Program-made: the position numbers and the translations under genes
In this document: positions 1 to 64,000 of the stretch, one piece after another
How positions within the stretch are numbered: the stretch's first letter is position 1
Layout of the letters: every line of letters starts with the position of its first letter
Notes under the pieces: generated by a model
The model's input: the letters and a program-made list of their open reading frames with translations, nothing else
Told to the model about the DNA's origin: nothing
Databases searched by the model: none
DNA from: Macrostomum lignano
Lineage: Eukaryota
Reading direction: 5' to 3'
Assembly: GCA_002269645.1 (NCBI GenBank)
Contig: NIVC01001894.1
Span: 1-64,000 of the forward strand
Length of the DNA: 64,000 nucleotides

Positions 1-351
1 TGCGAGAGTCAGGAGCAGTCGCAGGTACCTGCACCTCGAGGTCAGAGTTTAGTGCATCATCAATTGGAGCAGAAACATTTATGAAACTGAAGACGTTTGG
101 TGGCGAATAATGTGAAGAAAACGCGATGATGTACAATCAAACGGAGGTGGTTGACGCTGGTACAGCGATCGGTGCGCTTCTCAATTTAAATTATGACAAA
201 ATAGCTGAAAAACCAAATACACTACTCAAGACTCAAAGCAGTAGTATAACTTGTTTAGATTTGCATTGGTATCAGATGTCAACAAGACCTTTACTAACTC
301 TGGCGAATCTCTCTGGTAGGGGGTGACAAATCTCTCTGAGGGTGGGGGACG

Positions 352-628
352 AATCTTTATGGAAGGGGGGCAAATCTCTATGGAAGGAAGGAAATTCTCT
401 ATGGAAGGGGGGCAAATCTCTATGGAAGGGGGGCAAATCTCTATGGAAGGGAGCAAATCTCTATGGAAGGGGGCAAATCTCTATGGAAGGGGGCAAATCT
501 CTATGGAAGGGGCAAATCTCTATGGAAGGGAGGCAAATCTCTATGGAAGGGAGGCAAATCTCTATGGAAGGGGGGCAAATCTCTATGGAAGGGGGCAAAT
601 CTCTATGGAAGGGAGGCAAATCTCCATG
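352..628. repeat. ~21-bp minisatellite GGGGCAAATCTCTATGGAAG(G)
   Basis: Tandem units visible. Confidence 0.95.
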
Positions 629-706
629 GAAGGTCTTCGGTAGGAGATTTTTGCATCTTTGACTTTGCCGGAACTCTGGTTTTGACGCGCTCAAGTCAGC
701 GAAGCA

Positions 707-1181
707 TCAAATCTGTGCCTCCAGCAGTTTGTACCAGCCCTGCACCGAGCGGCCGCCTCCAGCGTCACCCGCGCAGTCGTCCACGCAGATGACGGCCTCG
801 CCAAGCCGCCGCCTACCCGGGCCTTTGATCTCGCCGCCGCCCAGCTCGGAGCTCGCCGAAACCTTCCCAGACAGCAGAGTGGCCTGAAGGAGCAGCAGGC
901 CGCTCGTGGCCGACCTCGCCGCCGCCAACTGTTGACTGTCGAACTCCATCGTCTCGGCGAAATCTACACCGCTCAGACCGAGCCGCTGGCCCGGTTCGAC
1001 GCCTGCCCGCGCAGTGCCCAGAAGCGACAGCTCGCAGCAGCAGTGCAGCCGGCGGCTGCTGCTACCAAGTTGCGGCACTGGCGCGGCGTCACTCGCAGGC
1101 GGCCGCCGTCGTTAGACTCGGCGCTCAAGCGGAGGTCCAGGAAGAGCTCGCCGGAGACCAGCTGGTCGTCTGGCAGGTCGC
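707..1181 (-). CDS. RIM/Piccolo-like last exon: divergent C2B with apparent frameshift near 1050
   Basis: GELFLDLRL..RLRVTPRQCRNL lies in one frame; CELSLLG..VDFAETMEF..LGEAVI..VQGWYKLL-stop lies in another. Acceptor at 1182 is inferred from phase. Confidence 0.65.
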
Positions 1182-4100
1182 CTGGTTGAGGTGGCGGCGG
1201 TGGCGGATCGTGAGGAAATTCCCTGACGTGTACATGATTAATTGTGGGTAAGCCTTCTAAATATACTAAATCTCTAAGGTTTGTATGCTTGCTTGCTTGA
1301 ATGTCCATAACGCTCTAGAGATTGCAATTCTTCACTTAGTACTAAATTGGAAGGTCTTACTCCTCATGAACTTCCAAGTTGTTAATCTTTGCTTCTTTCT
1401 AATTTATTTTGGAGAAATGGCATCCTAGGGAGCTTTGAGGGTCAATTGGGATTAGTGGAGAAATGGCATCCTAGGGATCTTTGAGGGTCAATTGGGATTA
1501 GTGGGAGAAATGGCATCCTAGGGATCTCTGCAGGCCATTGGGATTAGTGGGAGAAATGGCATCCTAGGGATCTTTGAGGGTCAATTGGGATTAGTGGGAG
1601 AAATGGCATCCTAGGGATCTTTGAGGGTCAATTGGGATTAGTGGGAGAAATGGCATCCTAGGGATCTTTGAGGGTCAATTGGGATTAGTGGGAGAAATGG
1701 CATCCTAGGGATTTCTGCAGGCCATTGGGATTAGTGGGAAATGGCATCCTAGGGATCTCTGCAGGCCCATTGGGATTAGTGTGAGAAATGGCAACCTAGT
1801 GATCTCTGCAGATCCGGTGCAAAGTGCTCACCGCCTCTCTCGGTGCGCGTCGCCTCGCCGATGAGCAGCAGCTGGCCGGGTCCGAGCCACCGCCTGACTG
1901 ACTCTCGCTGCTCCTCGGACAGGAAGTCCGTGTTCACCGTGGAGCAGCTGCTGTCGGACTGGCTTGCCGCTGTGCCGCATCCGCCCAGACTCCACTGCTG
2001 TTGCTCTGCAAAAGTTCACAGAGTGACTGTCCGATCGCCGCTCTCACGAGCTCACAACGTCACTATTTTGGCTCTCAGCATTTGATGGACGGGAAATTTG
2101 AACTGTCAAGAAGGCTCATTCAAGATGATAGAATTTCGATGCTGAAAATCTGACGGGCTCCTCACCAAGTGCACTGGGTCCTCGCCCCGCCAACGCCGCA
2201 GTTCTGTCTGAGTTTTGGTGGGGCCTCTGCAATTTATCCGGCGGGAAGGCGGCAACTGTCTGCGGCTTAGGGATAAAAGCCACTACTACGGAAGGATAAG
2301 GATATTCGTGAGGAATAGAAGGATATCTAGATACCAGGGCTGATAGGTTACAGCTGTCATATTGCTTGTCCCAAAGTCGCAAACAGCAAATTTAAGTGAC
2401 GCATTTGCGGCAGCCGCTCCGCAACAAATAATAACCACAGCAAAACAACGGCAGAGGAGGCAAGCAACGCAAAGCATCAGTCAGTAACTTAGCTGACCGA
2501 ACCTTCAATTCAAAGCATTTGAGGGACAGTTCTGCAATGCACCGCATGCAGAATATTGGTCAGAAAGAAAATAAAAAGAAAATTTTTTGAGGCAATATTG
2601 CACACTTCAATAGTAAAATTTTTCCTGTTTGTCTTGACTGCTGCGTCAAATTTTCCTGTTAAGTTAAGTACAGCACTCTCTTCAATCTTTAGTCACTTGC
2701 TCCGTGATCCTTCAGTGACCTCTGCTACCCTCCCAGATCCTCCAGTGACCTCCGTTGCCCTCCCAGATCCTTCAGTGACCTCCGCTGTCCTTTCAGATCC
2801 TTCAGTGGCCTCCGCTGCCCTCCCAGATTCTTCAGTGACCTCCGCTGTCCTCCCAGATCCTTCAGTGACCTTTGCTGCCCTTCCAGATCCCTTAGTGACC
2901 TCCGCTGTCCTCTCAGATCCTTCAGTGACCTCCGCTGTCCTTTCAGATCCTTCAATGGCCTCCGCTGCCCTCCCAGATTCTTCAGTGACCTCCGCAGCCC
3001 TCCCAGATTCTTCATTGACCTTCGCTGCCCTCCCAACTCCCTCAGTGACCTCTGCTGTCCTCTCAGATCCTTCAGTGACCTCTGCTGTCCTCTCAGATCC
3101 ATCAGTGACCTCTGCTGTCCTCTTAGATCCTTCAGTGACCTCTGCTGTCCTCTCAGATCCTTCAGTGACCTCAGCTGTCCTCTCAGATCCTTCAGTGACC
3201 TCTGCTGTCCTCTCAGATCCATCAGTGACCTCTGCTGTCCTCTCAGATCCATCAGTGACCTCTGCTGTCCTCCCAGATCCTTCAGTGACCTCCGCTGTCC
3301 ATCTCAGATTCTTCAGTGACCTCCGCTGTCCTCCCAGATCCATCAGTGACCTCTGCTGACCTGCCAGATCCTTCAGTGACCTCTGCTGTCCTCTCAAATC
3401 CATCAGTGACCTCCGCTACCCTCACAGGTTCTTCAGTGACCTCCGCTGTCTTCCCAGATCCTTCAGTGACCTCTGCTGTCCTTTCAGATCCATCAGTGAC
3501 CTCTGCTGTCCTCCCAGATTCTTCAGTGACCTCCGCTGTCCTCTCAGATCCTTAAGTGTCCTCCGCTTACGTCTCCCAAGGTCAGGTAAGGTCAGCAAAG
3601 AGATGCCAAGAATCCCAGAAGCAGATGCGGCAGTCTCATGCGGGTCTAAGCCGTTTGTAAAATATAATATATGAAGAAGTTAAATCGAAAGAGAGAATTA
3701 ATAATCTCACCAGATTTAAGCTAAGCTGCTCGACCCGAGGCCGGTTTGCAGTTTAAGAACAGTCGAATTTTTCCTATTAATTTTTTCCTTTAACGGCGCT
3801 GTTTTAGTAACTACGAGTATAAAATGTTCCAATGTATCTCAGACATGCTGGTACTACTGCATTGCTGCCTATGTACAACATGGTTTATGATCTTTGGAGA
3901 AGAACAGTAAACTGACATGCGTAAAACATACATACACCGGCTACGGCTGGTATTGCGCTTGGTAAATCAACAATATAAGCAGTATAAAATAAATGGGAAA
4001 GGTTAGGAGAGAGGAATATCACACAACTCACTCACTCACTCACTCACTCACTCACTCACTCACTCACTCACTCACTCACTCACTCACTCACTCACTCACT

Positions 4101-7100
4101 CACTCAGACACACTTGCACACACACACAAACGCGCGCTGCGGAGCGCAGAGAATTGGAATTTGAAATATCGCAAAAAATCGGTGGGCTTGGGGCTCGATT
4201 AATTAACATTCACTCTATATACCGTAGGTGTCGGATCTTACCAACTTCTTTGCCTCTATTCCACACCGTGAGCACAGTTGTGAGCTCAGCTCTGGCTTAG
4301 CTATTCTATAGTGCTCACGGCCGGCCCTTTTGGTCATTTCGACCTATTTGCTGTTGACGGGATTGTTGGTTGATGCTCAGATTAAGCAATAAATGGCATT
4401 CGATGCAAGTTAACCGCGATAAGGTCGAATAAGAGTACACTAGTAAAAGTGCAAATCTTCTAGGATTAGCTCACCTTTTCCGGCGGCACCTCCGTTTGCG
4501 TTCGGGGTGTCCTTTGAGTGCCGGTGATGCTGACTTTTCTGTCGGTGTTTGAATTGGGGGATCAAGTCAATCGGGACCATAGAATTACATTATAAGGACA
4601 GTAGAGTGACATTAGGGACAGTAGAGTGACATTAGGGACAGTAGAGTGACATCAGGGACAGTAGAGTGACATTAGTGACAGTAGAGTAACATTAGGGACA
4701 GTAGAGTGACATTAGGGACAGTAGAGTGACATTAGTGACAGTAGAGTGACATTAGGGACAGTAGAGGGACATTAGGGACAGTAGAGTGACATTAGGGACA
4801 GTAGAGTGACATTAGTGACAGTTGAGTAACATTAGGGACAGTAGAGTGACATTAGGGACAGTAGAGTAACATTAGTGACAGTAGAGTGACATTAGTGACA
4901 GTAGAGTGACATTAGGGACAGTAGAGGGACATCAGGGACAGTAAGTGACATTAGTGACAGTAGAGTAACATTAGGGACAGTAGAGTGACATTAGTGACAG
5001 TAGAGTGACATTAGTGACAGTAGAGTGACACTAGGGACAATAGAGTAACATTTGGGACAGTAGAGTGACATTAGGGTCAGTAGAGTGACACTAGGGACAA
5101 TAGAGTGACATTAGTGACATTAGAGTGACATCAGGGACAGTAGAGTGACATCAGGGACAGTAGAGTGACATTAGGGACAATAGAGTGACATTAGTGACAG
5201 TAGAGTGACATTAGTGAAAGTAGAGTGACATTAGGGACACTAGAGGGACATTAGGGACAGTAGAGTGACATTAGAGACAGTAGAATGACATTAGGGACAG
5301 TAGAGAGACATTAGGGACAGTAGAGAGACATTAGGGACAGTAGAGTGACACTAGGGACAATAGAGTGACATTAGTGACAGTAGAGTAACATTAGTGAAAG
5401 TAGAGTGACATTAGTGAAAGTAGAGTGACATTAGTGAAAGTAGAGTGACATTAGGGACACTAAAGGGACATTAGGGACAATAGAGTGACATTAGTGACAG
5501 TAGAGTGACATTAGTGACAGTAGAGTGACATTAGAGACAGGAGAGTGACATCAGTGACAGTAGAGTAACATTAGGGACAGTAGAGTGACATTAGGGACAC
5601 TAGAGTGACTATGGGGACAGTAGAGTGACATTAGGGACACTAGAGTGACATTAGGGACAGTAGAGTGACATTAGGGACAGTAGAGTGACATTAGTGACAG
5701 TAGAGTGACATGAAAACCCTAGCCAGCCCTACTGCATGCTGCTGGTTAGAGCCCCTCTCGCCGCCTGCGCCAGCACTTGACTGTCGTTGCCGCCGACGCG
5801 ATGAGCCGCCGCGAGACTGCGCCGACGAACTGGACGGCGGCATTGGCGGCTGCGGCATCTCCTTCTCGTGCGCGTAGAGCGTGTACCAGCGCGGCTGATT
5901 GTCCATCAGCTTGCGGTCTGAGGGAAGACAGGGGTAGCTAGGGACATCTAGAGACACGTAGAGACAGCCAGAGACATCTAGAGACATCTAGAGACAGTCA
6001 AATGCATCTAGAAATAATCAGTGACGTCAGTGACATCTAGAGACAGTCAGAGATATCTAGAGACAATCAGGGACATCTAGAGACTCTTAGAGACAATCAG
6101 AGACATCTAGAGACAATCAGGGACATCTAGAGACAATCAGGGACATCTAGAGACTCCTAGAGACAAGCAGAGATATCTAGAGACAGTCAGAGACATCTAG
6201 AGACAATCAGAGACATCTAGAGACAGTCAAAGACATCTAGAGACATCTAGAGTCATCTAGAGACATCTAGAGTCATCTAGAGACAGTCAAAGACAGCTAG
6301 AGACAGTCAGAAACATCTAGAGACAGCCAAGGACATTTCGAGATATTTCGGGAAATCTAGAAACAACCCGAGACGTCTATAGACATTAAAAAACTACAGG
6401 CAACTACGTATGTCTGTAGAAAAGTCAGATTCATCTAGAGATGTTTAAAAAGACAACCAGATGCATCTAGAGGCTTTCAGAGATAGCCAGACAATCCACG
6501 AAAGCAACGGACATAATCAGAATATCTTAATTTGGAAAGCCCGAACCCCAAACCAGCCTCACCCAGCCGAATGACGCAGCGCCCCATAAAGTCGTTAGTC
6601 TTGAGCCGGTCATAATCCCACACCGAGATGTCCAGCCAGTGCTTTTTCAGTTCCCGTTTGGGCACGTCCATGAACACCACAGTCTGCTGCCAGTCGGGCT
6701 CCAGCGTGTTAGGCAGGTACTTGATCTGGCGCTGCAGGTCCGCACTGGAACAGAAGGATTATTGTGCTGATTGCAGCTGTATATAATGTATATGAGACCC
6801 GATCCCAGCTCAACTCAATCTGACTCTTGTTCGCTGTGGCTGCCTTGAGGGGTAGCACGGAAAGCCTATTCAACTGCAAACTAACCGCTTCCATCTCTGC
6901 TTAACCTGCAGTGTTGGCTGGCGAATGCGCTAACCCATTCGGATACCGACTTTATTTTTACGTTAATCAATTTTCAGTGCCTAAGAGTACAGCGTCTCAC
7001 CTGTCAATCAATCTTCAGTACCTAAGAGTACAGCGTCTCACCTGTCAATCAATTTCCAGGACCTGAAACCGCAGCGTCTCACCTGTCAGTCGGATCCGGC

Positions 7101-10100
7101 ATCAGCCGCACCTTAACAAACGGATCGGCCAGCCCGTTCAAGTCCATCGGCGGCAGTCCTCGAGCTCTGGCGATGTGCACCGTCAAGCTGGAATCGTAAT
7201 CGTCAAAGTGCAGCTGCACCGATATTTCCCCCGCCGTGTCGTATTGGAACTGTTCCGCCGCTGCGACCGCGCCGTCAGCTGCGCCGATGGATGCTTGCGA
7301 CTGCAGCGAAATCGATTGTTGAGGCTGAAATTGCTGCATCATCGCCTGAGGCTGCTGCTGGAAGGCTTGTGGTTGCTGGTGCTGTTGTTGAATATGGGGC
7401 TGTTGCAGTGCGGGAGGCTGTTGTAACGACTGAAGCGGTTGTTGCAGAGTCTGCGGTTGTTGCAGAGTCTGCGGTTGTTGCAGAGTCTGCGGTTGTTGCA
7501 GAGTCTGCGGTTGTTGCAGAGTCTGTGGTTGTTGCAGAGTCTGCGGTTGTTGCAGAGTCTGTGGTTGTTGCAGAGTCTGCGGTTGTTGCAGAGTCGGCGG
7601 TTGTTGCAGAGTCTGCGGTTGTTGCAGAGTCTGCGGTTGTTGCTGCTGAAAGTGCTGGGGTTGTTGAATCTGCTCTTGCTGCAGTGCGGGAGGCTGTTGC
7701 AACGTTTGAAGCTGCTGTTGCAGAATCTGTGGTTTCTGCTGCTGCTGTAAGCTCTCCACCCCAGCGGAAATGCCAGCGAAGGGCACCTGGCCCAGACTGG
7801 ACGAGGTTGGCGGCGCGAACGGATCGGCTCCCCGGGACCCGGCGGCGAAGCGTTCGAAAGGGAATTCAGCCGCGCCAACGAAGACCTCTTTGGGCGGCGC
7901 CGAGTCGCCAGTCGGACTTGACGGCACAGGCGGGCTGGCCGAGGTTGGACGAAGGCGTCCGAGTCCGCCGCCAAGTAGGCTGTGCTTTGTCCGAGACTGG
8001 CCGGTAGGGTCGAGCGCTGTGGATAGTAGCATGGGTTTTTGAACTTTAGGATTCAGTTTTTGTTCTAGTTTTTTGTACTCTTATATTTGGTTTTTGCACT
8101 TTTAGATTTGATTTTTGTACTTTAGGATTCAGTTTTTGTTCTAGTTTTTTGTACTCTTATATTTGGTTTTTGCACTTTCTTTGCAATTTCTTAGCCAAGA
8201 TACATGTACCGTCCCGGGAAAATTTCTGATCGAACAGTGCAAATTCGAACAAAATCGGTCAAGCCATTCAGGAGAAAATCGATTTCGTACATACAAGAAT
8301 ACAAGCAAGCAATATTTTCATTTTTAGTATATAGGATTTTTGTACTTTAGGATTCTGTTTTTTTGTACTACCTTGAAGGTTGATCATACCTACGAGCTAA
8401 ATATACACGACAGAGAGCCAGCAATCACCGAACGCCTTACAATAATATGATAAAATTTGCATGAAAATGTTGAAAAAATCCCCTACAGAATGCCTCACCC
8501 TGGCCATCAGGGAAGCTGTTGTGACGCGCAGTCTGTTGCTGTACTGTTGTTGAGCCTCGACTGAAAAATTGCAATAAAGTGCAGGTGGTCGCATGCGTAA
8601 CAAATTCTATTTTCAAAAAGTAACTGCACTTAGTAGTTTTCCATTGAAGAAGTTTTAAAAGTGAGTCAGCATGGACAACTAAAGTAGAAGGACTAAAGAG
8701 TGTCTGGATAAGCCTTGGACAACTAAAGCAGAAGGACTAAAGAGTGTCTAGATAAGCCATGGTCAACTAAAGCAGCACTAAAGAGGGTCTAGATAAGCCA
8801 TGGACAACTAAAGTAGAAGGACTAAAGAGTGTCTAGATAAGCCATGGACAACTAAAGCAGCGCTAAAGAGTGTCTAGATAAGCCATGGACAACTAAAGCA
8901 GAAGGACTAAAGAGTGTCTAGATAAGCCATGGACAACTAAAGTAGAAGGACTAAAGAGTGTCTAGATAAGCCATGGACAACTAAAGCAGCACTAAAGAGG
9001 GTCTAGATAAGCCATGGACAACTAAAGCAGAAGGACTAAAGAGTGTCTAGATAAGCCATGGACAACTAAAGCAGCACTAAAGAGGGTCTAGATGAGCCAT
9101 GGACAACTAAAGCAAAAGGATTAAAGGGATTATAGATAAGCCATGGACAACTAAAGCAGGACTAAAGAGGGTCTAGATAAGCCATGGACAACTAAAGCAG
9201 GACTAAAGAGTGTCTAGATAGCCATGGACAACTAAAGTAGAAGGACTAAAGAGTGTCTAGATAAGCCATGGACAACTAAAGCAGAAGGATTAAAGGGATT
9301 ATAGATAAGCCATGGACAACTAAAGCAGAAGGATTAAAGGGATTATAGATAAGCCATGGACAACTAAAGCAGAAGGATTAAAGATATTATAGATCATGGA
9401 CAACTAAAGCAAAAGGATTAAAGGGATTATAGATAAGCTATGGATAACTAAAGCAGAAGGATTAAAGATATTATAGATCATGGACAACTAAAGCAAAAGG
9501 ATTAAAGGGATTATAGATAAGCCATGGACAACTAAAGCAGAAGGATTAAAGGGATTATAGATAAACCATGGACAACTAAAGCAGAAGGATTAAAGGGATT
9601 ATAGATAAGCCATGGACAACTAAAGCAGAAGGATTAAAGGGATTATAGATAAGCCATGGACAACTAAAGCAGAAGGACTAAAGAGTGTCTAGATAAGCCA
9701 TGGATAACTAAAGCAGAAGGATTAAAGATATTATAGATCATGGACAACTAAATCAAAAGGATTAAAGGGATTATAGATAAGCCATGGACAACTAAAGCAG
9801 AAAGATTAAAGGTATTATAGATCATGGACAACTAAAGCAAAAGGATTAAAGGGATTATAGATAAGCCATGGACAACTAAAGCAGAAGGATTAAAGGTATT
9901 ATAGATCATGGACAACTAAAGCAAAAGGATTAAAGGTATTATAGATAAGCCATGGACAACTAAAGCAGAAAGATTAAAGGTATTATAGATCATGGACAAC
10001 TAAAGCAAAAGGATTAAAGATATTATAGATAAGCCATGGACAACTAAAGCAGAAAGATTAAAGGTATTATAGATCATGGACAACTAAAGCAAAAGGATTA

Positions 10101-13100
10101 AAGGGATTATAGATAAGCCATGGACAACTAAAGCAGAAGGATTAAAGGTATTATAGATCATGGACAACTAAAGCAAAAGGATTAAAGATATTATAGATAA
10201 GCCATGGACAACTAAAGCAGAAGGATTAAATATATTATAGATCATGGACAACTAAAGCAAAAGGATTAAAGATATTATAGATAAGCCATGGACAACTAAA
10301 GCAGAAGGATTAAAGATATTATAGATAAGCCATGGACAACTAAAGCAGAAGGATGTTTAAATACTCTTGAATTCCAGCTTTTGCTACTTTTTTGTGAATT
10401 TCTTGCTGCTCCTATTTGTCTATGATGAAGCCCAATTTTTCAAGGATAGCGAAAAAACAAATCTTTGCAAAATCCGTTCAAAAAGTTGGAAAATTGTTTT
10501 GAATTTTTTGTGTCTTCAAAGACTCCTAATGCTTTCACTTTTACGGTCTTCTGGCAGTTTGCAATATTTCTCAATGTTTTACAGTTTTCTGGCACAAAAC
10601 AGCGCAAGTTTTCTATGTACATGCATATGGCTTCTCTGCTTAGTTTTGTTGTTTTAAAATATTGTTAAAGTCCATTAAGTATATCCTCGTAATTCCATTA
10701 AAAAAATCACTGCTTGATTGTCTTTTAACCAGAGAGAGCAGAGCCGTCTGTGAATAACTTAACTGTACCAGCCAGTAGAATTATAGAATTCGTTCTGATG
10801 TGAGTGACCGGTGAGTCCCAAATGATCACCCCGAGTTTTGATCAAAGAACCTCTGCAGACGAACCAATCTTTTCCATATCTTCACTCATGTCTACAATGA
10901 GTCTGAGTCATTCTGATTCAGTTTCCCACGACCCCCCCCCCCCAACGCTGCCATCAGCGGCTCTCACACTCTGACGACAACTTCGAATTCGTCGGCCTCC
11001 CAGGCGGTGGCCAGCGCCCTGTGCAGCTCCCGCGGCCCCAGCCCGACCAAGCAGTAGCCGTTCCATTCCACCACTTCGTCGCCTTCGCCTATCTCAGCGC
11101 GCAGACGGTCGCAGACGCTGCCAGGCAGGATGTCCTGAACTACAGCGGCTGGCAGACCGTCCTCCTGCGAGACGCCGGCCTCCACGACCAGACCGACGCC
11201 ATAGCCTGCGAGCGACACCGGGGGGGGGGTAATACTGAGATACTCTCTATGGCACTCGTGGGACACTACTGAGATACTCTCTATGGCACTTGTGGGACAC
11301 TACTGAGATACTCTCTGTGGCACTATGGGACACTACTGAGATACTCTATATGGCACTCGTGGGACACTACTGAGATATTCTCTATGGCACTCGTGTGACA
11401 CTACTGAGATACTCTCTATGGCACTCGTGGGACACTACTGAGATACTCTCTATGGCACTCGTGTGACACTACTGTGATACTCTTTATGGCTCTTGTGTGA
11501 TACTACTGTGATACCACTGAGATACTCTTTCAGGCACTCGTGAGGCACTACTGAGTACTCTTCATGTCACTAATGTGACACTACTGAGCACTCTTGATGG
11601 CACTCATAGCGCACTGCAGGCCATCAAAAGTACACAGCAAAAGTGGTGACTCCGTCTTAAATCAAGCAAGCAATTCAAACCCTGCATCGCTGGTCAGGTT
11701 GAGCGCCAAAACTTTTAAAGCTTAAGAAACCGATGATAAAAGTACATTTTTTAACTTTAGGCAATTCAATCCCCTTAATAGAGAAGAACTGGACCAGAAG
11801 GGGCCGTTGAGAGGCCGTTTTCTCGTCCGACTGGCTTCGTCTCTTCCTCTCAGCGTCCACTCTGGCCGGGTCCTGATTAATCATTTAAAGCAACTTAATT
11901 TGCTGCCTTTTACTCGTAAGTCGCCAAGCCTTTGAGTAAACTTTCGGTGCTTCTTAGCTTCTTGACTTCAGACTTCGGGTTGGCAAAGTTGAAGACAAAA
12001 ATAAAGAAGTGAAGAGCGTCACTGAAAGAGGAGGCGCTTTTTAATAATAGAAGTCCTAGGAGGGGGTCAGTGCAGAGATTAGGGGGTCGGCCTTACCTCG
12101 GTTTGATTTGTCCCTCGTGTCCCTGGTCAGCAGCAGTCGCTTCACCTGGAAATCGTAGCCACCTGTCCTCTGACGCTCCTTCAGCAGCTGTACAATATGG
12201 GCGGAGGGCGGATAACGACAGGTAAACAATGCATTGATAGAGGAGCAGACAGTGAGAGGTAGACAGGGATAGGGAAGCAGATAGTGAGAGGTAGACAAGG
12301 ATAGGGAAGCAGACAGTGAGAGGTAGACAAGGATAGGGAAGCGGACAGTGAGAGGTAGACAAAGATAAGGGAGCGGACAGTGAGAGGTAGACAAGGATAG
12401 GCAAGCAGACAGTGAGAGGTAGACAAGGATAAGGGAGCAGACAGTGAGAGGTAGACAAGGATAGGGGAGCAGACAGTGAGAGGTAGACAAGGATAGGGAA
12501 GCAGACAGTGAGAGGTAGACAAGGATAGGGGAGCAGATAGTGAGAGGTAGATATGATTTGATGAGATTAACAACAAACTATGAGATTCCTAATTGTCGGC
12601 CGCATCTCCTGTTTGAGTCTGCACTTCTCCCAGCAGCAGTTTTTCTCTCTTCTGTTTAGCTATAAAACTGGCGCGCCTCTCGCAGGCCTACAAACTGATT
12701 AAATTCATCTCCACCCCCTCTGCCCAGCGGCCAGCCCAGCTCAAAATCGTACACAGTACAGGCATATAGGTGAGTCCTAAAACGATTGGGTGAATTGGAT
12801 GGGGCTTTGAGGACTCTGATGGAGCTCAATAATAGATTGATTGTCACGCCATCGGCCGCTGAGCTGGGCCTGAAGTTCTTCTCTCAGCTGGTCAAACGAA
12901 GAAAGACATGGCGGATGTTTTTAGCATTGTGAATGCGCTGTTGTAGGCTAGCCGTACTGCTATGAGATTGTCTTTATTAGCCGGGTAGAGAGAGACGGGG
13001 GAGAGATCAACCCAGCGGTCCCCCCATGGCAGTAGTTCGCTTGGTAGATTCCAGATATCCGCGTCCAGCATCCCAGTTCATCTCCATCAACCCAGTTTGC

Positions 13101-16100
13101 CCAGGTCCCCCCTCCCTGCTCCCAGATGTCAAACTTCAGGCTCCCTGTCCCCACTCTGGAGCTCTGCTATCGTTTCCCCTGCACATGACGCAGTTCAAAC
13201 ATTGTCTCCGCTTCCAAGCGGCAGGACAGGGAGGGTACGTAAATATGCAAATATTCATATCGTATTGTCTATAGTTTATCCCCTCACTTGTAAGGCAGTA
13301 CTCACAGCCTCCAGACTGGGCGGCTGCTGGCCGGGCTGACGGACATCGCCTCCGCCACTCTCGTAGTGATGCTGGTAGTAGGAGGCTGCGAAGCGGATGA
13401 TTGTTCAGTTTGATTGCATGATTATGCTTCACTTCAACACGGAGGCTGTGTCAGGATATTTCTCCTGGCAAAGACATCGAACCACAAATCTATTGCATCG
13501 CTGTGGATTGTGCTATCTCGCGTGGAAACACTTCCTGACTCTTCCATCAGTCCGAAATCCTGATTCTTCTGTGTACACCACCCCTGATTCTTCTTTGTGT
13601 ACACCACCCCTGATTCTTCTATGTACACCAACCCTGATTCTTCTGTGTACACCATCCCCGAATCTTCTGTGTACACCACCCCTGATTCTTCTTTGTGTAC
13701 ACCACCCCTGATTCTTCTATGTACACCAACCCTGATTCTTCTGTGTACACCATCCCCGAATCTTCTGTGTACACCACCCCTGATTCTTCTGTGTACACCA
13801 CCCCTGATTCTTCTTTGTGTACACCACCCCTGATTCTTCTGTGTACACCACCCCTGATTCTTCTTTGTGTACACCACCCCTGATTCTTCTGTGTACACCA
13901 CCCCTGATTCTTCTTTGTGTACACCACCCCTGATTCTTCTGTGTACATCACCCCTGATTCTTCTGTGTAAACCACCCCTGATTCTTCTGTGTACACCACC
14001 CCTGATTCTTCTGTGTACACCACCCCTGATTCTTCTGTGTACACCACCCCCGATTCTTCTGTGTACACCACCCCTGATTCTTCTGTGTACACCACCCCTG
14101 ATTCTCTGTGTACACCACCCCTGATTCTTCTGTGTACACCACCCCTGATTCTTCTGTGTACACCACCCCTGATTCTCTGTGTACACCAACCCTGATTCTC
14201 TGTGTACACCAACCCTGATTCTTCTGTGTACACCACCCCTGATTCTTCTGTGTACACCATCCCCGATTCTCCTGTGTACACCACCCCTGATTCTTCTGTG
14301 TACACCACCCCTGATTCTTCTGTGTACACCACCCCTGATTCTCTGTGTACACCAACCCTGATTCTCTGTGTACACCACCCCTGATTCTCTGTGTACACCA
14401 ACCCTGATTCTCTGTGTACACCACCCCTGATTCTCTGTGTACACCACCCCTGATTCTCTGTGTACAACCACCCCTGATTCTCTGTGTACACCACCCCTGA
14501 TTCTCTGTGTACACCACCCCTGATTCTCTGTGTACACCACTCGATGATTCTGCGAGCACTCTTCGTGAAAACACCCGGATCCTGGTGCAGACACCCCAGT
14601 CCAACTGCACGAGTCTCTCCAGCTCATAAAGATGGCAAGCAAAGCGCACCTGCCGCCCCGCTGGAGTGCTGCCGGTACAGAGAGCTGTGCCCGGCGCTGC
14701 CGAGGCCTCTCTGGTAATCGTCGAACGAATGCGGCGGCTGCAAGCCACGAGCAGAGGCTGCCACATCAAAAGAAGCCGCGCCGCTGTTATTAACGAGTCC
14801 GGCTAATTGGCCTCGGACAGGTGTGCCGACGTGTCCGACTGCGGCGATCGGGTTGTACCGCTGTTGCTGGTACATCAGCCGTCTGCTGTCGGCCACTGGC
14901 TGAAATTCGAGCTGCTGACCACTGCTGGCCGCCTGCTGCCACCACCAGTTTGGCGGCTGGGCGCCATGCTCCGCGCGGCGCGACTCCTCCTGGCAGCGAA
15001 TTGCGTCATCGATTTGGCGCCTGCGTCGTTCGATTTCGCGCTCCAGCTGAACGATCCGCGTCTCCTTGCGCATCAACTCGTAGTCGAAGCTGCTGAGGAG
15101 GCCACCGCCGCCGCCGCCTCCTCGAAGATGCCAGTCATGCGCTAAGTGCGGCGGCGGCGGAGGCGGTAGAAGCTGCTGAGGCATCATCGATCGGCTCCGC
15201 TGCTGCTGCTGCTGCTGATGCAGGCTGTGGAGAGGCTGGCCGCGGTTTAGCGGCATTGCGGCGAGCTGCTCGCCAATGGCATCCAGCTGAGCTCGTTCCA
15301 TGCGCCGCAGGGTGTCCAGCTGCTCCTCCAGCTGGCGTGTCAGGCGCAGATGCTCGAGTTGACGTCGGCGATTTCGCGTCACCAGGAGCAGCTCCTGCAG
15401 CACCAGGTAGTGCCGGTTTTGCTGCTTTTGCTGCTGGCCGCTGCTGGTGCTGGTGCTGTTGCTGCTGCTGTTGCTGCTGCTATTTCTGCCTTGGAATCGG
15501 CAAAGTTTCTTCCGTTGCTGCCGCCGCCGCTGCTGCTGCTGTTGCTATTAAAAATGAGGCGGGATTTGGGGAGTGACGGGTAGTAGGGCAGCTCAGGCTC
15601 AGTCGCTATTGGCTTACTGCAGTTTTATGATGCTTTTGCCCAGTCAGGCCCCGGCTGGGCCTCAGCCATGGAGATCGTGAAATTCTGGTTCAAGTTTTCC
15701 TTGGCTCAGCGCCAGGGAGAAGGAGAGGGAGAGAGTCGGCCTGAGGCGCCAAGGGATTGGCAATGGTTTCATTGCCAGGGCGAGCAATAAATCCGCTTGT
15801 AAAACGCGGTACCGCAATAAAACAGGGTATCGAACCGTATTGGTTTCCACCTACTTATCAGATGGGAGGCCAAAATGGCTTTAAGATGATTGAGCATTGC
15901 TGGCTAATATAGATAGATGGCAACGGCTGATGTAGATAGCTCGTGAATGATTTGTTGAATATCGCGACAAAGACTGCATGTACATCAGACTGACGGTATT
16001 GGGACGAAGATTACATCAGGCTGAGGATATTGATACAAAGACTACATCAGGCTGAGGATATTGGAACAAAGAATACATCAGGCTGAGGGTATTGAGACAA

Positions 16101-19100
16101 AGACTGCATCAGGCTGAGGGTATTAAGACAAAGACTACATCAGGCTGAGGATATTGGAACAAAGACTACTTCAGGCTGAGTATATTTAGACAAAGACAAC
16201 ATCAGGCTGAGATATTGAGACAAAGAATACATCAGACTGAGGATATTAAGACAAAGACAACATCAGGCTCAGGATATTGGAACAAAGACTACATCAGGCT
16301 GAGTATATTGAGACAAAGACAACATCAGGCTGAGGGTTTTAAGACAAGGACAACATCAGGCTCAGGATATTGGAACAAAGACTACATCAGGCTGAGGGTA
16401 TTGAGACAAAGACTGCATCAGGCTGAGGGTATTAGGACAAAGACTATTAGCTTTATTAGTAACAACAAACGATACTTTAATGCTAATCCAACTGATTCCA
16501 ACTATCAAAGCAGACTGATAATTTGTTCTCAGACAGGGGTATCTGTAGCAGCAAAAGTACATTAATCACAGGGCATTACCTATTCGGATGAGTGCAGAAA
16601 AGCATTAGCTATGGAGCATTCACTAAAAGCGGATTCACTATAATTAATAATATAGCTGGGAAGGCCAACTTCCAGCCAATATTTCGAGAGGAAATTAATA
16701 ATAATAAAACTCAGAGGTTTTCATACATCCAGATAATAACTTCAATATTATTTTTTTTCGCGCCCAAAGATTACCCTTCCAGACTCTCCTATATGCGGTT
16801 AGTCCCAGGGTTTGCCCCCCCCCCTCGAAGGGTTACCAGCGAGTGCAGCAGGGGAGAAGCAGAGTGAGAAGCTGGGGAGGCCGCAGACGCTGTGGCAGCA
16901 GTGTACACTATGGAGGGTAGAAAAGTGCAGCGGCTTTACTTTAATATGCGCGCGCCCGCTCGGAAGGTTTGGCCCGGGGCTGAGAGGAGCAGCGAGAGAG
17001 TGGAGGGAGGGAGAGAAAGGGAGAGGAGGCCAGCGGGAGGCACCAGGAGCGGCTCTGAGAGTCCGTTTCGGACGCCTCCACCTTCGCTGCCGGACTGGAC
17101 TGTGTTGGTAGGCGAGGCGGCGGCTGACGGGGCGAGATGTTGTGATAAAATGAGAGAGGGAGCGCGAGAATTCCGGGATAAAGTGGGAGAAGCATAGCAG
17201 CTTAGAGTAGATGCTGGTGAGGAAAGGCCGCCCGCTTGCCTAAGAAAGTTGTGGTGTGACGAAGCTGGCGAAAAATAAAATTGTTGGCCAAAACAGCTGC
17301 AGGCACTCTTATGTTTTCCTGCCCTATTTGGGCGTAGATCTTTCCTGCTTGGAACTTTCTGCTCTCTCTTTTCGATAGCAAACCGAGTTTTTATTGGCGC
17401 TTGAACCAAATTTCTTAAATTATTTCGACGTCTAACATATTGTGTCGAACATCTCTGCGTCCAACATCTGTGTCTACATCTCTGTGTCTAACATCTTTGT
17501 CTAACATCTGTGTCTAACATGTGTGTCCAACATCTGTGTCTACATTTTTGTGTCTAATATCTGTATCTAACATCTGTGTCTACATCTCTGTGTCTAACAT
17601 CCGTATCTAACATTTGTATCTAACATCTGTATCTAACATTCGTATCTAACATCCGTATCTAACATCCGTATCTGCATCTTGTCTAACGTCTATCTAACAT
17701 CTGTGTCTAAGATCTGTGTCTTTGTGTCTAACGTCAGTGTCTAACATCTTTGTGTCTAACACCAGTGTCTAACATCCGTATCTAACACACATGCAGCTGT
17801 GTCGAACTTATCTGTTTAACATCTTATTATCTAGCAGCAAGGACAAAATAACAGTCTGCTCCTGATCAAATATTTGCTTATAAGCTTCCTTTTAAGCCAT
17901 AGAGATAGGAAGGGGCAACATCAAGTTAATTAAGTGCCGGCAGAAATGAAACACCCGAGACTGAAACTCAGCCTCAGCCAAGCCAAGAAGTACACAGAGC
18001 ACTTCAGTGCCCTGGGATAGCCGAAGAGCCCGACTCAGGCGTATCGAAAACTGGCCAGACATGGGCATGAGCTAGCAAGATTCTTTATGGCCTCCAGCTT
18101 ATTAAGTGGGCTGCTGGCTGAGTGCAAATATGGAGTGTTGTGCCCGGCCACCCCACTCTCCCTGCAGCTCCCCTGCTTTGCACTCTTGCTCCCGTCTCCT
18201 GCCGTGCCTTCCCCTTCTCCCCTTCCTATCTGCTCACATCACCTCATCTCTACCGATGTCATCCTCATCTCTACCGATGTCATCCTAATCTCTACCGATG
18301 TCATCCTCATCTCTACCGATGTCATCCCCATCTCTACTGATGTCATCCTCATCTCTACCGATGTCATCCCCATCTCTACTGATGTTATCCTCATCTCTAC
18401 CGATGTCATCCTCATCTCTACTGATGTCATCCTCATCTCTACCGATGTCATCCCCATCTCTACCGATGTCATCCTCATCTCTACTGATGTCATCCTCATC
18501 TCTACCGATGTCATCCCCATCTCTACCGATGTCATCCTCATCTCTACCGATGTCATCCTCATCTCTACCGATGCCATCCTCATCTCTACTGATGTCATCC
18601 CCATCTCTACTGATGTCAATTCCATCTCTACCGATGCGATCCCCATCTCTACTGATGCCATCCCATCTCCCTCACACATCATCCATCTCCCTCACACATC
18701 ACCCCATCTCTCTCACACATAACCCATCTCCCTCACACATCACCTATCTCCCTCACACATAACCCATCTCCCTCACACATCACCCCATCTCTCTCACACA
18801 TAACCCATCTCCCTCACACATCACCTATCTCCCTCACACATAACCCATCTCCCTCACACATCACCTATCTCCCTCACACATAACCCATCTCCCTCACACA
18901 TCACTCCATCTCTCTAACGCTCGCCATCCCCAGATTGCCCCACCCAGCAGCCAGTTCCGATCTCTTATCACTCAGGCCATTGATTTCTCCGCCTATATTT
19001 AAATAATGATCTCATTCGTCTCTCCTAGAGCCCCCGGTTCAATCCGGCTGCATGTGTTTCTCCAATTTGTGCAGCAAAGCCCCAATCCAGGCCGGGATGC

Positions 19101-22100
19101 GAGCCCAAGACTGGCGAGCATGAACAGGAGCGCCTCCATTTTCCCTGAGGATTTTCCGCGGGCCGGTCAATTTTGTTCCTCAGCGCCGGGATGTCCTCAT
19201 TATCGCACAGGAACAGGCGCGGCCTGGGGACTCTGCATCTCTAAGTAGGGTCTTCTTCTTCTTCTTCTTCTTCACTTTTCCTCTCTTATTTTCTGTTGAT
19301 TGGTTCCGCCCAGCGCCTGGCTACTTGAACAAGATTGCCCCCCCCCTGCGCGCCGAAAGTTTGTATTTTCATGCCAGCATGCGAGCTGTAGATACGGTGA
19401 GCAGAATCTTCATCGCCCGAGCAGTCCAACACTGCTGCTGCTGCTGTTTCTGCTGCCGGGGCAGGGAGAGAAAGCCAAGCGGTTGAAGGAGAAGCGAGCG
19501 AAGAGAGGCGAGAGAGGATGGATCAGGGGGGGGGGGGCAAATAGAGTAGGAATGCCAAAAAGACTGGCTCTCCCAGTAGGTCTCGGCCGAATCAATATTC
19601 AATTTTTGCCTTTACTTATTCATAAGCTGGGCGAGCACTAGGGGCAATGATACTGGCTGAGATAGTGTGCATTATAGATAAGATATGGGTGCTGTGTCAT
19701 TATCCTAGCCTCTGGGCCGGCTTTCAAGTATAGAAAAATTTCTAATCAATATTTGTACAGGTCTCTACTGTTTCATAGTCCCCATGGTACCCCCCCCCCA
19801 CTGTGTCTATGACCCCTAAAGCCTATATGACTCCTTCACAGTCTATGACTCCCCCACAGTCTCTATGACTCCCCCACAGTCTCTATGACTCCCCCGCAGT
19901 CTCTATGACTCCCCCCGCAGTCTCTATGACTCCCCCACAGAGTCCATGACTAACCACAGAGTCTATGACTCCCCCACAGTCTCTATGGCTCCCCCACAGT
20001 CTCTATGACTCCCCCGCAGTCTCTATGACTCCCCCGCCGCAGTCTCTATGACTCCCCCACAGTCTCTATGACTTCCACACAGAGTCCATGACTAACCACA
20101 GAGTCTATGACTCCCCCACAGTCTCTATGACCCCCCCATAGTCTCTATGAGTCCCCCACAGTCTCTATGACTCCCCCGCAGTCTCTATGACTCCCCCGCA
20201 GTCTCTATGACTCCCCCACAGTCTCTATGACTCCCCCACAGTCTCTATGGTTCCCCCATAGTCTCTATGACTCCCCCACAGTCTCTATGACTCCCGCGCC
20301 GCAGTCTCTATGACTTCCACACAGAGTCCATGACTAACCACAGAGTCTATAACTCCCCCACAGTCTCTATGACTCCCCCATAGTCTCTATGGCTCCCCCA
20401 TAGTCTCTATGACTCCCCCGCAGTCTCTATGACTCCCCCGCCGCAGTCTCTATGACTCCCCCACAGTCTCTATGACTTCCACACAGAGTCCATGACTAAC
20501 CACAGAGTCTATGACTCCCCCACAGTCTCTATGACTCCCCCATAGTCTCTATGGCTCCCCCATAGTCTCTATGACTCCCCCACAGTCTCTATGACTCCCC
20601 CGCAGTCTCTATGACTCCCCCGCAGTCTCTATGACTCCCCCACAGTCTCTATGACTTCCACACAGAGTCCATGACTAACCACAGAGTCTATGACTCCCCC
20701 ACAGTCTCTATGACTCCCCCATAGTCTCTATGGCTCCCCCATAGTCTCTATGACTCCCCCACAGTCTCTATGACTCCCCCGCAGTCTCTATGACTCCCCC
20801 GCAGTCTCTATGACTCCCCCGCAGTCTCTATGAGTCCCCCACAGTCTCTATGACTCCCCCACAGTCTCTATGGTTCCCCCATAGTCTCTATGACTCCCCC
20901 ACAGTCTCTATGGCTCCCCCATAGTCTCTATGACTCCCCCACAGTCTCTACGACTCCCCCACAGTCTCTATGACTCCCCCGCAGTCTCTATGACTCCCCC
21001 GCAGTCTCTATGGCTTCCCCATAGTCTCTATGACCCCCTATATAGTGTCTATGACTGCCTACAGTTTCTATGACTGCCTACAGTTTCTATGACTGCCTAC
21101 AGTTTCTATGACTGCCTACAGTTTCTATGACTCCCCACAGTCTTTATGCGTGACTCACGCTGCCATCGCGGACTCTCTCAGCCCCGAGCTCCGCACTGGC
21201 CCGCGCGGACATCTCGGGCGACGCCAAGTCCGAGTCGTACTTTATCATCGGCGGGCTGGACTCCCGCTTGTTCTCAACCACAGCTGCAGTGTCTTTAGCA
21301 GCCTCCTTATCGGAGGAGCAGCTGTCGCTGGACTCTTGCTTGGATTCTTCCGTGATCAGCTGCTTGACAATTTCCTGGCTCTCTGCTTTTGTCTCCGTAG
21401 CAATGGAGTTCTTCTGCTCAGCATTCGGTTCCGCTGTGCTCAAGAGATTAAGCTGAGCAGACAGCGACTCCGCACCGGATGCCACGCTGGCTGCGTAGGC
21501 CGCCAGGTCCATCGCCGGAGGTTCTTCACATTTGTTGCTGTCGGTGGGCGATGAGGTCAGCTGCTGTTGCTGAGCTGGCGGCTCAGCCTGCGGCGTCTCG
21601 GCCTCCGCTGCAGCCGGAGACGGGTGCGCCTCATCGTAGTGCGGCCTGGCCGGAGGCAGCAGGGGGCTGCTGGGCCTGCCCTCCGTTGCGGATGACTGCG
21701 GTGTGGAGGTGCGGCAGAATGTACTTTGTTCGTGTGTGTCTGTGTGTGTTGATCTGCTATTTGCAGCTGTCTTCTGTCGTTTTCCCTGAAAGTAAAACAA
21801 CTTTTTGGAATGCCGATTCCATAAGCTCTACTGGCAGACAGTACCATGGCTAGATCATTTTGAGTAGACATATTGTGACAATCTTTGTCAAGAAGTCTTT
21901 GCTGATTGGGCATCGCTGATCTTCAATTGTCCCATTTCCATCTCATCTCACCGCTGCAGATCCAATTCGATCTATCCTTGCTCTTCTCCCTCTTCATCTC
22001 GTCTCACCGTTGCACATATCATCCCTCCCTCTCTCGTCTCATCTCTACTTCCCAATCTCTTGTCTCCCTGTCCCTGTAATCATACACCCCAATTCATCCC

Positions 22101-25100
22101 CATAACTCTAGTCACTCCGCTCCCCTCACAAAATCTCCCATCTCTGCATCCTCAAGCAGGCTGCTGATGCTCACGTGACCCCGGACCAGGGTGTTCATCA
22201 TGGCCGCGGACTGGTGGTGCCGCAGCCCGTGGAACCAGGAGCCGCTGCTGGCAGCCAGATGGCGCCGCTGCTGGCAAACCGCGCATATCCACTCGGCGAA
22301 CTTGAAATCGAATAGAAAATTGAAAACCGTTAGTCTGTGATGTATAAAATTTTAAACTGAGCACTTTAGCTGAATTTAATTAGTCTAGGGCCGAATGCGA
22401 AATGTCTGTGGCCAAGACCCGATAACTCACCCGGTGTCCGAACTCTTCGGCCTTCAGTAGCTAGAATTCATTCGGACACCCGATGACTCACCCGGTGTCC
22501 AAACTCTTCGGCCTTCAGTAGCTAGAATTCATTCGGACACCCGATGACTCACCCGGTGTCCGAGTTCTTCGGCCTTCAGTCATCTGGTAGCTAGAATTCA
22601 TTCGGACACCCGATGACTCACCCGGTGTCCGAGTTTTTCAGCCTTCAGTAGCTAGAAGTCATTCGGACACCCGATGACTCACCCGGTGTCCGAGTTCTTC
22701 GGCCTTCAGTCATCTGGTAGCTAGAATTCATTCGGACACCCGATGACTCACCCGGTGTCCGAGTTTTTCAGCCTTCAGTAGCTAGAAGTCATTCGGACAC
22801 CCGATGACTCACCCGGTGTCCGAACTCTTCGGCCTTCAGTAGCTAGAATTCATTCGGACACCCGATGACTCACCCGGTGTCCGAGTTCTTCGGTCTTCAG
22901 TAGCTAGAATTCTTTTGGACACCCGATGACTCACCCGGTGTCCGAGTTCTTCGGCCTTCAGTAGCTAGAATTCATTCGGACACCCGATGACTCACCCGGT
23001 GTCCGAGTTCTTCGGCCTTCAGTAGCTAGAATTCATTCGGACACCCGATGACTCACCCGGTGTCCGAGTTTTTCAGCCTTCAGTAGCTAGAATTCATTCG
23101 GACACCCGATGACTCACCCGGTGTCCGAGTTCTTCGGCCTTCAGTAGCTAGAATTCTTTCGGACACCCGATGACTCACCCGGTGTCCGAGTTCTTCGGTC
23201 TTCAGTAGCTAGAATTCTTTTGGACACCCGATGACTCACCCGGTGTCCGAGTTCTTCGGCCTTCAGTAGCTAGAATTCATTCGGACACCCGATGACTCAC
23301 CCGGTGTCCGAGTTCTTCGGCCTTCAGTAGCTAGAATTCATTCGGACACCCGATGACTCACCCGGTGTCCGAGTTTTTCAGCCTTCAGTAGCTAGAAGTC
23401 ATTCGGACACCCGATGACTCACCCGGTGTCCGAGTTTTTCAGCCTTCAGTAGCTAGAAGTCATTCGGACACCCGATGACTCACCCGGTGTCCGAGTTTTT
23501 CAGCCTTCAGTAGCTAGAAGTCATTCGGACACCCGATGACTCACCCGGTGTCCGAGTTTTTCAGCCTTCAGTAGCTAGAATTTATTCGGACACCCGATGA
23601 CTCACCCGGTGTCCGGTATCTTGGCAGAAGCTGCCACAGTCGTAGCAGACCAGCCTGCGGCATTCGCGGCACCGGTAATCGTCTCTGGTCGAGTTCACCG
23701 GATTCTCCGCGCACAGCGGGCAGCTGCTGGACTGGCATCCGCCGGCCGACTGGCGCTTTGACTGCACCGACTGTTCCAGGATGCTGCAGATGAGGCACGG
23801 TGTGGGAATGGTCAGCTTCTATGAGTGAGTGACTGAGGGGGATTGATATCCTTCAGTGAGTGACTGAGGGGAAATGATATCCTTCAGTGAGTGACAGAAG
23901 GGAAATGATATCCTTCAGTGAGTGACAGAAGGGAAATGATATCCTTCAGTGAGTGACAAAGGGGAATTGATATCCTTCAGTGAGTGACAAAGGGGAAATG
24001 ATATCCTTCAGTGTGTGACAGAAGGGAAATGATATCCTTCAGTGAGTGACAGAAGGGAAATGAAATCCTTCAGTGAGTGACAAAGGGGAATTGATATCCT
24101 TCAGTGAGTGACAAAGGGGAAATGATATCCTTCAGTGTGTGACAGAAGGGAAATGATATCCTTCAGTGAGTGACAGAAGGGAAATGATATCCTTCAGTGA
24201 GTGACAGAAGGGAAATGATATCCTTCAGTGAGTGACAAAGGGGAATTGATATCCTTCAGTGTGTGACAAAGGGGAAATGATATCCTTCAGTGTGTGACAG
24301 AAGGGAAATGATATCCTTCAGTGAGTGACAGAAGGGAAATGATATCCTTCAGTGAGTGACAAAGGGGAATTGATATCCTTCAGTGAGTGACAAAGGGGAA
24401 ATGATATCCTTCAGTGTGTGACAGAAGGGAAATGATATCCTTCAGTGAGTGACAGAAGGGAAATGATATCCTTCAGTGAGTGACAAAGGGGAATTGATAT
24501 CCTTCAGTGAGTGACTGAGGGGAATTGATATCCTTCAGTGAGTGACAAAGGGGAAATGATATCCTTCAGTGTGTGACAGAAGGGAAATGATATCCTTCAG
24601 TGAGTGACAGAAGGGAAATGATATCCTTCAGTGAGTGACAAAGGGGAACGGATATCCTTCAGTGAGTGACAAAGGGGAAATGTTATCCTTCAGTGAGTGA
24701 CAAAGGGGAAATGATATCCTTCAGTGAGTGAAAAAGGGGAAATGATATCCTTCAGTGAGTGACAAAGGGGAAATGTTATCCTTCAGTGAGTGACAAAGGG
24801 GAAATGATATCCTTCAGTGAGTGAAAAAGGGGAAATGATATCCTTCAGTGAGTGACAAAGGGGAATTGATATCCTTCAGTGAGTGACAAAGGGGAATTGA
24901 TATCCTTCAGTGAGTGACAAAGGGGAAATGATATCCTTCAGTGTGTGACAGAAGGGAAATGATATCCTTCAGTGAGTGACAGAAGGGAAATGATATCCTT
25001 CAGTGAGTGACAGAAGGGAAATGATATCCTTCAGTGAGTGACAAAGGGGAATTGATATCCTTCAGTGTGTGACAAAGGGGAAATGATATCCTTCAGTGTG

Positions 25101-28100
25101 TGACAGAAGGGAAATGATATCCTTCAGTGAGTGACAGAAGGGAAATGATATCCTTCAGTGAGTGACAAAGGGGAATTGATATCCTTCAGTGAGTGACAAA
25201 GGGGAAATGATATCCTTCAGTGTGTGACAGAAGGGAAATGATATCCTTCAGTGAGTGACAGAAGGGAAATGATATCCTTCAGTGAGTGACAAAGGGGAAT
25301 TGATATCCTTCAGTGAGTGACTGAGGGGAATTGATATCCTTCAGTGAGTGACAAAGGGGAAATGATATCCTTCAGTGTGTGACAGAAGGGAAATGATATC
25401 CTTCAGTGAGTGACAGAAGGGAAATGATATCCTTCAGTGAGTGACAAAGGGGAAATGTTATCCTTCAGTGAGTGACAAAGGGGAAATGATATCCTTCAGT
25501 GAGTGAAAAAGGGGAAATGATATCCTTCAGTGAGTGACAAAGGGGAAATGTTATCCTTCAGTGAGTGACAAAGGGGAAATGATATCCTTCAGTGAGTGAA
25601 AAAGGGGAAATGATATCCTTCAGTGAGTGACAAAGGGGAATTGATATCCTTCAGTGAGTGACAAAGGGGAAATCTTCAGCTCTGATAGATAAAAAAAGGC
25701 TTTATATTTAGCAAAATTCTCATAATCACGAACAGCCATTAGACAAAGCATATCAGTTTTCTGGCTAAGCGCCAGAGCCAATCAGTAAGGGGGATAATCT
25801 TGCTTTTGTTAAGGCCGCGAATATTAGTCACGAATAACTGCGATAATTGCTCCTCCACTGCTCAGCTGTACACAGGTACGCCTGATAGTTAATAACCCCC
25901 CCTATCCCTGGCACAGGAGCCGACAGGTGGCAGACAGAGCCTTCATTGAGTCTGGAATCCGGGACGCTGGCCTCTTTTCAAACAGGCTTCAGACACAGCG
26001 GCTAACTGAAGCAAGACAAGGAACTAAACATATTCATCCCCTTTGTTGCTTTTTCTCTCTCTTTTCGCAATCCTCTGAGAACTGCCAACCCCAACGAGCT
26101 TTCCCTGCTTTTCCTCTCCGAGTTGTCCCCACCGAGTTTCCCCACCGAGTTTCCCCACCCAGTTTCCCCACCGAGTTTCCCCACCCAGTTTCCCCACCGA
26201 GTTTCCCCACCGAGTGTCTTGAATACACTGGCGCTTATGGGAAAAATCCAACCTTCTAGCAGAATCGTTGAATGTCTCGACTGTCCAAAGGGCTGGCGAC
26301 TCTATTCTTATTTGAGAAGGTGCGCAACAAAAAGTTAGGCCGTGTTCTGGAATTTCGTGTGCCTGCGTTGCTTCGTTCCGGCGTAGCAAAAAACTTGTCG
26401 AAGGGGGGGACCCCCCTCTGGGTAGATTAACGGGCGGAAAATGGCGTATTTCTACTGTTAATGATTTTAGGATTCTCCGGATTTTTTAAGTATTTAATGA
26501 CGATTCAACCGACTCGAATAGAATGGAAGGCGCTGGTTTCTGCGTACGGAAGGCCAGTGAGGAAGTGGCGGCAGAGAATCATACAGTTGACAAACATCAG
26601 GGCAGCAGCTAGGTGGCTGAACGAAAAGTTGGGAAGCTGGCAGGACGCGACGCGACGGTCACTCCAGCGTCCCAGGCGATGAACGCGCCGACATGCTTGC
26701 AGCCCTCAACCGGCCTGGAAGGGCCCGGGCGGGAAGCAGTCAAAGCTACGGTGACTGCGTGGCTCTGGCGGCCGAGGACCCGGACCCAGGAGCACCCGGC
26801 TAGCAGCGACAAGCTCCGACCCCACGATCTTCACGGACGGCTCCGTCCGTGAGGCCGAGGCTGAGCAGATTTCAGCAAGAACCAGAGCGGGCCGGACCAG
26901 GATTCTCGTCGACACAGGCTGAGCTCGCCACCATCAGAGCAGCACTGCAGCGGCTCGAGCGATCGCGAATAACATACGGCTAGGGAGTCCCCTGTTGTAA
27001 AGGCCGAACCTGACAGACTGGCCAGTGGCCAAGCAGACCGACTCCCTGCGCTTCCAAGTCGGTCACCACAGCGCAACCTAGGGCGTTGCACGGCTCAGCG
27101 ACCTATGCCGTAGTTTTCGGCCTTAAGTTGCTAAAAATAGAAACAAACAACAGAAACAGCAGCAAAAAATCAACAGACCAGTTCGCCTGACATCGGTCTA
27201 CGCTGAGCTCATGGAAGAATGGTGACAAATAGGCTGTATTTACTGGCTTGAGGAGAACAACATCATCCGGCTTTGGCAAGCTGGTTCCCAGAGAGGTAGA
27301 AGCGCTGAAGAGCAAGTGCTTAGGTTAGTGCAGCACATCCAAGACGGCTGGGAGAGCAAAAAAGCAAAAAAAACCATAGCCGTGACGCCAGATTGCTCAA
27401 AGGCGTATGAAAGAGTGTGAAGAGTTCGGCTTTTAGAGACGATGATGGAGGAAGGCGTCCCGGCTAGGATTACAAGATGGTTCGCCAGTTTCCTGGAGGG
27501 CAGGCAGGCTGGAGTTCGCGCCGGGGACGGATGCAGCAAGTTCAGAAGGTTCCAAGAAGGTCTCCTGCACGGGGCGGTGAGCTTCCTGGCCCTGTTCCTA
27601 CTGTACGTCAAGAAATAGAGGAAGAGGATGTGCACAACGGAGAGTTCGCGGACGATCTAGCAGTATGGTCTAGCTACAGCAGGTTTTTCTACAGCAGGGC
27701 GTACCTTGGTTGTGACACCGGAAACGCTGGTAGCGAGGCCCGCCGGCTCTCCACGCTCCTGCTCAGGGCCGGTGACATCGAGCCGAACCCAGGTCCAGGC
27801 CCGACTCATATATGTGGGTGGCGTGAGTGTGGTCGCCCCCTCCGTGGGAGATCTCTCCACTGCCAACCTTGCGGGAAAGATTTTCACCTCCAACGTGACT
27901 GTTCTGGCCTCAGCCGCTGGGCGGCCGACAAGAAGATCGGTTCTCCCGACTGGCGCTGCCCAACCTGCTCGGGCGGCCCGGACACCGATCCCGGCAACCA
28001 GGCCACCGGTCCACCAGAGGAACCTGCTGATGGCGCCAATCGTGGATACAGCAGACGTGAAGAGCTCCTCCGTCGCCTTCGCGAAACCAAATTGCGCCCA

Positions 28101-31100
28101 CTGTAACAAACCCGTCAGGGTCAGCACCGTCATCGCCTGCTGTAATACCTGCGAAGGCTTCTTTCACAATGCGTGCACGGCTGCGACGCGGGAGCAGATC
28201 AAACGCGAAGTCAGCCGAGGTCTCTGGAGATTCACTTGTTGCTCTAATGCTGCTCGCCGGCCGAGCCCGACATCTCCGATTGAAGATGACCCATCCGAAC
28301 CCCTGAGACACCACCCGTGCATCCTGTCCGGCTGGAGAAAAGCTGAGCCGAACCTTAAAATTATCCAATGGAACGCGGACGGCATTTCAAACAAAAGCTC
28401 GCTCACAGGGTCCAAGCTGATATCATTACTATTCAAGAAAGTAAGCTTACGTCGTTCCACAAGACTCCTAAACTGCCAGGGTTCGCTGTGATCCGCAAAG
28501 ACCGAAAGGTTGCGAGGCGCGACCCCAACATCAAAGGAGGCGGCCTCCTGTGCTACATTCGGCTTGGCATTCCATTTCGCAAACTCCGGGGATGGACAGG
28601 CGGCACCACTGAAGGATGTCGCTTTGTCGTCAATGACTCCACCAGAAACAAGCTCATCATCTCTAATATCTACCGCCCCCCCATCCGGCGTGTGGAGGGC
28701 GAAGACCACCGGGAGCACCCGAGCGTGGACGACTGGCTCAAATGCCACAATCGCGAGCTCATCACTGGGGATCTGAATCTCCACCACCCTGCTTGGGGTA
28801 GCGAGGGAGACCAAGGCAGGGACAGCGCTGCTCAATCCAGATGCCTCCTCGACTGGTGCTCCACCTCTCAGTACCGCATTCTGAACACTGGCGAACATAC
28901 CTGTGTAGACCGCCACTCCGGTCGTACCAGCGCTCCCGACCTCACCATCGCCAGCGGCGGTCTTGCCTCTCAGTGCACCTGGACTGTTTTAAATGAACTT
29001 GGCTCTGATCACAAACCCATCCAAGCACCCTGGACCACCCTTGCCGAGCCCAATCAGTTCCACTGGTCCTGGAAGAAAGCTGACTGGTCCGCCTACAGGT
29101 CCCTGCTCGGAAGCAGCAAGTCTCCCGCCTTTGCAACGGCATGTTGTCTGCCGCCTCTGCTGCTATTCCGAAAAAGAAAGTCTCTAAGAAGAATAAGCCG
29201 TATTGGGACGAGGAACTGAGCGAACTCAGGAATACCCGGAACCAACTCCGGGAGTCTGGCGCCCCACCGGACCTCTGGAGGGAAAAGAGCCTTGAACTCA
29301 GTAAGCTCTGCGCTGACAAGAAAAGAGCGTTCTGGAGGGAGTATGTGCACAAACTGTCAGAATCCTCCGACCCCAAACAGACCTGGAGAACCATCAAGTG
29401 CCTCAACAACGGAGGACAAGGGTCGAACCCCAATGAAATTCTGGTTGTTGACGGACGCGAACTGTGCACTGACAAAGACAAGGCTAACGCCTTCGGCCGC
29501 TACTACAAAGACATCAGCTCCCTTCATCATGACGTTGCTGACCGCAAGTTTAAGGTCAACACTGCCAACAGGCTGGCTAATTACCACTCCGACGACCTGA
29601 ACTACCACCGTCCTTTCACTTCAGGAGAGCTGAGGAGGGCCATCGACAAGCTCGATCCTGGTAAAAAATGCGGTCCTGATGGCATCGAAGCTGCTTTCTT
29701 CATCAATCTCCCTGATTCCTGGCTTAAAGCCTGGCTTAAGATCTTCAATCGCTGCTGGAGCATCGGCCATTGTCCTGGAAACTGGAAAAATGCCGTCATC
29801 ATCCCGCTGCTGAAGGACGGGAAAGACCCCAAAGAATGTGGAAGCTACCGTCCCGTCAGCCTCACCTCTATCTGCTGTAAAATCCTGGAAAGGCTGATCC
29901 TGGACCGTCTCTTTCACTGGCTGGAGCATCACAATAAAATCCTTCCCTGGCAAGCCGGCTTCCAGCGTGGCCGCAGCTGCGAGGAGCAAGTGGCTTGGCT
30001 GGTCCAGGCCATCCAGGACGGCTGGGAACAGTCTCCGCACCTGAAGACCCTTGCAGTTCTGATCGACTGTTCGCGCGCTTTTGACCGCGTCTGGAGGATC
30101 TCCTGTCTAATGGATGAGGGTCTGCCGGCTTGTATGGTGAGATGGTTTGCTAGCTTCCTGGAGGGCAGGCAGATCGCGGTCCGCATAGGCAGCACCATCG
30201 GCAAATAGTGCAGGCTCAGGGAGGGCGTCCCGCAAGGCGCCGTCAGCTCCCCGGTCCTGTTCCTCCTCTACATCAACGCCTGGGCTGACCACATCGTCCA
30301 AGAGGTCGATTACAGTGGATACGCGGACGACCTCGCCATCTGGGCCTCCGGCAGGAATATCACAGATGTCCGTGAGCGCATTCAAAGGGCCCTCTACCTT
30401 ATCGAAAAGTGGGCCAAAAATCATCGCATCGAACTCAACCCTTCGAAGACTGAATACTGCCTGCTCTCTCGCAACCGAGCCGATCGAGACACCACCGTTC
30501 ATCTCTCGTTGCTTGGGCGTCCTATCCCCAGTAAGCCGGCGCTGAAGTTCCTCGGGGTCTGGATTGACCGCGGACTTCTTTTCGACAAACATCTGAGCGA
30601 AATCAAGGAAAAAATGCTCCGTCGAACTGCCATCACCAAAGCTTTAGCAAACCGGGATTGGGGATGGGATCGCCTCCTCCTCCTCAAAGTCTACCGTGCT
30701 TTGGTCGAGTCGGTGATCTGGCATGCTGCATCGGCCTGGACGCCCTGGTTGTCCAAGACTCGCCTGGATGAACTGGACCGCGCCCAAAGGGAGGCGCTGC
30801 GCACCATCACCGGCCTGCCAGGATCCACCCCCATGGAAGCTATTTACCTGGAGGCTCAGGTCGACCCCATCAGCGTTGAGGCCCGCAGGCGTGCTCTGCT
30901 CACCTACGAGAAAGCCATCCGTCGCCCTCTCAGCGACCCGTTTCGCCAGATCTGTGAAAAACACTCGAACGTCCGACTCGCGGCCAACAGAGGCCTGCGC
31001 GAACAAGCGAGGCGCATCTGCGATTCCATGATGCCGCTCCCACGTATGCCCTTCCACCTTACACCCCGTCCACCCTGGGCCTCACTCGTCGACCAGGGCA

Positions 31101-32617
31101 TTAACTGTTTCCCCGATCTGCCAGACCTGGGAGCCACTTCGACTGAACAAACTCTTGCAGCCATTGAGCAACGCTGCCCAGGATCCTGCACCTACTACAC
31201 CGATGGCTCGGCCACCGGAGGGGTCGAAAACGGCGGAGCCGCTTGGATCCTCCTCGACCATGATGGCACCAGCCGTCGCCGCGGGCACGCAGCAGCTGGT
31301 CGCTGGTGCAACTCCTACGAAGCCGAATTAATGGCCATCAAGCTCGCCCTGGAAGACATTATCAGCTCCGAACCGCGCCATGCCGTCATACTGACCGACA
31401 GCCAGAGCGCCATCGCCGCCATTAAAGCTGACCGTCCAACCCTCAACCTGCGGCTTGAGCAAGTTAAAGATCTCCTCGCTAACGCAGCCATGCACACGAA
31501 GATTACCCTGCAATGGGTTCCGGGACACTCGGGAGTGCCCGGTAACGAACTGGTCGACGCAGAGGCCAAGCTCGCGGCCACACTGCCTCAAGACCTAAAG
31601 AGCTAAAGAGCGCATCCGCCATCATCTCAAGTACCGCCCAACCCTTCATGGGCACTTGGCCGAGGTCTATGGTAAAACGATCTCCTTCCAGCAGGGACCG
31701 CGTCGCCAACAAATCCTCGTGGCGCAGGTCAGAGCAGGCCACTGCCCTGACTCCAACTATTATCGCAACCGCACTGACATCACCGAAGGCGGCCCCTGCC
31801 GACTTTGCCTGGATGTTCCGGACCAATTTCACCTCTGGACCTGCCCTAAGCTCGAAGCTAATCGGCGCAACATCGGCGTCACTAGTCTGAGTGACTTTGC
31901 ACGTGGTGACTTGGTGGCGCAGCTCCTGGGAGCCGTCGACTGGCGGCCCCTGTGAGTTGCTCACCGCAGACAACAACAACAACAGCAGCCTCACCGCAGA
32001 CGCTCCTCCTCCTCCTGCTCGCTGGTGCGCAGCCGCATCAGCACTTCGGCAATCTGGCGCCGCTCCGCGTCGGTCAGACCGCTGAGGTCCGGCTCCGGCG
32101 GCGTCACCGGCGAGTCGCAGGATTCATCCGAGTCGACAACGGCGCTTCGACGCTCAGAGTCGTCATCGTCGGCATCGAGTAGGTCTTCGTTGGCTTCGAC
32201 TAGCTTTAGCGACGCTTTTCTGCCGGACAAACCGCCGGATGCGCCGATGGTCGACAGGACGCGGGCAGCCGGCGACAGAAACTGCAGCAGAGAGTCGCCG
32301 CCGCCTCTGCCGCCTTCGGCATCGTCTAGCGACAGTTTCCGGGGCAATAGTTTTCGCCGCAGCTCGCGGCTTTGATATCCTCCGACAGCTTGCGGCAGCG
32401 GCAGTGGCGGCGGCGTTTCCCTTTGATCTTTGCCAGCTTCGGGTTCTGTAGATTCCGGCTCGGCCGCCTGAGCGGCTGCAGTGTCGGACAGCGAGCGCGA
32501 CCAGATGCGCCTGACGAACTGCATGCCGCTAATTGGGCCTGGCGGGGTCGCGGGGGGCAAGCTTTTATTTCGGTGAGAATTTCTGCTACCGCGAATTTTG
32601 AGCCATTCCTTGCGCAT
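707..32617 (-). CDS. Multi-exon gene: RIM/Piccolo/Fife-family presynaptic active-zone scaffold (Rab-binding helix + Zn finger, Q-rich region, PDZ, C2A, C2B), ~1640 aa
   Basis: 15 exons joined by hand; every junction is GT-AG and phase-consistent: 32617-31995, 23783-23606, 22300-22175, 21785-21159, 15544-14650, 13385-13306, 12187-12097, 11205-10968, 8560-8499, 8016-7083, 6744-6563, 5917-5733, 4538-4475, 2005-1832, ~1181-707 (one frameshift in the last exon). Motifs: PDLSGLTDAERRQI, CPLC..CRECRRLVCYDC..WICAVC..SGSWF, PDZ, C2A DLNGLADPFVK/WDYDR..NDFMG/DNQPRWY, LGPGQL, GWYKL. Confidence 0.9.
1408..1812. repeat. ~47-bp minisatellite GAGAAATGGCATCCTAGGGATCTTTGAGG..
   Basis: Tandem units. Confidence 0.95.
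1832..2005 (-). CDS. RIM/Piccolo-like exon 14: pre-C2B segment
   Basis: SQSDSSCS...RRWLGPGQLLLIG matches the RIM LGPGQL motif; TTTTGCAG acceptor, G|GTGAGC donor. Confidence 0.82.
2700..3555. repeat. 30-bp tandem repeat CAGATCCTTCAGTGACCTCTGCTGTCCTCT
   Basis: ~28 units; long open frames on both strands. Confidence 0.95.
4026..4105. repeat. (CTCA)n microsatellite
   Basis: Direct. Confidence 0.97.
4475..4538 (-). CDS. RIM/Piccolo-like exon 13 (64 nt)
   Basis: GACAG acceptor, G|GTGAGC donor; phase 0 in, 1 out. Confidence 0.7.
4596..5711. repeat. 20-bp minisatellite GACAGTAGAGTGACATTAGG
   Basis: Tandem units. Confidence 0.97.
5733..5917 (-). CDS. RIM/Piccolo-like exon 12: C2A end
   Basis: DRKLMDNQPRWYTL resembles Piccolo LDNTPRWYPL; donor position inferred from phase. 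Confidence 0.82.
5938..6385. repeat. 10/20-bp minisatellite CTAGAGACAGTCAGAGACAT
   Basis: Tandem units abutting the exon 12 acceptor. Confidence 0.92.
6563..6744 (-). CDS. RIM/Piccolo-like exon 11: C2A core
   Basis: NTLEPDWQQTVVF...LDISVWDYDRLKTNDFMGRCVIRL, close to Piccolo C2A VWDYDRFSSNDFLG. Confidence 0.92.
7083..8016 (-). CDS. RIM/Piccolo-like exon 10: QQPQTL repeats and start of C2A
   Basis: GEISVQLHFDDYDSSLTVHIARARGLPPMDLNGLADPFVKVRLMP; AG|GTGAGA donor. Confidence 0.9.
8499..8560 (-). CDS. RIM/Piccolo-like exon 9 (62 nt)
   Basis: TTTTTCAG acceptor, G|GTGAGG donor; phase 2 in, 1 out is exactly what joins exon 8 to exon 10. Confidence 0.75.
8670..10352. repeat. ~36-42-bp minisatellite CCATGGACAACTAAAGCAGAAGGA..
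   Basis: Tandem units with a polar variant gradient. Confidence 0.97.
10968..11205 (-). CDS. RIM/Piccolo-like exon 8: PDZ domain
   Basis: GYGVGLVVEAG...VVQDILPGSVCD...IGEGDEVVEWNG; phase 1 in, 2 out. Confidence 0.9.
11232..11600. repeat. 33-bp minisatellite GAGATACTCTCTATGGCACTCGTGGGACACTACT
   Basis: Tandem units. Confidence 0.93.
12097..12187 (-). CDS. RIM/Piccolo-like exon 7: PDZ lead-in
   Basis: QVKRLLLTRDTRDKSNRG resembles Piccolo RIKITRDSKD; G|GTAAGG donor. Confidence 0.82.
12240..12552. repeat. ~32-bp minisatellite AGCAGACAGTGAGAGGTAGACAAGGATAGGG
   Basis: Tandem units. Confidence 0.93.
13306..13385 (-). CDS. RIM/Piccolo-like exon 6
   Basis: 80 nt; CGCAG acceptor, GTGAGT donor; phase 1 in, 0 out bridges its neighbours. 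Confidence 0.75.
13566..14540. repeat. 21-28-bp minisatellite GTGTACACCACCCCTGATTCTTCT
   Basis: Tandem units. Confidence 0.97.
14650..15544 (-). CDS. RIM/Piccolo-like exon 5: Q-rich / coiled-coil region
   Basis: Open frame containing ELMRKETRIVQLEREIERRRRQ; TAATAG acceptor (position least certain), G|GTGCGC donor; phase 0 in, 1 out. Confidence 0.75.
15985..16440. repeat. ~31-bp minisatellite CATCAGGCTGAGGATATTGAGACAAAGACTA
   Basis: Tandem units. Confidence 0.92.
17445..17825. repeat. Degenerate ~12-bp repeat TCTAACATCTGT(G)
   Basis: Tandem units. Confidence 0.85.
18243..18915. repeat. 21-bp minisatellite CATCCTCATCTCTACCGATGT followed by CACACATCACCCCATCTCCCT
   Basis: Two adjacent arrays. 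Confidence 0.95.
19835..21135. repeat. 20-bp minisatellite CAGTCTCTATGACTCCCCC(A)
   Basis: Tandem units abutting the exon 4 donor. Confidence 0.97.
21159..21785 (-). CDS. RIM/Piccolo-like exon 4: low-complexity linker
   Basis: Open frame of 627 nt; TTTCAG acceptor, AGC|GTGAGT donor; phase 0/0. Confidence 0.75.
22175..22300 (-). CDS. RIM/Piccolo-like exon 3: zinc finger end
   Basis: FAEWICAVCQQRRHLAASSGSWFHG resembles RIM WVCNLC..SGAWF; 126 nt, phase 0/0. Confidence 0.88.
22410..23614. repeat. 61-bp palindromic minisatellite containing the exon 2 donor site
   Basis: 20 copies of CCGG|GTGAGT on the minus strand, counting the real donor. Confidence 0.95.
23606..23783 (-). CDS. RIM/Piccolo-like exon 2: zinc finger, first part
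   Basis: CPLCAENPVNSTRDDYRCRECRRLVCYDCGSFC; CAG acceptor, GTGAGT donor; phase 2 in, 0 out. Confidence 0.88.
23823..25672. repeat. 31-bp minisatellite GAGTGACAAAGGGGAAATGATATCCTTCAGT
   Basis: ~60 units. Confidence 0.97.
26500..27686 (+). mobile_element. Degenerate Ingi/I-group non-LTR fragments (RNase H piece, then RT piece)
   Basis: IFTDGSV RNase H remnant; WQAG..RSAEEQV..VQHIQDGWE..RWFASFLEGRQ..FADDLAVW, with stops; homologous to the adjacent element. Confidence 0.75.
27687..31983 (+). mobile_element. Ingi-like non-LTR retrotransposon: 2A-like peptide, 2 PHD fingers, APE, RT, RNase H; (CAA)n tail; disrupted
   Basis: LLLRAGDIEPNPGP; two C4HC3-like fingers; IIQWNADG/GDLNLHH/LGSDH (APE); YRPVSLTS/QAGFQRG/GVPQG/YADDL (RT); YTDGS/LTDSQS/QWVPGH..GNELVD (RNase H). 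At least 5 frameshifts or stops. Confidence 0.88.
31995..32617 (-). CDS. RIM/Piccolo-like exon 1: N-terminus and Rab3-binding helix
   Basis: PEPDLSGLTDAERRQIAEVLMRLRTSEQEEEERLR matches the RIM N-terminal helix; donor CG|GTGAGG at 31994. Start codon could be ATG 32617 or the downstream MQFVRR ATG. Confidence 0.85.
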
Positions 32618-33344
32618 GCGAAAATGTACTTTTAGTCCCGAGAGCCAATTAGTCCGTTAAATCAGTTGATTAACTATTACACTGGGGAACTCTTAGCGAG
32701 CAAAGTCTCGACACCTCATCTAATCTTCCCTGTCCGCTTCTCAACATCTCAACTCTCGCTCCACCCCGCCCTACCTCTCCCCATCTCATCTCTCCTTTCA
32801 CTCTGACGTGACTTGCAGTCTTCCCTCTCTCCATCTGATCCCTACATGTAATTTATTATTCAGCGTGACTCGTTCCTTCTTATCCTTCTTAATGCATTAA
32901 TATAATTTACAGAAGTTCAACACAACCCGCTCAATACGAAATTGGCTCAATTATCAACTGTCGATAGTAGCCAAAACCCAGAGAAAAATGGAGCAAAAAA
33001 ATAATTCAAAAATTCCCTTCATAGAATTTTAATATCTCGGAAAAATTTTTCTCTCCATACTGCAAACTCACATTCTTGGCGGTACAGCAGAGGTTTCTAT
33101 AAAATATAGATTATATAGAAATCATGCAGAATCACGATTGCCGAGCTTATGATTCCAGTTGAATGTCAACCGGGGCTGTTTCACTGCGCGCCCAGCTCTG
33201 TATTCCTGCCTATTTTTTTATTAATCTACTCAATTTTCCCTGGGTGCCTTTGAGCAGTGGCTGAGGAAAAAGCTAATCAAGAAGGTTCTACGAGATTTGC
33301 CCACCTACGAGCTGCGTCTGAGTTTTTGCCGCACTGCCAAATAC

Positions 33345-33900
33345 AGACAGAGGCAGCCAGCTGCAGACAGAGGCGCCAGCTGCAGACAGAGGCGCCAGCT
33401 GTACAGACAGAGGCGCCAGCTGCAGACAGAGGCAGCCAGCTGCAGACAGAGGCGCCAGCTGCAGAGAGAGGCAGCCAGCTGCAGACAGAGGCGCCAGCTG
33501 TACAGAGAGAGACGCCAGCTAAAATTTAAGCCTGTACGCTCTGTACGCTCAGCTTCAACAAAACTACAATTCAATTTAGACTGTTCAAATTTTTAGTCAG
33601 GTTATTTTTAGACTTTCACTCCGGCAGTCAATCTAAACAAACTGCAGTCAATCTAAACAAACTGCAGTCAATCTAGACAAACTGCAGTCAATCTAGACAA
33701 ACTGCAGTCAATCTAAACAAACTGCAGTCAATCTAGACAAACTGCAGTCAATCTAAACAAACTGCAGTCAATCTAGACAAACTGCAGTCAATCTAAACAA
33801 ACTGCAGTCAATCTAGACAAACTGCAGTCAATCAAGACAAACTGCAGTCAATCTAAACAAACTGCAGTCAATCAAGACAAACTGCAGTTAATCAAGACAA
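33345..33900. repeat. 18-bp (CAGCTGCAGACAGAGGCGC-type) and 20-bp (AATCTAGACAAACTGCAGTC) arrays
   Basis: Tandem units. Confidence 0.92.
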
Positions 33901-34647
33901 TTACATATATTTTGATGAAAACGCTCTTACCTCATGGCCGAGTTTTTGTCGAGCATTTCAAAGCAACTACTCTAGGTATTCGAAGCCCGTCCCCTAGTAG
34001 CAGCAGACACTGCTGGAAACTCTTCCATTTCAAAGAGCGTACAGTTAGACATAAGAGACAAGGGCTGTCACAATGGTCGGCTAAATCAATGCAGCTTTTA
34101 TTTTAAGCAACGAATTATAGTGTCCTTGACAACTCAACATCTCTAACGCCGGCTGCAGTGCTCAAGCCGCGTCTCTTATTAATCTGTCTGCTCTTCCGCC
34201 CAGCCGCTCTCCTCCATCTCCCTGTCTCTCCCGTCTCAGTATCTGTAGCGCAGGGGAGTGGCTGCTGCTGAATAGGATGCGCGACCCTCTGGTGCTGCCT
34301 GTGAGGCTGGGCGAGAGTGCGGGTACAGGGGAAGGGGGCTATTGTAGCCCTCAACTAGGCATCTCAGGTCGTGCAAGCACGGGGATAGGAGGGCGATTCG
34401 TATAGAATCTATATATGTGGCTAGGCCTCGCTGAGCTAAGGAATTGCAATGAAGGGGGAGAGAAAACAGTTCGGGGAGAAAAAGTGGACTGCCCCTTTTC
34501 ACTGTCAATAAGTAGCTAAATGCTCAAACCCTCATCCGTTCTTGTCTTGATAACAGTTCAGCTGCGCCTGCCACTTGTCTGCAGTGAATTCCCAGCCCGA
34601 TGTATGGCCAAGGGAGATTTTCCTGTCTGCTTTAAATGGGCGATACA

Positions 34648-35493
34648 AACAGAGGGGTTGCCTGCTACAGAGGGGTTGCCTGCTACAGAGGGGTTGCCTG
34701 CTACAGAAGGGGTTGCCTGCTACAGAGGGGTTGCCTGCTACAGAGGGGTTGCCTGCTACAGAGGGGTTGCCTGCTACAGAGGGGTTGCCTGCTACAGAGG
34801 GGTTGCCTGCTACAGAGGGGTTGCCTGCTACAGAGGGGTTGCCTGCTACAGAGGGGTTGCCTGCTACAGAGGGGTTGCCTGCTACAGAAGGGGTTGCCTG
34901 CTACAGAGGGGGTTTCCTGCTACAGAAGGGGTTGCCTGCTACAGAAGGGGTTTCCTGCTACAGAAGGGGTTGCCTGCTACAGAAGGGGTTGCCTGCTACA
35001 GAAGGAGTTTCCTGCTACAGAAGGGGTTGCCTGCTACAGAAGGGGTTTCCTGCTACAGAAGGGGTTTCCTGCTACAGAAGGGGTTGCCTGCTACAGAAGG
35101 GGTTTCCTGCTACAGAAGGGGTTGCCTGCTACAGAAGGGGTTGCCTGCTACAGAAGGGTTGTCTGCTACAGAGAGAGGCGTTAGCTGCAGAGAGAGGCCC
35201 CAGCTGCAGAGAGAGGCCCCAGCTGCAGAGAGAGGCCCCAGCTGCAGAGAGAGGCGCCAGCTGCAGAGAGAGGCGCCAGCTACAGAGAGAGGCGCCAGCT
35301 ACAGAGAGAGGCGCCAGCTACAGAGAGAGGCGCCAGCTACAGAGAGAGGCCCCAGCTGCAGAGAGAGGCCCCAGCTGCAGAGAGAGGCGCCAGCTGCAGA
35401 GAGAGGCGCCAGCTACAGAGAGAGGCGCCAGCTACAGAGAGAGGCGCCAGCTACAGAGAGAGGCGCCAACTGCAGAGAGAGGCCCCAGCTGCA
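34648..35493. repeat. 18-bp minisatellites CCTGCTACAGAGGGGTTG grading into CAGCTGCAGAGAGAGGCGC
   Basis: Tandem units. Confidence 0.95.
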
Positions 35494-35866
35494 GAAGTCC
35501 TTGCGGGTATAGAATCATAAAACCCCACGCGGGTAAAAATATTGATAGCACAGTTGCAAAAATCGGTGGCAACATTTTCTGTATAGCGAAACTGTTTTGG
35601 TTTAATTTAATGAAAAATCAGGACTGAAACTGCTCCAAGCTATTCTTAGCTTTTCAGAAGAAGAGCCTGATGGCATCCCATGCAGTCTACTATGCGCATG
35701 TTATATGTAAAGCATTTTAGCAGTGGTCGAACATTGATTTTAGTCTCTTTTTAAATAAGAGCAGCGCTCACATGTAGCTAGCCTGGATATGTAGCTCTTC
35801 TTCTCATTCCACCAGCTGTAAGAGTGATTAGAGTTAGGATGCTCTCTCCTAGTTCAGCTCCAGTCA

Positions 35867-37034
35867 CATGATGCTTTCGAATAGCTCACATGATGCTTTC
35901 GAATAGCTCAAATGATGCTTTCAAATAGCTCAAATGATGCTTTCGAATAGCTCAAATGATGCTTTCGAATAGCTCACATGATGCTTTCAAATAGCTCAAA
36001 TGATGCTTTCGAATAGCTCAAATGATGCTTTCGAATAGCTTAAATGATGCTTTCGAATAGCTCAAATGATGCTTTCAAATAGCTCAAATGATGCTTTCGA
36101 ATAGCTCCAATGATGCTTTCGAATAGCTCAAATGATGCTTTCGAATAGCTCAAATGATGCTTTCGAATAGCTCAAATGATGCTTTCGAATAGCTTAAATG
36201 ATGCTTTCGAATAGCTCACATGATGCTTTCGAATAGCTCAAATGATGCTTTCGAATAGCTTAAATGATGCTTTCGAATAGCTCAAATGATGCTTTCGAAT
36301 AGCTCAAATGATGCTTTCGAATAGCTCAAATGATGCTTTCGAATAGCTCAAATGATGCTTTCGAATAGCTCAAATGATGCTTTCGAATAGCTCAAATGAT
36401 GCTTTCGAATATCTCAAATGATGCTTTCGAATAGCTCAAATGATGCTTTCGAATAGCTCAAATGATGAATTTCGAATAGCTCAAATGATGATTTCGAATA
36501 ACACAAATGATGCTTTCGAATAACACAAATGATGCTTTCGAATAACACAAATGGTGATTTCGAATAACACAAATGATGATTTCGAATAACACAAATGATG
36601 ATTTCGAATAACACAAATGATGCTTTCGAATAACACAAATGATGATTTCGAATAACACAAATGATGATTTCGAATAACACAAATGATGCTTTCGAATAAC
36701 ACAGATGATGATTTCGAATAACACAGATGATGATTTCGAATAACACAGATGATGCTTTCGAATAACACAAATGATGCTATCGAATAACTCAAATGATGAT
36801 TTCGAATAACACAAATGATGATTTCGAATAACACAAATGATGATTTCGAATAACACAAATGATGCTTTCGAATAACACAAATGATGATTTCGAATAACAC
36901 AAATGATGATTTCGAATAACACAGATGATGCTTTCGAATAACACAAGTGATGATTTCGAATAACACAAATGATGATTTCGAATAACACAGATGATGCTTT
37001 CGAATAACACAAGTGATGATTTCGAATAACACAA
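35867..37034. repeat. 22-bp minisatellite TTTCGAATAGCTCAAATGATGC, switching to ..ATAACACA.. variant
   Basis: Tandem units. Confidence 0.97.
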
Positions 37035-37229
37035 ACTCGTGCTTTAATAAATACGAGCGTAAATCTAAAAGTGATTCAAGTAACTCAGGATGATGCGCGA
37101 GCTGACTTATTCTAAAATAGTCACATTATGTCACCGGATAAAGTAATAATGCCTCACCCACAATGTCTCATTTACAGACAGGGCTGGGCTGCAGATCGCA
37201 GGTACTACACATCCTACACAAAATCCTTA

Positions 37230-39576
37230 CTGATATTTCATTCGCATTTCCCAGCTGTACTGTTCCCATTCTCGGCAGTCTCTCGGACACGCAGCTTCAG
37301 TCAGCTACTCGTATATAATCGGCTGTCAAGCATTGGCCGCATCTGCAGAAGTGCTGCATCGAAGCATGTGTTATGCATGTGTATTTTTAGCGCCTACTGA
37401 TGCAGGAGACTCCCGTCCACAAGAGGGGGTGGTCCTTCCGACCGCGCTTCCTTCTTAGCTAATGGATTTCATAGCTGGAGCAATAGGAAATGTTTAGTTG
37501 ACTAAAAATTACTATTCTGAATTTTCTCAACTACAGTCAATTCAACAAGTGAAGTAAGAAGGACGCGATGTACTGAAAAACGGATACAAACAGCAGATGT
37601 TTGCAGACTTTGCTTAGTGAACTTGGTAAACTGGTGAACTTGCCAGAAGACTCTGGCAAAGGGAGAATTAGGCAGATAATTAGGGATTTTCGAGGCACCA
37701 GGGCAACGGAAGAATTAGGTTATTAGGGAATTTTGAGGCGACAAGACATGGGGAGAATTAGGTAATTAGGAATTTTCAAGGCGCCAAGGCATGGGGAGAA
37801 TTAGGTAATTAGGGATTTTCAAGGCGCCAAGGCAACGCGAGAATTAGGCAGGTAATTAGAAAACTTCGAGGTACAGAGGCAACGGGAGAATTTCGGTGAT
37901 TCTTTGAAATCAGTGGCAGCATGTAAAATCCCAATGACTGCGGCAGGAGTTAACAGGTGCCAACAACACTGTCATCCAGTTTATTTTTACTTCACAACAA
38001 TGGTCCTGGAGGATGTTCTCACTACTATTTCTAGCCTCTGTGCAGTAGGACCGTAAAACACCACCAAAAGGAAACCCGGGCAGTTGCATAAGGGAATTCC
38101 GGGACGTAATAGTCGCTATTGTTATCTATTTTAAGCTATTTGCGATATTGGCTTTTCCCCGGCAATCTTGCTCCAGCCGGAGCCAGATAATATAAATTGA
38201 AGCAGATTCGGGCAGAAAATTGTATAGCAAAATTGATTTAGAAAATCTGATTTGGTGAAATATTTGACAGCACGTATCAGCTGAGCAGTTTGCTGTAGGA
38301 TGCAGTTTTTCTGCTTAATCTCCCCTCTGCTGGCCCTCTGGATTTTCCCCGCTCCCATTCTCGCAGCGCCCCTCGGAGCCGGCGACCTCTTCAGGTCGTG
38401 CAGCGCCTCGGTGCCCGGCCTGTCGCAGGACAAGCTGGCATCGGGCCAGCAGATTTTCTCTCTGGCCCCACCGGCCGAGCTGCGAGGCGGCCCAGCAAGC
38501 GTGACCGAACCGCCTGTGGGCGACGGCGACTCTCCGTGCCCGTTCGCTCAGACGAAGAACTTCACCTTCGAGGGCAAGCCGTGCCTTGGCGGCGCTCCCT
38601 GCTTCACGGACCGGGTCTGCCTGTCCGCAGAACCGAAGTCTCTGGATGGGGACAGGTACCGCTGCAGCAAGGGCGTCCGGCTTGAGGAGTTCAGCCAGGT
38701 GGCTTTTGTGTACATTGGCTCATGTAACGGCTTGCACCTGTATGAGCGAGTGATAGTGCACCCACAGATGTGCGTACTGCTAACACTTGAGCATTGAATC
38801 TGTTTGTAATTACATGTATTCCTGCTGCATGTCCAGCTACATACTCAGGTGCTTTTCTACCCTGTCAATCAATGTTTTTGCAGTTACAGCACCTCGTTTT
38901 TATCCAAGCACTGAATAAGTACCATGTTTTTTTCTACTTTTACACTTGTTTTTGTAATGCTTTTCATAAATATGTAAATAAATTAAACGGATTTTCATCT
39001 GGTCTGGTCTGAGCCTGATTGGCCCAGAAATTCAATGAAAAAGATGAAACCTTAAGCTGAAGGCTTTAGCAAACATTTTCTAAGGAAAAATATTCATACA
39101 CAAGGGTATGCATGGATTTGTGTGCAGACATATAGTGGGCAATAGTTTATAGTCTAATAAACTGCATGGACTACTCACAGTTTAGCTGTCCATGTCAGCT
39201 AGCCTAGTATATCGCATGTACATGGAGAATCGTTGCGCACAGAAAACAGTCATCGCTTGCTCTTCAACATTGCCCTTATTGAGCAGTATAGTATCGATGC
39301 AGTCCCAGAGCAGGTTCTGCATTTACGCGACGTACACCACACACCTGCAGTTATGCACGCGGGAATGCCGCAAAAAGAACTCGCGACGTGTTTTCCGCGC
39401 GTTTCATGCATCTCAGATTCAGTTGCTGCATATGGAAGCAGAAAAAATGCATGGGAATTCCGTTTGCATTCTTTCGTTTCCGGTCATCCCAGATGTTGTG
39501 AAACTCGAAGAACGCTTTATTAAATGCTCGATATGAGGCCAGGTGCAAAGTTCAAAATGTTGCTATTTTACATGTA
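37230..39576 (+). repeat. Repeated module X, copy 1 (carries the 165-aa ORF; 3' end truncated at the Gypsy remnant)
   Basis: Aligns to 40951-44147 (inverted), 44296-48735 (direct) and 50517-51125 (inverted pieces). Confidence 0.85.
38300..38797 (+). CDS. Intronless 165-aa secreted Cys-rich protein, IL-17/cystine-knot-like (copy 1)
   Basis: ATG start, hydrophobic signal peptide ending ILA-AP, 8 Cys in the mature part, GC-rich island in AT-rich flanks; TATAAAT at 38191 and AATAAA at 38977. Confidence 0.7.
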   Translation: MQFFCLISPLLALWIFPAPILAAPLGAGDLFRSCSASVPGLSQDKLASGQQIFSLAPPAELRGGPASVTEPPVGDGDSPCPFAQTKNFTFEGKPCLGGAPCFTDRVCLSAEPKSLDGDRYRCSKGVRLEEFSQVAFVYIGSCNGLHLYERVIVHPQMCVLLTLEH

Positions 39577-40900
39577 CCGCACATGTACATGTACCGTTTG
39601 TGCCGCATGCTTCAGCGTTCGATTGAAGACTTCCACCTTGCCGTTTCGTCTTGGCTCATACAGTGGGACACATTCGTGTCGGATATCTCGTGAAGCGAGA
39701 AAGTCCTCCATTTCTCTGGAGACAAAGTTGCTTCCATTGTCAGATACCAAGGTATCAGGATTGCCGAAGCGATTGAAAACCTCTGTCAGCCAGTGGATCA
39801 GCCTTGGTGATCTCGTGTCTCCAGTGAGAAGGATCTCAGGATATGACGAGTAGTAATCAATGAGCGCGACAATTAATCGTTGATTTTGTGGAGCGATTGC
39901 AAACGGCACGGTGATGTCAATCGCGAGCTTTGACCAGGGTCGGTCAGGCTTTTCAACCGGTCCACCGTTTGTTACGATAATTTTTTTGCGACTTAGCACT
40001 GTCCTGGCATGGTAGACAGAACTTGACATAGTTCGTTATGGCGCTATCCATACCTTGCCACCAGTATGCCGATCGCAGAAGTCGTTTCATTCGTACGATT
40101 CCTGAGTGTCCTTCGTGGGCACGCTTCAGGATTGTCTTGACTAGGCTGCTGGGCGGCACGATTTGTTCACCACGGATCAAGATTCCGTTTTCTATCGTCA
40201 GTTCGTCTTGAATCTGTGCAAAGGCCTTGAGCTCTGTCTTCTTTTTATCAATTGTTCGGAAGCTTTGGACGGCCTTCATAACCTCCTGGATTATGGTATA
40301 CATGTATGTGCTCGTTAGCTTCTGCAGGTTTCTTGTAGAAGGGGTGTCAATATCGTTTGCAAGCAGAATGCTGCGGATAGTAGTGTCGTCTTCGTTATCC
40401 GCACTGTCCAGTCCATCGACGACTGGTAGTCTGGATAGGGCGTCAGCCACGTAGTTGGTGCTTCCGGGCTTGTAGACTATGTCGTAGTCGAATTCGGACA
40501 GCCGAACCTACCGACGTGTGAATTTTTCTGACTTCTTCTTGTTACTGTGATGTCGTAGGAGGCTCGTTAGTGCAGAATGATCTGTTTGTAAAATGAAAAG
40601 TCGTCCCAGCAAATATTTTGCAGTGTTCACATGCCCAGACGCAGGCAAGTGCTTCGCGCTCGTCCACAGCGTAGTTTTGTTCCCGCTCGGAAAGTGCATG
40701 GGATGCAAATGCTATTGGAACCTCGGTTTCGGCTTGTGTTTGTGAAAAAAACTGCACCGATGCCGACATCTGAAGCGTCGGTTGTTGTCAAAATCGTGGG
40801 CAGGTTAGGATCGAAAATGGCCCCTTCCAGACGTTCCTGAAGTATTCGTTTTACGCGGTCAAAGGCCGATTGTTGTTCACATCCCCAGATAAACTTCCGT
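39577..40900 (-). mobile_element. Ty3/Gypsy pol remnant (RT connection, RNase H, integrase), no LTRs
   Basis: TDASDVGIGAV, IAFASHALSEREQNYA..EREALACVW, YKPG..VADALSRLP, HEGHSGIVRMK..YWW, VSDNGSNF; multiple frameshifts. Confidence 0.9.
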
Positions 40901-41914
40901 TTATCTTTTCTTTTGTTTGTTTCTTTTGTTTGTTTATCTTTTGTTAAACATATAGCATGCACGCCCAGGGACTACTGACAGAATTTAGTAGTCCCTGTGT
41001 GTACGCCTATACATATTACAGTAGATACAAAATGTACATCCATCAGCCGCTTATAAATTAGATAATCCCTAAGCTTCGTATAGTCTCGTGGTCGCAAAAA
41101 GGCTCAGACTGAAGAGACACCTGCTTCGTGGGCTGCATGCCATGCATCCAGTGTACTGGTACTTCTCCGGTAAAGGACGGTAAAAGGGCATCCGATATAA
41201 AAATTGATATACATGTAAAGTAGCAACATTTTGAACTTTGCACCTGGCCTCATTTCGAGCATTTATTAAAGCGTTCTTCGAGTTTCACAACATCTGGGAT
41301 GACCGGAAACGAAAGAATGCAAACGGAATTCCCATGCATTTTTTCTGCTTCCATATTCAGCAACTGAATCTGAGATGCATGAAACGCGCGGAAAACACGT
41401 CGTCGCGAATTCTTTTTGCGGCATTCCCGCGTGCATATCTGCAGGTGTGTGGTGTACGTCACGTAAATGCAGAACCTGCTCTGGGACTGCATTAAAACTA
41501 TATAGTACAATCCAGCCGTGTAGAAAAGCAAGCAATGACTGTTTTGTGTGCGCAACGATTCTCCATGTAAATGCGATATACTGGGCTAGCTGACCCATGC
41601 ATGCATACCCTTGTGTATGAATATTTTTCCTTAGAAAATGTTTGTAAAAGCCTTCAGCTTAAGGTTTCATATTTTTCATTGAATTTCTGGGCCAATCAGG
41701 CTCAGATCAGACCAAATGAAAATCCGTTTAATTTATTTACATATTTATGAAAAGCATTACAAAAACAAGTGTAAAAGTAGAAAAAACCATTGTATATTCA
41801 GTGCTTGGATAAAAACGAGGTGCTGTAACTGCAAAAACATTGATTGACAGGGTAGAAAAGCACCTGAGTATGTAGCTGGACATGCAGCAGGAATACATGT
41901 AATTACAAACAGAT

Positions 41915-42412
41915 TCAATGCTCAAGTGTTAGCAGTACGCACATCTGTGGGTGCACTATCACTCGCTCATACAGGTGCAAGCCGTTACATGAGCCAATGT
42001 ACACAAAAGCCACCTGGCTGAACTCCTCAAGCCGGACGCCCTTGCTGCAGCGGTACCTGTCCCCATCCAGAGACTTCGGTTCTGCGGACAGGCAGACCCG
42101 GTCCGTGAAGCAGGGAGCGCCGCCAAGGCACGGCTTGCCCTCGAAGGTGAAGTTCTTCGTCTGAGCGAACGGGCACGGAGAGTCGCCGTCGCCCACAGGC
42201 GGTTCGGTCACGCTTGCTGGGCCGCCTCGCAGCTCGGCCGGTGGGGCCAGAGAGAAAATCTGCTGGCCCGATGCCAGCTTGTCCTGCGACAGGCCGGGCA
42301 CCGAGGCGCTGCACGACCTGAAGAGGTCGCCGGCTCCGAGGGGCGCTGCGAGAATGGGAGCGGGGAAAATCCAGAGGGCCAGCAGAGGGGAGATTAAGCA
42401 GAAAAACTGCAT
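41915..42412 (-). CDS. Same 165-aa secreted protein (copy 2, identical protein)
   Basis: Translation identical to copy 1. Confidence 0.7.
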   Translation of the reverse strand: MQFFCLISPLLALWIFPAPILAAPLGAGDLFRSCSASVPGLSQDKLASGQQIFSLAPPAELRGGPASVTEPPVGDGDSPCPFAQTKNFTFEGKPCLGGAPCFTDRVCLSAEPKSLDGDRYRCSKGVRLEEFSQVAFVYIGSCNGLHLYERVIVHPQMCVLLTLEH

Positions 42413-42756
42413 CCTACAGCAAACTGCTCAGCTGATACGTGCTGTCAAATATTTCACCAAATCAGATTTTCTAAATCAATTTTGCTATACAATTTTCTGC
42501 CCGAATCTGCTTCAATTTATATTATCTGGCTCCGGCTGGAGCAAGATTGCCGGGGAAAAGCCAACATCGCAAATAGCTTAAAATAGATAACAATAGCGAC
42601 TATTACGTCCCGGAATTCCCTTATGCAACTGCCCGGGTTTCCTTTTGGTGGTGTTTTACGGTCCTACTGCACAGAGGCTAGAAATAGTAGTGAGAACATC
42701 CTCCAGGACCATTGTTGTGAAGTAAAAATAAACTGGATGACAGTGTTGTTGGCACC

Positions 42757-43907
42757 AGGGAGGGCTGAGGGACAGCGCTTCTGGATTGTCTTCAGGTAGT
42801 GCAGTTCACCAAAGTCGAGCGGTGCTGGGTCCTGATCCACGCTTTGATGCGCGAGTCGATGACACAGCCAGAAATCGGGACAAGAGGTTCGGGACCGAGA
42901 GAGGAGCCGGAGGCGCCAACTTTTGCAAGGGCGTCAGCCAACTCATTTCCTTGGATCCCCACATGCCTCGGAACCCACTTAAGGGTGATTTTGTTGGTAG
43001 AGCCCAACATGTTGAGGAGTTTGATACAGTCGAGGACTGTAGCAGAGTTGGTGCTGCAGCCACTGATGGTGTGCAAGGCAGCTTGGCTGTCCGAATGGAA
43101 AATGATGTTCTTACCGGTTACGCCAGTGGCGAGAAGCTCTGCAGTGCAGGAGCTGATGGCCAGAACTTCATTTTGGAAAACACTGGAGTTGACCCCAGTG
43201 TACTGAGCGTGGGTTGCGATGACCCTCTCGTTCAGGAAGATTCCAACATCAAAACCGGTGTTGGCTGACTGCTTAGAACCGTCGGTGTAGCAATGAAGCT
43301 CACCAGGGTTCCAGTGGTCATTGATGGTATCGCGCGAGTCGATAGCTACGGAGTAGCGCTGTCTCAGGTTGAGCGTTGAAGCAATGCCATCGGTGAAGAC
43401 ACGATTGGCCTGACACTCGTTGAGAATGTTGAGACACAGGTCGCTATGCGGGACGAGGTTCCGCTTAGCAGGTGCCCTCATGTAAAGGAATTTGACACCG
43501 GCATCAAGTAAACGCCGCGTCGTTCTAGCCGCCTTACCCCTGACGAAGAGGTCGAGAGGCGGTAGATTAAGGAAGGCCCCATGCCGGCAAATTGCGTGGA
43601 CCTGGTGGCGTTGCAGATAAGCCTACACGCTCTGCCCTGGATCGTGTTGAGCAAATCTGCATGGCTTTTGACCTGGGTAGCGCTAACTCAGACAACCGAG
43701 GCCTACGTAATGGCAGGTCAAACTACGGAAGTGTAGGTCCACCAAAGCCGCTTTGGGGAAAGACCCCAAGAAGTGCCAAGTACTCGTCGGAGCTGGGTGA
43801 GGATGGCTGAGGCACGCTTGGCTTTTGCTTTCACGTGAAAGGACCAGTTGAGCCGGTGGTCAAGTATGACCCCGAGACATCTGGCCTGGTGCGCGAAAGC
43901 AATATCT
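42757..43907 (-). mobile_element. LOA-like non-LTR fragment (RT C-terminus and RNase H), truncated at both ends
   Basis: CYTDGSK..SVFQNEVLAI..FHSDSQAAL..LKWVPRHVGIQGNELAD; homologous to 45841-48051. Confidence 0.85.
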
Positions 43908-44143
43908 CAGAGTCTTCTGGCAAGTTCACCAGTTTACCAAGTTCACTAAGCAAAGTCTGCAAACATCTGCTGTTTGTATCCGTTTTTTCAGTACATCGCG
44001 TCCTTCTTACTTCACTTGTTGAATTGACTGTAGTTGAGAAAATACAGAATAGTAATTTTTAGTCAACTAAACATTTCCTATTGCTCCAGCTATGAAATCC
44101 ATTAGCTAAGAAGGAAGCGCGGTCGGAAGGACCACCCTCCTTG

Positions 44144-44225
44144 AGGGCTAGCCGAATGGGCGACCCTCGCCTCCCTGCTGTGTCTACGGACCCACCCTGC
44201 AGCTAAGTCAAGTAAGTAAGTCAAG
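44144..44225 (+). mobile_element. Isolated LOA-like 3' terminus and tail
   Basis: Colinear with 47972-48051, including CTGCAGCTAAGTCAAG repeats. Confidence 0.8.
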
Positions 44226-44886
44226 GGGTTTCCGCTACAGACAGAGGCCCCAGCTGCAGAATGAGGCGCCAGCTGCAGAGAGAGGCGCCAGGAAATCCCT
44301 ATTAGGTAATTAGGGATTTTCGAGGCGACAGGGCAACGGGAGAATTATATAATTAGGAATTTTCGAAGCGCCAAGGCATGGGGAGAATTAGGTAATTAGG
44401 GATTTTCAAGGCGCCAAGGCAACGCGAGAATTAGGCAGGTAATTAGGAAACTTCGAGGTACAGAGGCAACGGGAGAATTTAGGTGATTCTTGGGAATCAG
44501 TAGCAGCATGTAAAATCCCAATGAATGCGGCAGGAGTTAACAGGAGCCAACAACACTGCCATCCAGTTTATTTTTACTTCACAACAGTGGCCCTGGAGGA
44601 TTTTCTCACTACTATTTCTAGCCTCTGTGCAGTAGGACCGTAAAACACCACCAAAAGGAAACCCGGGCAGTTGCATAAGGGAATTCCGGGACGTAATAGT
44701 CGCTATTGTTATCTATTTTAAGCTATTTGCGATGTTGGCTTTTCCCCGGCAATCTTGCTCGAGCCGGAGCCAGATAATATAAATTGAAGCAGATTCGGGC
44801 AGAAAATTGTATAGCAAAATTGATTTAGAAAATCTGATTTGGTGAAATATTTGACAGCACGTATCAGCTGAGCAGTTTGCTGTAGG

Positions 44887-45384
44887 ATGCAGTTTTTCTG
44901 CTTAATCTCCACTCTGCTGGCCCTCTGGATTTTCCCCGCTCCCATTCTCGCAGCGCCCCTCGGAGCCGGCGATCTCTTCAGGTCGTGCAGCGCCTCGGTG
45001 CCCGGCCTGTCGCAGGACAAGCTGGCATCGGGCCAGCAGATTTTCTCTCTGGCCCCACCGGCCGAGCTGCGAGGCGGCCCAGCAAGCGTGACCGAACCGC
45101 CTGTGGGCGACGGCGACTCTCCGTGCCCGTTCGCTCAGACGAAGAACTTCACCTTCGAGGGCAAGCCGTGCCTTGGCGGCGCTCCCTGCTTCACGGACCG
45201 GGTCTGCCTGTCCGCAGAACCGAAGTCTCTGGATGGGGACAGGTACCGCTGCAGCAAGGGCGTCCGGCTTGAGGAGTTCAGCCAGGTGGCTTTTGTGTAC
45301 ATTGGCTCATGTAACGGCTTGCACCTGTATGAGCGAGTGATAGTGCACCCACAGATGTGCGTCCTGCTAACACTTGAGCATTGA
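44887..45384 (+). CDS. Same 165-aa secreted protein (copy 3, P9T)
   Basis: One amino-acid change and at least two silent changes (GAC/GAT, GTA/GTC) relative to copy 1. Confidence 0.7.
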   Translation: MQFFCLISTLLALWIFPAPILAAPLGAGDLFRSCSASVPGLSQDKLASGQQIFSLAPPAELRGGPASVTEPPVGDGDSPCPFAQTKNFTFEGKPCLGGAPCFTDRVCLSAEPKSLDGDRYRCSKGVRLEEFSQVAFVYIGSCNGLHLYERVIVHPQMCVLLTLEH

Positions 45385-45840
45385 ATCTGTTTGTAATACA
45401 TGTATTCCTGCTGCATGTCCAGCTACATACTCAGGTGCTTTTCTACCCTGTCAATCAATGTTTTTGCAGTTACAGAAACTCTTTTTTTATCCAAGCACTG
45501 AATAAGTACCATGGTTTTTTCTACTTTCAAACTTGTTTTTGTAATGCTTTTCATAAATATGTAAATAAATTAAGCGGATTTTCATCAGGTCTGGTCTGAG
45601 CCTGATTGGCCCAGAAATTCAATGAAAAAAATGAAACCTTAAGCTGGAGGTTTTATTTAACATTTTCTAAGTAAAATATTCATACACAAGGGTATGCATG
45701 GATTTGTGTGCAGACATATAGTTGGTTGGCAATAGCCCCGTTTATAGTCTAATAAACTACATGGACTACTACTGTTTAGCTGTCCATGTCAGCTAGCCCA
45801 GTATATCGCATATGCATGGTGAATCGTTGCGCACGTTAGA

Positions 45841-48051
45841 GAGACTGGTGCTCTGGCGCCTACTCTCTGTGGAACTGAAGAACAAGCCGCTCAGTGAGAA
45901 CCAGCACGCCTTTCGGGCAGGCAGGTCCACGGAGAGCGCGCCACACGTTTTGGTTGACATGCTGGAGAAAGCCGTTCTTGATAATGGCTACGCTCTCGCT
46001 GTCTTCCTCGACATTGTTGGAGCCTTCGATAATGTCCTCTTTGAGGCTTTTGACAGAGCTCTACGTGCTAGAGGAACCCACTCGCACCTCACCCGGTGGA
46101 TCATGTATATGATCAGCCACCGTACTGCCACCGCACACCTGTTGGGCCACCAACGGACGGTAACCGTCTGCAAAGGCAGCCCCCAGGGCGGTGTCCTCTT
46201 TCCAGTTCTCTGGAACATGGTCATCGATGAGCTCCTCCAGGACAGCCATCTTGACCCCATCCTCAAGGTCGGTTACGCCGATGATGTCACAGCCGTGGCA
46301 TCCGGACAGTCACCTGAAACCCTTAGGGATCTTCTGCAAAACTTTATTTGCTCTGCTGAACGATGGGCGGACAGGTGCGGCCTCAGGCTCTCTGAGACGC
46401 GATCATGTTCACCAGCAGGGTAAACTGGCGTATTCGCCCACAAAGCTTTACGGGGTGGAAATTCCATCCTGTAAGCAAAACAAGTGTCTCGGCGTTACGC
46501 TGGACCACCGGCTGAGCTGGTCCACCCACGTCCAGGCCAAAACCAAAAAAGCCCTCGCGATTCTTGCGCAGCTGCGCAGAGCCGTCGGCACCACCTGGGG
46601 CCTCACCCCAAAACGGCTCTGGTGGATCTACACCGCAATGCTCCGACCGGCCGTTACCTACGCCGGCCTGGTCTGGACCAGCGCCTTGCAGATTAAAACC
46701 TGCTACGAAGCCCTCAAAAAGGTGCAGGGACGCGCGTGCCGCATGATCCTGAATGCCCCGCTCTCTGCTCCCTTTGACGGCCTCAACGCCTTTCTTTGCC
46801 TCCCGCCTCTGGACATCTTTGTCCGTCGCGAGGCTGCTAAAACCACCCGCCGGCTCATCGAGGCTGGCGTTAGCTTCAAGCCACAAAGAGCGATGGCGAA
46901 GCGCAAGCTCCTGCCGCACTCTGACCTGTGCCTTAAAGTTCTGGAGGAGAGTGGGAGTGCGGCTGTCCTTTCGGACGCTGAGCCGCGCTCCCTCAGTCTC
47001 TACCAACGCTTCAAGGTCACTATCCCCTCCAGGGAGAACGCCAACGACAGCTGGGCCCCTCAGGAGGTTTACTGCTTTACTGACGGATCCTCCAAAGACG
47101 GTTTATCCTTACCAACGGCCGCGTGATTGCTACTCACGCCCAACACACTGGCAGACTCTCCAGCGTCTTCCAGAATGAAGTCCTTGCCATCAGCTCCTGT
47201 GCAGCTGAGCTCCACTGCAGGGACTTCAAGGACAGAAGAATCTTCTTCCACTCTGACAGCCAGGCCGCTTTACAGGCCCTGTGTCACATCACTACGAATT
47301 CCCGAACAGTCCGCGACTGTATCGGACAGCTTAACAAGCTGGCTCGGAGGAACACCGTCCGGCTCACGTGGATCCCAGGACACGCCGGCTTCAAAGGTAA
47401 CGAGCTCGCCGACTCCCTCGCTAAGGCGGGCTCTTCCGGCTCGCCCCTTGGCCCCGTGCCCCTGGCCCCCATCCCCGCCACAGTCATTAATCGTCAGATT
47501 AACGACTGGGCGGATATCCTGCACTTGCGCAGATGGGATGGTATCTCCAACTGCCGCCAATCTCGTGCGGCAGTGCCCAATCCATCCCTAAAGCTGCGGA
47601 GAATCCTTTTGAACCAAAATCGAAAAGATATCCGCGCTCTCACTATGACCTTCACAGGTCACGGTTGCCTTGCCAGGCACTGTTTCCTCCGAAGTGCCCG
47701 CCGGAGCGAACTCTGCCCTTTCTGCAACCCCGAGAACGAAGACGCCAAGCACTTCGTCTGCTACTGCTCGGCCTTCAACCGAGACCGGCTCAACTACCTC
47801 GGGCCCAACCCGTCCCTGGTCGACGTTTGCTGGCCTGAGAACATCCCACGGCTCATCCGGTTCCTCCGGGCCACCAAGCGAGCCTCCGTCTTCTCTACCG
47901 AAGACAACGCTGCAGACAGGACCGGCAGACCTCCCTGACCGGCCCCGCGCCCTAGCCTATGCGGGTCTTTCAGGGATTAGCGGAATGGGCGACGCTCGCC
48001 TCCCCGCTGCGTCTTCGGACCGCCTGCAGCTAAGTCAAGTCAAGTAAGTCA
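45841..48051 (+). mobile_element. 5'-truncated LOA-like non-LTR retrotransposon (RT, RNase H, C-terminal CCHC), (TAAGTCAAG)n tail, 80-bp flanking duplication
   Basis: NQHAFRAGRSTE, FLDIVGAFD, GSPQGG, YADDV, CFTDGS, TGHGCLARH..CPFC..H..C; flanked by 45761-45840 = 48052-48131. Confidence 0.88.
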
Positions 48052-48959
48052 ATGGACTACTACTGTTTAGCTGTTCATGTCAGCTAGCCCAGTATATCGC
48101 ATATGCATGGTGAATCGTTGCGCACGTTAGACACAATTAAAACAGTGCATTGCTTGCTCTTCAACATTGCCCTTATTGAGCAGTATAGTATCGATGCAGT
48201 CCCAGAGCAGGTTCTGCATTTACGTGACGTACACCACACACCTGCAGTTATGCACGCGGGAATGCCGCAAAAAGAATTCGCGACGTGTTTTCCGCGCGTT
48301 TCATGCATCTCAGATTCAGTTGCTGAATATGGAAGCAGAAAAAATGCATGGGAATTCCGTTTGCATTCTTTCGTTTCCGGTCATCCCAGATGTTGTGAAA
48401 CTTGAAGAACGCTTTATTAAATGCTCGAAATGAGGCCAGGTGCAAAGTTCAAAATGTTGCTATTTTACATGTATATCAATTTTTATATCGGATGCCCTTT
48501 TACCGTCCTTTACCGGAGAAGTACCAGTATACTGGATGCATGGCATGCAGCCCACGAAGCAGGTGTCTCTGCAGTCTGAGCCTTTTTGCGACCACGAGAC
48601 TATTCGAAGCTTAGGGATTATCGAATTTATAAGTGGCTGATGGATGTACATTTTGTATCTACTGTAATATGTATAGGCGTACACACAGGGACTACTAAAT
48701 TATGTCAGTAGTCCCTGGGCGTGCATGCTGTATACAGTACTCGTATGTACATGCAGATAATATTGCCAAGGACTACTAAAGTTTCTAACTACCCCTAAAT
48801 ATGTATAGCATACATGTAGTAGATAGTAGGGACATTATAATTGCATCACTGTATACCAGGTAAAGGTAGCGAAGAAATATAAAACTTATAATGAATGAAG
48901 TTTCTTGCAGTTTTGACAACGAGAAAACGAAACGTACATCATTTATAGACGTATGTATA

Positions 48960-49950
48960 GTACAGTTTAGTAGGCGAGTGTAGATGTCAAGGGAGTGCTC
49001 TCCCTCAAAGTACATGATGTAAATGACCCGCACTACTGAGAGCATAGTGATGTAGCCATGAAAGTCTAACGACCCATGAGCCATGAGCCATGGCAGGAGC
49101 CATGTGTAGGAGTTAAAAATCTAGTGCTAAGCGACATGTGTTTGTGTTTAGCAAAGCCTTGTCTTCTTCTAAATTTCAGCAGGTTCAGGTTCAGATTCAG
49201 ATGTCGGTATCAGGCTGTAAAACGGATAAAATGCCTAATTGGCATTAAGAATAAAGGTGAAAGCAAGGACCATTGCTGTAGAGTGGTCTACAACAGTGGT
49301 CCTTGGTGAAAGGCCTATGTAAACATACAGGCCCTGTCGATTTTCACTTTCAATTGGGGCCAACACCGACATGCGTGACGATGAGAACTTAACGTTTAGC
49401 TTGTTATACAGTTATTGTTATTTAAATAGCCGAGATAAATAATAATTAACTTAATAGTAGATTATTCCGGCTTTCCAAAGGATATGAGAAAAACACATTT
49501 TATTTAATGTACTCCACGCGAAAGCAAATTTCAGACGAATTAAAATTATTGTTTCGTAGAAAACTACAGATCTAATTATTTAATAAAAATGAATATCCGG
49601 ACGTAGCTAAGCTAAGGTTGCTATGCTAAGGTGCAAGGTGTAACTAAGGTTTGAGAATTAAGGTCAACAGTTAGCAGTAGACTATATTACTTAGACTACT
49701 CACGGCGGGTTCTAGTAAATCTCTTTGTAAATTGGTCAATCGATAATATCAATATGTAAGATCGAGGTCAAAGATGATGAATATAGCATTGGGCCTCCAA
49801 CTTCAATTGATAAGAAAAGCTTTTTATAGGAAAAATAAAGCCGTTTGTATTCCATGTTCAATTTCTCAATAAAGACTGCATTACTTTAGCATTTTTTCCA
49901 ATAGCCATAAGCCATAGGCTAGCTAGCAATACCTATATTTAGTACTGTAT
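48960..49950 (+). repeat. AT-rich dispersed repeat Y, copy 1
   Basis: Colinear, diverged direct repeat of ~51140-52165 (shared blocks GTAAATGACCCGCA, CAACACCGACATGCGTGACGATGAGAACTT, CACGGCGGGTTC). Confidence 0.75.
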
Positions 49951-49954
49951 ATTA

Positions 49955-50516
49955 ATAGCCCTGTTCCCCCCGTCCCCATCTTTCGACGGTCATCAATCGT
50001 CAGATCGATGACTGGGCTGACTCCCATGACAGGGACAGATGGGCGGGCACCCAAAACTGCCGGCAATCTCGTGCCGCGGTTCCGTGCCCCTCTCGCAGGC
50101 TCAGGAACGTCTTTCTGAACCAAACTCGGAAGGATATTTGAGCCCTTGCCATGACCTTTGCCGGCCATGGCTACCTCGCCAAGCACTGCTTCATCCGAGG
50201 CGACCTCGAGAGTGAGCTTTGCCCCTTTTGCGAGTACGACAATGAAGTTGCTCAGCACTTTGTCACTTCCCTTTCTTTACCAGAGACCGGCTACGCTACC
50301 TCGGGCCTAACCCGTCCATTGACGAGGTCTGCCAGCCCGACAGCATCCCACGGCTCATCCGGCCCCTCCGGGCGACAAGACGAGCCAATTTTTCCCCACG
50401 GAAGATCACGCTGCAGGACGGACCGGCGGACCACCCTGACCCGGCGGACCGCCTCTCTCTGCAGCTGGGGTCTCTGCATGTAGCTGGTGCCTCTGCCTGT
50501 CTGCGGGCCTTCAGGG
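49955..50516 (+). mobile_element. LOA-like 3' body fragment lacking its last ~80 nt
   Basis: MTFAGHGYLAKHCF..CPFC; ends at CTTCAGGG. Confidence 0.8.
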
Positions 50517-51139
50517 ACGGGAGTCTCCTGCATCAGTAGGCGCTAAAAATACACATGCATAACACATGTGTGTTTCCATGCAGCACTTCTGCAGATGCGG
50601 CCAGTGCTTGACAGTCTATTATATAGCTGACTCAAGCTGCGTGTCTGTGAGAGACTGCCGAGAATGGGAACAGTGCAGCTGGGAAATGCGAATGAAATAT
50701 CAGAAAGGATTTTGTTATTACGTGTATAGTCCCTGTGTTCGCCTATACATATTACAGTAGATACAAAATGTACATCCATCAGCCACTTATAAATGCAATA
50801 AATGCGATCCCAAAACTTCGAAAAGTCTCGTACGTGGTCGCAAAAAGGCTCAGACTGCAGAGACACCAGTTGTTTCGTGGGTTGCATGCCATGCATCCAG
50901 TGTACTGGTACTTCTCCGGTAAAGGACGGTAAAAGTGCATCCGATATAAAAAATGATATAAAATAGCAACATTTTGAACTTCGCATCTGGCCTCATTATG
51001 TCTGCACATGTCTGCCAACTTTATGTCAGCACACATATGTATACATACCCTTGTGTATGAATATTTTTCCTTAAAAAACATTTGTAAAGGCCTTCAGCTT
51101 AAGGTTTCCTTTTTCCATTGAATTTCAATATATCATTAG

Positions 51140-52165
51140 GCACAGAATTCAGTAGGCGAGGGCCGATGTCAGTGGGAGTATATAGCTAGTGCATTTTCTT
51201 AAGTGCATGACGTAAATGACCCGCAATACTATTTAAGAGCATACTGAGTACCGATGTAGTCATGAAAGTCTAACGACCCCATTTTCCTTGGCGCAGCTAG
51301 GAGCCAGGATGTGTGGGAGTTAAAAAATCTAGTGCTTTAAGCGATATGTGTTTGTGTTTAGCAAAGTCTTGTCTTTTTCTAGATGTCAGGTTTAGGTTCT
51401 TTTTTTAGGTTTTTAAGGGTTTAGGTTCAGATTCAGATGTCGATTTTAGGCTGTAAAACGGAAAAATCCCTAATTGGCATTAAGAATAAAGGTAAAAGGC
51501 GCCCTGATTTTCACTTTTGGTTAACGCCAACACCGACATGCGTGACGATGAGAACTTAATCTTTATATCTTGTTATATATTTATTGTTATTTTGATAGCT
51601 AGGATAAAAGATTTTTATTTCAATAGTGGCCTCCAACTTGCCAAAGGATATGAGATAAATGCACTTGATTTAATGTAGTCCACGCTAAAGCAAATTTTAG
51701 ACGAAATAAACTTCTTGTTTCGTAGAAAACTACAATAGTTGATAAAAGATAAAATATATTACGACGTAGCGTAGCTAGCTTAGCATGCTATGCTATGCTA
51801 TTGCTAATTTGCTAAGGTCTAACTAAGGACTAAGGCCAACAGCCAGCAGTCAGCTAGGCATAACTCCGCGCCAAAACTATAATTCAATACTAGTAGGCTA
51901 TTTACTTAGACTAGTCACGTCACGGCGGGTTCGAGTAAATTTCTTTGTAAATCGGTCAATCGAGTTCGAGTAATATTGATATGTGAAAATGTGAAATCGA
52001 GGTCAAAGATGATGAAGACATAGGGCTCCAACCCCAATTGGTGGGAAAAGCTATTTATAGGAAAAACTAAACCCTTTTAAATTCCAAAGGTCAATTTCTC
52101 AATAAAGTCTGTATTGCTTTAATTTTAGTATTTTTTCCTATAACCATAGGCTAGCAATACCTAAT
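51140..52165 (+). repeat. AT-rich dispersed repeat Y, copy 2
   Basis: See copy 1. Confidence 0.75.
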
Positions 52166-52213
52166 CTAAATCTTCATCTTATGCCATACTATACTAGGCC
52201 CCTATGCTATACT

Positions 52214-52846
52214 TAGGGGTTGGACAAGATCTTTATCTTGATTGTCAAGATCTCGGCACTTTTCTTAATCTCAATCTTTTTTTAAGATCTCTAAAAAAGT
52301 CAAGATTTGTGACTATATGACTAGGCCTATTGGTGACTACAATATTATCATATTTATGTTTGATATAGGCCTACATCTAGTTACCAACAAGCTCAATATT
52401 AATAATTGTTTTTCCTTCTATTATGATCATTGTACGATCTTATTGTTATGCAGCCATCTAGTGTATTCCTTACAGATTCAGCAAAATACTTAGGTCCATC
52501 TCTATTAACAACCTAGATGGAATTGATAACTAACAAGCCCTAACTATCTACTCATATGGATACAATAAAAGAACTGCAGCCATTGCCTACATCATTCGTC
52601 ACTATCATTGAGTGCTATCACTACCAAATTTGCCTCTGTTGTATTCGCCTTTGTCATTTGATCCAAAGTATGCCATTTTATTGTCACAATTAGCATTAAT
52701 AGATAGAATAGTGTAAATAGGCCTACTAGATGCTAATTAAATTAGGCTTAATCTCAAATCTTAATTGAATCTCAATTGTCTTGAAAGCATAGATCTTGAG
52801 CCTCAAAAATCTCAAAATGTGATATTGTCTAACCGGCTAACCCCTA
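52214..52846. mobile_element. Putative hAT-type MITE
   Basis: Terminal inverted TAGGGGTT..AACCCCTA; degenerate 8-bp TSD GCTATACT/ACTATATT; subterminal (G)ATCTTG motifs at both ends. Confidence 0.5.
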
Positions 52847-55786
52847 ACTATATTATATATTGATAGCTATACAGCTATTTAAAATTTAGTTTATTTAAGT
52901 CATTCAAACATTGATATGCCATGTTATTTGTAGCAGATTATATAAAATCAAAAAATGTGTTAAATAAAAGTAGATCTTATAATTAGTTTAAAAATCAAAT
53001 ATTACAATATATAGTCCATATAATTATTATTTAAACTAATAGACATTTAATAATTTTATGGCCTATTCATAGGGCCTAGTATTAGTGTTTTTGAGGTAGG
53101 GCAAAGAAATAAAGATTATTTTCTCGCTTGTGGCTTGGTTGGCTGATACCAAATTGGGGTGGTTCTAACTTTCAAATTGTCACTGGCATTGAGCTTACAC
53201 AAATTAAATCTGAAAATGGTGCAAATAAATCCCAACAAAATTTCTCCTATAATACTCTGGCTGCCAGGGTCCTCAATTCTGGGGGAAGGATAGTTTTGTT
53301 GTCAGTGAGCAGTCTTCATTAGGCACAGTTGTTCAGAGTGGGTCCTTAGACACCGAATTGGATGTGCATCAAATCAAATGCTTCAAATGCTTAAATGGTT
53401 ACTATGAGTAGCCTAGTGCTGCCACCATTGTTATTTTTATATTATAGAACGTTGAGGTCTCAGAGCTTTCTTTGAGATAAAACTTGGTTATTTTATGCCC
53501 CATGGGCATATGACTCAATATAGGCTATGGTTCTGATTAGTTAATTTGTGATTAAAGATTGTTTAATGTTTATTAATAGTACTGAGAACTAAGGAAAATA
53601 TTAGCTAGATTAAATAAGGTGACTTATTAATATTATTTTGGCAACCTAACAATCAGATGATAGTTGGCAGTACCGCGGGTACACTAATAAATGTTAAGCA
53701 AAAGTTACACACAAGCTAATAGACTCAATCAAGTTGTACTAAAGGTTAAGTATTAATAATCAGTTAAAGTTATGAGAAAGGGAAGGGAAAGAAAAGGCAA
53801 GGTCAAGACAAGGTCAATGCCAGGGAGCATTATTAAATAGAACAAAAAGAGCAGAATGTAGACAAACAGGGACAAACACTGGGGACAAAACATGGACACA
53901 AAAGACCAAACATGGAAATAGAATTTTGAAATGCAGTCAAACATAGAAAAACAAAAAATAACCAAATGGGGGATGCACAAAACCAGGGAAAGGAGCAAGG
54001 AGGCCAAACCCAGGAAGCAAGAAAATGATGAAATTTTGCCATTAGGGGGCATCTTATGGTAGACAAAATGGGCCAACCCAGGTAACAGAAAAAGGAGGGT
54101 CATAAGATGGTCTGGAAAATTAATTTCTTAGCAGAAATTTTCAGTGCATAGTAGAGCATATCAAAAGCTAACAACAAAATGAAACATCATGTATAGTACA
54201 GAATCAAATTGACATCAAGCTGACCAGTTGGAAGCAACCATCATATTTTTTACCAATTGCTGATTTTAACTCTCAAACTGAAAAGTGCATAATGCAGTAG
54301 AAAGTTTTAAATTAAAAAGCACTAATAAAAGCTAAAAAATTATGTTTTATTACTTTGATTTAGTCTACATTTTACTAGATCTTCTAGTGCCACTGCATTT
54401 TTGCTATGAATTTGTCAATAACAAATATAGGGCTTGGTGTAGAACTTTGTACTTTAGCTTCATGCATAGCATATACCAAAAATATACTAAAATGTAGGCC
54501 TATTCCTGAATACACACAACACTTTCCTTCAGGGAGTATTGAGGCCTAGTAGCCAAAAAGTCCCAAAATCCTAATGTAGAAAGTATATTAATCCTAGTAG
54601 TATAATCATGTATTGATTAGTTCTACTTGTTTAAAATTAAAAATAGTTATAAAAGCCTAACCAATTACCAATTTCTCAGATAAATCGTCAAGGTTCCAAT
54701 TTCTAAATAAATTGCACCTTCTCTCTCCATCTCCTGTTTCCCTCCCTCTGTGTCTCTTGGCCTTCTCTCTCTATCTCCTTGTCTGTTTAACCACAATAAT
54801 AATAGAAATTGGCATCCCAAAGAAAGAACTATACAAAATATATCTCATATTTAAACATGAGCAATAAATCTTTTCTCTATGATAAGCTATCTTAGCATGC
54901 ATAGAAACATTGGTATTCTGTCTATTATATTTGATAAAACAAACCTTTTTTTGGTAAATAAAGCTCTTTTTTCATAGAAGTTAGAACAGTCTCTATAAAG
55001 TATAGATTAATTAAAAATTAAACATATTGTCATTATTGAAACTCTTGTTTTAATAACAATTTATCTAGAGTTCTGGATCTATAAAATACAACAATTATTT
55101 ATAAAATTAGATATCTTTTCTTATTAGTCTCTATACCAGGGGTCCCTAACCTTCTACAGATAGTAGGCCACATTTACAACTGGCTTAGGTATGTGGGCCA
55201 CACGCTCCTTCACTTCCTTTATCCCCCTCAACCCTTTTAACCCGCAACCCCTATATCCTTTACCTTGAATATTGATATTACCTAGCATTCCTTCTTACTT
55301 TTCACTTCAACTCTTGAATGCATATACATTTGTGCACTAGGAGTGGCTAAAATAGCAATCCAAATGAATTGAAGTGTCAGGAGCCACAGTGAAATCCAAT
55401 GATAGACTCAGTGGGCTGAATGTAATGCAAACTTATTAAATAAAGTTTAAATAATGTTTCTTAATGAAAAGCTTCCATGTCTAAGGCTACTGGTATGTCC
55501 AAAAGAATAGTAGAATTACTATTAAAAGCAACAAATTAACTAATCATGGTACTATCAAGCATTTTAAAGAACCAAAATATTAAGTTGAATAATTGATAAT
55601 TAAAATTTAATCTTATACTAATTATACTTTCAGGGCAAAACTAGTTTGAATTGCTAATTACTAAATACAATTATTTGCATTTGGTATTGGAACTCCAAAT
55701 ATTTATTAATCACAGAAGTTTTTTATCGCTGGATAACATTGAATCAGTGAATTGCAACTCTGTCCAATGTGTGCTCTGTGGCATTC

Positions 55787-55823
55787 ATGAGTACACCAAC
55801 AAGTGATATAGGAACTCTTACTG
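55787..55823 (+). CDS. TRAK1: TRAK putative first coding exon (MSTPTSDIGTLT)
   Basis: ATG..CTG|GTAAGT; phase 1 joins the next exon to give TLT-D-VHSNENL, resembling TRAK T-D-VC-SNE-L. Confidence 0.6.
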
Positions 55824-58800
55824 GTAAGTGAATATTTATTATTTTCAAGCAGGTCTTGCTCAATTCGCTAGTTTAATGTTAATGAAATAATTTATGATAT
55901 TTATTTTTGTACCTTAAGTGAGTAGTATAATGATTTATTAGCATTTGAGGGAGACATGTCACAGAGGTTTGAAAATTAGAGAAATTTTAGGATTCAGCTC
56001 ATGTTTCTATTTAATTGCTGCTTTTAGATTTTTACAGTTGCTGCGTTGGTCATTTAGTCTTTGCTTTATTTTATTTTTTTAGTTCAAATGCAACAACATG
56101 CATGTTAAATACTTAAAATTTCTACCCAATTATGCATACATTGCTTATGCACTTAGTGTTTTAATTATATGCTTTGCACTTTGCAATCAATGTTAATGTA
56201 TGAAATACATCATATATTTACATGTAATATTAGTAAATTTCTTTGTTATAATGTGTCCTTGTAGACTGACTGCACTTAGGATATTGAAATCAGAAGTCAT
56301 CAATACCTTGAAATGTATGTTGACCAAATTAATTGCTATTAGTAATGTCCGTTTCTAACTATGAGCAGTCATACTTATACTTAGTTGTTATTGCAATGAA
56401 CTTGCACTTTTTAACAATCTAGAGCTTTGTCTTACTCTTTAAACTGTCTCACTCTCAGCCTGTTGTTACTTTCATAGCTTTTTATCTTTGATAACAACTC
56501 TCTGTAGATGCTTTTTTGTCTCATGTAGCTAAGAGACGCCAATGTTAGACATTCTTGTTAAGCAGACTGCTAATAGTAGTGCAGTATGCTGTGCATACAC
56601 ATTTTTTCTCTAAATCTCACAATCATGTTTGCCCTCTAAAAACAGCCTTTGCTTTAACAGAATCTAATTGAATAACTGACTCTAGCAGTTTAAGAGTTTT
56701 AAGTTCTTCCATCTGATGCTAAGAAGTGAGCAGATGCAAAGGCAAGTACAACACTCGCATAGGAGACATTGCTGCGCTCATAAGCGCCTATTTGTGCTAG
56801 CACTAACCTATCGCAATCTGATACCATACGTGGAATCGAACCCGGGCCCTCCTTAGACTAGGCTTTGTTTTTATGTTAGAAACGTTTTTGTACATCAAAA
56901 CTATCATCACTTTCCTAAATAACGATGAACTTTACAATTTGACAGTTTGACAATTTCTTTTACCTTTTAAAATGCTATCAAAATGTTCTTTCCTAGCCAG
57001 AGGCAACATGTGCATGCTAATAAGGGCAGGCAGGGGTGTGCGGTGAGTGAAGGCTGGCTAGATGATAAGAATTTGGAAAGTTTATTAGCCTGAAAACTGA
57101 GTGTCCGGCCCTACTCGACCGTCTCACAGCCTCGCTACTCAGTGTTAGTTTTTTCTCTTCTCTTAAACAAACTCCCCTAGCAGTACTTATTGTTTAATTC
57201 GGGCGAGCGATTTCCTACCTAACTGACAGCCCTAGCAACCAGCCGCACGTGTACTTGTGCGCACTCGCGCCCAGTAGAATCCAGAGCCCCCCGTGGTGTG
57301 CGCGTGAGAGAGGCGAGAGACGAATGCCATACCGTGTGCTGTATTGTACGAGTATTTTGTGCGTAAACAGAAATTATATATAATATATAATAGCAGCGGT
57401 TAGCCTCTGACCCAAGAGTTTTATTAATTTATTATGCTAACAAAGACTAAGTCATGTTTTATTCAGACACAAGGCTAGTTTTCTCACCCAAGCTCGATTA
57501 TATATAATAACTAACTTGGCCTAGTAACTAACCGCCGTCTATGTATTTCCTGTCGCAGATGTTCACAGCAACGAGAATTTGGCCGAAGTAGAACTAGTCT
57601 CCTTAGTGACCGAGTCGCTGCCGCGTTATAAATTGCGCGCCGATCGGCTTGTTGAGCTGACCGGTTATGCTCACAAAGACTGGATAGACGTATCGCCTAG
57701 GCACAGACGGGCCTCCATCACAGCGGATCGGAAGGCCTCTAACGAGGCGTTGACTTATGAGCAGATTAGCAAATCGTTGGACTATTTTCTATTGTGCGGA
57801 CTGAGAATTAGCCAGATGACTAAGGCTTATCATGACATCGAGGCGGTCACCAGGCTGTTGGAAGAGGTTCGTGTTTTTCTTGTTCTATGTTGCTTTTTTT
57901 ATTTGAATTTTTCATTCCTAGTAGGGCTACTTTTGCATACTTGTATCTGTGCACTCTTAAATCGTTTGTAGGTACCCTAGCAACTAAATCGGGGGGATAT
58001 GTAGTTTATAGGACGTTATTGAAGTACCCTAGTAACTAAATCGGGGGATATGTAGTTTATAGGACGTTATTGAAGTACCCTAGCAACTAAATCGGGGAGA
58101 TATGTAGTTTATAGGACGTTATTGAAGTACCCTAGTAACTAAATCGGGGGGATATGTAGTTTATAGGACGTTATTGAAGTACCCTAGTAACTAAATCGGG
58201 GAGATATGTAGTTTATAGGACGTGATTGATGTACCCTAGCAACTAAATCAGTGGATATGTAGTTTGTAGGACGTGATTGAAGTACCCTAGCAACTAAACA
58301 GGTGGATATGTAGTTTGTAGGAAGTGATTGAAGTACCCTAGCAACTAAATCAGGGGGATATGTAGTTTATAGAAGATTGAAGTGCCCTAGCAACTATATC
58401 TGGGTTTATGCAACTTATTGGATATTTAAATCGCCCCAATACACATTTTGTTATTCGCATTCGATGGCCAAATCTAATTATTCGAATCATACCGAATTAT
58501 TAATTTCCCACAAACTCCCCAGCGCGAAACCGACCTGGAGCTGGCCGCCAGGATAGGCAAAGAGCTGCTAGAAAAGAATCGCGATCTGCAAGCAAAATGC
58601 GACATATTAGACGAACAGCTAACGCAGGAACGAGACGTTGTAAGTAGTGTTAAGCGGGTTTTCTATGCAAAAAAGCAAATGCCTAAAGATATTTTTGTGT
58701 ACTATTTCAGGTGGCGCAGTTGCGACACGATTTGCATCTGAAGGAGGAGCTGCTGGCAATCTATGCTCAGAGCGAGGATTCCGAGGTCGCGGGCGCTTCG

Positions 58801-61800
58801 GCAAGCGAAGGGTATGTCAGAGTGCTGTGGGGCTGGTTGATTCTGTCACAGGAATGATTATTCATTCCCTCTCTGTCACAGGAATGATGATCCATTCCCT
58901 CTCTGTCACAGGAATAATTATCCATTCCCTCTCTGTCACAGGAATGGTTATCCATTCTCTCTCTGTCACAGGAGTGATTATCCATTCCCTCTCTGTCACA
59001 GGAATAATTATCCATTCCCTCTCTGTCACAGGAGTGATGATCCATTCCCTCTCTGTCACAGGAATAATTATCCATTCCCCTATGTAGTCACAGGAGTGAT
59101 GATCCATTCCCTCTCTGTCACAGGAATAATTATCCATTCTGTAAAGTGGCTCGCTTGATGAAGAGTAGATAAATAAAGGTAAATATCAACATGAAGTATT
59201 ATTTGAGTTGCCGATGCATTTCGTCCATTTGCATTAGGACATCGTCAGGGTCTTTTTATTGAGAAACAATTTGAACGAATATTCAGTATATATAGATAGT
59301 TGAGAGTAACAAGAGTAGTTGAATTGAGTTTTTAATTGATGGTTTAAAACTTGTACATAGTAATCAATTTTTGATACAGTATTGGTTGGGTAAAGTGCAT
59401 ATCAGTTTCAAGCCAGTCCGGTCATTGACAAATCAGCTAAAAAATTCTGAGTTGACGGCTAGCCCCACCCATCGCAAGTTGGTTATTTAACGTGGGCTGT
59501 TTGGTCTTAATGTACAGGGCTTCTAATAGGCAGAGCATGTGATCTCTATTACAAAATTATACTACTGTTAGGGTTGCTAATCTAGCCTTTGGCAATGTGC
59601 TGGGTATAATGGATTGCTCATCTGGCCTTTGGCAATGTGCTGGGTATAATGGATTGCTAATCTAGCCTTTGGCAATGTGCTGGGTATAATGGGTTGCTAA
59701 TCTAGCCTTTGGCAATGTGCTGGGTATAATGGATTGCTAATCTAGCCTTTGGCAATGTGCTGGGTATAATGGATTGCTAATCTAGCCTTTGGCAATGTGC
59801 TGGGTATAATGGATTGCTAATCTAGCCTTTGGCAATGTGCTGGGTATAATGGATTGCTCATCTGGCCTTTGGCAATGTGTTGGGTATAATGGATTGCTAA
59901 TCTAGCCTTTGGCAATGTGCTGGGTATAATGGATTGCTAATCTAGCCTTTGGCAATGTGCTGGGTATAATGGATTGCTAATCTAGCCTTTGGCAATGTGC
60001 TGGGTATAATGGATTGCTCATCTGGCCTTTGGCAATGTGTTGGGTATAGTGGGTTGCTCATCTTCTGCTGATCTTGTGTATGAAAAAACCGATCCACCTC
60101 CTTTCTCCAAAGCCACTTTTAAGAAGATGCTCAAATTCGCCACCTCCGGCATCTTTCTTTTTCGGGACAAATATTACAGACAGATTGATGGGTGTGCCAT
60201 GGGCAGCCCTCTCGCCCCAACCCTCGCTAATTTATGCATGGCCCACTGGGAGAAGGACTGGATGGCCCTCCCTTGTGCGCCTCACTTCTACAAACGCTAC
60301 GTCGATGACACGTTTGCGATCTTTGAGGACGAAGCTAAGAAGGACGAGTTTTTTAAGTTAATCAATTCTACTTATGAGAATATCAAATTCACGGCGGAGG
60401 GGGGAGGCAGAAGACTTCCTTTCTTAGACATTGACGTTGACGCCACCGATGAAACTATTTCGACCAGCGTGTATAGGAAACCTAGCTATACCGGGCTTAT
60501 GCTTAGGTTTGACGCCTTGTGCCCTAGACAATGGAAAACCGGATTGATTCGTTGCTTTCTTCACCGGGCTTTTTCCACTTGCAGCTCTTGGAGACTTTTC
60601 CACAACGAAGTTGAAATCCTCACCAATCTGCTCAGCTACAATGGCTATCCTAAGAACTTTGTGATGAAAATTGTCAACTCTTTTCTCAATGACAAACTGA
60701 CTGAACCTAATCGGATGAAAGTTCGTGATTCCACCTCTGAATGTCCCTTGATCACTTTGCCTTACTTTGGTGTTTGTTCTATAGAGTTTAAAAAGAAGTT
60801 AGAAAAGCTGCTCCGTAAAGACTTAAACACTCAAATCCGTGTTGTGTTTCGCACCGAAAAGATTGCTAAGTTTGTCTGCAAGTTGAAATCCAGTGTTCCA
60901 CGTCCTCTCGCGGCTGGTGTCGTGTATAAATTTGTTTGCTCTGAGGACCAGAGCATCTCCTACATAGGAAAAACTAAACGACACTTATACACGAGGGTCA
61001 GAGAGCACTGGCTAAAAAACTCTGCTATTAACGAACACCTGCTAACCTGCAATTCTTGTTGTGAGGCTGAACCACACGAAATGATAAAGGCTATTGATTT
61101 TTGTAATAGAGATCACATGCTCTGCCTATTAGAAGCCCTGTACATTAAGACCAAACAGCCCACGTTAAATAACCAACTTGCGATGGGTGGGGCTAGCCGT
61201 CAACTCAGAATTTTTTAGCTGATTTGTCAATGACCGGACTGGCTTGAAACTGATATGCACTTTACCCAACCAATACTGTATCAAAAATTGATTACTATGT
61301 ACAAGTTTTAAACCATCAATTAAAAACTCAATTCAACTACTCTTGTTACTCTCAACTATCTATATATACTGAATATTCGTTCAAATTGTTTCTCAATAAA
61401 AAGACCCTGACGATGTCCTAATGCAAATGGACGAAATGCATCGGCAACTCAAATAATACTTCATGTTGATATTTACCTTTAATTATCCATTCTCTCTCTG
61501 TCACAGGAGTGATTATCCATTCCCTCTCTGTCACAGGAATAATTATCCATTCCCTCTCTGTCACAGGAGTGATTATCCATTCCCTCTCTGTCACAGGAGT
61601 GATGATCCATCCTTCCGCACCCCTTCAGCGAGTCGCTGAGCCAGTCCGTGGGCAGTTTCGCCGGTGTTCACCTCACAAACCTGGAGCGCAAAGTGAAGCA
61701 GCTCGAAGAGGAGAACATGCAGCTGCGGCTTGAGAAGTCCCGACTCAGCAGCGACACTGACGGCATGGAGGAGCGGGAGACGGCCTTGGTGAAGGACTGC

Positions 61801-63440
61801 ATCAGGCAGCTGGCCGAGGCCAACCTGCACATCAAAGGCCTGTCTGACAATCTCAATCAGAAAACCGATTTGTACATTAGCCAGCAGACTGAGATTACCC
61901 AGCTGCTGACTAAAAATATCGAATTGGAAAGCAAGATTAAGCGGGTGAGTATTGTTAGGGTTGCTAATCTAGCCTTTGGCAATGTGCTGGGTATAATGGA
62001 TTGCTCATCTGGCCTTTGGCAATGTGCTGGGTATAATGGATTGCTAATCTAGCCTTTGGCAATGTGCTGGGTATAATGGGTTGCTAATCTAGCCTTTGGC
62101 AATGTGCTGGGTATAATGGATTGCTAATCTAGCCTTTGGCAATGTGCTGGGTATAATGGATTGCTAATCTAGCCTTTGGCAATGTGCTGGGTATAATGGA
62201 TTGCTCATCTGGCCTTTGGCAATGTGTTGGGTATAGTGGGTTGCTAATCTAGCCTTTGGCAATGTGCTGGGTATAGTGGATAGCTAATGTAGCGTAAAAT
62301 AGATCAGCTATCGATCTTTTATCGTCAATATGTAAACAGCTTAAAAGTACATAATAGATTTTCGAAATCTATAGTAGTATTTAGCGGATTGCTAATCTAT
62401 TCTGCAATAGTAATGCTACTGGTAGCTGTATGAGCAATTTTAAGAACCAATCAACTCCACAGGTGGCAATGGAGCGCGACCTGCTTGACACCAGGCTAAG
62501 AGAAGCGCAGAATGCTCAACGTGCGCTCACTGGCGAACTGGGCGATCTGCACGATCGCTATGACGAGTGCCTCGGCATGCTGGACGAAGCGCAGCAGGAG
62601 ATTCGCGCGTTAAAAAAGCGCCAAAAATCGTTGCGACTTGGCGCCGCCGGTGCTCATCTATTGGCTCCGCCGTCTGCCGCGGCCGCTACCACCGCCGACG
62701 CTTCCTCTGCGGCCGCTTCCGGGGCCCGCCTGTTGCCGATGCACGCACCGGCTGTGCCGCCGCCGTATGAGCAGAGCCTCATGAGCGAGCTGGAGATGAG
62801 CTCGGCTAGGGTCGGCGGCGATCATCGGATGTGAGCGAGCTTTTGGGGAGTTGCTGGGACTGCTGTTATAAAGTACACGGGGCTCTGATAAAGCTTGTGG
62901 AACTCTATGGAAATTCTAAAGATGTCTTTAGGATTGTCTGATTTGTCGGTAAATAAGTCAATGAGATTCTCTGATTGGTTGGTGAATAAGTCAATGGGAT
63001 TCTCTGATTGGTCGGTGAATAAGTCAATGGGATTCTCTGATTGGTCGGTGAATAAGTCAATGGGATTCTCTGATTGGTCGGTGAATAAGTCAATGGGATT
63101 CTCTGATTAGTCGGTGAATAAGTCAATGGGATTCTCTGATTGGCCAGCAAAGAAGAAGCCAGTAAAATTTGTGCCATCCCACCCTCCGCAGCGCGGACAA
63201 TCTCAAGGCCTTGGAGACGGTCAAGATAGTCAAAAGTGCCGCCGCCCAGAGCCTGCACGGCAGAGCTGGCATCAGGCCGACAGGCGCTGCCGCCGGCATA
63301 GCCCTCACCAGCACTAGCTTAGGCTACGCCACTACTCTCCGCGATCCTGTTGTTGCTATGGCGTCATTGGTTACACCTGGCGACGAGGAGCAGCGCAGCG
63401 GGGCGGCCAGTTCCGGCTATCGAGACGAATGCCTGTCAGA
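55787..63440 (+). CDS. TRAK1: Milton/TRAK (HAP1_N) kinesin-Miro adaptor; multi-exon, continues past the window end
   Basis: Exons 55787-55823, 57559-57866, 58523-58639, 58711-58811, 61629-61944, 62463-62830, 63192-63440, all GT-AG and phase-consistent. Protein contains [69 protein letters not shown], the TRAK/HAP1 signature. The symbol is family-level; orthology to TRAK1 versus TRAK2 is not resolved. Confidence 0.93.
57559..57866 (+). CDS. TRAK1: TRAK exon: HAP1_N start
   Basis: [35 protein letters not shown]. Confidence 0.93.
57969..58395. repeat. ~55-bp minisatellite GTACCCTAGCAACTAAATCGGGG..
   Basis: Tandem units in a TRAK intron. Confidence 0.93.
58523..58639 (+). CDS. TRAK1: TRAK exon
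   Basis: [25 protein letters not shown] donor. Confidence 0.92.
58711..58811 (+). CDS. TRAK1: TRAK exon
   Basis: VAQLRHDLHLKEELLAIY; phase 0 in, 2 out. Confidence 0.9.
58840..59138. repeat. 30-bp minisatellite TCCATTCCCTCTCTGTCACAGGAATAATTA (resumes at 61482-61608 after the PLE)
   Basis: Tandem units split by the Penelope insertion. Confidence 0.95.
59198..59270 (-). ncRNA. Second copy of the hammerhead in the inverted pLTR
   Basis: Reverse complement of 61385-61457. Confidence 0.72.
59566..60062. repeat. 40-bp minisatellite copy inside the PLE insertion
   Basis: 12 units plus a partial unit; same unit as 61953-62280. Confidence 0.95.
60063..61218 (+). CDS. Penelope-like RT (partial) and GIY-YIG endonuclease
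   Basis: YRQIDGCAMGSPLAP, RYVDDTF, LPFLDI, VYRKP, GVVYKF..SYIGKTKR..RVREH; uninterrupted to the stop. The first 26 nt of the tracked ORF (60037-60062) are minisatellite. Confidence 0.9.
61385..61457 (+). ncRNA. Minimal type I hammerhead ribozyme in the Penelope pLTR
   Basis: CUGACGA (61407-13), stem II GUCC/GGAC, GAAA (61433-36), palindromic UGCA stem III, UC cleavage after 61442; AATAAA in the stem I loop. Confidence 0.78.
61629..61944 (+). CDS. TRAK1: TRAK exon: coiled coil
   Basis: LERKVKQLEEENMQLRLE..ERETALVKDCIRQLAEAN..QQTEITQLL. Confidence 0.92.
61953..62280. repeat. 40-bp minisatellite GG(A/G)TTGCTAATCTAGCCTTTGGCAATGTGCTGGGTATAAT
   Basis: 8 units at the 5' end of a TRAK intron. Confidence 0.95.
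62463..62830 (+). CDS. TRAK1: TRAK exon
   Basis: AQRALTGELGDLHDRYDECLGMLDEAQQEIRALK..SLMSELE. Confidence 0.9.
62940..63142. repeat. 33-bp minisatellite GATTCTCTGATTGGTCGGTGAATAAGTCAATGG
   Basis: Tandem units. Confidence 0.93.
63192..63440 (+). CDS. TRAK1: TRAK exon
   Basis: KALETVKIV; CCGCAG acceptor, GTGAGT donor; phase 2 matches the previous exon. Confidence 0.8.
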
Positions 63441-63589
63441 GTGAGTTTTTTAGGGAGGCTGCTTGGGGATCAGCATTCATATTGATGTTGGCTTTGCGCT
63501 GATTGAGATATTCATATTTGTGTCTTCAGGTTTTCTAGTGACGTTTAAGATTTCCAAAAAATGATAATTTCCTTACAAGCTGCACATTC

Positions 63590-64000
63590 CCCTGCAAACT
63601 GCACATTCCCCTAAAAACTGAACATTCCCCTGAAGACTGCACATTCCCTGAGCTGTAGATTCTTCAAATTGCACATTCCCTGAGCTGAACATTCTTCAAA
63701 ATGCACATTCCCTAGCTGAACATTCTTCAAACTACACATTAACTGAGCTGAACATTCTTTAAACTACACATTCCCTGAGCTGAACATTCTTCAAACTACA
63801 CATTCCCTGAGCTGAACATTCTTCAAACTACACATTAACTGAGCTGAACATTCTTTAAACTACACATTCCCTGAGCTGAACATTCTTTAAACTACACATT
63901 CCCTAGCTGAACATTCTTCAAACTACACATTAACTGAGCTGAACATTCTTTAAACTACACATTCCCTGAGCTGAACATTCTTCAAAATGCACATTCCCTA
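63590..64000. repeat. ~32-bp minisatellite CTGAGCTGAACATTCTTCAAACTACACATTCC
   Basis: Tandem units running to the window end. Confidence 0.93.

What the first reader, a model, noticed from the sequence alone, without database searches (positions are those of the whole stretch)
38300..45384. Three near-identical copies of an intronless secreted IL-17/cystine-knot-like protein
Seen: 165 aa, signal peptide, Cys at 34, 80, 95, 101, 107, 122, 142 and 158. The segment S-P-C-P-F-x4-N-x6-P-x4-A-x-C-x5-C parallels IL-17 family S-x-(S/C)-P-W-x4-N-x6-P-x5-A-x-C-x4-C, and SCNGLHLYERVIVHPQMCV parallels [20 protein letters not shown], but the terminal CxC has only one Cys. The ORF is intact in all three copies (1 replacement, at least 2 silent changes) while flanks carry indels and TE insertions. 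Inference: a functional, recently amplified divergent cytokine or growth factor (IL-17/PTTH/Trunk/Spaetzle-like fold) moving as cargo.
Basis: partly seen in the sequence, partly recalled or inferred. Interest (0 to 1): 0.75.

Follow-up and report, generated by a model that had tools for sequence, protein, structure and literature searches.

The report
Orphan secreted 8-cysteine gene, inverted triplication
Three almost identical intronless copies of a small secreted, cysteine-rich protein gene sit head-to-head and tail-to-tail in a transposon-rich stretch; the gene belongs to a near-orphan family with one known distant relative, it fails every IL-17 membership test, and its cysteine spacing only hints at a cytokine-like cystine-knot fold.

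Summary
Three intact 165-codon ORFs lie at 38300-38797 (+), 41915-42412 (-) and 44887-45384 (+). Copies 1 and 2 are identical; copy 3 has one replacement (P9T) and two silent changes.

- **Real gene:** An exhaustive search of 1.84 billion proteins found one true homolog, a 171-aa intronless ORF on a brackish-mat metagenome contig (30% identity). It has its own signal peptide, all 8 mature cysteines and the GKPCLGGxPC motif.
- **Not cargo:** The copies form a + - + inverted triplication. A sharply bounded core (promoter, ORF, proximal 3'UTR) is 99-100% identical while the outer arms differ by 3-6%. That indicates gene conversion, so ORF intactness among the copies does not prove selection.
- **IL-17 membership not met:** Pfam, PDB sequences, HMM and hhalign (probability 0.1-0.7%) all gave nothing. 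Structure models were too poor to use (pLDDT 35-43).
- **Weak fold hint:** In global alignment to invertebrate IL-17 domains, 6 of 8 conserved Cys columns receive a Cys. The scores are z = 2.2-3.7 (window protein) and 1.5-2.6 (homolog). Genuine IL-17s score 11.6-14.5, NGF 2.5-4.2 and unrelated Cys-rich controls 0-1.3.

The fold and the source organism remain unresolved.

The parts
38300..38797 (+). Copy 1 ORF, 165 aa: signal peptide about residues 1-22, mature chain 143 aa with 8 Cys, NFT sequon at residue 87
41915..42412 (-). Copy 2 ORF, identical in DNA to copy 1
44887..45384 (+). Copy 3 ORF, P9T plus two silent changes
37956..38880 (+). Homogenised core of copy 1 (344 bp upstream, ORF, 83 bp of 3'UTR). 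Its equivalents are about 41832-42756 (-) and about 44543-45467 (+). It has 1/925 substitutions against copy 2 and 10/924 against copy 3.
38191..38196 (+). TATAAA, 104 nt upstream of the ATG; putative core promoter (inferred). A is at -3 of the ATG, and an in-frame stop lies just upstream.
   Evidence: read from the sequence; stop-to-stop ORF starts at 38285
38977..38982 (+). AATAAA, 180 nt after the stop; putative poly(A) signal (inferred). No poly(A) tract follows, so this is not a recent retrocopy.
38881..39576 (+). Outer, more divergent part of the duplicated arm (3'UTR end, segment D at 39027-39141, repeat X at 39166-39576). It is 92-96% identical to the other copies.
39577..40949 (-). 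Centre of the copy 1 / copy 2 palindrome: a fragment of a Gypsy-type LTR retrotransposon pol (RNase H, integrase zinc-binding and core domains)
42757..43907 (-). Non-LTR retrotransposon fragment (RNase H) abutting the upstream edge of copy 2
43908..44143 (-). Segment A, the reverse complement of 37420-37655 (98%). It is the upstream flank of copy 2 and marks the head-to-head junction with copy 3.
37655..37848 (.). 43-bp minisatellite upstream of copy 1. The same array lies upstream of copy 3 at 44307-44479.
45840..48051 (+). 5'-truncated non-LTR retrotransposon (RT and RNase H) with an (AAGTC)n-like tail, inserted after copy 3. It is flanked by a target duplication of about 79 bp (45761-45839 and 48052-48130). 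Copy 1 has the empty site at about 39164-39240.
50515..51126 (-). Gene-less relic in which segments that flank the gene (D, part of X, U = 37194-37418) are contiguous at about 87% identity. It is probably an old junction between tandem units.

Best explanation
This is a genuine, unannotated, intronless gene family encoding a secreted protein of about 15 kDa (mature chain 143 aa, 8 cysteines, so probably 4 disulfides). The protein has an N-terminal segment with one Cys, a Pro/Gly/Ala-rich linker, and a C-terminal Cys-rich, beta-rich domain of about 85 aa.

The family is nearly orphan. The only relatives found are one 30%-identical homolog from an unidentified brackish-water eukaryote and one chimeric gene model containing a further near-identical copy.

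In this window the gene was amplified by local segmental duplication into a + - + inverted triplication. Copy 1 lies tail-to-tail with copy 2, and copy 2 lies head-to-head with copy 3. A tract of about 0.9 kb covering the promoter, ORF and proximal 3'UTR has since been homogenised by gene conversion, while the outer arms diverged and received TE insertions.

Shown: the ORFs, their differences, the architecture, the conversion-like identity profile, the conserved homolog, and the failure of all IL-17 family tests.

Inferred: secretion, the TATA and poly(A) signals, and function as an extracellular disulfide-stabilised ligand or effector. The fold is unresolved. Its cysteine skeleton is compatible with an incomplete cystine knot of the invertebrate IL-17 T1 type (C80-C122 as disulfide 1/4, C101 or C107 to C158 as one ring disulfide, C34-C142 as the extra pair), but this is only a hypothesis.
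For: Three intact ORFs and their exact differences.

Coding character: GC3 75% against GC2 49%, in flanks of 37-43% GC.

Homolog: exhaustive phmmer over 1.84 billion representatives found P0002 at E = 1.5e-11. Its full ORF (L001 374-889, 171 aa) begins with a signal peptide. It keeps all 8 mature Cys, four of them at identical precursor positions (80, 95, 101, 107), and the invariant GKPCLGGxPC motif. Global alignment of the two gives z = 14.6. L001 and the window share no DNA similarity except a microsatellite, so conservation acts on the protein.

P0001 carries residues 20-153 with a T69I difference, which means a further copy or allele. The part of the ORF it splices out (AFVxIGxCxGL) is conserved in P0002, so the single-exon model is the right one.

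Architecture: inverted arms of 962 nt at 100% and 855 nt at 99%; segment map.

Conversion-like profile: core 1/925 and 10/924 substitutions against 8/235 and 15/236 just downstream, p = 1.9e-5 and 1.3e-5.

Later TE insertion with a target duplication of about 79 bp.
Against: There is no expression evidence. The L001 contig comes from a DNA co-assembly, not from RNA (PMC8605020).

The source organism is unknown, and none of the window's ORFs is on record in public assemblies.

The family has only two divergent members, so purifying selection cannot be quantified.

Within the window, 1 replacement against 2 silent changes is too few to test.

The sharply bounded identity could in principle reflect a second, more recent duplication of a sub-segment and not gene conversion.

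The function is inferred from general features only.
Confidence: 0.62

Rival explanations
1. The family is a true but extremely divergent branch of the IL-17 / cystine-knot growth-factor superfamily. It would resemble the invertebrate T1B/T1C types, retaining disulfide 1/4 and one ring disulfide, and would act as a dimeric cytokine through an IL-17R-like or other receptor.
For: Invertebrate IL-17s have Cys where chordates have Ser in the 'SPW' motif, and CPF and CPY variants exist (PMC4517768). Here the motif is SPCPF / SPCPY.

Counted from that Cys, the oyster IL-17 has P at +14 and Cys at +22, +27, +41, +57 and +75/+77. The window protein has P at +14 and Cys at +21, +27, +42, +62 and +78 (my count from the sequences).

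Global PSSM alignment puts the family's own Cys on 6 of 8 conserved IL-17 Cys columns, the same columns in both members. The scores are z = 3.5/3.8 (p about 0.002) and 2.0/1.9 (p about 0.035), stable across gap penalties.

hhalign (local and global) and the pairwise global alignment choose the same register; HMMER's local matches do not.

Loss of one ring disulfide is known in IL-17 types T1B and T1C (PMC11087794).

IL-17A and IL-17F chains appeared 4 times in the top 50 of an otherwise non-significant Foldseek search.
Against: There is no Pfam IL17 hit even at E <= 10 for either member or for the isolated domain.

The family profile against PDB sequences gave nothing.

hhalign probabilities are 0.7%, 0.15%, 0.5% and 0.1%.

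Unfiltered HMM scores equal those of shuffles for both the mammalian and the invertebrate IL-17 models.

Every genuine IL-17, including leave-one-out nematode and Daphnia members and single-terminal-Cys members, scores z = 11.6-14.5 with positive raw scores. This family scores like NGF (z = 2.5-4.2) with negative raw scores.

The IL-17 invariants W, D, R-x-P, E-A-x-C and V-G-C are absent.

Cys-on-Cys matching of at least 6 occurs in about 6% of shuffles.

The Foldseek hint did not recur with the second model.

The hypothesis was chosen after looking at the sequence.
Confidence: 0.25
2. The gene is cargo of a mobile element (a captured gene in a non-autonomous LTR element, Helitron or Pack-type transposon, or a 3' transduction), and the three copies arose by transposition.
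For: The region is saturated with TEs. Segments that flank the gene (D, X, U) occur contiguously without the gene at 50515-51126, which could be read as a repeat element bracketing the gene. Repeat X recurs at 48052-48733 and 40950-41594.
Against: All three copies lie within 7 kb in a + - + order and share long flanks, which is the pattern of segmental inverted duplication and not of dispersal.

No terminal inverted or long terminal repeats, target-site duplications or poly(A) tails delimit the unit.

The clear TE insertion has its own target duplication of about 79 bp and is absent from copies 1 and 2, so it came after the duplication.

The homolog on L001 shares no flanking DNA with the window.

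No relative was found in viral contigs.
Confidence: 0.08
3. The ORF is not a functional gene. It would be a fortuitous open frame in a GC-rich repeat, kept open only because the copies are young or homogenised.
For: It is not annotated as such in public protein sets. The only public model containing it is a chimeric 871-aa prediction with no Pfam domain. Identity among the copies is explained by gene conversion and not by selection. There are no expression data.
Against: A 30%-identical ORF of the same length, with a signal peptide and all 8 Cys, exists in another organism with no DNA similarity (tblastn E = 7e-16). That is not expected for a non-coding repeat. The codon-position GC pattern is typical of coding sequence. 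The start context, TATA and AATAAA are in the expected places.
Confidence: 0.05

Closest known systems
Invertebrate IL-17 ligands (Pfam PF06083; knot types T1A/T1B/T1C of PMC11087794; sequences in PMC4517768 S1 Dataset)
   Same: Both are small secreted proteins with a C-terminal Cys-rich beta domain. Both have a [ST]-x-C-P-[WYF] motif with Pro 14 residues later, and Cys at similar spacings (+21/22, +27, +41/42, about +57-62, about +75-78). Some members also have a single terminal Cys in place of CxC. Both families tend to occur as local multi-copy clusters. Some invertebrate IL-17 genes are also intronless.
   Different: There is no detectable sequence or profile similarity (Pfam, HMM, hhalign). 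The conserved W, D-x-x-R-x-P, E-A-x-C, V-x-V-L-R-R and V-G-C motifs are lacking. An extra Cys (C95) sits inside an invariant GKPCLGGxPC motif that IL-17s do not have. The global skeleton score is far below even the most divergent true IL-17s (z about 2-4 against 11.6-14.5).
Other cystine-knot growth factors (NGF/neurotrophins, Spaetzle, Trunk/PTTH, Noggin, PDGF/VEGF, TGF-beta)
   Same: Both are secreted, disulfide-rich and probably beta-rich. The family scores against the IL-17 profile about as NGF does, which is the level of a shared-fold relationship.
   Different: There is no C-x-C and no C-x-G-x-C in either member, so the canonical eight-or-more-membered ring with a threading disulfide cannot form in the usual way. 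No Pfam hit to any of these families at E <= 10.
Palindromic / ampliconic gene arrays kept identical by arm-to-arm gene conversion, and inverted triplications of the DUP-TRP/INV-DUP type (own knowledge)
   Same: There are inverted near-identical arms with a unique spacer (962 nt at 100%, 2.9-kb spacer). Identity is much higher in a bounded tract than in the rest of the arm. The middle copy is inverted relative to the two outer copies.
   Different: The scale is tiny (arms of about 1.6 kb, whole structure about 8 kb) compared with the kilobase-to-megabase palindromes of sex chromosomes. The chromosomal context is unknown. The mechanism is inferred from one haplotype only.

Membership tests
IL-17 family (PF06083) | Match to the curated family HMM at or above the gathering score | tested here: not met
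   No Pfam family at E <= 10 for the window protein, its C-terminal domain, the L001 homolog or P0001. HMMER's filters may hide very weak matches, so unfiltered HMMs were also run. Scores were -2.1, -1.2, 0.3 and -0.3 bits, equal to shuffles.
IL-17 family (PF06083) | Profile-profile similarity to IL-17 alignments | tested here: not met
   hhalign probability was 0.7% against human IL-17A, 0.15% against 22 mammalian IL-17A/F/IL-25 sequences, and 0.5% (local) and 0.1% (global) against 28 invertebrate IL-17 domains.
IL-17 family (PF06083) | Conserved residues: S/C-P-W, D-x-x-R-x-P, A-x-C ... C, N-S/C, V..R, E, C-x-C-V (invariants of alignment A5) | tested here: not met
Only C-P-aromatic, the Pro at +14 and the Cys positions have counterparts. 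W, D, R, N and the V-G-C context are absent.
IL-17 family (PF06083) | Cysteine skeleton of the knot (Cys 1-6, plus the extra conserved Cys) | tested here: inconclusive
   6 of 8 conserved Cys columns are matched in both members, against about 6% of shuffles reaching 6. Global z is 2.2-3.7 and 1.5-2.6. True IL-17s score 11.6-14.5, NGF 2.5-4.2, VEGF 0.5-1.5, RNase A about 1 and lysozyme about 0. One of Cys 5/6 is missing, as in the known types T1B and T1C (PMC11087794).
IL-17 family (PF06083) | Cystine-knot three-dimensional fold, dimer | tested here: inconclusive
   AlphaFold2 models had pLDDT 42.8 and 35.2. Foldseek against PDB gave no hit with E < 2.5. IL-17A/F appeared at ranks 7, 9, 34 and 41 for model 1 only. 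Dimerisation is not testable here.
IL-17 family (PF06083) | Binding to an IL-17 receptor (double FN3 plus SEFIR) | not testable with these tools
   The source genome is unknown and no receptor is in the window.
Canonical growth-factor cystine knot (NGF, TGF-beta, PDGF, Spaetzle, Trunk, Noggin) | Six knot cysteines including a C-x-C (and, in many families, C-x-G-x-C) forming the ring | tested here: not met
   Neither member contains C-x-C or C-x-G-x-C. There are no Pfam hits to these families.
Secreted protein (classical signal peptide) | N-terminal uncharged hydrophobic core followed by small residues at -3/-1, with no other membrane segment | tested here: met
   The hydrophobic core is residues 5-16 in both members (Kyte-Doolittle 2.3 and 2.7). 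Candidate cleavage sites are ILA|AP and VIC|RS. The highest hydrophobicity outside the N-terminus is at most 1.1. No dedicated predictor was available, so the cleavage site is inferred.
Palindrome / inverted amplicon homogenised by gene conversion | Inverted arms whose identity is far higher in a bounded tract than in adjacent arm sequence | tested here: met
   Arms of 962 nt at 100% and 855 nt at 99%. Core against adjacent arm: 1/925 against 8/235 and 10/924 against 15/236 substitutions, p about 1e-5.
TE-borne cargo gene / retrocopy | The unit is bounded by TE termini (TIR or LTR) with target-site duplications, or by a poly(A) tail with a TSD; copies are dispersed | tested here: not met
   No such termini were found. 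No poly(A) tract follows the AATAAA. The copies are clustered in + - + order. The only clean TSD belongs to a non-LTR element inserted beside copy 3.

The most novel reading that the evidence does not exclude
The family is a previously unrecognised, extremely divergent lineage of the IL-17 / cystine-knot cytokine superfamily. It would keep the ancestral threading disulfide (C80-C122) and one ring disulfide, and would have gained a new cysteine pair around an invariant GKPCLGGxPC loop. It is invisible to Pfam and HMM-HMM searches, present in at least two aquatic eukaryotes, and maintained here as a gene-converting inverted triplet.
Probability: 0.22. Interest if true: 0.6.

Novelty: new variant of a known kind. 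Interest (0 to 1): 0.36.

Why it matters
If the gene is expressed, it adds an unannotated, lineage-restricted secreted protein family that current annotation either misses or mis-models. The only public model is a chimeric 871-aa prediction. If the cysteine-skeleton hint holds up, the family would extend the known range of incomplete cystine knots in IL-17-like cytokines beyond what sequence searches can detect. That bears on how this cytokine superfamily diversified in invertebrates. The small + - + amplicon, with its sharply bounded identity tract, is also a compact example of gene conversion keeping gene copies identical inside decaying, TE-invaded flanks. It cautions against reading 'intact ORF, decayed flanks' as proof of selection.

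Tried and rejected
- **Large protein database:** The word-indexed search of 5.8 billion proteins found nothing with the single protein. The family profile returned only P0002.
- **Metagenome scans:** Neither the tool-chosen peptide patterns nor a degenerate GKPCLGGxPC DNA pattern found a relative. The 8 pattern hits were chance matches, for example L005, which is out of frame inside a bacterial gene.
- **Viral contigs:** No relative was found, so there is no support for a viral origin.
- **P0003:** This third hit of the exhaustive search is a repetitive prokaryote-like protein and was judged spurious.
- **Structure prediction:** The full mature chain and the Cys-rich domain alone both gave unusable models (pLDDT 42.8 and 35.2). 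The Foldseek results are therefore not evidence either way. The recurrence of IL-17A/F in the first list did not replicate.
- **hmmalign:** I intended it as a global test, but it aligned only locally. I replaced it with my own global PSSM alignment.
- **L001 as expression evidence:** Rejected. The paper shows the co-assembly is of metagenomic DNA.
- **Source organism:** Exact look-ups of four window ORFs, Rfam and a tRNA scan gave nothing. The TE content (Gypsy, non-LTR with RNase H, Penelope-like RT plus GIY-YIG) suggests an animal genome, but this is not proven.
- **Retrocopy origin:** Rejected. There is no poly(A) tract, and the homolog is also intronless.
- **Fold-back assembly artefact:** Rejected. 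The arms have a 2.9-kb asymmetric spacer, and their outer parts differ by 3-8%.

Full report
**1. The observation**

ORF listing shows three 165-codon ATG-initiated ORFs at 38300-38797 (+), 41915-42412 (-) and 44887-45384 (+). Copies 1 and 2 are identical in DNA. Copy 3 differs at three bases: nt 25 (P9T, inside the signal peptide), nt 87 (silent) and nt 477 (silent).

Cys lie at 34, 80, 95, 101, 107, 122, 142 and 158, with one more at position 5 in the signal peptide. A family HMM run over all six frames of the window finds only these three copies and no decayed relic.

The ORF is 62% GC, with GC3 at 75% and GC2 at 49%. Its flanks are 37-43% GC. A TATAAA lies at 38191-38196, A is at -3 of the ATG, an in-frame stop lies just upstream (the stop-to-stop frame begins at 38285), and an AATAAA lies at 38977-38982 with no poly(A) tract after it.

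**2. Is it a real gene?**

Pfam, PDB sequences and the 5.8-billion-protein index gave nothing. The exhaustive phmmer scan of 1.84 billion representatives gave three hits.

- **P0001** is an 871-aa UniParc entry with no Pfam domain. It contains residues 20-153 of the ORF, with T69I, between what look like a predicted splice acceptor (ctcgcag|CG at 38366) and donor (CAG|GTGGCT at 38698). The rest of it does not map to the window. It is a chimeric gene model built on a further copy or allele.
- **P0002** is a genuine homolog (E = 1.5e-11), discussed below.
- **P0003** is a repetitive protein and was judged spurious.

P0002 lies on a 1073-bp contig (L001) of IMG sample 3300040801. That sample is the DNA co-assembly of 30 metagenomes from brackish microbial mats of the Etang de Berre, France (PMC8605020). 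It therefore comes from some unidentified benthic eukaryote and is not expression evidence.

The full ORF on L001 is 171 aa and starts MQCSILSAFLFVLMVSDVIC, which is a signal peptide. It is 30% identical to the window protein and keeps all eight mature Cys, four of them at identical precursor positions. It also keeps the invariant block GKPCLGGxPC and the motifs SPCP[FY] and AFVxIGxCxGL. The last motif lies in the part that P0001 splices out, so the single-exon model is the correct one.

The two loci share no DNA similarity apart from a microsatellite, while the proteins align with z = 14.6. Conservation therefore acts on the protein, and this is the real evidence for function.

Both precursors have one N-terminal hydrophobic core (residues 5-16) and no other membrane-like segment. 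The mature chains are 143 and 151 aa (15-17 kDa) with 8 Cys each. N-glycosylation sequons are present in both but are not conserved in position.

**3. Architecture and the 'cargo' idea**

Self-alignment gives this map.

- **Copy 1 unit:** U (37194-37418), segment A (37420-37655), a 43-bp minisatellite (37655-37848), promoter, ORF, 3'UTR, D (39027-39141), repeat X (39166-39576).
- **Copy 2:** the same unit inverted, forming a palindrome with copy 1 (arms 37956-39576 and 42756-41210). The 1.4-kb centre (39577-40949) is a fragment of Gypsy-type pol (RNase H and integrase).
- **Upstream of copy 2:** a non-LTR fragment (42757-43907), then segment A inverted (43908-44143). Copy 2 therefore lies head-to-head with copy 3, and the junction falls in satellite repeats.
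- **Copy 3 (44301-45834):** colinear with copy 1. It is followed by a 5'-truncated non-LTR element (45840-48051; RT and RNase H) that ends in an (AAGTC)n-like tail. That element is bracketed by a duplication of about 79 bp (45761-45839 and 48052-48130). Repeat X then resumes. Copy 1 shows the empty site.

This is a + - + inverted triplication with later TE insertions. No TIR, LTR, TSD or poly(A) tail bounds the gene unit.

A gene-less relic at 50515-51126 has D, part of X and U contiguous at about 87% identity. It is best read as an old junction between tandem units. 'Moving as cargo' is not supported.

**4. Selection or conversion?**

The identity profile is sharply stepped.

| Region | Copy 1 vs copy 2 | Copy 1 vs copy 3 |
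|---|---|---|
| Core 37956-38880 (344 bp upstream, ORF, 83 bp of 3'UTR) | 1/925 substitutions | 10/924 substitutions |
| Next 237 bp (38881-39117) | 8/235 substitutions | 15/236 substitutions |
| Fisher p, core vs next | 1.9e-5 | 1.3e-5 |

Further out, the arms are 92-94% identical.

Non-coding upstream sequence and synonymous sites are as uniform as replacement sites. The uniformity therefore reflects gene conversion, or a nested recent re-duplication, and not purifying selection on the ORF. The 1:2 ratio of replacement to silent changes is too small a sample to test.

**5. The IL-17 / cystine-knot claim**

*Membership tests.*
- Pfam gave nothing for either member or for the isolated domain at E <= 10.
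- The family profile against PDB sequences gave nothing at E <= 10.
This retrieved database IL-17A/F/IL-25 entries, all annotated PF06083.
- hhalign of the family against IL-17A gave a probability of 0.7%. Against a 22-sequence mammalian alignment it gave 0.15%.
- An unfiltered HMM scored the two members at -2.1 and -1.2 bits, the same as their shuffles.
The control IL-25 against IL-17A scores z = 8.7.

*The literature then changed the question.* Invertebrate IL-17s keep the third knot disulfide. Its two Cys sit where chordates have Ser, so the motif is C-P-W and not S-P-W (PMC4517768). IL-17 knots come in five types: T1A, T1B, T1C, T2 and T3. T1B and T1C have each lost one ring disulfide (PMC11087794). 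A single terminal Cys is therefore not disqualifying, and SPCPF / SPCPY looks more like the invertebrate motif. CPF and CPY variants occur in pearl-oyster and oyster IL-17s.

*Tests against invertebrate IL-17s.* I built a 28-sequence invertebrate IL-17 domain alignment from that paper's S1 Dataset.
- Unfiltered local HMM scores were again at shuffle level, 0.3 and -0.3 bits.
- hhalign probabilities were 0.5% (local) and 0.1% (global).
- hhalign (local and global) and the pairwise global alignment nevertheless chose one register: C80, C101, C107, C122, C142 and C158 fall on conserved Cys columns and P94 on the conserved Pro. HMMER's local matches did not follow it.
- A global PSSM alignment gave the window domain z = 3.5 with free shuffles and 3.8 with the end cysteines fixed (p about 0.002). 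The homolog scored 2.0 and 1.9 (p about 0.035). Both match 6 of 8 Cys columns, which about 6% of shuffles also reach.

*Calibration of that test.*

| Sequence scored against the invertebrate IL-17 profile | z |
|---|---|
| Genuine IL-17s (human IL-17A, IL-25; leave-one-out C. elegans, Daphnia, single-terminal-Cys oyster members); raw scores positive | 11.6-14.5 |
| NGF (shares the fold, not the family) | 2.5-4.2 |
| Window protein | 2.2-3.7 |
| L001 homolog | 1.5-2.6 |
| VEGF-A | 0.5-1.5 |
| RNase A | about 1 |
| Lysozyme | about 0 |

The z values for the genuine IL-17s are against free shuffles. With the end cysteines fixed they are 6.6-12.8. The ranges for NGF, the window protein, the homolog and VEGF-A come from the gap-penalty sweep (free shuffles).

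The family is therefore not an IL-17 family member by any sequence criterion. Its skeleton resembles the IL-17 knot about as much as NGF's does. That is a fold-level hint of marginal significance, for a hypothesis chosen after inspection.

*Structure prediction could not decide.* With a two-sequence alignment, AlphaFold2 gave pLDDT 42.8 (mature chain) and 35.2 (Cys-rich domain). Foldseek against PDB gave no hit better than E = 2.5.

**6. Most likely mechanism**

Shown:
- A conserved intronless gene for a signal-peptide-bearing, 8-Cys protein.
- A + - + local amplification.
- A conversion-like identity tract.
- Later TE insertions.

Inferred:
- The protein is secreted and folds into a disulfide-stabilised domain (4 disulfides). 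Both models predict a C-terminal beta-hairpin region, at low confidence.
- It acts outside the cell as a ligand or effector.
- Three identical copies probably raise dosage.

If the knot reading is right, the pairing would be C80-C122 (disulfide 1/4), one of C101/C107 to C158, the other to the family-specific C95, and C34-C142 (like the N-terminal to 'fifth' Cys link of IL-17A). I put about 0.62 on the conservative statement and about 0.25 on true cystine-knot or IL-17-superfamily ancestry.

**7. Novelty**

The family has no Pfam model, no solved relative, no named homolog, and only two divergent members among about 15 billion predicted proteins. Orphan secreted Cys-rich families are common in eukaryotic genomes, and nothing here is mechanistically unprecedented. 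The interest lies in the possible deep link to IL-17-like knots and in the neat conversion-maintained inverted triplet.

**8. Limits**

The source organism is unknown, there are no expression data, and the alignment is too shallow for structure prediction or selection tests.

Noticed in passing
window 34649-37035: Three long satellite arrays lie directly upstream of the amplicon: a 19-bp unit x28 (34649-35172), a different 19-bp unit x17 (35165-35495) and a 22-bp unit x53 (35864-37035), each 95-96% internally identical. They produce long spurious ORFs. Three copies of the second 19-bp unit recur at 44234-44291, and related copies at 50444-50510 and about 33340-33490.
   Followed up: partly
window 60037-61218 (+): A 393-aa ORF has reverse-transcriptase and GIY-YIG endonuclease domains, which is the signature of a Penelope-like retroelement. 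It suggests an animal-type genome but does not identify it.
   Followed up: no
window 45840-48051, with 45761-45839 and 48052-48130: A 5'-truncated non-LTR retrotransposon (RT and RNase H) has an (AAGTC)n-like 3' tail and an unusually long target-site duplication of about 79 bp with one mismatch. A 70%-identical relative of its 3' part lies at 49958-50441.
   Followed up: partly
P0001 (UniParc UPI0007A270A0), matches window 38366-38698 and equivalents: The only public protein containing this ORF is an 871-aa fragmentary gene model. It has no Pfam domain, lacks the signal peptide and the conserved C-terminus, and joins the ORF core to unrelated low-complexity sequence. It looks like an annotation artefact built on a fourth copy or allele (T69I).
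   Followed up: partly
window 38131-38433 (-), 38398-38685 (+) and equivalents in copies 2 and 3: ORFs of 95-100 aa overlap the gene in other frames and on the opposite strand. They are most simply by-products of the GC-rich coding sequence. No homologs were sought.
   Followed up: no
window 27468-31603 (+): A run of long ORFs includes a reverse-transcriptase domain (29141-30208) and a 465-codon open frame (30209-31603). It is probably a largely intact non-LTR retrotransposon.
   Followed up: no
window 13434-15544 (-): Several overlapping long ORFs (up to 443 codons) in a 50-56% GC stretch have only weak Pfam hits below or near threshold (OCRE, DUF7440) and poly-Q/low-complexity sequence. Their nature is unclear.
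   Followed up: no
L001 1-60 and 1048-1073; window about 4026-4107: The homolog's contig starts in a degenerate tcagaggtcagatg-type repeat and ends in a (GAGT)n microsatellite. The same microsatellite occurs in the window near 4.0-4.1 kb. It is the only DNA the two loci share.
   Followed up: no
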